Below, in pieces: positions 1 to 63,792 of a stretch of DNA of 63,792 nucleotides. The stretch is from Paramoeba atlantica (Eukaryota > Protista > Discosea), in NCBI GenBank assembly GCA_977017575.1, contig CDRNVI010000086.1, positions 1 through 63,792 of the forward strand, in the 5' to 3' direction. Position 1 is the first letter of the stretch; the number at the start of each line of letters is the position of its first letter. Made by a program: the position numbers and the translations under genes. The notes below the pieces were generated by a model. That model had not been told where the DNA came from. It saw only the letters and a list, made by a program, of their open reading frames with translations, and made no database searches.

Positions 1-345
1 CTCAGACGGCGAGTTCAAACCCACTCATCGCAATATTCCCTGGCGGCCTCACTCTAAGAGGCTGGACTGATAACCGATTAGGCCCAGTACTCGGAGGACC
101 GTCCCGGACCCTCCCCTCAGGGAACCAGCTCCCTTACCCGGCTTACCCAAGAGGTGTGAGCCGGGTAAGGGAGCTGGTTCCCTGAGGGGAGGGTCCGGGA
201 CGGTCCTCCGAGTACTGGGCCTAGTCGGTTATCAGCCCAGCCTCTTAGAGTGAGGCCGCCAGGAATATTGCGATGAGCGGTTTTGAACTCGCCGCCTGAG
301 CACCATGTGCTTCAAACTTTGAATTCTTGCCACTCCGCCACCTCC
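1..345. mobile_element. SINE1 fold-back: + strand partial copy (1-146) fused to - strand partial copy (~147-345)
   Basis: 1-~144 is the reverse complement of ~157-300; the junction lies at SINE1's internal CGGCTTAC/GTAAGCCG inverted repeat; the tRNA-like head ends at 345. Confidence 0.85.
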
Positions 346-530
346 ACTGAGGCAGTGAACGCAGTGTAGATGCAGTGGCGCGTGAGAGAGCCAGTGACTG
401 CAGTGTAGATGCAGTGGCACGTGCGAGAGTAAGTGCACTGCCACGTGACTGCAGTAATGCAATGTATATGCAGGGGCAAGCTGCACACAAGGGTGGCGAG
501 CTGGCCATGTTGTGGAAGGGTGGCCAGCTG
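346..530 (+). repeat. Family Y minisatellites (CAGTG-rich ~50-bp units plus CCATGTTGTGGAAG units)
   Basis: Same unit types as 51975-52830 and, inverted, 25335-25910. Confidence 0.75.
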
Positions 531-538
531 GGAGATAG

Positions 539-756
539 CCCAGATTGAAAGGGGCGAGGGAGATACGAAGCAACAGGCGTTGCAGATTCCCACTGAAAAG
601 AAATGGTATCCCCCCGGAGTTACTTTACTCCGCACGAGTAAAGCCTTTGCGCGTGCTAGCTCGGAGACAAACTTCGTCCAGGGATATACCATTTCTTTTC
701 AGTGGGAATCCGCCACGCCTGTTGCTTCGTATCTCCCTCGCCCCTTTCAATCTGGG
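539..756. mobile_element. MITE-1 foldback element (~218 bp, ~75-bp TIRs)
   Basis: CCCAGATTGAAAGGGGCGAGGGGAGATAC... at left and ...GTATCTCCCTCGCCCCTTTCAATCTGGG at right; other copies at 12951, 25030, 60623. Confidence 0.85.
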
Positions 757-761
757 TTTCT

Positions 762-1009
762 ATAAGAACACCATTTTTATAATATGATTATAAAAATATT
801 GCGAATGCTTCCGGCGCGTGTAAGGAGACAGAGATGTTTGAAACTCTTACACGAACCAAGCGTGCTCGGGGGGTTCTTTTTCGCCCACCACAGCGGAGAG
901 GACCTGCTAAACTTCGCCAGAGGGTGACGCGAGCACTGATAAAGTCAGTTAGAGTCGGATCTCGGCTCCATGTGGTATGGAGGTACTTCACTAGTGAGAA
1001 TATGTTCTT
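762..1009 (+). mobile_element. 5' end fragment of LINE-h (5'UTR repeat and ORF start)
   Basis: Diverged copy of 31070-31345; the translation RGVLFRPPQRRGPAKLR..VGSRLHVVW aligns with the LINE-a N-terminus RGNLFLPKKRKWGVAKLR..PGKRSAVAW. Confidence 0.7.
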
Positions 1010-1739
1010 AGGTGCGGGGCGCATGCCGCACAAGAAGCACAATCCTGCAAAGTGCTCTGAGCACAAGAAGTGGCACGCATTTTCGACAGAAAATGTCCTT
1101 GAAACGGAAAACACATACCAGTGCAAACTGCTTGGGTGTTCCGAAACACCTCTTGAAAAAGAGGATATGGCCAAGCATGTAGCACAGCATTGCGAAGGAA
1201 TGCATTTATGTATTCCTTGCAATTACTTTGCTATCTTGCAAGATTTACCGCCAGTCATGGTGGATACGACTCGCGCGAATTCTCTGAAACACCGGGAAAT
1301 GGCGTATCTACATCCTAAACGGGGGTTTCACGTAAGTTTCTCCATTGGATCGTATGTGTGTGCACTCCACGCCATACGTAAGCAAAGTGTCAAACCTATG
1401 ATGCGACACATACTCAGTATGGGACACCCTTCACAGGTGCTCCCAACTGATACGAATGTTCCTCTGTGCGAAGTATGTACGTATTTCGCACAGATTCAAG
1501 GAACAACGGGTATTATCCCAGCAGATGAATACCATTTGGTATCAAGTGAGCATACACGTTATGTTCAAACAAAAGTCGACTGGATCGAATTCGCCCTCCA
1601 CTGCGAACAGAACAAGTTCAAGTGCACTTTGTGCGCCACCGAGCAAATGTTCACGTTTAAGGGGCTTCAAAAGCATTTTTACCGCCATCCGCGGCATGCT
1701 GAAGCTCGGGCTTTTTCGACTTCGAATCACACAAGCTGA
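834..1739 (+). CDS. 301-aa chimeric ORF: LINE N-terminal ~58 aa fused to a multi C2H2-like zinc-finger region
   Basis: Motifs CKLLGC..KHVAQH, CALH..RHILSMGH, CTLC..KHFYRHPRH; uninterrupted frame; internal MPHKKH resembles the Helitron ORF start MPKKRH. Confidence 0.55.
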   Translation: MFETLTRTKRARGVLFRPPQRRGPAKLRQRVTRALIKSVRVGSRLHVVWRYFTSENMFLGAGRMPHKKHNPAKCSEHKKWHAFSTENVLETENTYQCKLLGCSETPLEKEDMAKHVAQHCEGMHLCIPCNYFAILQDLPPVMVDTTRANSLKHREMAYLHPKRGFHVSFSIGSYVCALHAIRKQSVKPMMRHILSMGHPSQVLPTDTNVPLCEVCTYFAQIQGTTGIIPADEYHLVSSEHTRYVQTKVDWIEFALHCEQNKFKCTLCATEQMFTFKGLQKHFYRHPRHAEARAFSTSNHTS

Positions 1740-2022
1740 GAGTAACAGAGCTCATGCGATGATGAGCTGGAACGTGTGAATCAGTGCTCCACGCTAACAC
1801 TCACATCTTTTCAACTGATTGAGAATATTATCATCAATTCACACATTGTTTGTGATGAAACCCTCCAAAACGGTGGAAATAAAAGATGCTCTATTCAGAG
1901 ACATCATGATGGACATAACGTCGTTTGCGTTAAAGGCAATGGCGATTCTCTCGCCCTGGTATGTCTGACTTCTCCGGGAGATGGGTAGGGATAAAACCTC
2001 AGCTAGCACCAATGCCACAAAT

Positions 2023-2425
2023 GGAGGTGGCGGAGTAGGCCGAGGTGGCGGAGTGGCAAGATTTCAAAGTTTGAAGCACATGGTGCTCAGACGGCGAGTT
2101 CAAAACCGCTCATCTCAATATTCCTGGCGGCCTCACTCTAAGAGGCTGGGCTGATACCCGACTAGTCCCAGTACTCGGAGGACCGTCCCGGACCCTCCCC
2201 TCAGGCAACCAGCTCCCTTACCCGGCTCACACCTCTTGGGTAAGCCGTGTTGACGTACAGCTCGTCGACGCAGCGTGTTGGCAACAGCACGTTGGTGCCG
2301 CCTTGGACAAGCGGAAACTGGTAGAGGACGTCGGTCTCGGAACTTCCAAATCTGTCTGTGAAGGTTCTGGCTTGCCAGTGACCATCCGGAGCAATCCGGA
2401 ATGATTTGGATATTTTTTTTTTGGA
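2023..2425 (+). mobile_element. SINE1, full length
   Basis: A-box TGGCGGAGTGG, B-box GAGTTCAAA, structured body, TCCGGA-GCAA-TCCGGA 3' hairpin, T-rich/TTGGA tail. Confidence 0.9.
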
Positions 2426-2501
2426 CCTCCGCCCTCTCCACCACCTCCAACCACCGTATTGCCGTACGGTGTTTTGACTATACAGTGACATGCCTATACA
2501 C

Positions 2502-2883
2502 GGAGGAGGAGTGGAAAGAACTCAAAGTTTGAAGAAAATGGTGCTCAGACGGCGAGTTCAAACCCGCTCATCGCAATATTCCCGGCGGCCTCACTCTAAG
2601 AGGCTGGGCTGATAACCGACTAGGCCCAGTACTCGGAGGACCGTCCCGGACCCTCCCCTCAGGGAACCAGCTCCATTACCCGGCTTACACCTCTTGGGTA
2701 AGCCGTGTTGACATAAAGTTCGTCGACGCATCGTGTTGGCAACATCACGTTGGTGCCGCCTTGGACAAGCGGAAACTGGTAGAGGACGTCGGCCTTGGAA
2801 CTTCCAAATCTGTCTGTGAAGGGTCTGGCTTGCCAGTGACCATCCGGAGCAATCCGGAATGATTTGGATTTTTTTTTTTTGGA
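2502..2883 (+). mobile_element. SINE1, full length
   Basis: Near-identical to 2023-2425. Confidence 0.9.
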
Positions 2884-3229
2884 TCGGAGTATTGCTTCGA
2901 GGAGTCCAGCCATCGGATGCGTTACTTTACAAGGAAGTTATTGAGGGAGATACTAATCCCTCGCTACCGTAGGTTAATTCGCCGTGCCCGATTTCGTTCC
3001 CGATTTCGAAGACCGTAATACTTCGTACTCCGGAAGAGGCTCAAGTTTTTGTCGGAGATTGTCGCAAAGCTTTTGCCAGTGTTCTCGATCCTGGGAGTAA
3101 ACAAGAGCTTGTTCGAGCGTAATACCTAGATCGTTAAACTTGCCTCACTGGGGGAAATACTTTGTGTTCTCTCTTTAGTATTCCATTGAACAAGCTCGCG
3201 AAAAGCGGTCGAGTGCCTCAGCATGTGGC

Positions 3230-3590
3230 CAAAGTTTGAAGCACATGGTGCTCAGACGGCGAGTTCAAACCCACTCATCGCAATATTCCTGGCGGCCTCA
3301 TCCAAAAGAGGCTCGGCTGAGAACCGACTAGGCCCAGTACTCGGAGGACCGTCCCGGACCCTCCCCTCAGGGAACCAGCTCCCTTACCCGGCTTACACCT
3401 CTTGGGTAAGCCGTGTTGGCGTACAGTTCGTCGACGCAGCGTGTTGGTAACAGCACGTTGGTGCCGCCTTGGAAAAGCGGAAACTGGTAGAGGACGTCGG
3501 CCTCGGAACTTCCAAATCTGTCTGTGAAGGGTCTGGCTTGCCAGTGACCATCCGGAGCAATCCGGAATGATTTGAATTTTTTGGATTGGA
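3230..3590 (+). mobile_element. SINE1 with clipped head
   Basis: Matches the SINE1 consensus from AAAGTTTGAAGCAC to the tail. Confidence 0.9.
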
Positions 3591-3626
3591 GTGGGGACGC
3601 CAGGAATATTGCGATGAGCAGGTTTG

Positions 3627-3819
3627 ATCCAAAAAATAATAATCCAAATCATTCCGGATTGCTCCGGATGGTCACTGGCAAGGGGGACCCTTCACAGATA
3701 GATTTGGAAGTTCCGAGGCCGACGTCCTCTACCAATTTTCCGCTTGCCCAAGGCGGCACCAACGTGCTGTTGCCAACACTGCGTCGACGAACTGTACGTC
3801 AACACGTCTCACCCAAGAA
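3627..3819 (-). mobile_element. SINE1 3' half
   Basis: Reverse complement of the SINE1 tail and body; ends at the poly(A) of a CRE 3' end. Confidence 0.85.
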
Positions 3820-3821
3820 GT

Positions 3822-4030
3822 TTTTTTTTTTTTTGCAATAAATAGGGGGGGAAGAGTAGGAGTTTATAGCAATAATAATAAAAAGAAGCAATTCATGCCC
3901 AATCCATCTGCGCGTTCCGGGCCGGGTCTTTCGACCACTCCTCGGCCTGACTTGTGAACCCTTCCCTTGTTATATGGGAGGGCGCAGGCGCGGGCTTGTG
4001 CCGACAGCGGCACGGTCACGAAACAGGACT
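3822..4030 (-). mobile_element. Extra 3' UTR/poly(A) end of a CRE-2-family element
   Basis: Poly-T then GCAATAAATAGGGGGG; 3899-4022 is a diverged copy of 4665-4811. Confidence 0.6.
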
Positions 4031-4278
4031 TTTTTTTTTTGCAATTAATACGGGGGGAGAAGTATAAAATGCGGCATTGCATCTATATTTTGACCCAGTA
4101 GACGAACCAAGTAGGTCCATTGGGGGGGCGGTATATGATTTATAAACAAGCAATCAAATTAGCAATTTCACTTGTTGTAGCCCAAAACTAGCAATTCAAC
4201 CTGCCTTAAGTTATTTATGATTCTGATAACAATAATAATAAAAATCAGAAGGAAGCAATCCAGGCCCAATCCTTCTCA

Positions 4279-4600
4279 CCTTCCCAGACGGCACTCGACG
4301 CCTTGCAGCCCGAGCACGGCTACCCAACCGTAGTTACCAGGACGGGCGTCCAACCCCGCATCGTGTAGTGTCTCAAGCCTTCTTTGCGTAAGCAGCTCGC
4401 AATTTAGGGGCTGCGCTGGAGCCTGGTTCAGTTCGGAGGTTCCGGGTCGGTCCTCCAGGGGAGCGGAGTTGGGTTTGGGCCTTGAAGGCACTCCTGATCG
4501 CTTTCCCTTTGTAGTGAGGCCGCCAGGTTGCGAGTTTTGTCGATAGCGGGAATCGGACCAACAACCTGCAGGTTGTAAGGCCCACCGTCTACCAACTACC
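4279..4600 (-). mobile_element. SINE2 (tRNA-Val(TAC)-like head), 3'-truncated
   Basis: Minus strand TAGTTGGTAGACGG..CTTACAA..GGTCCGATTCCCGC; body matches 42961-43350. Confidence 0.85.
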
Positions 4601-5135
4601 CCCAATCAACCATCCGCGCCTTCCAAACTTTGCCCTCCTCTTTCCCTCACTCCCCCCCAAAAATCCATCCGCGCGTGCTCCACTCCTTCTTCCAACAGTG
4701 CGCGCTTCGGACCGGATCTCTAGACCTCTCCATGGCCTGGCTTGGGAACCCTTCCCTTGTTATAAGGGAGGGCGCAGGCGCGGGCATGTGCCGACAGCGG
4801 CACGGTCACGAAGTTGGTTTTTGATCGCCGGACTCGGATGAATGTTCCGAACCCGTACCTATCTCACATTGGGGTACCTTGCTCGTGAAAGCGAGGCGTG
4901 AGGATAGGCACTGTCGGCTCGATCGGCCTCGGGCCGCTCTGGAGGCTACTCCTCCAGCGTTGCTATGGGGTCTTCGGAAGGTGAACGAGCAACCATCATG
5001 CGCGCTTGAAAGCGCATAAGGTGTGTTTAGTTCAGCGGAGATTCGGCTCGTTGCCTCACCTTCCGAAAGTAGACCCCCCGAGGCGTGCGAACACCTCTCA
5101 CCGACTTTGCGGAGCACGGCTGAAGCGCTGGGGCT

Positions 5136-5828
5136 CTAGGCGCCATAACTTTCGACCATCATGGCCGTAAAGTCGCATCCTGCTTCTATGGCTTCTCGGC
5201 GCTGCTTGCACTTGCCCATTGAGGAATAATGTTCGGCAAATGACCCCGCGGCAACCCAGCTAGCGTTTCGGACTTTGTCCGTATATTTTAATTGCTGAGC
5301 ATGGGTGACCGCGAAGTCAAGCACAATGGGATTTCCAAGAAAAAGGCTGGGCAAGTATATGTTGCCAGGTCTGGTGAGGGCCCAACCTGGGCCCCTGTTC
5401 CCGAGACTCTTTTCTCGTTGAGGGGCGAGGCGGTCTCGACTGCACACGTCCGCGAACTGGTCCGTAACAGCGTTGCGCCTGGTCACAATACCATGGCCAT
5501 GTTTGCAAGACAGTGCATGATCCCCTTTGCTGTCAAGGGGGAGCGAGCATTTCGGCATGGGGAACGTGCTATCTTCATGGTGGATGTCCACGCCTAACCA
5601 CCAACGGGCCAAAGTTCGGAATTGTGTGGGGGTAAAGGCGTGCCCAAGGTCTTTCAAAGGAGTCACAAAGGCCCAGCTGCTCGCTCCCGTGCCACACTGG
5701 GAGATCCACCTTGCACTGGTTCGTGCGTCAGTTGTCTCATATTCCTGGGAAAAGGCATGGGCTGCAATAGCATAACTGATTACCCGCTGGCTCGGGGTCT
5801 TCCCTTTGGGCCACTGTGGGGGTAACAT
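5136..5828 (-). pseudogene. CRE-2 C-terminal CCHC zinc knuckle and restriction-like endonuclease
   Basis: RWWLG..PKC..DSKGDHALSC..RPGN..LDFAVT..GKCKQ..VESYG; frameshifted at both ends. Confidence 0.8.
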
Positions 5829-6299
5829 TTCCTGGCATTCTTCAGAACCGTAGAGGGGAGTCGAGAGTCGGTAGGCATCCGTGGGTGTGTTGGCCGAGCG
5901 GGAAGTCGTACGAAGAACATGTCCCGGAGGCTCGTCCTGGGGGGGAGGATCATTCCCTGGCGGAGGGTGCCTTCTCTTCCGGTAGGAGTACGGCGCGCTC
6001 AGGGCCTTCTCGCATGGGGCGTTGGGAGTTGTGAGAACACGACCCCTGGGATCGAGGAGAGCAGTGCCGGCCGTCTGATTGATGTCGAGGACGGCCTCCG
6101 AGAAACCTTCAGCGTCTTCGGGATCCCAGGAATCTTTGTCAGAGGCAAAGGCGACGGATGCAACGTAAGCCGCGGAAGCGTGGAGAGCTTCGGATCTCAG
6201 ACCTAATCCCCCATGGCGCTTCAGTCGCTGTGCTTGAGATTGTGCTGACCTGTACAGAGGACAGATGATTGCCTCTTTTGAGACTAGGTATTGACGTCC

Positions 6300-9200
6300 T
6301 GCATCCCTAACGTTTGTTCAAAATTTCCATTGTACAATTCTTTTTTGACCTTCTTGATTGTTTTGTGCACCAATTATTTAATGTTAGTGTTTTCTGAAGA
6401 ACTTTATGATCCAATAGTACCTTGACAATGGAATTTGGAGTATGCCAGACGCGTAAGTTTAAACTTTAATATAATAAAATAAAATATCATTTCTTCTTTC
6501 AGTTAATGAAAATTCGTAACCAATTCGTAATCTTTACGGATTCTTTACGATTGCAGTGAACCCAGCCACGATGCTCAGGGTAGATAGTCGCGCAGTTGCG
6601 CAACTATTGTATATGCATTAAGCTTTTCAATCTCAAGTTGAAAAGCTTCTAGTACTTCAGGGACTTAAAGTTCGGCTTTCTTTGCTAGACAGGAAAGGAG
6701 ATTTTTCGTATGGCTGTGTAAGAAACCGCCTTCTGTCATGGAGATGCAGCGAAAAAAGTCTTCATTAATCCCCTCTTCTCAACGTATTTCTTCTGCTTTC
6801 TCTCAATAGCATTTTGCAGGAGCTGAGCTTCTGTCATTTTTCGATAGCTCGGGCTACCGGTGCGGACAACTGTGAGGTCGTAAAGTACTTCACCCGTATG
6901 GGGCCACATAATTCCGAGGTCGGGGCCTGACCTTATTCTTCGTGCGCGGCACGGATGGTTATCAATCGCATCAGCGGAGACGTGTGCCTTGCACTTGATA
7001 GAAGGATGAATAAGTGCGAGGTTCTATGACGGACTGGAGGCCTGCTTTTGAGCAAAGTTCGGCTAGAAAGCGCACTAGAGATGAGTGTTTTCGTGTAGCG
7101 TTCATTCCAGAACACTTTGTACAACCCACAATGTGGTGAAGGATTTCCTCTGATTTTATCTGAGCAGCGCATCCAGGGCAACTCACTTGATCCGGCAACG
7201 AAGGCGGTTTGATGCCTAATCTAAACATGATAGCGTATCTGAAAAGGTAAGGATTAACGTATCCGCTAGTTGAAGGAAGATGTCGAAAGGCAGTCGTTCT
7301 GCGTTTTAGTATGGAGTCTATTCTGCTATCCTTACGTAACTCGGTGGCTAATAGTTTTTGTTCTGTCTTCATAGCTTTTGATGCTTGAATTCTGGCTGTC
7401 TGATGCTTGGCTGTGCGGCTTGAGCTTCCATTATCATCGGGAATGCCTCCTTTCGATTTGCGCAAAACTACCGGAGCTTTATTGGATAGTGTTCGCTCAT
7501 CAATCGATTTGCGCGCGGTGTCGAAAAAGAAACGATGTCTTAATGTTGACGGTGTCAAACCAAGTCCTCCTAGGTGTTGTGGGAGTGACGATAGCTTGAT
7601 CAGCAAATAGGATTGATCAGAGATAGGATCAGCAAAGAACCAGTGCGACACAATATCATTAACTTGTTCATCAAATTTTTGGGCCATAAGAAGCGAGTCT
7701 TCTGGACGGTGTACACTCAGGTGATAATCATGACGTGGGAGCGCACAGCGTTGCAGTACAGCCAGTGAAATGTTGCTGGGCCCCATTCGACGAAGCCTAC
7801 GGAACAGGCATTGGGGCTTCTTTAGTTTTTTGACCAGAAGTGAGCTGACCTCTTGGTGATCCCCGATGTGGGCTCCAAGGATTTTGATTGTCTTGTCAGA
7901 ATGCGTGACGCCTAGGGAGCGAAGAGCATCAGGATGGCTGTTCCGATTCTTACTGCTCTCAGCGTTGAACCATTCTGATTTTGAATAATTTATGTGCAGG
8001 CCAAGGTCAGTGGATAGCTCTCTGAGATGTAAGAACGCGGCTTCCAGTGAGATGCGATTTTTTGAGGACAATGTAACGTCACCCATGGTCCGAGGGATTT
8101 CCGTATTCGCAATAAAACATGCGCATAAACGGCTTGAAAACTTTGTGTGCCTGCAGGGATTGAGCAATTGCTGAGAGCTGTGCAGTGTTATATGCGTTGG
8201 TGTAATCTACCGAAAGAATAGTGTGCCCGTTGCTGTAGTCATCAAGAAGCTCGTGAACGATTCCTTCACATGCATTTTTTTCTAAGACACCACGTTGCAT
8301 AGGGTGGAAGAACCTTTTCAACGAGTCTTCATGACGTTGCAGCAGGATTGAGCCACTTATTTTGAGCTTTCAAACAAACAAGCGAAAGCTAACAACGCCA
8401 GACCTACGAAACCCGAGCGGACCGAGGAAGTATCGCGGAGTAGCAGACGGAAGAAAATAGAAACTAGCGACGAAGTTCGTCTCGCAAAGTAGATCGAAGG
8501 AAAATATGCCCGTCACCTGAGCAGGAATGCTCTGAGGACGCAAAAGATGGTGTAGAATAGTAGAGCGATAACTGATAAGTAAGGTCAAATGCGTCTTCTC
8601 TTTCAATTTGAGTGTTTTATGAGAGTATGAATATATTCAGTGTTTCAACCGATTTATCAGTCATATAAGATAAGATAAGATATTTTGAGCATTGTGTCAC
8701 CCATCGCTATCGGTCTTACCCCGTTATTCGGCTTTTCTAAGGCGATGATTCTACAACGTGTCAGACGGTTGCGAACTGATGTGCTTATTTCTCCGTTGAT
8801 GACATCTCTAATCATGTGGCACAAACCTGAACAACATTCCACGTCATCAGCCAGTAAGCGGAGGATGTTTTCGCTCAATCCCGTTGGGCCTGGGGTTCTC
8901 CATGCGCGAGTTTGTTTACCGCTGAGCGAACCTCGTCCATCTCGATTACGCCAGCCCGTGGGTATTCTACTGATGACGCAGGTGGTGGATCACCTGTGGG
9001 ATGAAGGTCTTTCAATTTTCGCACTTTTTCGTCCACACTGAGTTGGGAGTCTACAGAAACGTTGTCCAGGACTCTGGTTGCTTTACTTAAATTTCCTGCA
9101 CGAGCTGCATGGAGAGTATTGAGTTGCGTATTGAGTTGCGTATTGAGCGGCGGTCAACTTCGAGCTCCTTTACCTCCTCTTTGGATAAAAATACATTTTC

Positions 9201-9750
9201 CTTGGCATTGGCGCTCTTATGGCTATGCGGGATGCTGTCCCGTCTTTGGATAGCTTTCCGCACGCTTACTAGTGAGTCTCGTGGGGCGTTGAGGAATTTT
9301 TGCCATAATTTATCTTTTTCTGAGGATAGTTTAAGTCTCGGATAGTCTCTTATAATCGAACGGAAAATAGCTACCACATGCACAGAAAACGTCGGATCGA
9401 TCTGGGAGAAAGAAGGCAAAGGCTCTAGGTCACACCCGTGATCTGTGTCGTCCGCATCTTCTGACGCGCATATCGTCGTTGAAACTTCACAATCTGGAAC
9501 ACGGCTTAGATGAGTTGCTCGGATGCCGAAAACCTTGATTTTCGTCGACTGGGGAAGATAAAGATTTCCAGAGGGCCCGGCTTCGTCAGGGGCTGGATGG
9601 TACGAAATTTTGATGTTCAACGCTTTCTTTCGCAGTTTTCTGGAAACAACTTCACCAATCGATTCGTAGATTCGATTCTGAGAGTTTCGAAAACACCACC
9701 GTACTGCACACGTCGTTCCTTTACCCCAATCCGAGATTTTCCGAAGAACG
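6300..9750 (-). mobile_element. CRE-1 (second CRE-clade family), degraded, lying between the two halves of CRE-2
   Basis: RT motifs TPGPTGL, ALEKPNNGVRPIAMGD, VDYTNAYN, LHINYSKS, ILGAHIG, LGGLGL; CPGC..HIVGC; RLE GPDLGIMW..YDLTV..KQKKY (~6930-6790); frameshifts; internal deletion removes the QG and most of the YxDD segment. Confidence 0.85.
8368..8680 (+). mobile_element. LINE-f 5'-truncated 3' end with (TAAGA)3 tail inserted in the CRE-1 RT
   Basis: 10-bp TSD TATTTTGAGC at 8358-8367 and 8681-8690; removing it restores in-frame GDTMLKISGSILLQRHEDSLKRFFHPMQ. Confidence 0.8.
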
Positions 9751-9789
9751 TGGTCGGGAGCTCAAATCCGTGGTCGGGAGCTATGGGCG

Positions 9790-10250
9790 AGTTTCCTGAC
9801 GACATGGCCAGGCGACACATGTGAATGACTCTTTCGGCCCCGGATGGCGCTGCCACTCCGTACTGCTTGCCTTCAAAGAGCTCGCTCGCTTTGGGTCGGA
9901 TTGCGTTGCATACGGCTTTGCTCGCTAATCGCCGAAGGGTTTCACCGGCAGCGATCGGACGAACATCATTTTCGCCCTCTGATAGGGCGCATAAACGCGC
10001 CCCTGCAAAGTGCGCCTGTACTTCAGAGGGTGCTCTGAAGTACCCAGCTCTGGGTGTTCCCAGATAGGAGGCGATTTTAGCTTTGTGAGGGATCGGAGAA
10101 AGTCACTTCCGTGTACGAGCAGTGCTGCCTGTAGGTGCTCTGTAGGTGCCTGTAGGTGCTCTGGGCCCTGTAGGTGCTCTGGGCGTAAGCCCATAGTGCC
10201 GGCAGAGGATCTGCGTCGCGCGAGCGACCCCTGATAAATAGGGGGAAGGC
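9790..10250 (-). pseudogene. CRE-2 reverse transcriptase domains 0-2
   Basis: GLRPEHL..FAGARLCAL..DVRPIAAGETLRRLASKAVC..QYGVAAPSGAERVIH. Confidence 0.8.
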
Positions 10251-10339
10251 TGTAGTTGTTTTGGGGGAAATGAGAGGCCGGACGCACGGATGGGTCGGCC
10301 GGGCCAATGAGCCAATAATATCTACACTAAAATTGAGAA

Positions 10340-10586
10340 ATATGCATGTGAATGTGCTATATGCATGCGAATGTGCTATATGCATTTGAATGTGCTGTTA
10401 TGCATGTGAATGTGCTGTTATGCATGTGAATGTGCCGCTTAGTATGCATTATCAATGTGCAGTAAATATGCATTTGTATGTGCTATATGCACCTGAATGT
10501 GCCATATGCATGTGAATGTGCTAATATGCATCTGAATGTGCTATATGCATTATAAATGTGCCGCTTAGTATGCATTATAAATGTGC
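10340..10586 (+). repeat. 18-20-bp ATGTGCTATATGCAT(TATCA) minisatellite, a component of family X
   Basis: Tandem units; the same array followed by GGGCG recurs at 33640-33690 and 49738-49900. Confidence 0.85.
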
Positions 10587-10589
10587 GGG

Positions 10590-10964
10590 CGGCCACCCGT
10601 AAGGCACGACTTTGCACGTACTCAGCTGAAGAGAGCAGACAGAAGGAAGAGGTGGGAGCTCAAAGTTGGTGTTCTCTGGTATTGGTGCGGTGCTCACTTC
10701 GTTGGTTGGAGTAAGAAGTTCGGGAGAAAGGACCGCGACGGTTTTCGTTCCTTTGGAGCTGTGTGTGTGCGATGATCGTTTGTGGTTGTCGTAGTGGCGC
10801 CCGCATGCAGGTGCATAGAAAACGCCCTTCTCTGTACCACCATTCATTAGGGATGCTGTTACCGTGCAGGCGACATGGTTATAGAAGGCTTGCCAGGATC
10901 TGGCATGCGACGGACTGCGCCATGAACATCCCTGGGCCGGGCACTTTCGGAGCCCGTGGTTCGT
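10590..10964 (-). pseudogene. Probable CRE-2 N-terminal zinc-finger region
   Basis: KCPAQGCSWRSPSHARSWQAFYNHVAC and FYAPACGRHY, upstream of and on the same strand as the CRE-2 RT. Confidence 0.5.
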
Positions 10965-12211
10965 CTGCCTACGCCGCCGCGAGCCCTCTATATCTCTTGG
11001 GTTAAAACCTCCTCATGAATTCTCTCAATCTATTCAAGAAATAGAATCCTTTGCCGCGCACGAGGCTCTTCTCATCGCATTGTCCTACGATGGAGATGTC
11101 ATTTTGCACACGGACTCTGAGTATGTTTGGGATTTCTTTCATGGAGCTATCCATAGGTTCAGATTCATAGGATTTAAATCGTTTGAGGGAGGCGCTATAC
11201 TTCAGAAATTGCAAGAAACATATATTTCGCTAAGAGGGACAAAGCGCTTCTACTGCGTAAAAGTTAAAGCGCATAACGAAAATCCACATAATTATATGGC
11301 AGACTGGGTGGCTAAACAAGCAAGTAAAATAAGCAAGGGATAAAAGGCCTTGAGATTCTACGGCGAGATTCCTCATGAAGACAAGCGCAAAAACCATACC
11401 AATGGTGATTCTAATGGCAGCAAAATGCAGCGCAAACTTAAATCGGTAACCTCTAGCCAAATATGCACCCATGGTGAGCACGTAAAAATATTGCCAAAAA
11501 GTAGGACAGTTAGCAAAGGCAAACATACAGAGATAGAAACGGAAACGAAACGCACAAGATCACAAGAACGCGTACAGTCCAACAACACAAAAAGGCTAAA
11601 ATACATTGAGTCAAAGCAACAGTTGCCTCATGTAGCACGTATTGTTATTAGTGATCGGGTTAAATTTAGAGCTCCGCAAAGAAAGAGGAGTAATCAGTTA
11701 TACCAGGAGAATGATGAGCCAAGCTATTAAAGTCTGGAAACAAAGGGGTCACGTCAAAAAACACCCAGTAAAAGAGAGAACTGCGTCAAAAAGACAGAAA
11801 AGCGTCAGGGGAAAGACGATAGATCGCGAACTAAGAACGTATTACGAACACCAAAGAAATGGTACCCCCCTCATACCCCCCTTGATCGCATTTTCTGAAC
11901 AGGCGAGGGATAGTGTGATAAGGTGGTATGCTGTTGTTTCGCGTGAAAATGTTTTATTAGGTAAACCGTTTGTGCTGAAAATGAAAAGTCGATTTCATAT
12001 CACAATTCTTTGACTAAGTACTGGAACGCCGTCCACCTCGAATGATTAGGATACATGGAAGTTGTTGCAAGATGTTTTTGAAAAGCTTCTGGTGAATATG
12101 TTAGTTTTGTGGACACCGCCAAAGTGATTTATGGGTAGGAGAAATTTGTGAAGCTTTCAACTGGGACATATTAATTTATTATCCCAGTGATGGTTGGTTG
12201 GTTGGTTGGTT
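10965..12211 (+). mobile_element. LINE-a 3' fragment (RNase H C-terminal part, C-terminal extension, (TTGG)n tail)
   Basis: Near-identical to 47724-48972. Confidence 0.9.
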
Positions 12212-12474
12212 ACTTTCGGAGCGCGGCAGACTTTCCTTGGGACAATGAGTTGGGCTCAGCGCGGCTAACGCCAGCGTTTTCAATATTCTGGGTTTCCTAT
12301 CTTCTTCCTGGTTGCTCTTGAGATGGGCCCGGAATAAATTCATTAGGATGCAAGAGTGAAGGTGTCTCTGGGTTTTTTCCCATGGATCAGTATCAACCGT
12401 GTAATGAATTTCCTGGCAAACATCTCAAGTGAGTCAGATCACAGATCTACAAATCAAGGACGATGATTCGTCAC

Positions 12475-12615
12475 AAGAAGAAGAAGATACGGAGGGCTCT
12501 GAAGCGCCAACCGTTAGGGTAGAGTCTCAGGTCGCCGACCTTCGTCATGTTGCTACCCCCCTCCAAGACGGCACTCGACGCCTTGCGGCCCGAGCACGGC
12601 TACCCAACCGTAGCT
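12475..12615 (-). mobile_element. SINE2 3' end with short (CTT)n tail
   Basis: Matches the SINE2 3' region 43230-43360. Confidence 0.8.
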
Positions 12616-12950
12616 AACCCTCTTCTAATAAACCAGATCGAAATGGGCGAGGGAGATACTGCTGTGTTCCCTGCTAAGATAACTGGCTTTTCAGGAACAG
12701 AATGATACGCTGCCCCTTTTATTGCAACCTTTGAATTCTTGCCACTCCGCCACCTCCACTGAGGCAGTGAACGCAGTGTAGATGCAGTGGCGCGTGAGAG
12801 AGCCAGTGACTGCAGTGTAGATGCAGTGGCACGTGCGAGAGTAAGTGCACTGCCACGTGACTGCAGTAATGCAATGTATATGCAGGGGCAAGCTGCACAC
12901 AAGGGTGGCGAGCTGGCCATGTTGTGGAAGGGTGGCCAGCTGGGAGATAG

Positions 12951-13168
12951 CCCAGATTGAAAGGGGCGAGGGAGATACGAAGCAACAGGCGTTGCAGATT
13001 CCCACTGAAAAGAAATGGTATCCCCCCGGAGTTACTTTACTCCGCACGAGTAAAGCCTTTGCGCGTGCTAGCTCGGAGACAAACTTCGTCCAGGGATATA
13101 CCATTTCTTTTCAGTGGGAATCCGCCACGCCTGTTGCTTCGTATCTCCCTCGCCCCTTTCAATCTGGG
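12951..13168. mobile_element. MITE-1 (duplicate of 539-756)
   Basis: Same TIRs. Confidence 0.85.
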
Positions 13169-13245
13169 TTTCTATAAGAACACCATTTTTATAATATGAT
13201 TATAAAAATATTGCGAATGCTTCCGGCGCGTGTAAGGAGACAGAG

Positions 13246-14151
13246 ATGTTTGAAACTCTTACACGAACCAAGCGTGCTCGGGGGGTTCTTTTTCGCCCAC
13301 CACAGCGGAGAGGACCTGCTAAACTTCGCCAGAGGGTGACGCGAGCACTGATAAAGTCAGTTAGAGTCGGATCTCGGCTCCATGTGGTATGGAGGTACTT
13401 CACTAGTGAGAATATGTTCTTAGGTGCGGGGCGCATGCCGCACAAGAAGCACAATCCTGCAAAGTGCTCTGAGCACAAGAAGTGGCACGCATTTTGGACA
13501 GAAAATGTCCTTGAAACGGAAAACACATACCAGTGCAAACTGCTTGGGTGTTCCGAAACACCTCTTGAAAAAGAGGCTATGGCCAAGCATGTAGCACAGC
13601 ATTGCGAAGGAATGCATTTATGTATTCCTTGCAATTACTTTGCTATCTTGCAAGATTTACCGCCAGTCATGGTGGATACGACTCGCGCGAATTCTCTGAA
13701 ACACCGGGAAATGGCGTATCTACATCCTAAACGGGGGTTTCACGTAAGTTTCTCCATTGGATCGTATGTGTGTGCACTCCACGCCATACGTAAGCAAAGT
13801 GTCAAACCTATGATGCGACACATACTCAGTATGGGACACCCTTCACAGGTGCTCCCAACTGATACGAATGTTCCTCTGTGCGAAGTATGTACGTATTTCG
13901 CACAGATTCAAGGAACAACGGGTATTATCCCAGCAGATGAATACCATTTGGTATCAAGTGAGCATACACGTTATGTTCAAACAAAAGTCGACTGGATCGA
14001 ATTCGCCCTCCACTGCGAACAGAACAAGTTCAAGTGCACTTTGTGCGCCACCGAGCAAATGTTCACGTTTAAGGGGCTTCAAAAGCATTTTTACCGCCAT
14101 CCGCGGCATGCTGAAGCTCGGGCTTTTTCGACTTCGAATCACACAAGCTGA
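13246..14151 (+). CDS. Duplicate of the 301-aa chimeric zinc-finger ORF
   Basis: Differs from 834-1739 by S->W and D->A changes. Confidence 0.55.
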   Translation: MFETLTRTKRARGVLFRPPQRRGPAKLRQRVTRALIKSVRVGSRLHVVWRYFTSENMFLGAGRMPHKKHNPAKCSEHKKWHAFWTENVLETENTYQCKLLGCSETPLEKEAMAKHVAQHCEGMHLCIPCNYFAILQDLPPVMVDTTRANSLKHREMAYLHPKRGFHVSFSIGSYVCALHAIRKQSVKPMMRHILSMGHPSQVLPTDTNVPLCEVCTYFAQIQGTTGIIPADEYHLVSSEHTRYVQTKVDWIEFALHCEQNKFKCTLCATEQMFTFKGLQKHFYRHPRHAEARAFSTSNHTS

Positions 14152-14434
14152 GAGTAACAGAGCTCATGCGATGATGAGCTGGAACGTGTGAATCAGTGCT
14201 CCACGCTAACACTCACATCTTTTCAACTGATTGAGAATATTATCATCAATTCACACATTGTTTGTGATGAAACCCTCCAAAACGGTGGAAATAAAAGATG
14301 CTCTATTCAGAGACATCATGATGGACATAACGTCGTTTACGTTAAAGGCAATGGCGATTCTCTCGCCCTGGTATGTCTGACTTCTCCGGGAGATGGGTAG
14401 GGATAAAACCTCAGCTAGCACCAATGCCACAAAT

Positions 14435-14837
14435 GGAGGTGGCGGAGTAGGCCGAGGTGGCGGAGTGGCAAGATTTCAAAGTTTGAAGCACATGGTGCTC
14501 AGACGGCGAGTTCAAAACCGCTCATCTCAATATTCCTGGCGGCCTCACTCTAAGAGGCTGGGCTGATACCCGACTAGTCCCAGTACTCGGAGGACCGTCC
14601 CGGACCCTCCCCTCAGGCAACCAGCTCCCTTACCCGGCTCACACCTCTTGGGTAAGCCGTGTTGACGTACAGCTCGTCGACGCAGCGTGTTGGCAACAGC
14701 ACGTTGGTGCCGCCTTGGACAAGCGGAAACTGGTAGAGGACGTCGGTCTCGGAACTTCCAAATCTGTCTGTGAAGGTTCTGGCTTGCCAGTGACCATCCG
14801 GAGCAATCCGGAATGATTTGGATATTTTTTTTTTGGA
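14435..14837 (+). mobile_element. SINE1 (duplicate)
   Basis: Copy of 2023-2425. Confidence 0.9.
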
Positions 14838-14913
14838 CCTCCGCCCTCTCCACCACCTCCAACCACCGTATTGCCGTACGGTGTTTTGACTATACAGTGA
14901 CATGCCTATACAC

Positions 14914-15296
14914 GGAGGAGGAGTGGAAAGAACTCAAAGTTTGAAGAAAATGGTGCTCAGACGGCGAGTTCAAACCCGCTCATCGCAATATTCCCGGCGG
15001 CCTCACTCTAAGAGGCTGGGCTGATAACCGACTAGGCCCAGTACTCGGAGGACCGTCCCGGACCCTCCCCTCAGGGAACCAGCTCCATTACCCGGCTTAC
15101 ACCTCTTGGGTAAGCCGTGTTGACATAAAGTTCGTCGACGCATCGTGTTGGCAACATCACGTTGGTGCCGCCTTGGACAAGCGGAAACTGGTAGAGGACG
15201 TCGGCCTTGGAACTTCCAAATCTGTCTGTGAAGGGTCTGGCTTGCCAGTGACCATCCGGAGCAATCCGGAATGATTTGGATTTTTTTTTTTTTGGA
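14914..15296 (+). mobile_element. SINE1 (duplicate)
   Basis: Copy of 2502-2883. Confidence 0.9.
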
Positions 15297-15642
15297 TCGG
15301 AGTATTGCTTCGAGGAGTCCAGCCATCGGATGCGTTACTTTACAAGGAAGTTATTGAGGGAGATACTAATCCCTCGCTACCGTAGGTTAATTCGCCGTGC
15401 CCGATTTCGTTCCCGATTTCGAAGACCGTAATACTTCGTACTCCGGAAGAGGCTCAAGTTTTTGTCGGAGATTGTCGCAAAGCTTTTGCCAGTGTTCTCG
15501 ATCTTGGGAGTAAACAAGAGCTTGTTCGAGCGTAATACCTAGATCGTTAAACTTGCCTCACTGGGGGAAATACTTTGTGTTCTTTCTTTAGTATTCCATT
15601 GAACAAGCTCGCGAAAAGCGGTCGAGTGCCTCAGCATGTGGC

Positions 15643-16003
15643 CAAAGTTTGAAGAACATGGTGCTCAGACGGCGAGTTCAAACCCACTCATCGCAATATT
15701 CCTGGCGGCCTCATCCAAAAGAGGCTCGGCTGAGAACCGACTAGGCCCAGTACTCGGAGGACCGTCCCGGACCCTCCCCTCAGGGAACCAGCTCCCTTAC
15801 CCGGCTTACACCTCTTGGGTAAGCCGTGTTGGCGTACAGTTCGTCGACGCAGCGTGTTGGCAACAGCACTTTGGTGCCGCCTTGGAAAAGCGGAAACTGG
15901 TAGAGGACGTCGGCCTCGGAACTTCCAAATCTGTCTGTGAAGGGTCTGGCTTGCTAGTGACCATCCGGAGCAATCCGGAATGATTTGAATTTTTTGGATT
16001 GGA
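15643..16003 (+). mobile_element. SINE1 (duplicate)
   Basis: Copy of 3230-3590. Confidence 0.9.
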
Positions 16004-16039
16004 GTGGGGACGCCAGGAATATTGCGATGAGCAGGTTTG

Positions 16040-16232
16040 ATCCAAAAAATAATAATCCAAATCATTCCGGATTGCTCCGGATGGTCACTGGCAAGGGGGA
16101 CCCTTCACAGATAGATTTGGAAGTTCCGAGGCCGACGTCCTCTACCAATTTTCCGCTTGCCCAAGGCGGCACCAACGTGCTGTTGCCAACACTGCGTCGA
16201 CGAACTGTACGTCAACACGTCTCACCCAAGAA
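16040..16232 (-). mobile_element. SINE1 3' half (duplicate)
   Basis: Copy of 3627-3819. Confidence 0.85.
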
Positions 16233-16443
16233 GTTTTTTTTTTTTTTTGCAATAAATAGGGGGGGAAGAGTAGGAGTTTATAGCAATAATAATAAAAAGA
16301 AGCAATTCATGCCCAATCCATCTGCGCGTTCCGGGCCGGGTCTTTCGACCACTCCTCGGCCTGACTTGTGAACCCTTCCCTTGTTATATGGGAGGGCGCA
16401 GGCGCGGGCTTGTGCCGACAGCGGCACGGTCACGAAACAGGAC

Positions 16444-18663
16444 TTTTTTTTTTGCAATTAATACGGGGGGAGAAGTATAAAATGCGGCATTGCATCTATA
16501 TTTTGACCCAGTAGACGAACCAAGTAGGTCCATTGGGGGGGCGGTATATGATTTATAAACAAGCAATCAAATTAGCAATTTCACTTGTTGTAGCCCAAAA
16601 CTAGCAATTCAACCTGCCTTAAGTTATTTATGATTCTGATAACAATAATAATAAAAATCAGAAGGAAGCAATCCAGGCCCAATCCTTCTCACCTTCCCAG
16701 ACGGCACTCGACGCCTTGCAGCCCGAGCACGGCTACCCAACCGTAGTTACCAGGACGGGCGTCCAACCCCGCATCGTGTAGTGTCTCAAGCCTTCTTTGC
16801 GTAAGCAGCTCGCAATTTAGGGGCTGCGCTGGAGCCTGGTTCAGTTCGGAGGTTCCGGGTCGGTCCTCCAGGGGAGCGGAGTTGGGTTTGGGCCTTGAAG
16901 GCACTCCTGATCGCTTTCCCTTTGTAGTGAGGCCGCCAGGTTGCGAGTTTTGTCGATAGCGGGAATCGGACCAACAACCTGCAGGTTGTAAGGCCCACCG
17001 TCTACCAACTACCCCCAATCAACCATCCGCGCCTTCCAAACTTTGCCCTCCTCTTTCCCTCACTCCCCCCCAAAAATCCATCCGCGCGTGCTCCACTCCT
17101 TCTTCCAACAGTGCGCGCTTCGGACCGGATCTCTAGACCTCTCCATGGCCTGGCTTGGGAACCCTTCCCTTGTTATAAGGGAGGGCGCAGGCGCGGGCAT
17201 GTGCCGACAGCGGCACGGTCACGAAGTTGGGTTTTGATCGCCGGACTCGGATGAATGTTCCGAACCCGTACCTATCTCACATTGGGGTACCTTGCTCGTG
17301 AAAGCGAGGCGTGAGGATAGGCACTGTCGGCTCGATCGGCCTCGGGCCGCTCTGGAGGCTACTCCTCCAGCGTTGCTATGGGGTCTTCGGAAGGTGAACG
17401 AGCAACCATCATGCGCGCTTGAAAGCGCATAAGGTGTGTTTAGTTCAGCGGAGATTCGGCTCGTTGCCTCACCTTCCGAAAGTAGACCCCCCGAGGCGTG
17501 CGAACACCTCTCACCGACTTTGCGGAGCACGGCTGAAGCGCTGGGGCTCTAGGCGCCATAACTTTCGACCATCATGGCCGTAAAGTCGCATCCTGCTTCT
17601 ATGGCTTCTCGGCGCTGCTTGCACTTGCCCATTGAGGAATAATGTTCGGCAAATGACCCCGCGGCAACCCAGCTAGCGTTTCGGACTTTGTCCGTATATT
17701 TTAATTGCTGAGCATGGGTGACCGCGAAGTCAAGCACAATGGGATTTCCAAGAAAAAGGCTGGGCAAGTATATGTTGCCAGGTCTGGTGAGGGCCCAACC
17801 TGGGCCCCTGTTCCCGAGACTCTTTTCTCGTTGAGGGGCGAGGCGGTCTCGACTGCACACGTCCGCGAACTGGTCCGTAACAGCGTTGCGCCTGGTCACA
17901 ATACCATGGCCATGTTTGCAAGACAGTGCATGATCCCCTTTGCTGTCAAGGGGGAGCGAGCATTTCGGCATGGGGAACGTGCTATCTTCATGGTGGATGT
18001 CCACGCCTAACCACCAACGGGCCAAAGTTCGGAATTGTGTGGGGGTAAAGGCGTGCCCAAGGTCTTTCAAAGGAGTCACAAAGGCCCAGCTGCTCGCTCC
18101 CGTGCCACACTGGGAGATCCACCTTGCACTGGTTCGTGCGTCAGTTGTCTCATATTCCTGGGAAAAGGCATGGGCTGCAATAGCATAACTGATTACCCGC
18201 TGGCTCGGGGTCTTCCCTTTGGGCCACTGTGGGGGTAACATTTCCTGGCATTCTTCAGAACCGTAGAGGGGAGTCGAGAGTCGGTAGGCATCCGTGGGTG
18301 TGTTGGCCGCGCGGGAAGTCGTACGAAGAACATGTCCCGGAGGCTCGTCCGGGGGGGGAGGATCATTCCCTGGCGGAGGGTGCCTTCTCTTCCGGTAGGA
18401 GTACGGCGCGCTCAGGGCCTTCTCGCATGGGGCGTTGGGAGTTGTGAGAACACGACCCCTGGGATCGAGGAGAGCAGTGCCGGCCGTCTGATTGATGTCG
18501 AGGAAGGCCTCCGAGAAACCTTCAGCGTCTTCGGGATCCCAGGAATCTTTGTCAGAGGCAAAGGCGACGGATGCAACGTAAGCCGCGGAAGCGTGGAGAG
18601 CTTCGGATCTCAGACCTAATCCCCCATGGCGCTTCAGCCGCTGTGCTTGAGATTGTGCTGACC
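16444..18663 (-). mobile_element. CRE-2 3' part (duplicate; contains SINE2 at ~16692-17013)
   Basis: Copy of 4031-6250. Confidence 0.85.
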
Positions 18664-18712
18664 TGTACAGAGGACAGATGATTGCCTCTTTTGAGACTAG
18701 GTATTGACGTCC

Positions 18713-21700
18713 TGCATCCCTAACGTTTGTTCAAAATTTCCATTGTACAATTCTTTTTTGACCTTCTTGATTGTTTTGTGCACCAATTATTTAATGTTAG
18801 TGTTTTCTGAAGAACTTTATGATCCAATAGTACCTTGACAATGGAATTTGGAGTATGCCAGACGCGTAAGTTTAAACTTTAATATAATAAAATAAAATAT
18901 CATTTCTTCTTTCAGTTAATGAAAATTCGTAACCAATTCGTAATCTTTACGGATTCTTTACGATTGCAGTGAACCCAGCCACGATGCTCAGGGTAGATAG
19001 TCGCGCAGTTGCGCAACTATTGTATATGCATTAAGCTTTTCAATCTCAAGTTGAAAAGCTTCTAGTACTTCAGGGACTTAAAGTTCGGCTTTCTTTGCTA
19101 GACAGGAAAGGAGATTTTTCGTATGGCTGTGTAAGAAACCGCCTTCTGTCATGGAGATGCAGCGAAAAAAGTCTTCATTAATCCCCTCTTCTCAACGTAT
19201 TTCTTCTGCTTTCTCTCAATAGCATTTTGCAGGAGCTGAGCTTCTGTCATTTTTCGATAGCTCGGGCTACCGGTGCGGACAACTGTGAGGTCGTAAAGTA
19301 CTTCACCCGTATGGGGCCACATAATTCCGAGGTCGGGGCCTGACCTTATTCTTCGTGCGCGGCACGGATGGTTATCAATCGCATCAGCGGAGACGTGTGC
19401 CTTGCACTTGATAGAAGGATGAATAAGTGCGAGGTTCTATGACGGACTGGAGGCCTGCTTTTGAGCAAAGTTCGGCTAGAAAGCGCACTAGAGATGAGTG
19501 TTTTCGTGTAGCGTTCATTCCAGAACACTTTGTACAACCCACAATGTGGTGAAGGATTTCCTCTGATTTTATCTGAGCAGCGCATCCAGGGCAACTCACT
19601 TGATCCGGCAACGAAGGCGGTTTGATGCCTAATCTAAACATGATAGCGTATCTGAAAAGGTAAGGATTAACGTATCCGCTAGTTGAAGGAAGATGTCGAA
19701 AGGCAGTCGTTCTGCGTTTTAGTATGGAGTCTATTCTGCTATCCTTACGTAACTCGGTGGCTAATAGTTTTTGTTCTGTCTTCATAGCTTTTGATGCTTG
19801 AATTCTGGCTGTCTGATGCTTGGCTGTGCGGCTTGAGCTTCCATTATCATCGGGAATGCCTCCTTTCGATTTGCGCAAAACTACCGGAGCTTTATTGGAT
19901 AGTGTTCGCTCATCAATCGATTTGCGCGCGGTGTCGAAAAAGAAACGATGTCTTAATGTTGACGGTGTCAAACCAAGTCCTCCTAGGTGTTGTGGGAGTG
20001 ACGATAGCTTGATCAGCAAATAGGATTGATCAGAGATAGGATCAGCAAAGAACCAGTGCGACACAATATCATTAACTTGTTCATCAAATTTTTGGGCCAT
20101 AAGAAGCGAGTCTTCTGGACGGTGTACACTCAGGTGATAATCATGACGTGGGAGCGCACAGCGTTGCAGTACAGCCAGTGAAATGTTGCTGGGCCCCATT
20201 CGACGAAGCCTACGGAACAGGCATTGGGGCTTCTTTAGTTTTTTGACCAGAAGTGAGCTGACCTCTTGGTGATCCCCGATGTGGGCTCCAAGGATTTTGA
20301 TTGTCTTGTCAGAATGCGTGACGCCTAGGGAGCGAAGAGCATCAGGATGGCTGTTCCGATTCTTACTGCTCTCAGCGTTGAACCATTCTGATTTTGAATA
20401 ATTTATGTGCAGGCCAAGGTCAGTGGATAGCTCTCTGAGATGTAAGAACGCGGCTTCCAGTGAGATGCGATTTTTTGAGGACAATGTAACGTCACCCATG
20501 GTCCGAGGGATTTCCGTATTCGCAATAAAACATGCGCATAAACGGCTTGAAAACTTTGTGTGCCTGCAGGGATTGAGCAATTGCTGAGAGCTGTGCAGTG
20601 TTATATGCGTTGGTGTAATCTACCGAAAGAATAGTGTGCCCGTTGCTGTAGTCATCAAGAAGCTCGTGAACGATTCCTTCACATGCATTTTTTTCTAAGA
20701 CACCACGTTGCATAGGGTGGAAGAACCTTTTCAACGAGTCTTCATGACGTTGCAGCAGGATTGAGCCACTTATTTTGAGCTTTCAAACAAACAAGCGAAA
20801 GCTAACAACGCCAGACCTACGAAACCCGAGCGGACCGAGGAAGTATCGCGGAGTAGCAGACGGAAGAAAATAGAAACTAGCGACGAAGTTCGTCTCGCAA
20901 AGTAGATCGAAGGAAAATATGCCCGTCACCTGAGCAGGAATGCTCTGAGGACGCAAAAGATGGTGTAGAATAGTAGAGCGATAACTGATAAGTAAGGTCA
21001 AATGCGTCTTCTCTTTCAATTTGAGTGTTTTATGAGAGTATGAATATATTCAGTGTTTCAACCGATTTATCAGTCATATAAGATAAGATAAGATATTTTG
21101 AGCATTGTGTCACCCATCGCTATCGGTCTTACCCCGTTATTCGGCTTTTCTAAGGCGATGATTCTACAACGTGTCAGACGGTTGCGAACTGATGTGCTTA
21201 TTTCTCCGTTGATGACATCTCTAATCATGTGGCACAAACCTGAACAACATTCCACGTCATCAGCCAGTAAGCGGAGGATGTTTTCGCTCAATCCCGTTGG
21301 GCCTGGGGTTCTCCATGCGCGAGTTTGTTTACCGCTGAGCGAACCTCGTCCATCTCGATTACGCCAGCCCGTGGGTATTCTACTGATGACGCAGGTGGTG
21401 GATCACCTGTGGGATGAAGGTCTTTCAATTTTCGCACTTTTTCGTCCACACTGAGTTGGGAGTCTACAGAAACGTTGTCCAGGACTCTGGTTGCTTTACT
21501 TAAATTTCCTGCACGAGCTGCATGGAGAGTATTGAGTTGCGTATTGAGTTGCGTATTGAGCGGCGGTCAACTTCGAGCTCCTTTACCTCCTCTTTGGATA
21601 AAAATACATTTTCCTTGGCATTGGCGCTCTTATGGCTATGCGGGATGCTGTCCCGTCTTTGGATAGCTTTCCGCACGCTTACTAGTGAGTCTCGTGGGGC

Positions 21701-22163
21701 GTTGAGGAATTTTTGCCATAATTTATCTTTTTCTGAGGATAGTTTAAGTCTCGGATAGTCTCTTATAATCGAACGGAAAATAGCTACCACATGCACAGAA
21801 AACGTCGGATCGATCTGGGAGAAAGAAGGCAAAGGCTCTAGGTCACACCCGTGATCTGTGTCGTCCGCATCTTCTGACGCGCATATCGTCGTTGAAACTT
21901 CACAATCTGGAACACGGCTTAGATGAGTTGCTCGGATGCCGAAAACCTTGATTTTCGTCGACTGGGGAAGATAAAGATTTCCAGAGGGCCCGGCTTCGTC
22001 AGGGGCTGGATGGTACGAAATTTTGATGTTCAACGCTTTCTTTCGCAGTTTTCTGGAAACAACTTCACCAATCGATTCGTAGATTCGATTCTGAGAGTTT
22101 CGAAAACACCACCGTACTGCACACGTCGTTCCTTTACCCCAATCCGAGATTTTCCGAAGAACG
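18713..22163 (-). mobile_element. CRE-1 (duplicate; contains the LINE-f insert at 20781-21093)
   Basis: Copy of 6300-9750. Confidence 0.85.
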
Positions 22164-22202
22164 TGGTCGGGAGCTCAAATCCGTGGTCGGGAGCTATGGG
22201 CG

Positions 22203-22663
22203 AGTTTCCTGACGACATGGCCAGGCGACACATGTGAATGACTCTTTCGGCCCCGGATGGCGCTGCCACTCCGTACTGCTTGCCTTCAAAGAGCTCGCTC
22301 GCTTTGGGTCGGATTGCGTTGCATACGGCTTTGCTCGCTAATCGCCGAAGGGTTTCACCGGCAGCGATCGGACGAACATCATTTTCGCCCTCTGATAGGG
22401 CGCATAAACGCGCCCCTGCAAAGTGCGCCTGTACTTCAGAGGGTGCTCTGAAGTACCCAGCTCTGGGTGTTCCCAGCTAGGAGGCGATTTTAGCTTTGTG
22501 AGGGATCGGAGAAAGTCACTTCCGTGTACGAGCAGTGCTGCCTGTAGGTGCTCTGTAGGTGCCTGTAGGTGCTCTGGGCCCTGTAGGTGCTCTGGGCGTA
22601 AGCCCATAGTGCCGGCAGAGGATCTGCGTCGCGCGAGCGACCCCTGATAAATAGGGGGAAGGC
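22203..22663 (-). pseudogene. CRE-2 RT domains 0-2 (duplicate)
   Basis: Copy of 9790-10250. Confidence 0.8.
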
Positions 22664-23358
22664 GGTAGTTGTTTTGGGGGAAATGAGAGGCCGGACGCAC
22701 GGATGGGTCGGCCGGGCCAATGAGCCAATAATATCTACACTAAAATTGAGAAATATGCATGTGAATGTGCTATATGCATTTGAATGTGCTGTTATGCATG
22801 TGAATGTGCTGTTATGCATGTGAATGTGCCGCTTAGTATGCATTATCAATGTGCAGTAAATATGCATTTGTATGTGCTATATGCACCTGAATGTGCCATA
22901 TGCATGTGAATGTGCTAATATGCATCTGAATGTGCTATATGCATTATAAATGTGCCGCTTAGTATGCATTATAAATGTGCGGGCGGCCACCCGTAAGGCA
23001 CGACTTTGCACGTACTCAGCTGAAGAGAGCAGACAGAAGGAAGAGGTGGGAGCTCAAAGTTGGTGTTCTCTGGTATTGGTGCGGTGCTCACTTCGTTGGT
23101 TGGAGTAAGAAGTTCGGGAGAAAGGACCGCGACGGTTTTCGTTCCTTTGGAGCTGTGTGTGTGCGATGATCGTTTGTGGTTGTCGTAGTGGCGCCCGCAT
23201 GCAGGTGCATAGAAAACGCCCTTCTCTGTACCACCATTCATTAGGGATGCTGTTACCGTGCAGGCGACATGGTTATAGAAGGCTTGCCAGGATCTGGCAT
23301 GCGATGGACTGCGCCATGAACATCCCTGGGCCGGGCACTTTCGGAGCCCGTGGTTCGT

Positions 23359-24608
23359 CTGCCTACGCCGCCGCGAGCCCTCTATATCTCTTGGGTTAAA
23401 ACCTCCTCATGAATTCTCTCAATCTATTCAAGAAATAGAATCCTTTGCCGCGCACGAGGCTCTTCTCATCGCATTGTCCTACGATGGAGATGTCATTTTG
23501 CACACGGACTCTGAGTATGTTTGGGATTTCTTTCATGGAGCTATCCATAGGTTCAGATTCATAGGATTTAAATCGTTTGAGGGAGGCGCTATACTTCAGA
23601 AATTGCAAGAAACATATATTTCGCTAAGAGGGACAAAGCACTTCTACTGCGTAAAAGTTAAAGCGCATAACGAAAATCCACATAATTATATGGCAGACTG
23701 GGTGGCTAAACAAGCAAGTAAAATAAGCAAGGGATAAAAGGCCTTGAGATTCTACGGCGAGATTCCTCATGCAGAAGACAAGCGCAAAAACCATACCAAT
23801 GGTGATTCTAATGGCAGCAAAATGCAGCGCAAACTTAAATCGGTAACCTCTAGCCAAATATGCACCCATGGTGAGCACGTAAAAATATTGCCAAAAAGTA
23901 GGACAGTTAGCAAAGGCAAACATACAGAGATAGAAACGGAAACGAAACGCACAAGATCACAAGAACGCGTACAGTCCAACAACACAAAAAGGCTAAAATA
24001 CATTGAGTCAAAGCAACAGTTGCCTCATGTAGCACGTATTGTTATTAGTGATCGGGTTAAATTTAGAGCTCCGCAAAGAAAGAGGAGTAATCAGTTATAC
24101 CAGGAGAATGATGAGCCAAGCTATTAAAGTCTGGAAACAAAGGGGTCACGTCAAAAAACACCCAGTAAAAGAGAGAACTGCGTCAAAAAGACAGAAAAGC
24201 GTCAGGGGAAAGACGATAGATCGCGAACTAAGAACGTATTACGAACACCAAAGAAATGGTACCCCCCTCATACCCCCCTTGATCGCATTTTCTGAACAGG
24301 CGAGGGATAGTGTGATAAGGTGGTATGCTGTTGTTTCGCGTGAAAATGTTTTATTAGGTAAACCGTTTGTGCTGAAAATGAAAAGTCGATTTCATATCAC
24401 AATTCTTTGACTAAGTACTGGAACGCCGTCCACCTCGAATGATTAGGATACATGGAAGTTGTTGCAAGATGTTTTTGAAAAGCTTCTGGTGAATATGTTA
24501 GTTTTGTGGACACCGCCAAAGTGATTTATGGGTAGGAGAAATTTGTGAAGCTTTCAACTAGGACATATTAATTTATTATCCCAGTGATGGTTGGTTGGTT
24601 GGTTGGTT
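23359..24608 (+). mobile_element. LINE-a 3' fragment (duplicate)
   Basis: Copy of 10965-12211. Confidence 0.9.
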
Positions 24609-24871
24609 ACTTTCGGAGCGCGGCAGACTTTCCTTGGGACAATGAGTTGGGCTCAGCGCGGCTAACGCCAGCGTTTTCAATATTCTGGGTTTCCTATCTT
24701 CTTCCTGGTTGCTCTTGAGATGGGCCCGGAATAAATTCATTAGGATGCAAGAGTGAAGGTGTCTCTGGGTTTTTTCCCATGGATCAGTATCAACCGTGTA
24801 ATGAATTTCCTGGCAAACATCTCAAGTGAGTCAGATCACAGATCTACAAATCAAGGACGATGATTCGTCAC

Positions 24872-25013
24872 AAGAAGAAGAAGATACGGAGGGCTCTGAA
24901 GCGCCAACCGTTAGGGTAGAGTCTCAGGTCGCCGACCTTCGTCATGTTGCTACCCCCCTCCAAGACGGCACTCGACGCCTTGCGGCCCGAGCACGGCTAC
25001 CCAACCGTAGCTA
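24872..25013 (-). mobile_element. SINE2 3' end (duplicate)
   Basis: Copy of 12475-12615. Confidence 0.8.
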
Positions 25014-25029
25014 ACCCTCTTCTAATAAA

Positions 25030-25322
25030 CCAGATCGAAATGGGCGAGGGAGATACTGCTGTGTTCCCTGCTAAGATAACTGGCTTTTCAGGAACAGAAT
25101 GATACGCTGCCCCTTTTATTGCAACCTTTAGCACAGTTTAAACGTACTTTCCATCAGGTTTGGGTCTCAGAGGTATCCCCCCCGAGTTACTTTACTCCGC
25201 ACGAGTAAAGCCTTTGCGCGGGCTAGCTCGGAGACAAACTTCGTGCAGGGAGATACCATTTCTTTTCAGTGGGAATCTTCCACGCTGTTGCTTGGCATCT
25301 CCCTCGCCCCTTTCAATCTGGG
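25030..25322. mobile_element. MITE-1 variant
   Basis: Left CCAGATCGAAATGGGCGAGGGAGATAC; right ..ATCTCCCTCGCCCCTTTCAATCTGGG. Confidence 0.65.
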
Positions 25323-25334
25323 TTTCTATAAACC

Positions 25335-25910
25335 AGCTGACCACCCTTCCGCAACATGGCCAGCAACATGGCGATTCCACAACATGGCCACCCTTCCACA
25401 ACATGGCGATTCCACAACGCTCTCTAAATGGAACACCGGTGTAGCCACTCGTGGCGAACCGAGAACTTTCGGTCTCTCATGTGGGTGTTTCATGTGAAGC
25501 CCAACAGCATTCACGCTCCAACTCAAGTGGCAGTGCACTTACTCTTGCACGTGCCACTGCACCTACACTGCGGGTGTAGACATCTACACTGCGGGTGTAC
25601 ACTGTGGGTGTTTCATGCGCAGCCCAACAGCATTCACGCTCCAACTCAAGTGGCAGTGCACTTACTCTTGCACGTGCCACTGCACCTACACTGCGTTCAC
25701 TGCCTCACATGGCAATACACTTACTAAGTCCCACTGCAGCTGCACTGCATCAGTGTGCAACCACTGCCTCACGTGGCACTGCTCTTACTCTCTCACGCGC
25801 CACTGCATCTATACTGCGTTCACTGCCTAACATGGCAGTACACTTACTCTCTCACGTGCCACTGCAGCTACACTGTAGTCCCTTACTCTTTCACGTGCCA
25901 CTGCAGCTGC
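25335..25910 (-). repeat. Family Y minisatellites, inverted
   Basis: Reverse complement of the units at 51975-52830. Confidence 0.75.
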
Positions 25911-25911
25911 A

Positions 25912-26283
25912 CTATCCTAAATCCTATCCTAAAACACTGGTTATTAAAACCAGTTTAGAAAACAACCTTTTCTTACGTTGTAACAACTTTGGATCCTTAG
26001 TAGTTTCATCCCCCCCCAGATTCTTCCATTACCTGTTCAAGTTCTTTTTTGGTCCCTTTATGCTGCTTCTTTTTGACTTTATGAGTATTACTGGAACCTA
26101 AGTACTCATTCTCTTCCGAAGAGAGTTCCACGGAACGTACACGCTACCTACCATCCTCAACCGCACATCGCTTAGCCACAGACAACGTTTTAGTCTCACA
26201 GACAAAATCGATGTTTGCACTTTTTGTGAGCTCAGAGTTCGAGCTGGGACTACACCTGGCGTCTTTTTTCTCCTCTTTGGTTC
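25912..26283 (-). mobile_element. LINE-d 3' end with (AGGAT)n tail; lacks the two insertions seen in the 37-43 kb copy
   Basis: Reverse complement matches 41895-41972 + 42370-42608 + 43591-43650 joined together. Confidence 0.85.
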
Positions 26284-26312
26284 TACCCGGTTTAGCCGGG
26301 TCTACCCGGTTT

Positions 26313-26500
26313 AGCCGGGTAAGGGAGCTGGTTCCCTGAGGGGAGGGTCCGGGACGGTCCTCCGAGTACTGGGCCTAGTCGGTTATCAGCCCAGCCTCTT
26401 AGAGTGAGGCCGCCAGGAATATTGCGATGAGCGGGTTTGAACTCGCCGTCTGAGCACCATGTGCTTCAAACTTTGAGTTCTTGCCACTACGCCACCTCCA
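26313..26500 (-). mobile_element. SINE1 5' half, still joined to its LINE-d insertion site (26500-26663)
   Basis: The junction equals the reverse complement of 41812-42160. Confidence 0.85.
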
Positions 26501-26664
26501 CCCCAGACAAAATCGATGTTTGCACTTTTTGTGAGCTCAGAGTTCGAGCTGGGACTACACCTGGCGTCTTTTTTCTCCTCTTTGGTTCTGAGGTATGAAG
26601 AGTCTTGCGTGTTCCTGAAATGGCCAGCGCATCAGCCTTCTCATTATGTGTTCCCATTATGGGA

Positions 26665-27676
26665 ACAACAACCAACCAACACTGAGATGTTAGCCCAGTT
26701 AAAGGATTCAAAAATTTCCCCTAAATATTTCCACTTTCAAAACATCAACACAGAACACACTTACAGAAAATTTTTCAAAAACAAACAGACTTTCAATTTC
26801 AAGCCTCCTAATCAATCGATCTCTATGAACCATTAGTACTTAGCTTTTGAACACTATAAGACAACTCACCGTCGCAATCACGTCAGCGAACGTAATTCTT
26901 TAATTCACCAAATCTGATGGTAATTAACTTAAATATAACAGAAGCATAGGCTCCAATAGCATCTCTCAAATCGGAAAGTTAATGTAAGGCTAATTCTCCC
27001 GCTTATTTCCATGCTTTTTTACATCAATTATACTCTTGTCTTTCCCTTTAGCTGTAAAACAAGGTTTTTTCTTTGATGTCCTTTTCACTCGCTTTTGTGA
27101 CTCCTTTTCATTTTCTAGTTCACTCTTTGTCTGGGATGATGATAAGTCCAAACTTGTACCTTTTAGACGCTTCATTTTCGGTTTATTTCGTTTCACCTCA
27201 ATGCTTACGTTCGAATTGGTTATCTGTGGGGGGCTGGAAATTAAGTTGATACCCTTTGTCTTCTTATGTAAAGAAGCTTTGCGTATGGGAGATTTCGTCC
27301 TCTTTTCATTTATTCGAATGCTCTGTTTGGGTTGTTTCGTTGAACGTGAATCTTTTGAGTTTTCCGACAAAGGGGGCCCCGTAGATACAGGTACTGCTCT
27401 TTGGTTTGTGCCTTTTCTAGTCCTCTGAGTTTTAAGAAATCTTGAGGTATTATTTTGCTCTGATTTCCTCTTTGCATTGCCGTGCAATATATCCCCGTAG
27501 TATTTTATAGCTAGTTCATTTCCTTCCAGCTTGCACGCCTTTTTGGCTAAATAATCTGCGGTATCGTTGTACATATTTTCATTGTGTGATTTGACCTTGA
27601 TACAGTAGAATTTTTTAGTATGTTTTGTACTGTAGTAAGCGTTTTGAAGGGATCGCATTGCTTCGCCCCCTTTGAA
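26665..27676 (-). mobile_element. LINE-b 3' end (duplicate of 28741-29752)
   Basis: Offset 2076; KVKSHNENMYNDTADYLAKKA RNase H C-terminus. Confidence 0.9.
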
Positions 27677-28114
27677 CGACCTACACTAGCTTTCTACGCA
27701 GTTGCTTTCGCAAGGTATCACTTCTAACCGTGGTGCGCCCCTCAAAATGACCCATTTTTGACTAAAAAAGGTGAAAAAGTATTTTTCGGACCTAAAGGGG
27801 CATTTTTGTGTCGAAAGAATGGTGTGGTTGGAGTCGCATTCTCTACCCAATACGTTCGGTAGGCTTTCATTCATGCCTACGAGTGATTTCCCATGCGCAA
27901 ATATCGGATTTAGCGCTCTGAGAGCAAAAATACGCGAAAATCACCCCATTTTTACCCGAAATTCGGCTATTTTTGGCTATAATCTTTCCGTTTTCCAGGC
28001 TAAATTTTCTTTTTTAGGCTCTTCGTTGAACGAGGCGGTAATTTTCAACGCGAAGCGCGCAGCATGAGTGACTTCTAAGTTGAAAGCAACCACCGCGTTT
28101 AACGATGAGCCTAA
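27677..28114 (+). mobile_element. Family X 3' part
   Basis: Matches 34009-34446 (offset 6332); ends in the GGCTCTTCGTT..AACGATGAGCC hairpin. Confidence 0.85.
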
Positions 28115-28148
28115 AAAAGAAATAATATTTTTTTGTCTTTCTTGCACC

Positions 28149-28296
28149 ATGTGTCAAACATCTAGAAAACGTATTAATTCAGAAGATCGTAAACTTATTG
28201 AGGTTCTCCACAATCAAGAAAACTTTTCGCAAGCACAAATTGCCTCAAAACTGAAAGTAAATCAGTCGTCTCTTAGTCGAGAACTGGCACGTGGAG
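28149..28296 (+). pseudogene. IS30-like transposase N-terminal HTH fragment
   Basis: MCQTSRKRINSEDRKLIEVLHNQENFSQAQIASKLKVNQSSLSRELARG; truncated by SINE1; no DDE domain present. Confidence 0.5.
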
Positions 28297-28576
28297 AGTT
28301 TCCGCTTGTCCAAGGCGGAACCAACGTGCTGTTGCCAACACGCTGCGTCGACGAACTGTACGTCAACACGGCTTACCCAAGAGGTGTAAGCCGGGTAAGG
28401 GAGCTGGTTCCCTGAGGGGAGGGTCCGGGACGGTCCTCCGAGTACTGGGCCTAATCGGTTATCAGCCCAGCCTCTTAGAGTGAGGCCGCCAGGAATATTG
28501 CGATGAGCGGGTTTGAACTCGCCGTCTGAGCACCATGTGCTTCAAACTTTGAGTTCTTGCCACTACGCCACCTCCA
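28297..28576 (-). mobile_element. SINE1, 3'-truncated recombinant copy
   Basis: Carries SNPs of both 34629-34908 and 26313-26500. Confidence 0.85.
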
Positions 28577-28740
28577 CCCCAGACAAAATCGATGTTTGCA
28601 CTTTTTGTGAGCTCAGAGTTCGAGCTGGGACTACACCTGGCGTCTTTTTTCTCCTCTTTGGTTCTGAGGTATGAAGAGTCTTGCGTGTTCCTGAAATGGC
28701 CAGCGCATCAGCCTTCTCATTATGTGTTCCCATTATGGGA

Positions 28741-30555
28741 ACAACAACCAACCAACACTGAGATGTTAGCCCAGTTAAAGGATTCAAAAATTTCCCCTAA
28801 ATATTTCCACTTTGAAAACATCAACACAGAACACACTTACAGAAAATTTTTCAAAAACAAACAGACTTTCAATTTCAAGCCTCCTAATCAATCGATCTCT
28901 ATGAACCATTAGTACTTAGCTTTTGAACACTATAAGACAACTCACCGTCGCAATCACGTCAGCGAACGTAATTCTTTAATTCACCAAATCTGATGGTAAT
29001 TAACTTAAATATAACAGAAGCATAGGCTCCAATAGCATCTCTCAAATCGGAAAGTTAATGTAAGGCTAATTCTCCCGCTTATTTCCATGCTTTTTTACAT
29101 CAATTATACTCTTGTCTTTCCCTTTAGCTGTAAAACAAGGTTTTTTCTTTGATGTCCTTTTCACTCGCTTTTGTGACTCCTTTTCATTTTCTAGTTCACT
29201 CTTTGTCTGGGATGATGATAAGTCCAAACTTGTACCTTTTAGACGCTTCATTTTCGGTTTATTTCGTTTCACCTCAATGCTTACGTTCGAATTGGTTATC
29301 TGTGGGGGGCTGGAAATTAAGTTGATACCCTTTGTCTTCTTATGTAAAGAAGCTTTGCGTATGGGAGATTTCGTCCTCTTTTCATTTATTCGAATGCTCT
29401 GTTTGGGTTGTTTCGTTGAACGTGAATCTTTTGAGTTTTCCGACAAAGGGGGCCCCGTAGATACAGGTACTGCTCTTTGGTTTGTGCCTTTTCTAGTCCT
29501 CTGAGTTTTAAGAAATCTTGAGGTATTATTTTGCTCTGATTTCCTCTTTGCATTGCCGTGCAATATATCCCCGTAGTATTTTATAGCTAGTTCATTTCCT
29601 TCCAGCTTGCACGCCTTTTTGGCTAAATAATCTGCGGTATCGTTGTACATATTTTCATTGTGTGATTTGACCTTGATACAGTAGAATTTTTTAGTATGTT
29701 TTGTACTGTAGTAAGCGTTTTGAAGGGATCGCATTGCTTCGCCCCCTTTGAATGAGTGGAACCCAATGAGCCGGTACCGATGCACAGTTTCGTGGAAGAA
29801 ATCCCATATGTACTCTGAATCCGTGTGAAGTATTACATCTCCCTCGTAGTTGCTAGCAAGAGAAATTGCCTCGACAACAGCATATGCCTCTATAGATTGT
29901 ATGGAATCACAGAATTTTTCCGGAGGTCTTGTCCCGTAGAATAATGTACGTTCGTTGTTTCGTATTATTACTATGCCGCATCCTTGGAGTTGTTTCTTTG
30001 TACCAGGAATGAGCGACCCATCCGTATATCCAAATCCAAAAAAAATCCAAATCATTCCGGATTGTGCCGGATGGTCACTGGCAAGCCAGACCCTTCACAG
30101 ACAGATTTGGAAGTTCAGAGGCCGACGTCCTCTACCAGTTTCCGCTTGTCCAAGGCGGCACCAACGTGCTGTTGCCAACACGCTGCGTCGACGAATTGTA
30201 CGTCAACACGGCGCACCCAAGAGGTGTAAGCCGGGTAAGGGAGCTGGTTACCCGGCATCCGTATATAAGTGTGTTTCCGAGTCGCTTATGGGAAAAGGGG
30301 TGCTACTTTCTTTCACGTACTGTAGAGTTTGATAGTCCTTGTTCTCCAATATCTTTTTAATACATTTTTCCCAAGCAGGAGAACAAGACTTTGTGTAAGA
30401 AGGCCGTGGTTCCAGCTCCACCTGTAGTTTTTCAAGTTTCTTCCGCCATGTGGGGCGATCTTGTCCAAGGTGTAGAATTTCAGTAACATCAGAGTGTGAA
30501 CACCCTGAAGCATTTTCTGCATTTGTAAAAGGAGCACCCCTTGTAATCACCGAGA
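28741..30555 (-). mobile_element. LINE-b, 5'-truncated (post-RT region, RNase H, basic tail, (TTGG)n end)
   Basis: HLYTDG..QGCGIV..IEAYAVVEA..LHTDSEY..KVKSHNE..ADYLAKKA once the SINE1 insert is removed. Confidence 0.85.
30030..30255 (-). mobile_element. SINE1, 5'-truncated, inserted in the LINE-b RNase H
   Basis: 11-bp TSD CATCCGTATAT at 30019-30029 and 30256-30266. Confidence 0.9.
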
Positions 30556-30586
30556 TGAGAAGATGAAGAGGAAGAAGAAGAAGAGA

Positions 30587-30632
<46 letters not shown>

Positions 30633-31005
30633 AGAAGAAGAAGAAGAAGAAGAAGAAGAAGAAGAAGAAGAAGAAGCAGAAGAAGAAGAGGAAAAAGAAG
30701 AAGAAGAAGAAGAAGACACGGAGGGCTCGGCAGCGCCAACCGTTAGGGTAGAGTCTCAGGTCGCCGACTTTCATTGTCTTGCTACCCCCTTCCCAGGCGG
30801 CTTCGAGCACGGCTACTCAACCGTAGCTACCGGGACGGACGTCCAACGCGTTGTATCGTGTAGGCTGTGTTTCAACCTCATTTGCGTAAGCAGCTTGCAA
30901 TTTAGCGGCTGCGCTTAGTGGAGCCTGGTTCAGTTCGGCGGTTCCGGGTCGGTCCTCCAGGGGAGCGGAGTTGGGTATGGGCCTTGAAGGCGCTCCTGAT
31001 CGCTG
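30556..31005 (-). mobile_element. SINE2, 5'-truncated, with long (CTT)n tail seen as (GAA)n on +
   Basis: 15-bp TSD TTGTAATCACCGAGA at 30541-30555 and 31006-31020. Confidence 0.9.
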
Positions 31006-31020
31006 TTGTAATCACCGAGA

Positions 31021-32123
31021 ACACCATTTTTATAAGAACATTTTGATAAGAACACCATTTTGATAAGAACACCATTTTTATAAGAACACGATTTTTATAA
31101 TATGATTATAAAATAGTATATGATAATAAAAATATTGCGAATGCTGCCGGCGCGTGTAAGGGGACAGAGCTCCTTGAAACTCTTACACGAACCAAGCGTG
31201 TTCGGGGGGTTCTTTTTCGCCCACCGCAGCGGAGAGGACCTGCTAAACTTCGCCAGAAGGCGGCGCGAGCACTGATAAAGTTAGTTAGAGTCGGATCTCG
31301 GCTCCATGTGTTATGGAGGCACTTCACTAGTGAGAATGTGTTTCTTTGTTTGCAAGTCTATTTTACATAGGGTTTGCCTACGAGGGTGAGATATGAGGAG
31401 CGACCGTCAGAGATTACCTTTCCCCCCCTATGCCTCTTGCCCCAGAGTGATGAGAGCACAATGCTCCCTAGAGCAATGGACTGGTACCTTAATTAACGTC
31501 TACGCCAATGAGAGATTCCTCGAAGACCGCTCATGCGGAGTCCTTGGGGGACCTTGAACATGCGTGGAAGAAGGTTAGTGCAAAAGGTCGTCGGCGACCA
31601 ACAATTCCTATGGGCGACTCTAATGCACCATTAGCAATGGTATCAAATTATCGCATGGATTTACCGGCGGTATCGAGAATGAGAGGCCTTCTCTGCTCCA
31701 TTGGATGTAGATCAGCACACTCCCTCTGCCCCAGCCGGAAAAAAAAAATTGCACAAATTTTTTTTTGCAAAACGTGCGCATTGCCCAAGAAGGGAAAAGG
31801 CAAAAACATATGCAGGCCACTTGATCGTGTATTAGTGATTGAGCGTTTTTCTTCAAGCATAAGTAGACATAGGGTTCTTAAATCACCGATATCAACTACA
31901 CATTGTGCTGTGATTGTAAATTTGAAGATCAAATGAAAATGCGAGAACAAAAAGGGAAGCTGTGGCGTAATCTGGCCATGTTTCGGGGACCAAAAAAAGA
32001 AAAAGAATTCCAAGAACTAGTTTTTTCCGCTGCACGGAAAAAGGAAGACAGTACATGGGAACAGCTTTCTAAAATCATGGTAGACGGAGTAAATAAATTA
32101 GCCTGTAAGTCATCCGACAAAGA
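31021..32123 (+). mobile_element. LINE-h degraded 5' portion (5'UTR tandem repeats, N-terminal module, APE fragment, linker)
   Basis: LINVYA, MGDSNAPL, RPLDRVLV..PISTTHCAVIVNLKIK, GKLWRNL..STWEQL, all homologous to LINE-a/e; stops and frameshifts. Confidence 0.7.
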
Positions 32124-33056
32124 ATCCAATCCAAAAAATCCAAATCATTCCGGATCGCTCCGGATGGTCACGGGCAAGCCAGACCCTTCACAGACAGATT
32201 TGGAAGTTCGGAGGCCGACGTCCTCTACCAGTTTCCGCTTGTCCAAGGCGGTACCAACGTGCTGTTGCCAACACGCTGCGTCGACGAGCTGTACGTCAAC
32301 ACGGCTTACCCAAGAGGTGTAAGCCGGGTAAGGGAGCTGGTTGGACCCTAAAACCGTCGGTGAAAATTCGACTGCGGACACCAAGGATACCAGCGCAGCA
32401 ATGTATCACGAAAATGTGCGTACGCGTCTTATGATGGACCCGAAAACTGCTTCTGCCATTTTATCTGCAAGCGAGAAGGGAAACCATGAATGGTTAATGT
32501 ACACTGCTCGTTTAGTGCCGTCACAGCAATTTACGCTGGCCGTCTTGCCTCGTTTCAACTTGTCGCACCCAAACCTTCCAGCAAACGTGCAATGTCCAGG
32601 ATGCCAAGTCATCTACGATTCAGCCACGGCGTTACGACACATTCCAGCTTGCACGAAATGCCACGGAATGAAGGCTACTACGAAGCACAGCGCCCTCGTG
32701 CGATATATTTACTAGCTGTGTCTGAAAGGGGGGTTGCCCTCGGAACGAGAACCACGACAATTCACATCCTATAAATGCAATAAGTGCTCCGAAACAGTAA
32801 TTGAACATCTCAAAAAAGAACACCTTAAAAAATGTAACACGGGCGCATGCATCGTACCGGGCCGGACTTAGTCATTTACTGGGCCTCGGGAGAAAAAAAA
32901 AATTGTGCCGTGTAGCATTTGAGCCGAAACATTTCACACATCCCAGGAAGTAAAAAAAAAAAAAAAGCTGGTTCCCTGAGGGGAGGGTCCGGGACGGTCC
33001 TCCGAGTACTGGGCCTAGTCGGTTATCAGCCCAGCCTCTTAGAGTGAGGCCAGGAA
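32124..33056 (-). mobile_element. SINE1 split by the CRE-3 insertion (32124-32342 and 32966-33056)
   Basis: The SINE1 sequence resumes exactly after the poly(A). Confidence 0.85.
32343..32965 (+). mobile_element. CRE-3 5'-truncated fragment (CCHC and start of RLE) with poly(A)
   Basis: CPGCQV..RHIPACTKCHGMKATTKHSALV, GPDLVIYW; TSD AGCTGGTT at 32335-32342 and 32966-32973. Confidence 0.8.
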
Positions 33057-33463
33057 TGACAAAAATGTAAACTTGTGTTAGTAATTATACTCGGAAAGTC
33101 AGGTAATCGTTCAGACGAAATATATGATTTTATTTTATTGAACATTAGAAACAATTTCCATAAGTTAAAACTTTTTGCAAAAGTTAATAAAGCTTTTGCT
33201 TTACTTTGCAACTCGAAAATTTTGGATCACCACCCTTCCCTTTACATAATTAGAAAAAAAAAATTAGCAAAATCAAAATTTTCGAATAATCGCCCCTTTG
33301 CACAAATGATGGCGAATATATCTAAATATAGTTAGTTAGTTAGTTACCTTCGTCAAAAAAAAAAAAAGATATTTTATTTATAAAAGGACTCGTGAGTGCG
33401 CGCTCCGAATTTGGAATATTGCGTGGATTGCTTCCTTTTTTATTATTAGTATTATCAGAATCA

Positions 33464-34446
33464 TTGCGGGGGTTGTAAAACTACCGCTCTACACTCGATT
33501 ATTGAAAAAAACGTAAACAAAAACAGTGAAAATATAAAAGGGAACACAGTAATATAATAGAAGAAAAAAATATAAAAGGGGGCTCCGGTGGTCCAAAACT
33601 GAAAAAAAAAATTAAAAAAAATGGGGGGGTTCCAGGGGATGTGCTATATGCATTATCAATGTGCCGCTTAATATGCATTATCAATGTGCGGGCGCCGGGG
33701 GGTCCAGGGGGGGGGGTCCAGGCGAGGGGGGTCATGGTTGAGCAATTTTTTTCGAAAAAATTAGTTTTCGAAAACAAACCGCAGAAAGGGTAGCCGGGGT
33801 CTTGGCGCGCATTTTCCACCCCCCTGCCCGGGGGTGTTTTCCACCCGTGCCCGGGGGGTTTTCCACCACCCATCGTGTGCGCAGGACGGGTCCGCCAAGT
33901 TCGGATTTTTTCGGAAAAAAAAATCGAAAAGAATTTCAACTTGGCGAAAACAATGGCAAAAAAAATATTTTTCCAAAATCGTTTCCCCTATTGTATTTTG
34001 ATAATTTGGGACCTACACTAGCTTTCTACGCAGTTGCTTTCGCAAGGTATCACTTCTAACCGTGGTGCGCCCCTCAAAATGACCCATTTTTGACTAAAAA
34101 AGGTGAAAAAGTATTTTTCGGACCTAAAGGGGCATTTTTGTGTCGAAAGAATGGTGTGGTTGGAGTCGCATTCTCTACCCAATACGTTCGGTAGGCTTTC
34201 ATTCATGCCTACGAGTGATTTCCCATGCGCAAATATCGGATTTAGCGCTCTGAGAGCAAAAATACGCGAAAATCACCCCATTTTTACCCGAAATTCGGCT
34301 ATTTTTGGCTATAATCTTTCCGTTTTCCAGGCTAAATTTTCTTTTTTAGGCTCTTCGTTGAACGAGGCGGTAATTTTCAACGCGAAGCGCGCAGCATGAG
34401 TGACTTCTAAGTTGAAAGCAACCACCGCGTTTAACGATGAGCCTAA
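33464..34446 (+). mobile_element. Family X, full-length-like (DINE-1/HINE-like architecture)
   Basis: 5' GCGG(G/T)GGTTGTA.AACTACCGC hairpin, internal satellite and G-runs, 3' 36-bp-arm hairpin containing CAACCACCGC. Confidence 0.65.
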
Positions 34447-34480
34447 AAAAGAAATAATATTTTTTTGTCTTTCTTGCACC

Positions 34481-34628
34481 ATGTGTCAAACATCTAGAAA
34501 ACGTATTAATTCAGAAGATCGTAAACTTATTGAGGTTCTCCACAATCAAGAAAACTTTTCGCAAGCACAAATTGCCTCAAAACTGAAAGTAAATCAGTCG
34601 TCTCTTAGTCGAGAACTGGCACGTGGAG
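34481..34628 (+). pseudogene. IS30-like HTH fragment (same as 28149-28296)
   Basis: Identical translation. Confidence 0.5.
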
Positions 34629-34908
34629 AGTTTCCGCTTGTCCAAGGCGGAACCAACGTGCTGTTGCCAACACGCTGCGTCGACGAACTGTACGTCAACA
34701 CGGCTTACCCAAGAGGTGTAAGCCGGGTAAGGGAGCTGGTTCCCTGAGGGGAGGGTCCGGGACGGTCCTCCGAGTACTGGGCCTAATCGGTTATCAGCCC
34801 AGCCTCTTAGAGTGAGGCCGCCAGGAATATTGCGATGAGTGGGTTTGAACTCGCCGTCTGAGCACCATGTGCTTCAAACTTTGTGTTCTTGCCACTCCGC
34901 CACCTCCG
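34629..34908 (-). mobile_element. SINE1, 3'-truncated
   Basis: Reverse complement of the consensus head and body. Confidence 0.85.
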
Positions 34909-35064
34909 CCTTTGGCAAACTACCACAAAACTGGAACAGCATCTCCCGGTTTGTAGAGCATTCTGATGTGACAAAAGGATCTTTAACGGTTGATACCGTT
35001 CCAGTTTTGTGGTAGTTTGCCAAAGGTCCCTTTAGTATCTCCCTCGACCACTTTAGCCTGGGTT
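34909..35064. mobile_element. MITE-2 lacking its outer left TIR
   Basis: CTTTGGCAAACTACCACAAAACTGGAAC / GTTCCAGTTTTGTGGTAGTTTGCCAAAG inverted arms; right end ATCTCCCTCGACCACTTTAGCCTGGG. Confidence 0.75.
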
Positions 35065-35065
35065 T

Positions 35066-35924
35066 AATTGCGGTGGTTGTATAACTACCGCTCTAACCTC
35101 GATTATTGCAAGAAAAAGTGAACAAAAACAGTGAAAATATAAAGAGAAGCACAGTAATATACACACGGGGGGGGGGTCCAGGTGAGCACGAGCAAATGTT
35201 TTTTAAAAAAAATATTTTTCGAAACAAATCCGCAGAAGCGGTACCCGGGGTCTTGGCGCGCATTTTCCACCCCCCTGCCCGGGGGTGTTTTCCACCCGTG
35301 CCCGGGGGGTTTTCCACCACCCATCGTGTGCGCAGGACGGGTCCGCCAAGTTCGGATTTTTTCGGAAAAAAAAATCGAAAAGAATTTCAACTTGGCGAAA
35401 ACAATGGCAAAAAAAATATTTTTCCAAAATCGTTTCCTCTATTGTATTCTGATAGTTTGGGGCCTACACTAGCTTTCTCGGCCGTTGTTTTCACAAGGTA
35501 TCCTTTCTTCAAGCCGTGGTGCTCCCCTCAAAATGACCCATTTTTGACTAAAAAAGGTGAAAAAGTATTTTTCGGACCTAGAGGGGCATTTTTGTGTCGA
35601 AAGAATGGTATGGTTGGAGTCGCATTCTCTACCAAATACGTTCGGTAGGCTTTGATTCGTGGCTACGAGTGATTTCCCGCACGAAAATGTCGGATTTAGT
35701 GCTCTGAGAGCAAAATTACCCAAAAATGACCCCATTTTTACCTGAAAATCGGCTATTTTGGGTATAATCTTTCCGTTTTCTTCAGCTTTCCAGGCCAAAT
35801 TTTCTTTTTTAGGCTCTTCGTTAAACGCGGAGGTCGTTTTCAACTCGACACGCGCAGCACAAGTTACTTGTGCATGAGTGACTTCTAAGTTGAAAACAAC
35901 CACCGCATTTAACGAAGAGCCTAA
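35066..35924 (+). mobile_element. Family X
   Basis: 5' GCGGTGGTTGTATAACTACCGC; 3' hairpin ending GAGCCTAA. Confidence 0.75.
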
Positions 35925-36484
35925 AAAAGAATAAAATTGTAAACTTCGTCACCGGTAGTGTCATTTTCTCGACCGACACCACTTAAAAATACACTAATTT
36001 TTACGAGCACTGTATATGGCATATCCTGTCACCGAACTTACGTAGGCATTGATTTTACAATTCTAAATCAATTGAAATACAAACGAGCACGACTTTTTTG
36101 ACCCCTTTTTTTCTCTCTCTCGTACTCTAAAACACGTTTTCACACCACAACCCTCAAATCTATTTTTTTCCTTCAAAAACCCTTCCCTACCCCTCCCCAA
36201 TGTCTCTCCCACCCCCATCCCAAAACCCCCCCAACCCCCCCAACCCCCCCAATCCCCTCTCCCAAAACGAAAACCAAAACCCCACCCCCTCCCACGCTCT
36301 CCAACGACCCCCCACCTTCTCCCCCCCCTCCCCCTCCCCCTCCCTCCTCGCCCTCTACCGCGCCCTCCTCGCGGCCTCCACCCCCTCCCCGCCCTCCCCC
36401 CCGCCCGGCCCTGGGCCGACTTCGCGGACCGTTCCGCGCTCACCCCCCCCGCCTCCCCCCCCGACGGGAATTGTTTCGGAAATT

Positions 36485-37015
36485 GTTTTTTGAAAAAAAA
36501 TTCAACTTGGCGAAAAAAGTGACAAAAAAAATATTTTTCCAAAATCGTTTCCCCTATTGTATTTTGATAGTTTGGGACCTACACGAGCTTTCTCCGCAGT
36601 TGTTTTCTCAAGGTATCACTTCTTCAAACCGTGGTGCGCCCCTCAAAATGACCCATTTTTGACTAAAAAAGGTGAAAAAGTATTTTTCGAACCTAAAGAG
36701 GCATTTTTGTGTCGAAAGAATGGTATGGTTGGAGTCGCATTCTCTACACAATACGTTCGGCAGGCTTTCATTCACGCCTACGAGTGATTTCCCACGCGCA
36801 AATGTCGGATTTAGTGCCCTGACAGCAAAAATACGCGAAAATCACTCCATTTTTACCCGAAATTCGGCTATTTTTGGCCATAATCTTTCCGTTTTCCAGG
36901 CTAAATTTTCTTTTGTAGGCTCTTCGTTGAACGCGGCGGGAGTTTTCAACGCGAAGCGCGCAGCATGAGTGACTTCTAAGTTGAAAGCAACCACCGCGTT
37001 TAACGAAGAGCCTAA
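36485..37015 (+). mobile_element. Family X 3' part
   Basis: Homologous to 33930-34446. Confidence 0.8.
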
Positions 37016-37016
37016 T

Positions 37017-37188
37017 TATTATCAGAATATTATAAGAATATTTTAGGACAGCTTGAATTGCTAGTTTTGGGCTACAACATGTGAAATTGCTAATTTGATT
37101 GCTTGTAAAATCATGTTCATGTATTGGGTAATATAGAGGAAATGCCGCGTTTCATACTTCTCCCCCCTGATTCATCGCAAAAAAAAAA
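37017..37188 (+). mobile_element. CRE-2-family 3'UTR end with poly(A)
   Basis: Diverged reverse complement of 4035-4235; the upstream part of the same UTR is at 33424-33461. Confidence 0.7.
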
Positions 37189-37214
37189 TACAACCTGAAT
37201 TACGATCCTATCTA

Positions 37215-40007
37215 TTGCAAATTATGAACAAAATCCATCAAACAGGGGAGTCGCCAGAGTGCTGGAAACTTGTAGTACAAGTTCCGATTCCCAAAAAAGG
37301 TGATCTATCTCAAATTTCTAATTGGCGCCCTATTTGTCCAGTTAACAGTGTAGTAAAATTAATGAACTGCATGATTTTGCGTCGTATACGGCCATCAATA
37401 GAGGGGTTGCTGCGTGATAGTCAATTTGGGTTTCGCCCGGACAGGTCCACCGCAGGTGCTCAATTACTATTGAATGACTTAACTGCACGCGTTAACTGCA
37501 CACGTGGAGATATGAACTCGCCTCTGCAAACGCCGCAGGGGGGGAAGTGTTTTTCTAAAAGGGCGAAACAATTTAGGAAGTTTCTGCTATCTATAGGAGC
37601 AAAATCCGCACACGAATGTTGTAGTGCGGGGAGGAAGTGGACGTATCGGTTCCCGCCTAATGTGAAACATCCTCTGGGACTCACGAAGCAGCTGGATCAC
37701 ATCATTACAAACACACGCTTTAGTTCAGCGATTCGCTCTCAGCGGGTGCTTCTAGCCCCATTACCGACGCGCCACTGCGTGGTGACAGTACAGTTGAAAA
37801 TACGGTGGAAGGCGCAAAGCAAAGCTGGCAAACAAGTGCCTTTTTGGGGATCTCTTCAGAATGAGGTAATAAAGGATAAATTTGTCAAGAACGTAGAATT
37901 TGCAATGGAGGGTGGCAACAAACGAACAAGAGATGATGCAGTCGGTCCTTTGTTGTGGGACAAATTCGCTAGTGCCGTAAAGAATGCTTCCGGAGAGCTT
38001 CCTTCCCGAGTTTCTAATCACAATACAAATAAGGATGAAGCGCCGGGTCCCGGGGAGCTCGACTTGAAAGCTATTGTGAAAGTTGCTCGAAATCCGCACA
38101 GATTTGATGCTTTTTCCAGGGCACATGCGGAAAAGATTGGAAAATGTATAAAAGAAGAATGCAACGTGCTTGCGGAAGATTTATACAAACATCCGAAGAG
38201 CGCTTACCGCACCATACGAAACATTGTAGGTGACAATCGAAAGGAATTTTCTTTGTTTGGTGATACTGTTCGGGATAGCCTCCGCACTGTCCAAAATCAC
38301 TTTCAGGCGATCGGGCAAGAGATGAACACAGGTGGTCTGGTAAACTTTCCTCTTTTGACAAAGAGCCTCATTGAAATACAAGATGGAGAGTTTACACTAT
38401 CAGAGCTGCGTTCCGCACTGCTGAAAGTGAAGTCGGGAAAAGCGGCAGGTTCCGATGGTATTCCAATCGAAGCGTTAAGGTCATTGAGCGCAAATGAGAG
38501 ATTGATGGGGACTTTGCTTCATATAGTAAATGACGTCAGAAGCACAGGAATTGCATCAGACAAATGGAAAATGATACTGCAAGTGACTCTTCCAAAAAAG
38601 GGAAATCTGGGCAATCTGTCCAACTGGAGGCCGGTATGCATAGTAAATCACGTGGTCAAGATAATGAACAGGATGGTATTAGACCGAATTCAACCAGCGG
38701 TAGAAAACATGCTTCGGCCGAATCAATTCGGTTTTCGCCCACACCGATCGACTGCTGGTGCACAAGCTACTTTCGTAGAAATCTCCGCCAAGGCTTTGAG
38801 AGGTCAGGGAGTTGCGGTGGCATTCGTGGATTTCAAGCAGGCTTTTCCATCAGTACCATTCTCGGCCATTGTAGGTGCATTGAACGCTTTTCATATACCC
38901 GAGCACCTCACCAAAGTAAACAGCACACAGGAGAGTGATGATCGCAATGTTGCACCCAACGAACGCTTGAGATTAGGATGGGCGGTGATGCACAAACTCC
39001 GGTCAATATGGAAATCGCCTCTTCCAATGTCTAGTCGAATGACAGTATTCCGCACGCTAGTCATGCCGGTGGTGAACTACAATGCAGGGACGTGGGATAT
39101 ATCGACTTCCAAACTTCGGGAACTCGACATTGAGATGAATAAGATGCGAAGAATGGTATGCAATGTTGGGCGTACATGGGATGGAAAACGGTCTATTCGA
39201 TTAGAAGCTCTATATCAGAATGATTTGAAGCTCAGCACCACAGCAAAGACTCAACGGGCGCAGCTTATTGGTCACATTCTTCGGCACGATTCTCCATTCA
39301 GTGTTGCTATTCTTTGGCGCGAGTGCGATAAAACGACACACGCCTCTCTTTCCGAAGCATGTTCCGATGACCTTGGCTTGTCCCTACCAGATGTAATTCA
39401 AATTTCCAATGATCGATCACGATGGCGTTCGAATTTGCATCGTTTGAAATCACGCCTTGAGCCCCGCCTTACCTATAAGCCTATTGAATCTCCTGGGTGG
39501 GGAAAGAATGTACGCAGCTTGCAAGATGAGGAAAACTATGCAATGCTACAATTTGTTGAAGACGGGTCAGTACCTTTCCATTTTCTATCCGATTCCTTGC
39601 ATCTATACACCTATGGAGCACTAAAAACGACGAGAACGAGCACTTCTTCAGGGTGCGGTATCGTGTTGTTGGGGGAACGAGTCGGGAAGACACTTATAGG
39701 ATTGAAACCACCGACACACGTATCGCTCACCATAACAGCCGCAGAACTATACGCTGTCTATGAGGCGTTGAGCCTTGCAAGGACATATTCCAAGGACGCT
39801 GTTATTCACACGGATTCGGCGTATGTCTGGGACTTCTTTCACGTAATTCGGAAGAGGTTTTCTTTAATCGGATTTCAGTCATTCGAAAATTCGGAGCTTT
39901 TATCAAAAATAACCCGGATTTGCTTTCAGATAGAGGAGAATCATACTCTTTACTACATTAAAGTCAGGGGTCATGAAGGTAATCCGCACAATGCCACATT
40001 GGATTAG
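37215..40007 (+). pseudogene. 930-aa chimeric ORF: LINE-d RT start fused in frame to LINE-e (partial APE, RT1-3, thumb, RNase H)
   Basis: RT motifs PKKG..NWRP occur twice; QG/YADD segment deleted in frame; first RNase H Asp reads TYG. Confidence 0.8.
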
Positions 40008-40884
40008 CTTGCAAAACGCGCCTCGCAACAAGTTGAGGAAAATTGCTCCTTCTGTTACCGTGGCTTTGATGATAAATCACACACGAAAAGGAGAGACCCT
40101 ATTCCATTGAGTAATGATAAGAAAATTAAAACTTTGCAAAAACGCACTTTGCCAGCTTTCGCGCTCCCACAGGTTACGGCCAAAGACATAAACTCCAGCC
40201 CCTTACAAAATCCAAATCCAATCCAAAATGGATCCGCGAAGGCATCAAATAGTAGAAATTCTAAATCAGAAACGCACAAACGTGCTCGATCAAAGGCCAA
40301 GCAAACAAGATCCAATGAGAAGGTTCGCCCAAAAAGGCTCCAGAATAATGAAAAACAACGTGTACAACGTAAAACCAAGGTTTTCGTACCTACAGTTACG
40401 GCGCGCACTCCACAAATTAAACGATTACATTGTGAGGAGGAATGTACAACACAAAAATCTACGAGGAGTTCTGATTGAACAAATGAGGACTGAATTTTCA
40501 TGCATAGGGAGGTGTTTGAATGGGCTCATTATTATTTTCTTTCTTTTCAAAATATACATACCCTTTTATATACACTGGTTGCGTAAACAAGGTTTTGAAT
40601 TAACAACGCGTCTCGCTCTGTGCCCTAGGCAAAAACAGAGGTATAGAGCCAACAGGTCAGAAGGCCAAATGAATATGAAGGCGAGTTGCTGGAAGACACA
40701 TTCGCCCTAAAGAGGCATTTCCAAAGAAAGTAACTAGGATACATGGATGACAGGGCTGTGGAAGGTGCTTCACCGCGCAAATTCTAGGTGATATTGTATT
40801 TTTATATGTTTCGTTACTAGTATGAACTACAAATCCTTTAACTGATATTTCAATATCAGTGTCTTTGTTGTTGTGTTGTGTTGT
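37492..40884 (+). mobile_element. LINE-e, 5'-truncated, (TGTTG)n tail
   Basis: 12-bp TSD TAACTGCACGCG at 37480-37491 and 40885-40896. Confidence 0.85.
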
Positions 40885-41972
40885 AACTGCACGCGCAACA
40901 AGAGACAAACGAGGCATATTAGTAGCATTCATTGACTTTGCCAAGGCGTTCCTCTCCGTTTCTTATCATGCTATTCGTTCCGCGGTTGATGCCTTTCACG
41001 TCGGTCCTGCGCTGACTCGCACAATTATGTCTCTTTACACTGATCTTCAGGGGATAGTGCGCACACCGTACGGGAACACGCAGCCTTTTCCGATTACGAC
41101 TGGAATTCTTCAGGGTGATTTTCTTGCGCCATATCTTTTTGTACTTGTAATTGATCGTGTCCTTCATCGTGCTGTCGTTAAAAAGCCTCAAGGAATTCTT
41201 TTAAAGAGTGCTGGCACGAAAAGTAGATTTAGGAATAACCCTTGAGGAAGCTCTTGTTTACTCATCGGATCAAACACACTGGCAAAAGTTATGCGAAGAA
41301 CTCAGGCAAAACCTTGAGCTACTACCAGATTATAATAGATTACAATCATCACAATGGAAGGCCAAACACAGGAATGCAATCAGAGGCGAACCTTACGGAC
41401 TACAGTTCGTTGAAGAAGGACCCGAACCCTTTCCGATAGGGGAAGAGGCAGTACATATGTATATTGATGGTTTGCACCGTTAGAGGTACCAATGAAGGCA
41501 GAGGCGGCGCAGGAATCGTCATAAAGCAGACTAACCAGAATGATCAACACTATTCCATACGATTAAATGCTGACACACCAGATAGAGCAGATACGGAATC
41601 CCTACAACAAGCACTAAACATGAAGGAGCAAAGAAACTAATGTTACACACTGATTCCTTCTACGTATGGAATTTCTTTCATTTAATGAGATTTCGGCTCC
41701 GTGTTATTGGGTATAATAAAGTACCAAATGGGGATCTTCTGCCCTTATTGGACAGGAAAATTCGGTCAATGCAAGCTGAGAACGTTGAAGTATTCATGTG
41801 CAAAGTGAGGTCCCATAATGGGAACACATAATGAGAAGGCTGATGCGCTGGCCGTTTCAGGAACACGCAAGGCTCTTCATACCTCAGAACCAAAGAGGAG
41901 AAAAAAGACGCCAGGTGTAGTCCCAGCTCGAACTCTGAGCTCACAAAAAGTGCAAACATCGATTTTGTCTGG

Positions 41973-42357
41973 GGTGGAGGTGGCGTAGTGGCAAGAACTC
42001 AAAGTTTGAAGCACATGGTGCTCAGACGGCGAGTTCAAACCCGCTCATCGCAATATTCCCGGCGGACTCACTCTAAGAGGCTGGGCTGATAACCGACTAG
42101 GCCCAGTACTCGGAGGACCGTCCCGGACCCTCCCCTCAGGGAACCAGCTCCCTTACCCGGCTTACACCTCTTGGATAAGCCGTGTTGACGTACAGTTCGT
42201 CGACGCAGCGTGTTGGCAACAGCACGTTGGTTCCGCCTTGGGCAAGCGGAAACTGGTAGAGGACGTCGGCCACGGAACTTCCAAATCTGTCTGTGAAGGG
42301 TCTGGCTTGCCAGTGACCATCCGGAGCAATCCGGAATGATTTGGATTTGGATTTTTG
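41973..42357 (+). mobile_element. SINE1, full length, inserted in LINE-d
   Basis: TSD GATTTTGTCTGG at 41961-41972 and 42358-42369; empty site at ~26195-26215. Confidence 0.9.
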
Positions 42358-42608
42358 GATTTTGTCTGGTGAGACTAAAACGTTGTCTGTGGCTAAGCGA
42401 TGTGCGGTTGAGGATGGTACACCGCCTCTCAAGGTAGGTGTAAGTTCCGTGGAACTCCCTTCGGAAGAGAATGAGTACTTAGGTTCCAGTAATACTCCTA
42501 AAGTGAAAAAGAAGCAGCATAAAGGGACCAAAAAAGAACTTCAACAGGTAATGGAAGAATCTGTGGGGGGTAAGGATGAAACTTCTAAGGATCCAAAGCT
42601 GTTACAAC

Positions 42609-42872
42609 CCCAAGGCACATTCTCGCGGGATGCCGAGTTGCTCTAGATCAAGGGCGTTACACTTTCAGACACGACTTCATCTTACGGGCCCTAGCTTACC
42701 ATGTAAGCGAGTCCCCCCATACAGCTCTCTCTCATTTCGACCTACCTGGCATGCGACTCCCTCCAACGTGGCTAGCCGACAATGGCGGTATGCTGCGTCC
42801 GGACGGGTGGGTAAAGCTAAGGGGCGGGAAAGAGCTCATTATTGAACTAACTTGCCCATGGGAGGAGAATAA
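42609..42872 (+). pseudogene. HERO-like non-LTR C-terminal fragment (end of CCHC and RLE)
   Basis: RHILAGCRVALDQGRYTFRHDFILRALA, then after a frameshift MLRPDGWVKLRGGKELIIELTCPWEEN. Confidence 0.75.
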
Positions 42873-42874
42873 AG

Positions 42875-42960
42875 GGGCGGTGCGGGCGTAGGGGGCGGTG
42901 CGGGCGTAGGGGGCGGTGCTGGCGTAGGGGGCGGTGCTGGCGTAGGGGCGGTGCGGGCGT
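42875..42960 (+). repeat. Five tandem ~18-bp GGGGGCGGTGCGGGCGTA units (amplified 5' end of the SINE2 head)
   Basis: The last unit runs directly into GTTGGTAGACGG. Confidence 0.85.
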
Positions 42961-43580
42961 AGTTGGTAGACGGTGGGCCTTACAACCTGCAGGTTGTTGG
43001 TTCGATTCCCGCTATCGACAAAACTCGCAACCTGGCGGCCTCACTACAAAGGGAAAGCGATCAGGAGTGCCTTCAAGGCCCACACCCAACCCCGCTCCCC
43101 TGGAGGACCGACCCGGAACCGCAGAGCTGAACCAGGCTCCAGCGCAGCCGCTAAATTGCGAGCTGCTTACGCAAAGAAGGCTTGAGACACAGCCTACACG
43201 ATGCAACGGGGTGGACGCCCGTCCTGGTAGCTACGGTTGGGTAGCCGTGCTCGGGCCGCAAGGCGTCGAGTGCCGCCTGGGAAGGGGATAGCAAGACGAT
43301 GAAGGTCGGTGAAATGAGACTCTACCCCAACGGTTGGCGCTGCAGAGCCCTCCGTGTTCTTCTTCTTCTTCTTCTTCTTCTTCTTCTTCTTCTTCTTCTT
43401 CTTCTTCTTCTTCTTCTTCTTCTTCTTCTTCTTCTTCTTCTTCTTCTTCTTCTTCTTCTTCTTCTTCTTCTTCTTCTTCTTCTTCTTCTTCTTCTTCTTC
43501 TTCTTCTTCTTCTTCTTCTTCTTCTTCTTCTTCTTCTTCTTCTTCTTCTTCTTCTTCTTCTTCTTCTTCTTCTTCTTCTT
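42961..43580 (+). mobile_element. SINE2, full length, with ~75 CTT units
   Basis: A-box-like TAGTTGGTAG, CT-TAC-AA anticodon-like loop, B-box GGTTCGATTCCC; pure CTT run ~43356-43581. Confidence 0.9.
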
Positions 43581-43800
43581 CTGTTACAACGTAAGAAAAG
43601 GTTGTTTTCTTAACTGGTTTTAATAACAAGTGTTTTAGGATAGGATAGGATAGAATAGGATTGAGAAATGGTGAGGTGTAGAATTTTACGCCAAAAAGGC
43701 GCAGCACCATGATGAGGCTTCCCAAGGAAGCTCTCAAGTTGAGGAAGTTCCTCACCCAGGAACACACCTGACTTCAGGTTTTTTTTTTTTTGGACTTCAC

Positions 43801-43903
43801 GTTACCATAGGCCTAAATTTCCGTCCATGGAAAAAGCAAATCGGCTCACCGATTTCTAAGGAAGACCTCTCCAGGGCGGAAGCACGCTTGATACCGGTAA
43901 CAA
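43801..43903. repeat. Repeat V (~103 bp), copy 1
   Basis: Near-identical to 49396-49498; GTTACC..GGTAAC ends; internal AAATCGG/CCGATTT hairpin. Confidence 0.8.
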
Positions 43904-43982
43904 GCCCTGCCATCCTCAGCTTCGGCAGAAGAAGTGCGAGTGATCCCAACGGCCTGAGGAGTTAGGCCTGAGGAGTTCCACG

Positions 43983-44156
43983 TATATGTCGATAGCTATA
44001 TGTCGATAGATATGTCGATAGATATATGTCGATAACAATTTTTATTAAGATAACAATTTTTATTAAGATAACAATTTTTATTAAGATAACAATTTTTATT
44101 AAGATAACAATTTTTATTAAGATAACAATTTTTATTAAGATAATAATTTTTATTAA
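43983..44156 (+). repeat. ATATGTCGATAG-type units plus seven 18-bp GATAACAATTTTTATTAA units abutting the LINE-a ATG
   Basis: Seven units counted at 44031-44156. Confidence 0.9.
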
Positions 44157-47100
44157 TGGCAATTAATAATAATTGGGCGGAGGCGTCCGGACCTTTTGGG
44201 GGTTTCTTGGCGGTCAAAGAAAAACTCCGATTGGCCACGTGTTGTCGGGGAAACCTGTTTCTACCTAAAAAGCGGAAATGGGGAGTAGCCAAACTCCGGC
44301 CGCGGGACCTGTTTCGAATGTCATGTCTTTTGTCTCCTGGAAAACGCTCTGCTGTTGCCTGGAGTATGTCATATGATTTACGTACGAGGTTGTGGGAGGG
44401 GACTGTTAAATCTATGCTTCCGGACGGTAGACGTCTAGTGAAGTATGATTTAGTGGATGATCGCCTTTTCCTGTTTCCTCCGAAAGATGAACGAGTTCAA
44501 ATTCTGGGTGGTAGGGTAGGTTTCTTGGGAAAATGGAAATCCAAACGAAATAGGAAACGCACCAACTGTCCTCGAAGTGGCTACCGTGGTCAGGGATCCG
44601 AGAAGAATGCTAAGAGAGGGGGTTTTACGATAAGTACCCTAAAAGTGGACACCTTGAAAGTCAAAGCGACTGATACTTTCACGCTTCGGAAGTCGATTAG
44701 ACTATATCAAGTGGCAGGTCTCATGAGGAGTCAACATGTTGACATCATGGCGCTTCAGGAAACAAGGTTAAAATTTGATGATAAGGATTCTATTTTACAT
44801 AGGCAGCTCTTTTTAAACGGCATCTCACTTCACCTCTACCTGATGAGTGCAATCAACGGGTACAATGGCATGGCATTTTTGAGCACTAAACCTCTATCTG
44901 TTCAGAAGATTAGCGATCGCATTATGAGTGGACACTTCATTCTAGGTGAAACGAAAGCCTGCATTTACAACGTCTATTCACCTACAGCGAAAGCTAACAA
45001 ATCGACGCAACAAAGTTTTGACGAAGACTTATTCGATGCATGGTATGACTATGATAGTATGGTAAGAATCATTAGTGGAGATCTAAATTCGCCGCTACTA
45101 AACCCAGGGGGGAGGAAATGTTATACAAAGCGTGCAAAACAGTTACGAAAGCTACTATGCTCGCTTGGAGCTCAATCTGTACATGAAGGCTGTTGTGCAA
45201 GAAGAAAATGGACGTATAGGTTTCCTAAAACTCGTCGGCATCCAGAGGGAATGACCAAGCAACTTGACCACATCGTTGATAACAAAAGGTTTTTCTCTTC
45301 TATACGATCCACAAAATGCCACATCGCACCCATACCTACCAGACATTGTGCTTTGACATCGAACTTCAATTTTCGATGGAAAAATCAAAAACTGTCTCAA
45401 CAAAAGCCTTTTTGGGAGGCATTGAAAAATGATGAAATCCGAAATAAGTTTGTTTCGAAAGTAAAGGAATCATTAAAATCTGTGCCAAAAAGAATTCGGT
45501 CGGAGGATGAGAAGTCCGAAAACGCGCCAAAAATGGAAATAGATAAGGCCAGCGAAATATCTTGGACAAGACTCTCTTCTGCTGTTAGAGTGTCCGCATC
45601 TAGTCTTCCCAATAAAACTAGTAACGCAAAAGAAATTCGCATTGATGCTGAAACAGATCTATCCGGATTTGTCATGAAGTCTCTGCTGAAGATCGTGGGC
45701 AATAAAACTATGTTTGCTACTGCATCAAAAGAATTCTCTGAAAAACTAGACTCCTCTATTATAAATGAGTGCGACGCCCTGGAAAAAGAGCTTAAATCAA
45801 CTCCAAAATCCGCGTACAGAACAATTCGAAAAATTGTAGGGGACAAGAAGCAAGATTTTCCGCTATTTTCAACTACGGTAAACAGCAGCCTTAATATAGT
45901 GAAGAATCATTTCAGCATGGTAGGGGGTAGTGCTTACAAAGGTCATGAAGCAATAAGTTTACCTACTGCACCAAAACGACTGGCAAAAATTGATGATGGT
46001 GAATTTCGAGTGGAGGAACTAACTGCTGCGATGGTAAAGATTAAGTCAGGAAAAGCTACAGGCGATGATAATATCCCGGTTGAAGCTCTACGTGCTATTT
46101 CAGCTGATCAAGACTTGCGTAATGCTCTCCTGGATATAATGAACGAAGTACGAAAAACCGGAAAAGCGGATGAATCTTGGAAATCGATATTGCAGGTCCC
46201 ATTGCCAAAGAAAGGTAACTTGCGCTCACTCACAAATTGGAGACCAATCTGTCTTGTGAATCATGTAGTGAAGATTTTGAATCGAATCATTTTAGACAGA
46301 ATACAACCAGCAGTGGAAAGTTCGCTTCGCGGGAATCAATTCGGATTTCGACCTAACCGCTCAACAGCTGGCGCTCAGGCAACGTTTTTAGAAATAATGG
46401 AAAAATCGCGCCGAGGGGCTGGGGTGTTCGTCTGTTTCGTCGACTTTCAACAAGCCTTTCCTTCATTATCATTCGCTGCGATAAAAGAGACATTACGTGC
46501 TTTAGATATTTCTGAAAATCTCAGTTCTACGATCATGTGTATTTATCAAAATCTCAAATCGCACGTGAAAACACCATACGGTAATACAGACTCATTTCCA
46601 CTTTTACAGGGGACTCTTCAAGGTGACGTTCTGGCCCCATACCTGTTTATTATGGTTCTTGATCGTATTTTGGTTGAATCTATCGACATAAATCGCTTAG
46701 GGCTTGTGACACATAGCTCAAGAACTAGGGGCAGAGGCCTAAAGGAACTGCGTATATCTGATATAAATTATGCTGATGATATAGTTCTCTTCTCCGAATC
46801 CAAGGAGGAGCTAAGCACAATGTTGCACAAACTTAAAACTTCCGCAGAAAAAGCTAATTTGAAAATAAATGTCGGACCAAACGAAACGGCATGGATGACA
46901 CTAGGTAAAGTTAAGGATGATGGAAGACCTCTGCAAGTAGCGACACTCGGCGATATACCAAAAGTTACATCTTATCGCTACTTGCGTAGCACTCAGAACG
47001 AGGAGGATCGCAGCTCAAACTCACAAGAACGTGTACGATTAGGTTGTGCAATAATGCGCAAACTCAAAGCCATATGGGGTTCTACTATATCACCAAAAAG

Positions 47101-47449
47101 AAAATTACACATCTTTAAGTCCCTCGTTCAATCAGTGGTCTACTATAATCCAGGGACTTGGAATTTAAATCAGAAAGAGCTACATGAAGTGGAAGTCCAA
47201 ATGAACAGAATGAGGAGGGTCGTATTGGGAGTCAAGTGCTCGAAAGAGGCGCATTGCAGAGTAGACTCTCTTTACCCCACTGACCTAAAGCCCAATACTG
47301 TGATACAATTGCAACGTGCCTCGCTAGTAGGCCACCTTATTCGTCACCCTACTCCATTCGTAACTGCCGTACTATGGAGAACGAATGATGAGAGTTCCAA
47401 GCCCTCGCTATCAGAAAGATGTGCAAAAGAGTTACATTCTGACGTATGA
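44156..47449 (+). CDS. APE endonuclease-reverse transcriptase polyprotein
   Basis: APE: LQETR, NVYSPT, GDLNS, LDHI, TRH; RT: PKKG..NWRPI, QFGFRPNRST, VDFQQAF, LQGDVLAPYLF, YADDIVL, LKIN, YRYL. Confidence 0.9.
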   Translation: MAINNNWAEASGPFGGFLAVKEKLRLATCCRGNLFLPKKRKWGVAKLRPRDLFRMSCLLSPGKRSAVAWSMSYDLRTRLWEGTVKSMLPDGRRLVKYDLVDDRLFLFPPKDERVQILGGRVGFLGKWKSKRNRKRTNCPRSGYRGQGSEKNAKRGGFTISTLKVDTLKVKATDTFTLRKSIRLYQVAGLMRSQHVDIMALQETRLKFDDKDSILHRQLFLNGISLHLYLMSAINGYNGMAFLSTKPLSVQKISDRIMSGHFILGETKACIYNVYSPTAKANKSTQQSFDEDLFDAWYDYDSMVRIISGDLNSPLLNPGGRKCYTKRAKQLRKLLCSLGAQSVHEGCCARRKWTYRFPKTRRHPEGMTKQLDHIVDNKRFFSSIRSTKCHIAPIPTRHCALTSNFNFRWKNQKLSQQKPFWEALKNDEIRNKFVSKVKESLKSVPKRIRSEDEKSENAPKMEIDKASEISWTRLSSAVRVSASSLPNKTSNAKEIRIDAETDLSGFVMKSLLKIVGNKTMFATASKEFSEKLDSSIINECDALEKELKSTPKSAYRTIRKIVGDKKQDFPLFSTTVNSSLNIVKNHFSMVGGSAYKGHEAISLPTAPKRLAKIDDGEFRVEELTAAMVKIKSGKATGDDNIPVEALRAISADQDLRNALLDIMNEVRKTGKADESWKSILQVPLPKKGNLRSLTNWRPICLVNHVVKILNRIILDRIQPAVESSLRGNQFGFRPNRSTAGAQATFLEIMEKSRRGAGVFVCFVDFQQAFPSLSFAAIKETLRALDISENLSSTIMCIYQNLKSHVKTPYGNTDSFPLLQGTLQGDVLAPYLFIMVLDRILVESIDINRLGLVTHSSRTRGRGLKELRISDINYADDIVLFSESKEELSTMLHKLKTSAEKANLKINVGPNETAWMTLGKVKDDGRPLQVATLGDIPKVTSYRYLRSTQNEEDRSSNSQERVRLGCAIMRKLKAIWGSTISPKRKLHIFKSLVQSVVYYNPGTWNLNQKELHEVEVQMNRMRRVVLGVKCSKEAHCRVDSLYPTDLKPNTVIQLQRASLVGHLIRHPTPFVTAVLWRTNDESSKPSLSERCAKELHSDV

Positions 47450-48101
47450 GATTCTAAAACTTGGTCAAAATCGGTCTCAATGGTGCAAGAAACTTGAAAT
47501 TCTTCAAAATCAGCTTGAACCCAGGCCCTCGTACACTAAAACAACTTCAAAACTATGGGAAAATCTTTTGGTAAAGGGGGTAAACAAGGGGTGCTACGAA
47601 ACCCTACAATACATTGAAGAAGGGCAGCAACCATTTCCAATCGGGCCAAATGAAACACACATTTATACAGATGGAGCACGAATCGTTAAAAAGGATGAAA
47701 CTCACACAGGCTGTGGGGTAGTCTGCCTACGCCGCCGCGAGCCCTCTATATCTCTTGGGTTAAAACCTCCTCATGAATTCTCTCAATCTATTCAAGAAAT
47801 AGAATCCTTTGCCGCGCACGAGGCTCTTCTCATCGCATTGTCCTACGATGGAGATGTCATTTTGCACACGGACTCTGAGTATGTTTGGGATTTCTTTCAT
47901 GGAGCTATCCATAGGTTCAGATTCATAGGATTTAAATCGTTTGAGGGAGGCGCTATACTTCAGAAATTGCAAGAAACATATATTTCGCTAAGAGGGACAA
48001 AGCACTTCTACTGCGTAAAAGTTAAAGCGCATAACGAAAATCCACATAATTATATGGCAGACTGGGTGGCTAGACAAGCAAGTAAAATAAGCAAGGGATA
48101 A
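47385..48101 (+). pseudogene. RNase H domain of LINE-a (frameshifted continuation)
   Basis: YTDG, EIESFAAHEAL, HTDSEYV, KVKAH, MADWVA: D/E/D/H/D catalytic pattern present. Confidence 0.85.
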
Positions 48102-49254
48102 AAGGCCTTGAGATTCTATGGCGAGATTCCTCATGCAGAAGACAAGCGCAAAAACCATACCAATGGTGATTCTAATGGCAGCAAAATGCAGCGCAAACTT
48201 AAATCGGTAACCTCTAGCCAAATATGCACCCATGGTGAGCACGTAAAAATATTGCCAAAAAGTAGGACAGTTAGCAAAGGCAAACATACAGAGATAGAAA
48301 CGGAAACGAAACGCACAAGATCACAAGAACGCGTACAGTCCAACAACACAAAAAGGCTAAAATACATTGAGTCAAAGCAACAGTTGCCTCATGTAGCACG
48401 TATTGTTATTAGTGATCGGGTTAAATTTAGAGCTCCGCAAAGAAAGAGGAGTAATCAGTTATACCAGGAGAATGATGAGCCAAGCTATTAAAGTCTGGAA
48501 ACAAAGGGGTCACGTCAAAAAACACCCAGTAAAAGAGAGAACTGCGTCAAAAAGACAGAAAAGCGTCAGGGGAAAGACGATAGATCGCGAACTAAGAACG
48601 TATTACGAACACCAAAGAAATGGTACCCCCCTCATACCCCCCTTGATCGCATTTTCTGAACAGGCGAGGGATAGTGTGATAAGGTGGTATGCTGTTGTTT
48701 CGCGTGAAAATGTTTTATTAGGTAAACCGTTTGTGCTGAAAATGAAAAGTCGATTTCATATCACAATTCTTTGACTAAGTACTGGAACGCCGTCCACCTC
48801 GAATGATTAGGATACATGGAAGTTGTTGCAAGATGTTTTTGAAAAGCTTCTGGTGAATATGTTAGTTTTGTGGACACCGCCAAAGTGATTTATGGGTAGG
48901 AGAAATTTGTGAAGCTTTCAACTGGGACATATTAATTTATTATCCCAGTGATGGTTGGTTGGTTGGTTGGTTACTTTCGCGGGAGGAGGAAGCGTAGGTT
49001 AATTCGCCGTGCCCGATTTCGTTCCCGATTTCGAAGACCGTAATACTTCGTACTCCGGAAGAGGCTCAAGTTTTTGTCGGAGATTGTCACAAAGCTTTTG
49101 CCAGTGTTCTCGATCCTGGGAGTAAACAAGAGCTTGTTCGAGCGTAATACCTAGATCGTTAAACTTGCCTCACTGGGGGAAATACTTTGTGTTCTCTCTT
49201 TAGTATTCCATTGAACAAGCTCGCGAAAAGCGGTCGAGTGCCTCAGCATGTGGC

Positions 49255-49394
49255 CAAAGTTTGAAGCACATGGTGCTCAGACGGCGAGTTCAAACCCACT
49301 CATCGAAATATTCCTGGCGGCCTCATCCAAAAGAGGCTCGGCTGAGAACCGACTAGGCCCAGTACTCGGAGGACCGTCCCGGACCCTCCCCTCA
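49255..49394 (+). mobile_element. SINE1 fragment within a 402-bp segment shared with 2968-3369
   Basis: 48993-49394 is near-identical to 2968-3369. Confidence 0.85.
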
Positions 49395-49395
49395 C

Positions 49396-49498
49396 GTTAC
49401 CATAGGCCTAAATTTCCGGCCATGGAAAAAGCAAATCGGCTCACCGATTTCTCAGGAAGACCTCTCCAGGGCGGAAGCACGCTTGATACCGGTAACAA
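49396..49498. repeat. Repeat V, copy 2
   Basis: Near-identical to 43801-43903. Confidence 0.8.
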
Positions 49499-49499
49499 T

Positions 49500-49721
49500 T
49501 CATGGTTTTTCACTCGTCCCTTGCGCACGCTTTGCACTGTACTCGCCGAGACGTGCGCCTCGCTTGAGCTCCCGGCTCACAGTAGCCTGGCTTACTCCAA
49601 GTTTTTCTGCTATTTCTTCTTGGGAGAAGCCTTGTTGATTATAGAGCACTGCGATAGTTTCCCGGGCCTCGGTGTCTAGGCGTTTCGTTTTACGTTGGGA
49701 AACTGACATTCTGGAGGTCAA
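49500..49721 (-). pseudogene. IS30-like transposase N-terminal HTH fragment (second, diverged family)
   Basis: KRLDTEARETIAVLYNQQGFSQEEIAEKLGVSQATVSRELKRGARLGEYSAKRAQ. Confidence 0.55.
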
Positions 49722-49737
49722 ATAAAATTCTGAAGGT

Positions 49738-50628
49738 CAATGTGCTATATGCATTATCAATGTGCTATATGCATTATCAATGTGCCGCTTAATATGCATT
49801 ATCAATGTGCCGCTTAGTATGCATTATCAATGTGCTATATGCAATATCAATGTGCTATATGCATTATCAATGTGCCGCTTAATATGCATTATCAATGTGC
49901 GGGCGCCGGGGGGTCCAGGGGGGGGGGTCCAGGGGGGGAGCTCATGGTCGAGCAAATTTTTTCGAAAAAATTAGTTTTTAAAAAAAAAACCGCAGAAAGG
50001 GTAGCCGGGGTCTTGGCTCGAATTTTCCACCACCTTACCCGGGGGTGACCCCCCCGCGTATCCGCAGGACGGGTCCGCCAAGTTCGGAATTTTTCGGAAA
50101 AAAGATTTTGAAAAAAAATTCAACTTGGCGAAAAAAATGACAAAAAAAATATTTTTCCAAAATCGTTTCCTCTATTGTATTTTGATAGTTTGGGGCCTAC
50201 ACTAGCTTTCTCGGCCGTTGTTTTCACAAGGTATCCTTTCTTCAAGCCGTGGTGCTCCCCTCAAAATGACCCATTTTTGACTAGAAAAGGTGAAAAAGTG
50301 TTTTTCGGACCTGAAGGGGCATTTTTGTGTCGAAAGAATGGTATGGAGTCGTATTCTCTACCCAATACGTTCGGTAGGCTTTTATTCCTGCCCACGAGTG
50401 ATCTCCCACGCGCAATGTCGGATTTAGTGCTCTGAGAGCAAAAATATGCGAAAATCACCCCATTTTTACCCAAAATTCGGCTATTTTTGGCTATAATCTT
50501 TCCGTTTTCCAGGCTAAATTTTTTTTTTTAGGCTCTTCGTTGAACGCGGCGGTAGTTTTCAACGCGAAGCCCGCAGTATGAGTGACTTCTAAGTTGAAAA
50601 CAACCACCGCGTTTAACGAAGAGCCTAA
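49738..50628 (+). mobile_element. Family X with 20-bp satellite
   Basis: Homologous to 33640-34446. Confidence 0.8.
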
Positions 50629-50639
50629 AATTTATCGAA

Positions 50640-50765
50640 GATTGAAGATGGGGTATTCCTAAGAGGAAATATCTCCCACACCCCGACATACCGTGCAATC
50701 TCCAGTGCCCTGGCTGCAACATTCTCCTTGACTCTTCTTCAGCTCTGCGGCACTTGATGCAACCA
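50640..50765 (+). pseudogene. CRE-3-like CCHC fragment
   Basis: LPHPDIPCNLQCPGCNILLDSSSALRHL versus CRE-3 LSHPNLPANVQCPGCQVIYDSATALRHI. Confidence 0.65.
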
Positions 50766-50791
50766 ATACTCGAGACGCTGGCAAAAAAAAA

Positions 50792-51360
50792 AAAGTGGAC
50801 GAGGGAGATACTAAAAACACCTCAGGCAAACCACTACAAAAATGCAACAGTATCTCCCGTTAAAGATTCTTTTGTCCCATCAGAATCCTTTACAAATCGG
50901 GAGATAACGTTTCATTTTTGTGGTGGTTTGCCTGAGGTGTTTTTAGCGGAGGTGGCGGAGTGGCAAGAATTCAAAGTTTGAAGCACATGGTGCTCAGAAG
51001 GCGAGTTCAAACCCGCTCATCGCAATATTCCCGGCGGCCTCACTCTAAGAGGCTGGGCTGATAACCGACTAGGCCCAGTACTCGGAGGACCGTCCCGGAC
51101 CCTCCCCTCGGGGAACCAGCTCCCTTACCCGGCTTACACCTCTTGGGTAAGCCGTGTTGACGTACAGTTCGTCGACGCAGCGTGTTGGTAACAGCACGTT
51201 GGTGCCGCCTTGGGCAAGCGGAAACTGGTAGAGGACGTCGGCCTCGGAACTTCCAAATCTGTCTGTGAAGGGTCTGGCTTGCCAGTGAACATCCGGAGCA
51301 ATCCGGAATGATTTGGATTTTTTGGATTTTGGATCTCCCTCGTCCACTTTAGCCTGGATT
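50792..51360. mobile_element. MITE-2 interrupted by SINE1 in its right TIR
   Basis: AAAGTGGACGAGGGAGATAC.. left; ..ATCTCCCTCGTCCACTTTAGCCTGGATT right. Confidence 0.8.
50947..51333 (+). mobile_element. SINE1, full length
   Basis: Complete head, body and TTTTGGA-type tail. Confidence 0.9.
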
Positions 51361-51733
51361 CGGATTATAATATTTAGGTAGCAAAAAAACATTTCGAATG
51401 CTATTTGTTTTTAAGTTCATTCTTAATTCTTGGGCAGAACGAACTGAGGTGAACTATCTATGGGTACTATTAGGTGACTATACTATTGAGGGAGATACGG
51501 AGTATCTAACTCGCTTACTAAGGTTAATTCCAAAACTTGAAAATGCCCCTCAAAGAAGCGAGAGATCGAGTTTTTTCAAAATTTTAAAATGTAGCAGTAG
51601 CTCATTAGATGAACTCTTTAATGCTCGAAAAATCATCTACAACGACCTCATTTCCCAAATTGTAGAACACTTTTGGTAAAAAAAAGTGCGTCTGCAAAGG
51701 TCTGCGATACGACAAACTGGTTGACTAAGGGGA

Positions 51734-51815
51734 GTCCTTTGAGTAGTCCAGTTGGTAAAGGGGTTCCATTTTGACGCTGGATGTCCGCGGTTCGATTCCC
51801 GACATCGACATTTTT
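51734..51815 (+). pseudogene. Degenerate tRNA-like sequence (tRNA pseudogene or third SINE head)
   Basis: A-box TAGTCCAGTTGG, B-box GGTTCGATTCCC, TCCA/TGGA stem, ends ATCGACA like the SINE2 head, then TTTTT; acceptor stem does not pair. Confidence 0.45.
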
Positions 51816-51900
51816 GAACAAAAAAAATTATATGCTCAAAATCGCGAAAAAAACAAATTCGGAACGATTTTTTTTTTCAGAATTTTTTTTCTTGAAAAAA

Positions 51901-52870
51901 GTGGCCAGCTGGCCACCAAAATCACGATTTGCATTTTGTATATATATAGAGAGAAAAATAATGTGCAGGTCCGAGTGGTACAGTGTGTAGCTACAGTGGC
52001 CCTTGAGAGAGTGAGAGCAGTGCCACGTGAGGCAGTGATTGCACAGTGATGCAGTGCAGCTGCAGTGGCACGTGCCAGAGTAAGTGCACTGCCGTGTGAG
52101 GCAGTGACTGCAGTGATGCAGTGTAACTGCAGTGGCACGTGAGAGAGTAAGTTCACTGCCATGTGAGGCAGTGACTGCAGTGATGCAGTGTAACTGCAGT
52201 GGCACGTGCGAGAGTAAGTGCACTGCCATGTGAGGCAGTGACTGCAGTGTAGCTACAGTGGCGCGTGAGAGAGTAAGATTACTGCCACGTGAGGCAGTGA
52301 TCGCAGTGCAGCTGCATTGGCACGTGCGAGAGTAAGAGTAGTGTCACGTGAGGCAGCGACTGCAGTGTAGATACAGTGGCACGTGAGAGAGTAAGTGTAC
52401 TGCCACGTGAGGCAGTGATTGCAGTGTAGATACAGTGGCAGAGTGAGAGGCAATGCCACGTGAGGCAGTGACTGCAGTGATTCAGTGCAGCTGCAGTAGC
52501 ACGTGAGAGAGTGAGAGTACTGCCACGTAAGGTAGTGACTGCATCGGCACTGTACCTACAGTGGCACGTGGGAGAGTCAGAGCACTGCCACGTGGGGCAG
52601 TGACTCACGTTGAGTGAGTCCACTGAGTTAGTCCCACGGGGGTGGGAGAGTGTTGTGGAAGAGTGGCCAGCTTGCGATGTTGTGGAAGTGACCATGTTTT
52701 GGAAGTGGCCATGTTGTGGAAGTGACCATGTTTTAGAAGTGGCCAATTTGTGGAAGGGTTGCCAGCTTGTCATGTTGTGGAAGGGTGGCCAGCTGGCCAT
52801 GTTGTGGAAGGGTGGCCAGCTGGCCACCAAAAACACGGTTTGCATTTTGTATATATGTAGAGAAAAAAAA
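51901..52870 (+). repeat. Family Y arrays bracketed by ~65-bp direct repeats
   Basis: ~52-bp CAGTG units 51975-52610; ~18-bp CCATGTTGTGGAAG units 52650-52820; GTGGCCAGCTGGCCACCAAAA..TTTGCATTTTGTATATAT at 51901 and 52812. Confidence 0.8.
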
Positions 52871-53333
52871 CGAGCAGGGTCATACTATTCTCAGAGAGAG
52901 CTATTCTCAGAGAGAGGGTGGGACAGGAGAGACACAGAGCGAGGATGTGTAGAAAAAGAAGGGCGTGGAAAGGTGGGCGGTAGAAATAAAGGAAAGAGAA
53001 AGAGAATCACTCCGGCCAGGGGCACTGCTAGGATACTTTGAAAGCTTTGGTTGATGATTTAGGCTAGTAGTGTTGGGGCTTAGCGCACCACGCCGCCCGA
53101 GCTAAGACACTTCACTATAGTGGTAAAAGTAGGAAATTGAATCATTACTGTATTAGTAATGAAAAAGCCACTTTTGGAGGAAGACTGCCATGAAAGGAAT
53201 TTGAAATTTTGTATGGTTTGACAATGTATGAAAAGTGAAGTTGGCGTTTACGAGGTTGAAGTGTGTTCAGGTACAGTAATAGAGCGGCATTTCGTGCTAG
53301 AGTAATTTCAAACCCTTTTTTTATTCCTCTAGT

Positions 53334-54233
53334 ATGCCGAAAAAGAGACATACCCACCTGTCGTCTCACGAGAGTCAAAAAGTACGTTGCAATATTTGCG
53401 GATGCTTTAGTTTGCAAAGAAATATGAAGCGGCACATGCGGGAGAAGCATTGCAAAGATGGTGAGGAAATGTATGATGTTCAGAAAGTAGAAGGAAGCGT
53501 TAACGTTGCACTTTACATGTGCGATGTTTGCAATATTGAAGTAGTGAGAAAGAACGTTCAACGGCATGAGAAAGGGGAATCTCATCAAATTAGAGCCTTC
53601 TTAGCAACGTATAACAAATCCCATAGAAAGGTGCTTTTCTTACCTAGCAGGCGAGTGTTCAGATGCTCCTGCTGCAAATATAGAGGTGCTGCTTCACTGG
53701 AAAACGTGAAACTGCATGTTTCCACCCCTGAACATAACGTAAAAATTGCCTCTTTGTCTCATACACGCCAGGGTGAGTCAATTTACCAGAACATGCGTCC
53801 TTCCCAGGAATTTGCATTGACGGAAGAAAGTAATGCCATACAACAGAAGTGGAAACTAGCATCAATTGAAAAGGCAGAAGAATGCCCTCGATCTGCATCA
53901 CTAAAATTTTTACAGGGATCACCAATGTTTCCAAAGGATTGGAAGAAGGAATTGAAGCCTTGCACGTCTGAAGAAAAAGCTGAATGTTTTCATAATTTCC
54001 AAAGGAATACAGAGCTTAAAGCTACGTCGTGTGGCGTGTGTGGGGTTATTGAACCTTCCCATGAGATTTTGGAAGGAATCCCTGTAAAAGACTGTGACAT
54101 GCTTCGTGCTAGCATGGATGCAAACTTAAAAGGAAAACACACGTCTTCGATAGGTGGAAATCTGTATTGCATAGATTCGGAGGCGGTGTTTGGTACTGAG
54201 GTACTCGTGTTCTCGTTGCAGGAAAAGCGTTAG
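53334..54233 (+). pseudogene. Helitron N-terminal C2H2-like zinc fingers
   Basis: CNIC..RHMREKH, CDVC..RHEKGESH, CSCC..LHVSTPEH. Confidence 0.75.
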
Positions 54234-54750
54234 ACTAGGAGGCATCCCATACTTTTCGTTTAAGAACGACTGGGACTTTGGTCTGAATTTAAGAGATCTC
54301 CGTTTGCCAACATTGGGAGTTGTCGAACGATCGGCCATATGCCGTATTCTGAATTTCCAGACGATCTGTGAAATTCGTCATGAGCGGAATTTTGAGAAAA
54401 AATTTCGAAATCATGTTATTTCATTGTTTTCAACAGGACCTCAGGACATAGCTCAGATTCTTCCAGCTACTGAACAGAGGGTGTTTGTGACATTTGTCGG
54501 TGAACAAACAAAAAGGAAAGCTGAAACAGATGCTTCCATACAGGCATATTTCTCTGTTCGGGCTGACGCTACAAGAGCTTGGCTTTATTTTCTTAAAGAA
54601 CACAATGTATTCTACTCAGATATTCACATATCGGAACAGAGAATAGAGGATTTGGTGAACGAAAGAAAAAGAATACTTGAAGAAGCAACTGTTGTCAACA
54701 ATGCCATTTCAGTGGCAGCTTCACTATTAGCTCATAATGAAGCGCGATAG
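54190..54750 (+). pseudogene. Helitron conserved region upstream of Rep
   Basis: CSRC..GIPYFSFKNDWDFG..LGVVERSAI; VRADATRAWLYFLKEHNVFYSDI, as in Helitron pre-Rep regions. Confidence 0.65.
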
Positions 54751-54926
54751 AAGAAGAAAAGCCGGAGGTAGAAAACGTTTTACTATGTGAACCTCCCCAA
54801 CGAAATGCTGAGGATGAGATAGTCGAAAGCCTAACAAACCTCATAAAACGTAATGACCAAAGAAGGCACCATGCCAGAATTCACGCTACAAGTGCAGCTA
54901 AAGAGTTTAACGAGAATGACAAAATT

Positions 54927-57212
54927 TTGGGAATGGGGTTTCCAGATCTTTTTCCAGTTCTTTCTGAAGCGTCTGCCAATCTCCTAAAGCGCCCCCTTAC
55001 TCCTGACAGCGGCCTGAAGCATTTGTTGTTGCAAAAAGACCCTCGTTGGTGCAGAAACGGAAATTTTGGTTTCTTACATTGGAATCAAATCAGGCGCCAT
55101 TCCTTAGCTCGAAGTGTGAGGGTCAAGCCCAATATGCGGAGAAAAGCAAAGAAACTTTTGGAAAAAGAAAATATATTTGTGCAGTTGAAGGAGGCACAGA
55201 AGGACTCTCAACGAAAGGAAAATCGTAAGCTTCTGTTGGAAGCATGCGATGTCCTGCATATTGTAACTCGTGATGTTCCATTTTCCGACGCAGCTCGGAA
55301 TGCGTGCTTTAAACAAATGGTGGCAATTCATGGGTTCATGGGTCATCCGACACTCTACGTCACCGTATCCCCATGCGATCCAGATATGAAAATTACCCTG
55401 GAATACCTATGCGCCTCTTCAAAAAGCGTGCAAGAGGATTTTCTAATTGACGATGCGTACCAAAGAGTACAAAAAGTGCGAGATCACCCTGCATATGCAG
55501 CGCAAACATTTCATTTAATTATTGATGCGTTAATTACCACGATATTTGGTGTAGTCCCGCACAAACGATTTAAAAAATCAGGCCAATCGGTCAGTGCTAT
55601 TTCAGAAGAAATGCCCGTCGGAATTTTCAAGATTATGAAGGGAATGTTTAGGGTGGTTGAGACACAAGGTAGAGGAAATTTGCATATGCATATTGTTCTA
55701 TGGGGCATCCCTCTCGCTGAGTATGCTTCCGAAAAGATTCATATGGAATCAGAAAGAAACAGTTTAAGCCAATTAGTTTCTGATTGGATGACGGTTTCCG
55801 TGCCGTGGGATAAAGGAGATACGAGAAGCGTCGGGGGAAGAGTGGGGTTAGAGGCATGCCCGCCATTCGATAATAAGAAAGCTATGGATATCAGAGAGCA
55901 TCGAGTTGCATCAACTGTGCAACAGCATGTGCATACGGAGAAATGTTTCAAAAATATAGGTGTAGCGCCAACAAAATGCCGATATGCATACCCACGCCAG
56001 GTTACGCCATTGAATGCTTTTTATTTGTTAGAACAATCAAGTTCTACACCAGGAAAAGTAGTGGCAAAAACAGTTTCAGAAAATATGGCGGCCCGTGCTG
56101 AAAGTACAGAGCCCTCTTTCTTTGGTTATATGTCACCCGACTTTCGCCCTCTATTGTACTTGCCTAAGAGATCATCAAGGCATAAAAATACTGCAGAATA
56201 CAATTCGATCATGTCCTGCCTCCTGGGGTTCAATACAAATGTTGTTTTTCTCGGATCAGCTTGCGTTGCAGCGATAACTACTTTCTATCTTTTTAAATAT
56301 TTGTCCAAAAACTTGCTTGATATCAATACTTGTATTGGGGCAGTTCAAGCAGCAAAACACAAAGAAAAATACGGAAGCCGAAGATCGCACGAGAATTCAG
56401 CAGACACGTTGCTCTGCAATAAGATTGGAAATAGTCAACTAGGAATGCAAGAAGTGTCGGCCCAGCTGGCCATGTATTGTTGCCTTGGTTATGAGTCGGA
56501 AGAATGCAGCCATATAGTTTCCTACTTGGATGTACGGCAGGCATCTAAATTAATGGCCAAAGGCGTTTCAGGAGTACAGGAAGACGAAACAGAGACTGAT
56601 AGCGAAATATCAGATAATGGAGGCCTCTCTGATGTGATTGTAAGGGATGATGGGTCTACTGAAATGTGCAGTAAGGCTCTGGACTATTACTTTCGAGGCA
56701 CAGAACTTGAGTTCTTAAATTTTTACCTTTACGACGCCACTATTGCGAGAGTTCGCATATCATCAGTGAAAACAATTGGTAAAACCAAGAAAGGGAGATC
56801 AAGAAACACTACATTCGCATTCAAGAAAGGACATCCGCTGATTGAAACTTTTACTCAGCGAATACGGAGCAAATATGTTATCCCATCTCCAGGGTATATA
56901 CCACACTGGTCACATCTCCGGGATGTCGCTACAGATTGCGATCATTCTACAACTGTTTTAGCAAAAAAACACGCGAAATATTTTTCTGCCCTTATGCGCC
57001 CCTTCTCAAAAGATAAGAAAATATCATATAGGCCAAGTGGCTGGAAAGAGTACTTGAAGATACTCAAGGAGTGTAGTGAGGGAAAAAAGGTGGAAGGAAC
57101 GGAATACCCTCCGGAAATTTGCTCTTGCTTAATTAAGATCATCAATAACTTGAGAATCGGAATTCAGGATTCTTGCAAGGAATTTCTTCCTTTGAAGAAC
57201 CAAGATGCATGA
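54927..57212 (+). pseudogene. Helitron Rep (HUH endonuclease); frame open back to ~54745
   Basis: MGFPDLFP, motif 1 LYVTVSP, motif 2 VETQGRGNLHMHIVLW, QQHVHTEKC, motif 3 YLFKYLSK. Confidence 0.9.
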
Positions 57213-59041
57213 TCAACATGTTTAGGCACCAGGAAGCTGCTACTTATGAAGAATGGAAATCAAAAGGCTTAACAGAAACAGCGCAAGATGTTGCAGAAGC
57301 TACTGGGTGTTTAGAAAAAGAAGCTGCGGATGGAATTCAGGAAGCGAACGATCTCCTTGCACAACATCAAGCAAATTCGAAGAAAGGAAAGAAAAGAAAC
57401 GTTGAAACTGAACTTTTCTTGGTTGAACTTGAAGATCAAGTAGAAAGGCTTTTGAAAGATACATGGACATCGGATCAGAGAACGAATCATTGCTATGCTG
57501 CGCCTCAGAGCATCGGCGCAATGAGCACATCCTGTCGCGATAACTTCGACAACAAAACATACAAGTTTCAGATAAAGGTGTCAGCTGGGAAATCCAGGAG
57601 GATAATTTCAAATCAAACGCCTGATCATGATATTGATGAGCTCAAGCAAAATAATGTAACGCAAGAAGATGTATTGGAAAGTTTGAATCAGAATCCGTTC
57701 TCGAAAGCCCGAGTTCTTAGTATAAACAAAAGTGTTGAGCTCATTTTTCGTGTAGGTGAAAAACATATAAGGAATAGGTCTCTCGACAAAAAGTTAGATA
57801 AGGATCAAGAGCAATTCGTTCTCAACACACTAAAGCAAACAGAAAATCATATAGGATTGTCAGAAGGATACAAAGCCTTTCTACATGGAGGTCCAGGGTG
57901 TGGTAAAAGTGAAACCAGCCGATGCTTTATGGAAGCCAAGAACGCTTTCCGCCCAAGATCCGTACTTGCCTTCGGATACTCGGGGGATTGCGCTGTCAAC
58001 ATTAATGGGGAGGCCATACATTCTGGATTCTGTTTCCCAGCAGCGTGGAGTAAAAAGAGTAAGAGCGCTTTCCTAGATTATCTAAACCCTCAGAGGCTGA
58101 AAAAGTTAAAAGAAAAATTCAATGGTGTGGATACCGTTTTGATCGACGAAGCATCGTGTGTGTCAACTAAGACTTTGTGGCAAATTCATCAAAGACTTTG
58201 TGCAGTTTCTGAGAGCCAAGCAATATTTGGCGGGTTTTCCATAGTCATGGTCGGGGATTTTTTCCAATTACCCCCAGTACGAACTTCAGGCTCATCACTT
58301 GTCTACGGTGCTAGCTGCAGCCCCCATTCATGTACATTAGGAATCAATGATTTTGTTTTTACGAATCTTACCACCCAACATAGAGAAGATGGAACAAGTG
58401 AAAAGGACTTTGAACATCAAAGAATGCTGATGAACTTGCGGGATCCAAGCTTATGCGCTTCATCATTTAAGGGTTTCTTAAAAAACGCCCAGTATGCTAC
58501 TGATGGGATACCAAAGAATTCATGCATGCTGGTGAGCACCAAAAGAGAAAAAGAAGTACTTTCAAGACTTCGGAGTCAGGAATTTGCTCAGGAAAGAGGC
58601 ATGTCCGTATTGGACCTAGGAGGCGCTAGGTATTTTTCTGTTCCTGGGAAACCCGTGATGTGCCTAGTCAACCTATGCCCGCAGAGGCGACTAGTGAATG
58701 GTACGCTAATGATTGAAGATGAAATCATTGTAAAGAATGAGAAGACCAAAGAAGAATTAAGCTCATACATTAAAGAAAATGGAAGGCCTGGTAAAATTTT
58801 GGATTGCACAGCCTTCTCAATAGCTGGCATCTCGGCCTCAACAGTAGACGGAAATCTTTCGGCTGAATTTCGAAAAAGTTATATTGATGATGAGCTTGAA
58901 ATTGGGTGCGGCTTCTCTCACACCATTAACAAAGTACAGGGAGCTACTCTTACAGAAAATGTCTGCATAGACTTGAACCGCAGACCAACATGCTATCACA
59001 GCAAGATGTTATGTCATGCCTCGGTGTACGTGGCCCTCTAA
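57173..59041 (+). pseudogene. Pif1-like SF1B helicase of the Helitron
   Basis: GGPGCGKS, LIDEAS, FGGFSIVMVGDFFQLPPV, LTTQHR, LVNGT, TINKVQGATL, YVAL*RV (TAA where Ser is expected). Confidence 0.9.
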
Positions 59042-59053
59042 AGAGTAAAAAGT

Positions 59054-59920
59054 GTGAGTCAACTTTGGTTACTCCCTGAAAGAAGTGATGGAGGCTTTAG
59101 CTACTTGGAAAACTTGCGACCCAACGCCGACGTTTCGAAATTCGTGAAACGTATGACGCAGAAGGAAGGCAATGAAAAATACGTACCTGAAAAAACTCTG
59201 TACCGTTGCCCTCCGCCATCTAAGAAAAAGAAACTGCAAAGAAAGGGGGAATACCCTATGTCGCGCGAAAGTGAAACTTACACGCGACCCCAGTTAAAAG
59301 ATCGGACGCAAGACAATCAGTGGACACAACCTGGACAATTTATACCGGACACAGTTATAAACACTTTAGGTTCAGTACTTTCAAGCCCGTCTGAAAGATA
59401 TCAAGTATTGGATAGTTCTGTGGCAACTACGATTTTTAAGAGATATGCCACATCAGTAGGGGATTTACCGGCAGAAATAAGAACAAGAATTTTCTTGGCT
59501 GACCGCACTGCCGTTCCATTCTTTTTCAATCAACACTTCGCTCTATGTGTTATCGTACCGCATGAAAATAAAGAAGGCGGAAAGTTACTTTGGTTCGATT
59601 CCCTGCCTAACCACAATCCGAGGAGAGGAACTGAAGTGCTCTTAGATGTGCAAACTGTTGCGCAAAATATCTTTCACGGAGCACATGGCTGGGAGATTAT
59701 ACAGGGCTCAACCTTGGTGCAAGATGATGGCACCAATGACTGTGCTTTATTCGTTTGCCGTTGGATGATTCAGTGCGCAACTCCAGGTCTCGAAACACCT
59801 CCTGAACTGTCTCGTACGGAACTTGCTCAGATCGTCAGCCGGGAATCGGTAGAAGCGGTATGGGCAAAAGAGCGAAGAACAAGAAATACAGTGGAACAAG
59901 AAATGTACAGTGGAAAATAG
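59054..59920 (+). pseudogene. Ulp1/C48-like cysteine protease domain, in frame with the helicase
   Basis: PGQFIPDTVIN, NQHFALCVI (His), WFDSL (Asp), VQDDGTNDCALFV (Gln, Cys). Confidence 0.75.
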
Positions 59921-60265
59921 AAAAGAAATTAGAGTAAATTGATACGAAAATCACATTCATTTTGAATACCTTCTTCGTGAGAAGAGGGTCCTCAGACAAT
60001 TATCTCTCGCCTTGACGTGGCGTCTGAGCTTAATGCCTGTTGGCTAACCAAGCAGAGATACATAAAGAACTGTCAACGAACGAAATGTTCCTTATGCACG
60101 ACCTGGTGTAAGTGTTGGGGGAACCTCGGTTCCGTCTCACTGAGCCAGTGAACGTGCCCATAGGTGCACTTTTGCATTATTAAAGTACAACATAAAGGGC
60201 TCAATGCTTAACATAAACAAGACGTAAGTAGAATCGAACATAGTCCTCCCAGAGGCAAAATGTTA

Positions 60266-60617
60266 GCCGGGCGGGCCCCTCAAAAAAAAGATTTCAGAAG
60301 CTTGTTTTCTTCAAGATTACCTGCCACGAGGTAAAGCACTCCCCGCGCCAGCGGGTCTGCACCGCCTCGAAGGGCCCGCCGGGCGGGCCCTTCAAAAAAA
60401 AGATTTCAGAAGCTTGTTTCCTTCAAGCTTGTTTCCTTCATTACCTGTCACGAGGTAAAGCACTCCCCGCGCCAGCGGGTCTGCACCGCCTCGAAGGGCC
60501 CGCCCGGCGGGCCCTTCAAAAAAAAGATTTCAGAAGCTTGTTTCCTTCAAGATTACTTGTCACGAGGTAAAGCGCTCCCCGCGCCAGCGGGTCTGCACCG
60601 CCTCGAACGGCCCGCCG
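60266..60617. repeat. Three tandem ~115-bp units joined by GC-rich palindromes
   Basis: GAAGGGCCCGCC-G-GGCGGGCCCTTC at 60369-60393 and a similar palindrome at ~60493-60517. Confidence 0.85.
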
Positions 60618-60622
60618 TATAA

Positions 60623-61210
60623 CCCAGATTGAAAGGGGGCGGAGATGGCGGAGTGGCAAGAATTCAAAGTTTGAAGCACGTGGTGCTCAGACGGCGAGTT
60701 CAAACCCGCTCATCACATTATTCCTGGCAGCCTCACTCTAAGAGACTGGGCTGAGAACCGACTAGGCCCAGTACTCGGAGGACCGTCCCGAACCCTCCCC
60801 TCAGGGAACCAGCTCCCTTACCCGGCTTACACCTCTTGGGTAAGCCGTGTTGACGTACAGTTCGTCGACGCAACGTGTTGGCAACAGCACTTTGGTGCCG
60901 CCTTGGACAAGCGGAAACTGGTAGAGGACGTCGGCCTCGGAACTTCCAAATCTGTCTGTGAAGGGTCTGGCTTGCCAGTGACCATCCGGAGCAATCCGGA
61001 ATGATTTGGAGTTTTGGAGATTGAAAGGGGCGAGGGAGATACGAAGGAACAGGCGTGGCAGATTCCCACTGAAAAGAAATGGTATCTCCCCGCACGAGAA
61101 AAGCCTTTGCGCGTGCTAACTCGGAGACAAACTTCGTGCGGGGAGATACCATTTCTTTTCAGTGGGAATCTGCCACGCCTGTTGCTTCGTATCTCCCTCG
61201 CCCCTTTCAA
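60623..61210. mobile_element. MITE-1 interrupted by SINE1 in its left TIR
   Basis: AGATTGAAAGGGG duplicated at 60626-60638 and 61018-61030. Confidence 0.8.
60641..61017 (+). mobile_element. SINE1, full length
   Basis: Complete consensus; TSD of at least 13 bp. Confidence 0.9.
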
Positions 61211-61275
61211 TTAGCTTTCCGTACTATTATCTTTCTTCTGCACTATTAGCTATTCTATTAGCTCTTCTGTGCTAT

Positions 61276-61653
61276 TAGCTTTCTACGCCGTTGTTTTCGC
61301 GAGATGTCGCTTCTTGACGCCGAGGTACGCCTCCTAAAATGACCCATTTTTGACAAAAAAATGCGAAAAAGTAATTTTCGGACCCAAAGGGGTCTTTTTG
61401 GGTCGGAAGAACGGTGTGGTTGGAGTAGCATCCTCCACCCAATACGTTTGGTAGCCTCGAATACATGCGTACCCCATTTTTACCCAAAAAGTCGGCTATT
61501 TTTGACTCAAATCCTTCCGTTTTCTTCAGCGTGCCTGGCCAATTTTTCTTTTTTAGGCTCTCCGTTAAACGCAGTGGTAGTTTTCAACGCGAAGCGCGCA
61601 GCATGAGTGACTTCTAAGTTGAAAACAACCACCGCGTTTAACGAAGAGCCTAA
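61276..61653 (+). mobile_element. Family X 3' part, diverged
   Basis: Ends with the same hairpin and GAGCCTAA. Confidence 0.75.
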
Positions 61654-62281
61654 TAATTTGCTAATGCATATAGCACCAAATATTTAGCAAATATTTCCCA
61701 AATCGCGAAAAGATTTGGGGGGAAAACCTCGACGTTTCGGCCAAAAATGCGAAATATTAAACCGAATTTGGGCCGACTTTAATGCCATACCAGTAAGGCT
61801 AGGAGGCGAATCTGTCGCCAAAAACGTCGTAGAATGGTAGCTGGGGTCCCAAACTCCTAAAATACGTTTTAGGAGTCGATTTTGGAAAAATAGTATTTTT
61901 ACTTTTTTTTGGGACCGATTTCGTTTCAGGTGAGTTTTCGAAAAAAATGTTTACAAAAACGTATGAATCGAATTCAGTGACAAGATCACTAGTTTTTCAA
62001 CAATTCCGATCGGTACCACATGCCCCCCTCCTCCCCACCAGGGTGATCATAGCAATTTCTGAACTTCAAAAAAAAAAACTGATTTATGGGTGGAAGTAAA
62101 AAAATATATTTTTCCCAAATACTAGAGCATTTTTTGAGAGGTTGGGGCCTGATATACGTGTATACGCTTTGGTTTCATTCGATATTTCTCCACCCTGTTC
62201 CGGTAATATACCTACAAAGTCCACAGTTTACCTGGAAGTGTGTGACACGCAAGGCCGTAGAGGAAGGAGGAGGCACAAGGC

Positions 62282-62328
62282 AAAAAGGCAGAAGGCGGAG
62301 CCTTCTTTGCTCCGCCTTCTGTCTTTTT
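62282..62328. other. 20-bp-stem hairpin
   Basis: AAAAAGGCAGAAGGCGGAGC-CTTCTTT-GCTCCGCCTTCTGTCTTTTT, one G-T pair. Confidence 0.8.
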
Positions 62329-62400
62329 GCCGCGGCGACGACGACTTCCTCGCGTGGGAAGCTGTAAAGCGCCCTAGGGAGCATGTTCCGATGGCTATGT

Positions 62401-62593
62401 AATCCAGGCTAAAGTGGACGAGGGAGATGCTAAAGACACCTTTGGAAAACCACCTCGAAACTGGAACGGTATCTCCCGGTTTGTAGAGCATTCTGATGTG
62501 GCAAAAGGGTCTTTAACGGGAGATACTGTTGCATTTTTGTGGTGGTTTTCCAAAGGTGCCTTTACTATCTCCCTCGTCCACTTTAGCCTGATT
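62401..62593. mobile_element. MITE-2, complete (~193 bp)
   Basis: AATCCAGGCTAAAGTGGACGAGGGAGAT..ATCTCCCTCGTCCACTTTAGCCTGATT. Confidence 0.85.
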
Positions 62594-62624
62594 CATGCCA
62601 CCCGGGTAGATAACAGGCTGGGTA

Positions 62625-62930
62625 ACCCGGTGGATAACAGGCTCTTCGCTTTCAAACGACAAACGCGTTTCCTGCAGGGTCATTATGGTAACACCATGAC
62701 TCCGCATGAATATCACGGCCTGGTGTAGATGATAACTGCGACGTAGAGCCAATGCGTCCGAGGACTTGCATTTCAATGTGTCCACGTTTAAAAAAAAATC
62801 CAAGTCATTCCGGATTGCTCCGGATGGTCACTGGCAAGCCAGACCCTTCACAGACAGATTTGGAACGACAGATTTGGTCCACGTTTAGGGTGCTCACCAC
62901 GAACAACCCTCTCATAGCTTGAATCTTGGG
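62625..62930 (-). pseudogene. LINE-g APE N-terminal fragment
   Basis: VSTLNVDTLKCKSSD..LQETRLSFESEEPVIHR once the SINE1 insert is removed; aligns with LINE-a. Confidence 0.75.
62791..62876 (-). mobile_element. SINE1 3' end only
   Basis: 11-bp TSD GTCCACGTTTA at 62780-62790 and 62877-62887. Confidence 0.85.
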
Positions 62931-63067
62931 TCTCCGCTCTCCGGCGCCACGCCGAAAACAGGTTTTGCGCTCCCGATTGCGTCCGTGCCATGATTTTGGG
63001 AGTAGAATGCTGCTGCTGCTGCTGCTGCTGCTGAAGAAGAAGAAGGAAGAAGGAAGAAGTGTATTTG

Positions 63068-63476
63068 GAAGACGGTGGGCCTTACAACCTGCAGGTTGTT
63101 GGTTCGATTCCCGCTATCGACAAAACTCGCAACCTGGCGGCCTCACTACAAAGGGGGAGCGATCAGGCGTGCCTTCAAGGCCCAAACCCAACCCCGTTCC
63201 CCTGGAGGACCGACCCGGAACCGCCGAGCCGAACCAAGCTCCAGCGCAGCCGCTAAATTGCGAGCTGCTTACGCAAAGAAGGCTTGAGACACAGCCTACA
63301 CGATGCAACGGGGTGGACGCCCGTCCTGGTAGCTACGGTTGGGTAGCCGTGCTCGGGCCGCAAGGCGTCGAGTGCCGCCTGGGAAGGGGATAGCAAGACG
63401 ATGAAGGTCGGTGAAATGAGACTCTACCCCAACGGTTGGCGCTGCAGAGCCCTCCGTGTTCTTCTTCTTCTTCTTC
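63068..63476 (+). mobile_element. SINE2 with short (CTT)n tail
   Basis: Matches 42965-43370. Confidence 0.9.
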
Positions 63477-63654
63477 ACATGTGGCCAAATGTGTTTTTGA
63501 TGTTCAGCAGCACGTTGGTCACAGACCCTGCTACGACGACCATACTACGGTGAAAACACCACATCCCGTTCGCTTTGTGAAGTTAGGCACCGTCAGGCTC
63601 AGTTAGTACTGAGGTGAGCGATCGCTCGGGAACCCTGAGTGTCGTACTCTTAGT

Positions 63655-63792
63655 GGAGGTGGCGGAGTGGCAAGAACTCAAAGTTTGAAGCACATGGTGC
63701 TCAGACGGCGAGTTCAAACCCACTCATCGCAATATTCCTGGCGGCCTCACTCTAAGAGACTGGGCTGATAACCGACTAGGCCCAGTACTCGG
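63655..63792 (+). mobile_element. SINE1 5' part, runs off the window end
   Basis: GGAGGTGGCGGAGTGGCAAG head. Confidence 0.9.

Follow-up and report, generated by a model that had tools for sequence, protein, structure and literature searches.

What lies ahead of the endonuclease in a LINE with a single open reading frame, and could it help to choose where the element inserts? The question is raised by an element in a 63,792-nucleotide stretch of Paramoeba atlantica DNA (the window), in which a sequence-only reading had noticed a peptide preceding the APE domain and had likened it to Tudor/Agenet-type barrels. To our knowledge, the insertion-site choice of LINEs without a sequence-specific endonuclease is largely an open question, and the chromatin-reader tethering that we know of so far comes from LTR elements and retroviruses.

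A single-ORF LINE and its N-terminal module

The element has the order APE-RT-RNase H, and with APE and RT in one ORF, a 3' tail and many copies that vary at the 5' end it has the features of an APE-type non-LTR retrotransposon (Table 1). The peptide noticed earlier was found where it had been placed, ahead of the APE domain, running from P61 (44336) to P109 (44482) in frame 2 of the forward strand; the range first given for it, 44240-44490, corresponds to residues 29-112. From the 5' end of the element to the ATG there are only 125 bp, made of 18-bp repeats, and there is no ORF1. Homology among copies begins within this array, whose repeat copy number is variable, and most subfamilies have related arrays with 18-20-bp units upstream of the ATG. 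At the other end, homology with other copies stops at ~48970-48983. Contigs from three other runs differ from the window by a 2-base indel behind 47446, close to the break in the window copy, and the C42 and C54 copies have uninterrupted frames of 1493 residues. The nearest relatives of the RT are environmental proteins carrying RNase H. The RTE-like label of the sequence-only reading is not established by what was found: PF20049 is present in RT relatives at 28-33% identity, and Pfam DUF6451 gave a below-threshold match only, in the window LINE proteins. A sequence-specific target was considered and rejected, since independent young copies have no homology in common in their 5' flanks.

Table 1. 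Positions of the LINE and its parts in the window
Feature	Position	Strand	Basis
LINE element (approximate limits)	44031-48972	+	
Presumed 5' UTR, tandem array of seven 18-bp repeats (unit GATAACAATTTTTATTAA) reaching the ATG	44031-44155	+	TRF
Long ORF, frame 2, 1097 aa	44156-47449	+	
Start codon and subfamily-specific extension, aa 1-8	44156-44179	+	Subfamily alignments
Whole module (leader plus barrel), aa 9-127	44180-44536	+	
Leader, aa 9-58	44180-44329	+	A1 conservation; AF2 pLDDT 76-87; relatives' domain coordinates
Predicted Spin/Ssty-like Tudor barrel, aa 59-123	44330-44524	+	AF2, Foldseek, VIA-align, ESM Atlas, profile
Candidate cage codon W69	44360-44362	+	
Candidate cage codon W80	44393-44395	+	
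Candidate cage codon Y97	44444-44446	+	
Candidate cage codon F105	44468-44470	+	
Family signature F107-P108-P109	44474-44482	+	
Basic linker, aa 124-159, NLS-like, probably disordered	44525-44632	+	pLDDT <65; charge
APE endonuclease	44633-45277	+	Pfam Exo_endo_phos, aa 186-374, E 4e-8
Reverse transcriptase	46205-46870	+	Pfam RVT_1, aa 684-905, E 1.8e-27
Frame break in window copy	47440-47452	+	ORF stop at 47449; RNase H in another frame
RNase H	47649-48083	+	Pfam RNase_H, E 2.4e-15, on ORF 47385-48101
3' end: stem-loop ACTGGGA...TCCCAGT (48921-48949), then (TGGT)n tail	48921-48972	+	Sequence

The majority of subfamilies begin at M-A-E-A-S-G-P, without the extension of residues 1-8. The leader that follows has an invariant S11-G12, a helix at 15-25, a strand at 32-35 and a second helix at 49-58, together with the motifs RGNLFLP (R31, F35) and AKLRxR (K46, L47, R48, R50); it is restricted to the clade of the window LINE, and relatives with tandem barrels lack it. 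The linker has the pattern R.RKRK.C.R.G with R133 and G142 conserved, and the APE domain begins with a conserved TLNVDTLK...LQETR.

The N-terminal 181 residues have at least 139 genomic matches in 45.7 Mb, mostly full length and down to ~30% identity, many of them in open frames of 1300-1660 residues. These matches include at least 17 non-redundant subfamilies, 29-70% identical and readily alignable, between which dN/dS is 0.18-0.42. This is a coding module that purifying selection maintains. Across 34 sequences W69, F107, P108 and P109 are invariant, while conservation of W80, G82 and Y97 is 90% or higher. Conservation between families, which the sequence-only reading had asserted from a second family, LINE-h, is borne out here on stronger evidence than LINE-h itself provides. 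LINE-h motifs are located at 834, 13246 and 31203, and the proposed homology of its start to the module holds (hhalign E 2e-10), for residues 22-84 only. LINE-h at 834/13246 was rejected as an independent family with a whole module because the ORF there is a truncated chimera, in which residues 1-65 are the LINE start and residues 57-295 a zinc-finger part from a different element; the copy at 31101-31554 retains an LPFPP remnant in a different frame. Another candidate, the ORF at 9090-9761 on the reverse strand, was considered as a barrel in a different type of element and set aside as unproven (HMM iE 0.005 in a search of the window only, hhalign probability 18%).

Kinship of the barrel with Spindlin

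AF2 modeling from a 34-sequence alignment gave pLDDT 86-93 over residues 20-120 and predicted two helices and a strand (residues 15-58) followed by a five-stranded barrel (residues 64-122, with strands at 64-71, 78-87, 93-97, 104-107 and 114-122). When modeled alone the barrel retained a pLDDT of 89 and a pTM of 0.73. The Spin/Ssty fold (Pfam PF02513) consists of four core strands and one extra strand in ~50-70 residues, and the predicted barrel, with five strands at pLDDT ~90, has this composition. AlphaFold with Foldseek had been named at the outset as the check on the module, and the check returned a barrel with Spindlins on top: they took ranks 1-31 and 45 of the 50 top places for the whole-module model and ranks 1-42 for the barrel-only model (TM 0.64-0.65, r.m.s.d. 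2.8 Å, 29% identity), with E-values of 0.008-0.03. VIA-align gave Spindlins as its best 24 entries and aligned 69 of 73 residues with Spindlin1 at Z 8.2; when 48,161 chains were scanned independently of Foldseek, Spindlin-4 came out on top (Z 5.5), and the ESM Atlas ranked the Spin/Ssty cluster first. The best structural match by Foldseek, VIA-align and ESM Atlas was Tudor-like repeat 1 of the Spindlin Spin/Ssty domains, at 25-29% identity in the Foldseek and VIA-align alignments, and other Tudor-type domains (SAWADEE, RDM15, Esa1 and Sds3) scored lower than Spindlin, at Z 3.9-5.5. On the strength of these models we are confident that the N-terminal module of the LINE carries a five-stranded Tudor-like barrel.

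Sequence comparison leads to the same family. A profile of 37 barrels that includes environmental relatives (A3) found 17 distinct matches among PDB sequences, all of them Spindlins, with E-values between 8.6e-6 and 9e-4; the match ranked after them is at E 0.16. At the level of profiles this shows the predicted barrel to be a distant homologue of the Spindlin Spin/Ssty repeats, matching repeat 1. The alignment lays W, W.G and KYD of the LINE on Spindlin1, pairing W69 with W62, W80 with W72 and Y97 with Y91; W62, W72 and Y91 of Spindlin1 line the R8me2a pocket (pocket 1), which additionally requires F251 of repeat 3 (PMC3967050). The fourth LINE position, 105, is F or L and aligns with Y98. 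Conservation of the aromatics across families, which the sequence-only reading had made a condition of its proposal, holds in the 37 barrels: all have W or F at position 69, 35 have W at position 80 and 35 have an aromatic at position 97; position 105 is aromatic in 19, and leucine takes its place in about half of the sequences. The alignment thereby shows aromatics kept at three of the four candidate equivalents of the pocket-1 cage (W69, W80 and Y97).

Single-sequence and narrower searches returned less. Pfam found no Tudor-type family in the whole ORF or its 181-residue N-terminus, and the window protein had no Spin-Ssty match at E ≤10; among 34 members the one Tudor match was BAHCC1-like, at E 0.084. 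The within-genome profile (A1) had no match at E ≤10 among PDB sequences, nor had residues 1-181 in a word-indexed protein search. The Pfam Spin-Ssty model matched relative P0031 at E 8.5e-5, and the best family member, with 22.7 bits, stayed below the cut-off of 25. A PF02513 search of the whole genome had no match, and because control genomes gave none either the search carries no weight as evidence of absence. Of the original Tudor/Agenet assignment the Tudor-like half stands, on AF2, Foldseek and the profile, with Spin/Ssty as its closest form; the Agenet half does not, its matches being weak and single (P0023, E 0.017; AGDP3, E 0.28) and Spindlin the better one.

The likeness to the repeats of Spindlin1-4 (PF02513; PDB 4MZF, 5Y5W) extends from the fold to the motif G.R[IV]...W / W.G.V / [IV].YD and the aromatics within it. 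A Spindlin protein proper, however, needs three repeats, interlocked in one globular unit, whereas the window LINE has one barrel (two in some relatives) and no equivalent of F251, and so we regard the barrel as a relative of the Spin/Ssty repeat, not as a Spindlin. It further differs in the [FL]PFPP after strand 4, in the helical leader at its N terminus and in a surface that is basic rather than acidic, and while Spindlin is an animal host protein the LINE barrel is fused to an endonuclease, in a protist-size genome.

Among related environmental LINEs the barrel occurs singly, as two tandem barrels, or C-terminally. In P0063 and P0068 it is positioned after RNase H, and P0010 and P0041 combine a barrel with a C-terminal PHD finger. 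The domain has been shuffled inside one LINE lineage, in N-terminal, tandem and C-terminal positions and with PHD, and this lineage is frequent in environmental eukaryote data and missing from annotated databases.

What the module may bind

The barrel type suggests, without proving, chromatin-guided insertion. We think it probable, if only just, that a selected, folded module, with a Spindlin-like barrel bearing a candidate methyl-Lys/Arg cage and with a basic surface that holds DNA, tethers the APE-RT to a chromatin state. The accessory module of ~125 residues, a leader peculiar to the clade (two helices, one strand) packed ahead of the barrel, is joined to the APE endonuclease through the basic, probably disordered linker. 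In such a mechanism the cage would recognize a lysine or arginine in methylated form, in all likelihood one on the nucleosome, and DNA would be gripped by the basic surface and the linker in the style of PWWP/Tudor nucleosome readers. Cage and DNA contacts combined would keep the APE-RT at one kind of chromatin and shift target-primed reverse transcription (TPRT) towards it; the chromatin in question would be the TE islands where copies accumulate. Clusters of copies are seen on C3 (five of seven matches within the first 41 kb), on C43 (five matches at 44-121 kb) and on C63 (all four matches within the last 171 kb), and the window region has a duplicate on C40; such clustering can also be explained by counter-selection of genic insertions, by contigs broken at repeats or by segmental duplication.

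The mean net charge is +6.5 in the leader, +4.8 in the barrel and +11.2 in the linker, a total of about +22. Because the module is so strongly basic, binding to nucleic acid or to the nucleosome is a serious rival to plain histone-tail reading, and nucleic-acid binding would explain the charge no less well. By analogy it is also a counter-indication to targeting, since the H3-binding surface of Spindlin1 is acidic (PMC3967050). The module might chiefly bind nucleic acid, either the element's own RNA in place of the absent ORF1 protein (for RNP formation, cis-preference and chaperoning) or target DNA beside the endonuclease, with the aromatics stacking on bases and forming no methyl cage. The lack of an ORF1 in the element is in keeping with this, as are the structural neighbors after the Spindlins, which are RNA-binding barrels: ribosomal bL19, the next class in VIA-align (Z up to 6.4), RimP, Spt5 KOW and the EDC3 LSm domain. 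One environmental relative, moreover, matches KOW6_SPT5 at E 1.5e-4 to 6e-4. We nevertheless judge nucleic acid an unlikely main ligand, as statistical support exists for no sequence relatives but the Spindlins, which read methyl marks, and conservation falls exactly on the cage positions; the PHD finger of related LINEs is another histone reader, and tandem duplication of barrels is typical for histone readers. A cage and a positive charge can also coexist: the PWWP domain of LEDGF/p75 has an aromatic cage and a basic DNA-binding surface and tethers lentiviral integrase to marked nucleosomes. LEDGF/p75 is a recruited host factor and the LINE barrel is element-encoded, but a nucleosome tether modeled on PWWP and Tudor domains would reconcile the cage with the charge.

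The cage might instead read a methylated non-histone host protein (an arginine-methylated RNP, Sm or Argonaute/PIWI-type protein) and help the element to assemble its RNP, enter the nucleus or evade silencing, with no part in choosing the insertion site. Tudor domains of the 'royal family' as a class bind methyl-arginine proteins. The Spindlin pocket with which the LINE residues align accommodates dimethyl-arginine, while Spin/Ssty proteins have been described as readers of histones (PMC3967050); the co-occurrence of PHD in relatives likewise indicates chromatin, and we consider a non-histone ligand improbable. It is less probable still that the barrel is a mere structural or oligomerization scaffold, or that it resembles Spindlin only as small barrels in general resemble one another, with neither ancestry nor ligand in common, for although small barrels are widespread, Z 7-8 is frequent between unrelated models, the Foldseek E-values always exceed 0.001 and the Pfam Spin-Ssty cut-off is not reached, four independent searches arrived at one family, the next profile match is four orders of magnitude worse than the best, the structural alignments are 25-29% identical and surface-type aromatics are preserved across very divergent barrels.

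Chromatin readers in other retroelements and the place of the LINE

Chromatin tethering as proposed for the LINE has its closest analogy in chromoviruses, Ty3-Gypsy elements with an integrase chromodomain such as MAGGY, which likewise encode a 'royal family' barrel with an aromatic cage (a candidate one in the LINE). The MAGGY chromodomain is cited in a preprint on chromatin evolution as targeting H3K9me regions (10.1101/2021.11.30.470311). Chromoviruses, as LTR elements, have an integrase and a C-terminal chromodomain, whereas the LINE is a non-LTR element that would use TPRT and has its Spin/Ssty-type barrel at the N terminus, with targeting as a proposed role. A Tudor-type reader domain also occurs in Gypsy-10_Ec32 of Ectocarpus, to its authors' knowledge the first TE reported with one (2025, PMC12477816); that element is LTR/Gypsy with the Tudor domain C-terminal to Pol, and the comparison with the non-LTR LINE and its N-terminal barrel is one of domain class. 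Capture of histone readers by retroelements is further known from retrotransposon-PHD fusions, for example a PYGO-like PHD in cnidarian retrotransposons (Grau-Bove et al. preprint), with a reader fold other than that of the LINE barrel; P0010 and P0041 have a barrel and a PHD finger. PHD and Chromo make up most of the fusions named in that preprint; SNF2_N remodelers and SET methyltransferases come next, with a few Bromo cases that were not validated, and a Tudor or Spin/Ssty-TE fusion is not named in its text.

More broadly, and only tentatively, we propose that a widespread and unannotated lineage of protist LINEs uses Spin/Ssty barrels of its own, in single, tandem or C-terminal arrangement and some with PHD, to read a histone methyl mark and steer TPRT into chromatin that bears it, TE islands or centromeres for example. 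If this is true, it would be the first non-LTR retrotransposon guided by a chromatin reader, and the LINE counterpart of chromoviruses. A Tudor-type domain, very recently described in a Gypsy element, is now seen in non-LTR elements too, and a conserved Spindlin-type barrel fused to an endonuclease offers a testable handle on the site choice of LINEs. Should the module bind nucleic acid instead, it would be a novel kind of ORF1 substitute.

A single-ORF LINE with a conserved N-terminal module

The ORFs, the Pfam domains and the ends of the homology between sister copies together define a single-ORF LINE of 4.9 kb, arranged as module, APE, reverse transcriptase (RT) and RNase H, and without an ORF1. 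This homology starts within the 18-bp array upstream of the ATG and stops at about 48972. The frame of the window copy is broken near 47446 by a 2-base indel relative to the contigs of three public runs, which carry two bases more at this position; the missing bases place its RT and RNase H in different frames, and sister copies on contigs C42 and C54 of the genome have open frames of 1493 aa. Pfam gave no match within the first 181 residues of the window ORF, even at E 1, and DUF6451 matched this ORF only below threshold. The perfect microsatellite just 5' of the LINE creates spurious poly-E, poly-L, poly-S and poly-F ORFs.

Coordinates of the LINE, of the LINE-h ORF and of associated sequences (window positions unless a contig of the searched genome, G000, is named)
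Feature	Position	Strand	Remarks
Long ORF	44156-47449	+	1097 aa; ORF listing
Second ORF, overlapping, other frame	47385-48101	+	ORF listing; carries Pfam RNase H
APE	aa 186-374 of long ORF	+	Pfam Exo_endo_phos
Reverse transcriptase	aa 684-905 of long ORF	+	Pfam RVT_1
Peptide P61 to P109, before APE	44336-44482	+	quoted in the sequence-only reading
18-bp repeat upstream of ATG	44031-44155	+	seven copies
3' end	48921-48972	+	ACTGGGA...TCCCAGT stem-loop, then (TGGT)n tail
(TTC)75 microsatellite	43357-43582
LINE-h ORF copies	834-1736; 13246-14148; G000:C40:803307-804208
3' fragments, same LINE subfamily	11142-12218; 23536-24615		about 1.08 kb
224-aa ORF and its duplicate	9090-9761; 21503-22174	-	weak motif G..CAVRW ... 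GEVV ... IKISY
Tandem array, period 3420 bp	G000:C71:30161-49365		6 units
Tandem array, period 3740 bp	G000:C61:1112-16269		5 units

A search of the 45.7-Mb genome with the 181-aa N-terminus found 139 matches, at identities from 100% to about 30%; most of them span residues 2-180, and many lie within open frames of 1300-1660 aa. Modules extracted from 50 loci and freed of sequences more than 90% identical left 17, which align cleanly and confirm the sequence-only claim that a module common to several families precedes the APE. Among 34 within-genome modules S11, G12, R31, F35, R48, W69, F107, P108, P109 and G142 are invariant, and G32, P37, K46, L47, R50, G62, A66, W80, G82, Y97, R120 and R133 are at least 90% conserved. 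Subfamily pairs give dN/dS of 0.18-0.42 at dS of 0.46-1.7, which shows that the module is translated and maintained by purifying selection. The ORF of most subfamilies begins directly with M-A-E-A-S-G-P. Tandem repeats of 18-20 bp lie immediately 5' of the start codon in nearly every subfamily (the window array and loci L002-L050), in 2 to >80 copies of related units (GAYC..T-rich..TTATTAA or TTGTAA), and may represent a monomer-type 5' UTR or internal promoter.

Sharing between families had been argued from LINE-h, another LINE start in the window (RGVLFRP, GPAKLR and VGSRLHVVW motifs, at 834, 13246 and 31203); the sharing stands on the 17 subfamilies, but the LINE-h ORF does not serve as its proof. 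It is homologous to the module, over aa 22-84 only (hhalign probability 96.8%, E 2e-10). Its first ~65 residues are 50-69% identical to the beginnings of numerous long frames of APE-LINEs, residues 57-295, with C2H2-like fingers, are 86-89% identical to a different element, and the joined form occurs at only three places in the genome, so that the ORF is a chimera in which a LINE start (aa 1-65) is fused to the zinc-finger region of a second element (aa 57-295). A further copy at 31101-31554 still carries a remnant of LPFPP, in another frame. Within the window, 12.4 kb are directly duplicated (834 to 13246, 5136 to 17549, 6971 to 19384), and the two 3' fragments, 99-100% identical, lie inside the duplicated unit. 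The first ~65 codons of a LINE module also recur, in a 142-aa frame, in each unit of the C71 and C61 arrays, which form a satellite built from a LINE 5' end. The 224-aa ORF was considered as a barrel of another element type and rejected as unconvincing (HMM iE 0.005, hhalign probability 18%).

A Spin/Ssty-type barrel and its candidate cage

The AlphaFold2 model of the within-genome alignment has pLDDT of 86-93 at residues 20-120, with a leader (helix 15-25, strand 32-35, helix 49-58) and a five-stranded barrel (64-71, 78-87, 93-97, 104-107, 114-122); confidence is low for the basic stretch beyond residue 125. In a Foldseek search of the PDB with the whole module, Spindlins occupy ranks 1-31 and 45 of the top 50 ranks (E from 0.008, probability 1.0, identity mostly 26-30%, 19-30% overall), the other entries being YopQ and two giant hemoglobins. 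VIA-align, which does not depend on Foldseek, placed Spindlin-4 first in a scan of 48,161 chains (Z 5.5), followed by the Tudor-type domains of SAWADEE, Esa1, RDM15 and Sds3 (Z 3.9-4.2), and the top ESM Atlas match is a Spin/Ssty cluster. The barrel modelled alone, from 37 barrels including environmental relatives (pLDDT 89, pTM 0.73), has only Spindlins among its first 42 Foldseek matches (TM 0.64-0.65, rmsd 2.8 Å over 65 columns, 29% identity). With VIA-align it superposes on Spindlin1 at Z 8.2, 69 of 73 residues falling on chain residues 50-120, i.e. repeat 1; 24 Spindlin entries score 7.0-8.2, and the next class, ribosomal bL19, at most 6.4. The Tudor-like assignment of the sequence-only reading is therefore supported, and sharpened to the Spin/Ssty type, with the aromatic positions W69, W80 and Y97 kept.

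The 37 barrels have the consensus G.R[IV].[IV].[WF] ... W.G[TV]V ... [IV].[YW]D ... [FL]PP, and a profile of their alignment gave 17 distinct matches against all PDB sequences (E 8.6e-6 to 9e-4), every one Spindlin-1, -2B, -3 or -4, with the next match at E 0.16. Pfam Spin-Ssty matched the environmental relatives P0031 (E 8.5e-5, 22.7 bits, below the cut-off of 25) and P0038 (E 0.11), and Agenet gave a single match among the relatives (E 0.017). Spindlin1 takes up H3R8me2a in a pocket lined by W62, W72, Y91, Y98 and F251, and H3K4me3 in a cage formed by the corresponding residues of repeat 2 (Su et al. 2014, PMC3967050). In our alignment, with numbering verified on full-length chain 7e9m_A, the tryptophan ending strand 1 falls on W62, that of W.G on W72, the tyrosine of KYD on Y91 and window position 105 on Y98. 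Across the 37 barrels, W or F occupies position 69 without exception and W occupies position 80 in 35; an aromatic residue stands at position 97 in 35 and at position 105 in 19, the others having L at 105, and F is present at position 107 in 31.

Relatives outside the genome

A word-indexed protein search with the module returned no match, which justified an exhaustive search with its 119-position profile; among 1.84 billion representatives only 38 proteins reached E <=0.001. Each belongs to an unnamed environmental assembly (ENA, JGI or Logan), on a contig typically of 4-5 kb that amounts to a whole LINE (locus L051 is one such environmental contig), and their Pfam domains identify them as LINEs. 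By RT, too, the closest relatives are unnamed environmental proteins, so the lineage is real, widespread and unannotated. P0011, P0015, P0055 and P0061 have one N-terminal module followed by APE-RT-RNase H; in P0010 and P0041 a PHD finger follows at the C-terminus (Pfam E 6.6e-5); P0063 and P0068 carry the barrel C-terminally, after RNase H. Two tandem barrels without the leader precede the APE in a more distant group, P0016, P0018, P0022-26, P0029, P0031, P0034-36, P0038 and P0044. Within this one lineage of LINEs, reader-type domains have been shuffled.

Chromatin targeting or nucleic-acid binding as possible roles

The proposed chromatin-targeting role of the module is plausible. A nucleic-acid-binding domain is a serious rival, since leader, barrel and linker are strongly basic (mean net charge +6.5, +4.8 and +11.2), the structural neighbours after Spindlin are the RNA-binding barrels bL19, RimP, KOW and LSm, the element has no ORF1, and the pocket of Spindlin1 is completed by F251 from the third repeat whereas the single LINE barrel lacks this contribution. 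The H3-binding surface of Spindlin1 is moreover acidic (PMC3967050), unlike the LINE module.

Copies lie in islands (five of seven matches on C3 in the first 41 kb, five on C43 at 44-121 kb, four on C40 at 750-780 kb, all four on C63 in the last 171 kb), which selection, assembly breaks at repeats or segmental duplication would explain equally well. The window region shares 96-99% identity with C40:772-805 kb (the LINE with its flanks, 42656-51500, with G000:C40:772521-781074), a large segmental duplication or second haplotype, and the two LINEs are therefore not independent insertions. Young copies are located inside other repeats, and a sequence-specific target was rejected because no sequence is common to the 5' flanks of those that inserted independently. 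None of the public runs listed with the element is an RNA run.

An Ectocarpus Gypsy element whose C-terminus bears a Tudor domain was, to its authors' knowledge, the first such transposable element (2025, PMC12477816), and the text of a preprint on chromatin evolution names no Tudor or Spin/Ssty fusion with one (10.1101/2021.11.30.470311). We found no LINE-encoded Tudor or Spindlin-like domain in the full-text literature searched, which is not proof of absence. The module is a royal-family reader-type domain encoded by a transposable element, in this case one of the non-LTR class. A cage is combined with a DNA-binding surface in PWWP and in some Tudor domains. We favour a module of this kind, a predicted nucleosome reader in which aromatic cage and DNA-binding surface act together, which would fit cage and charge alike.
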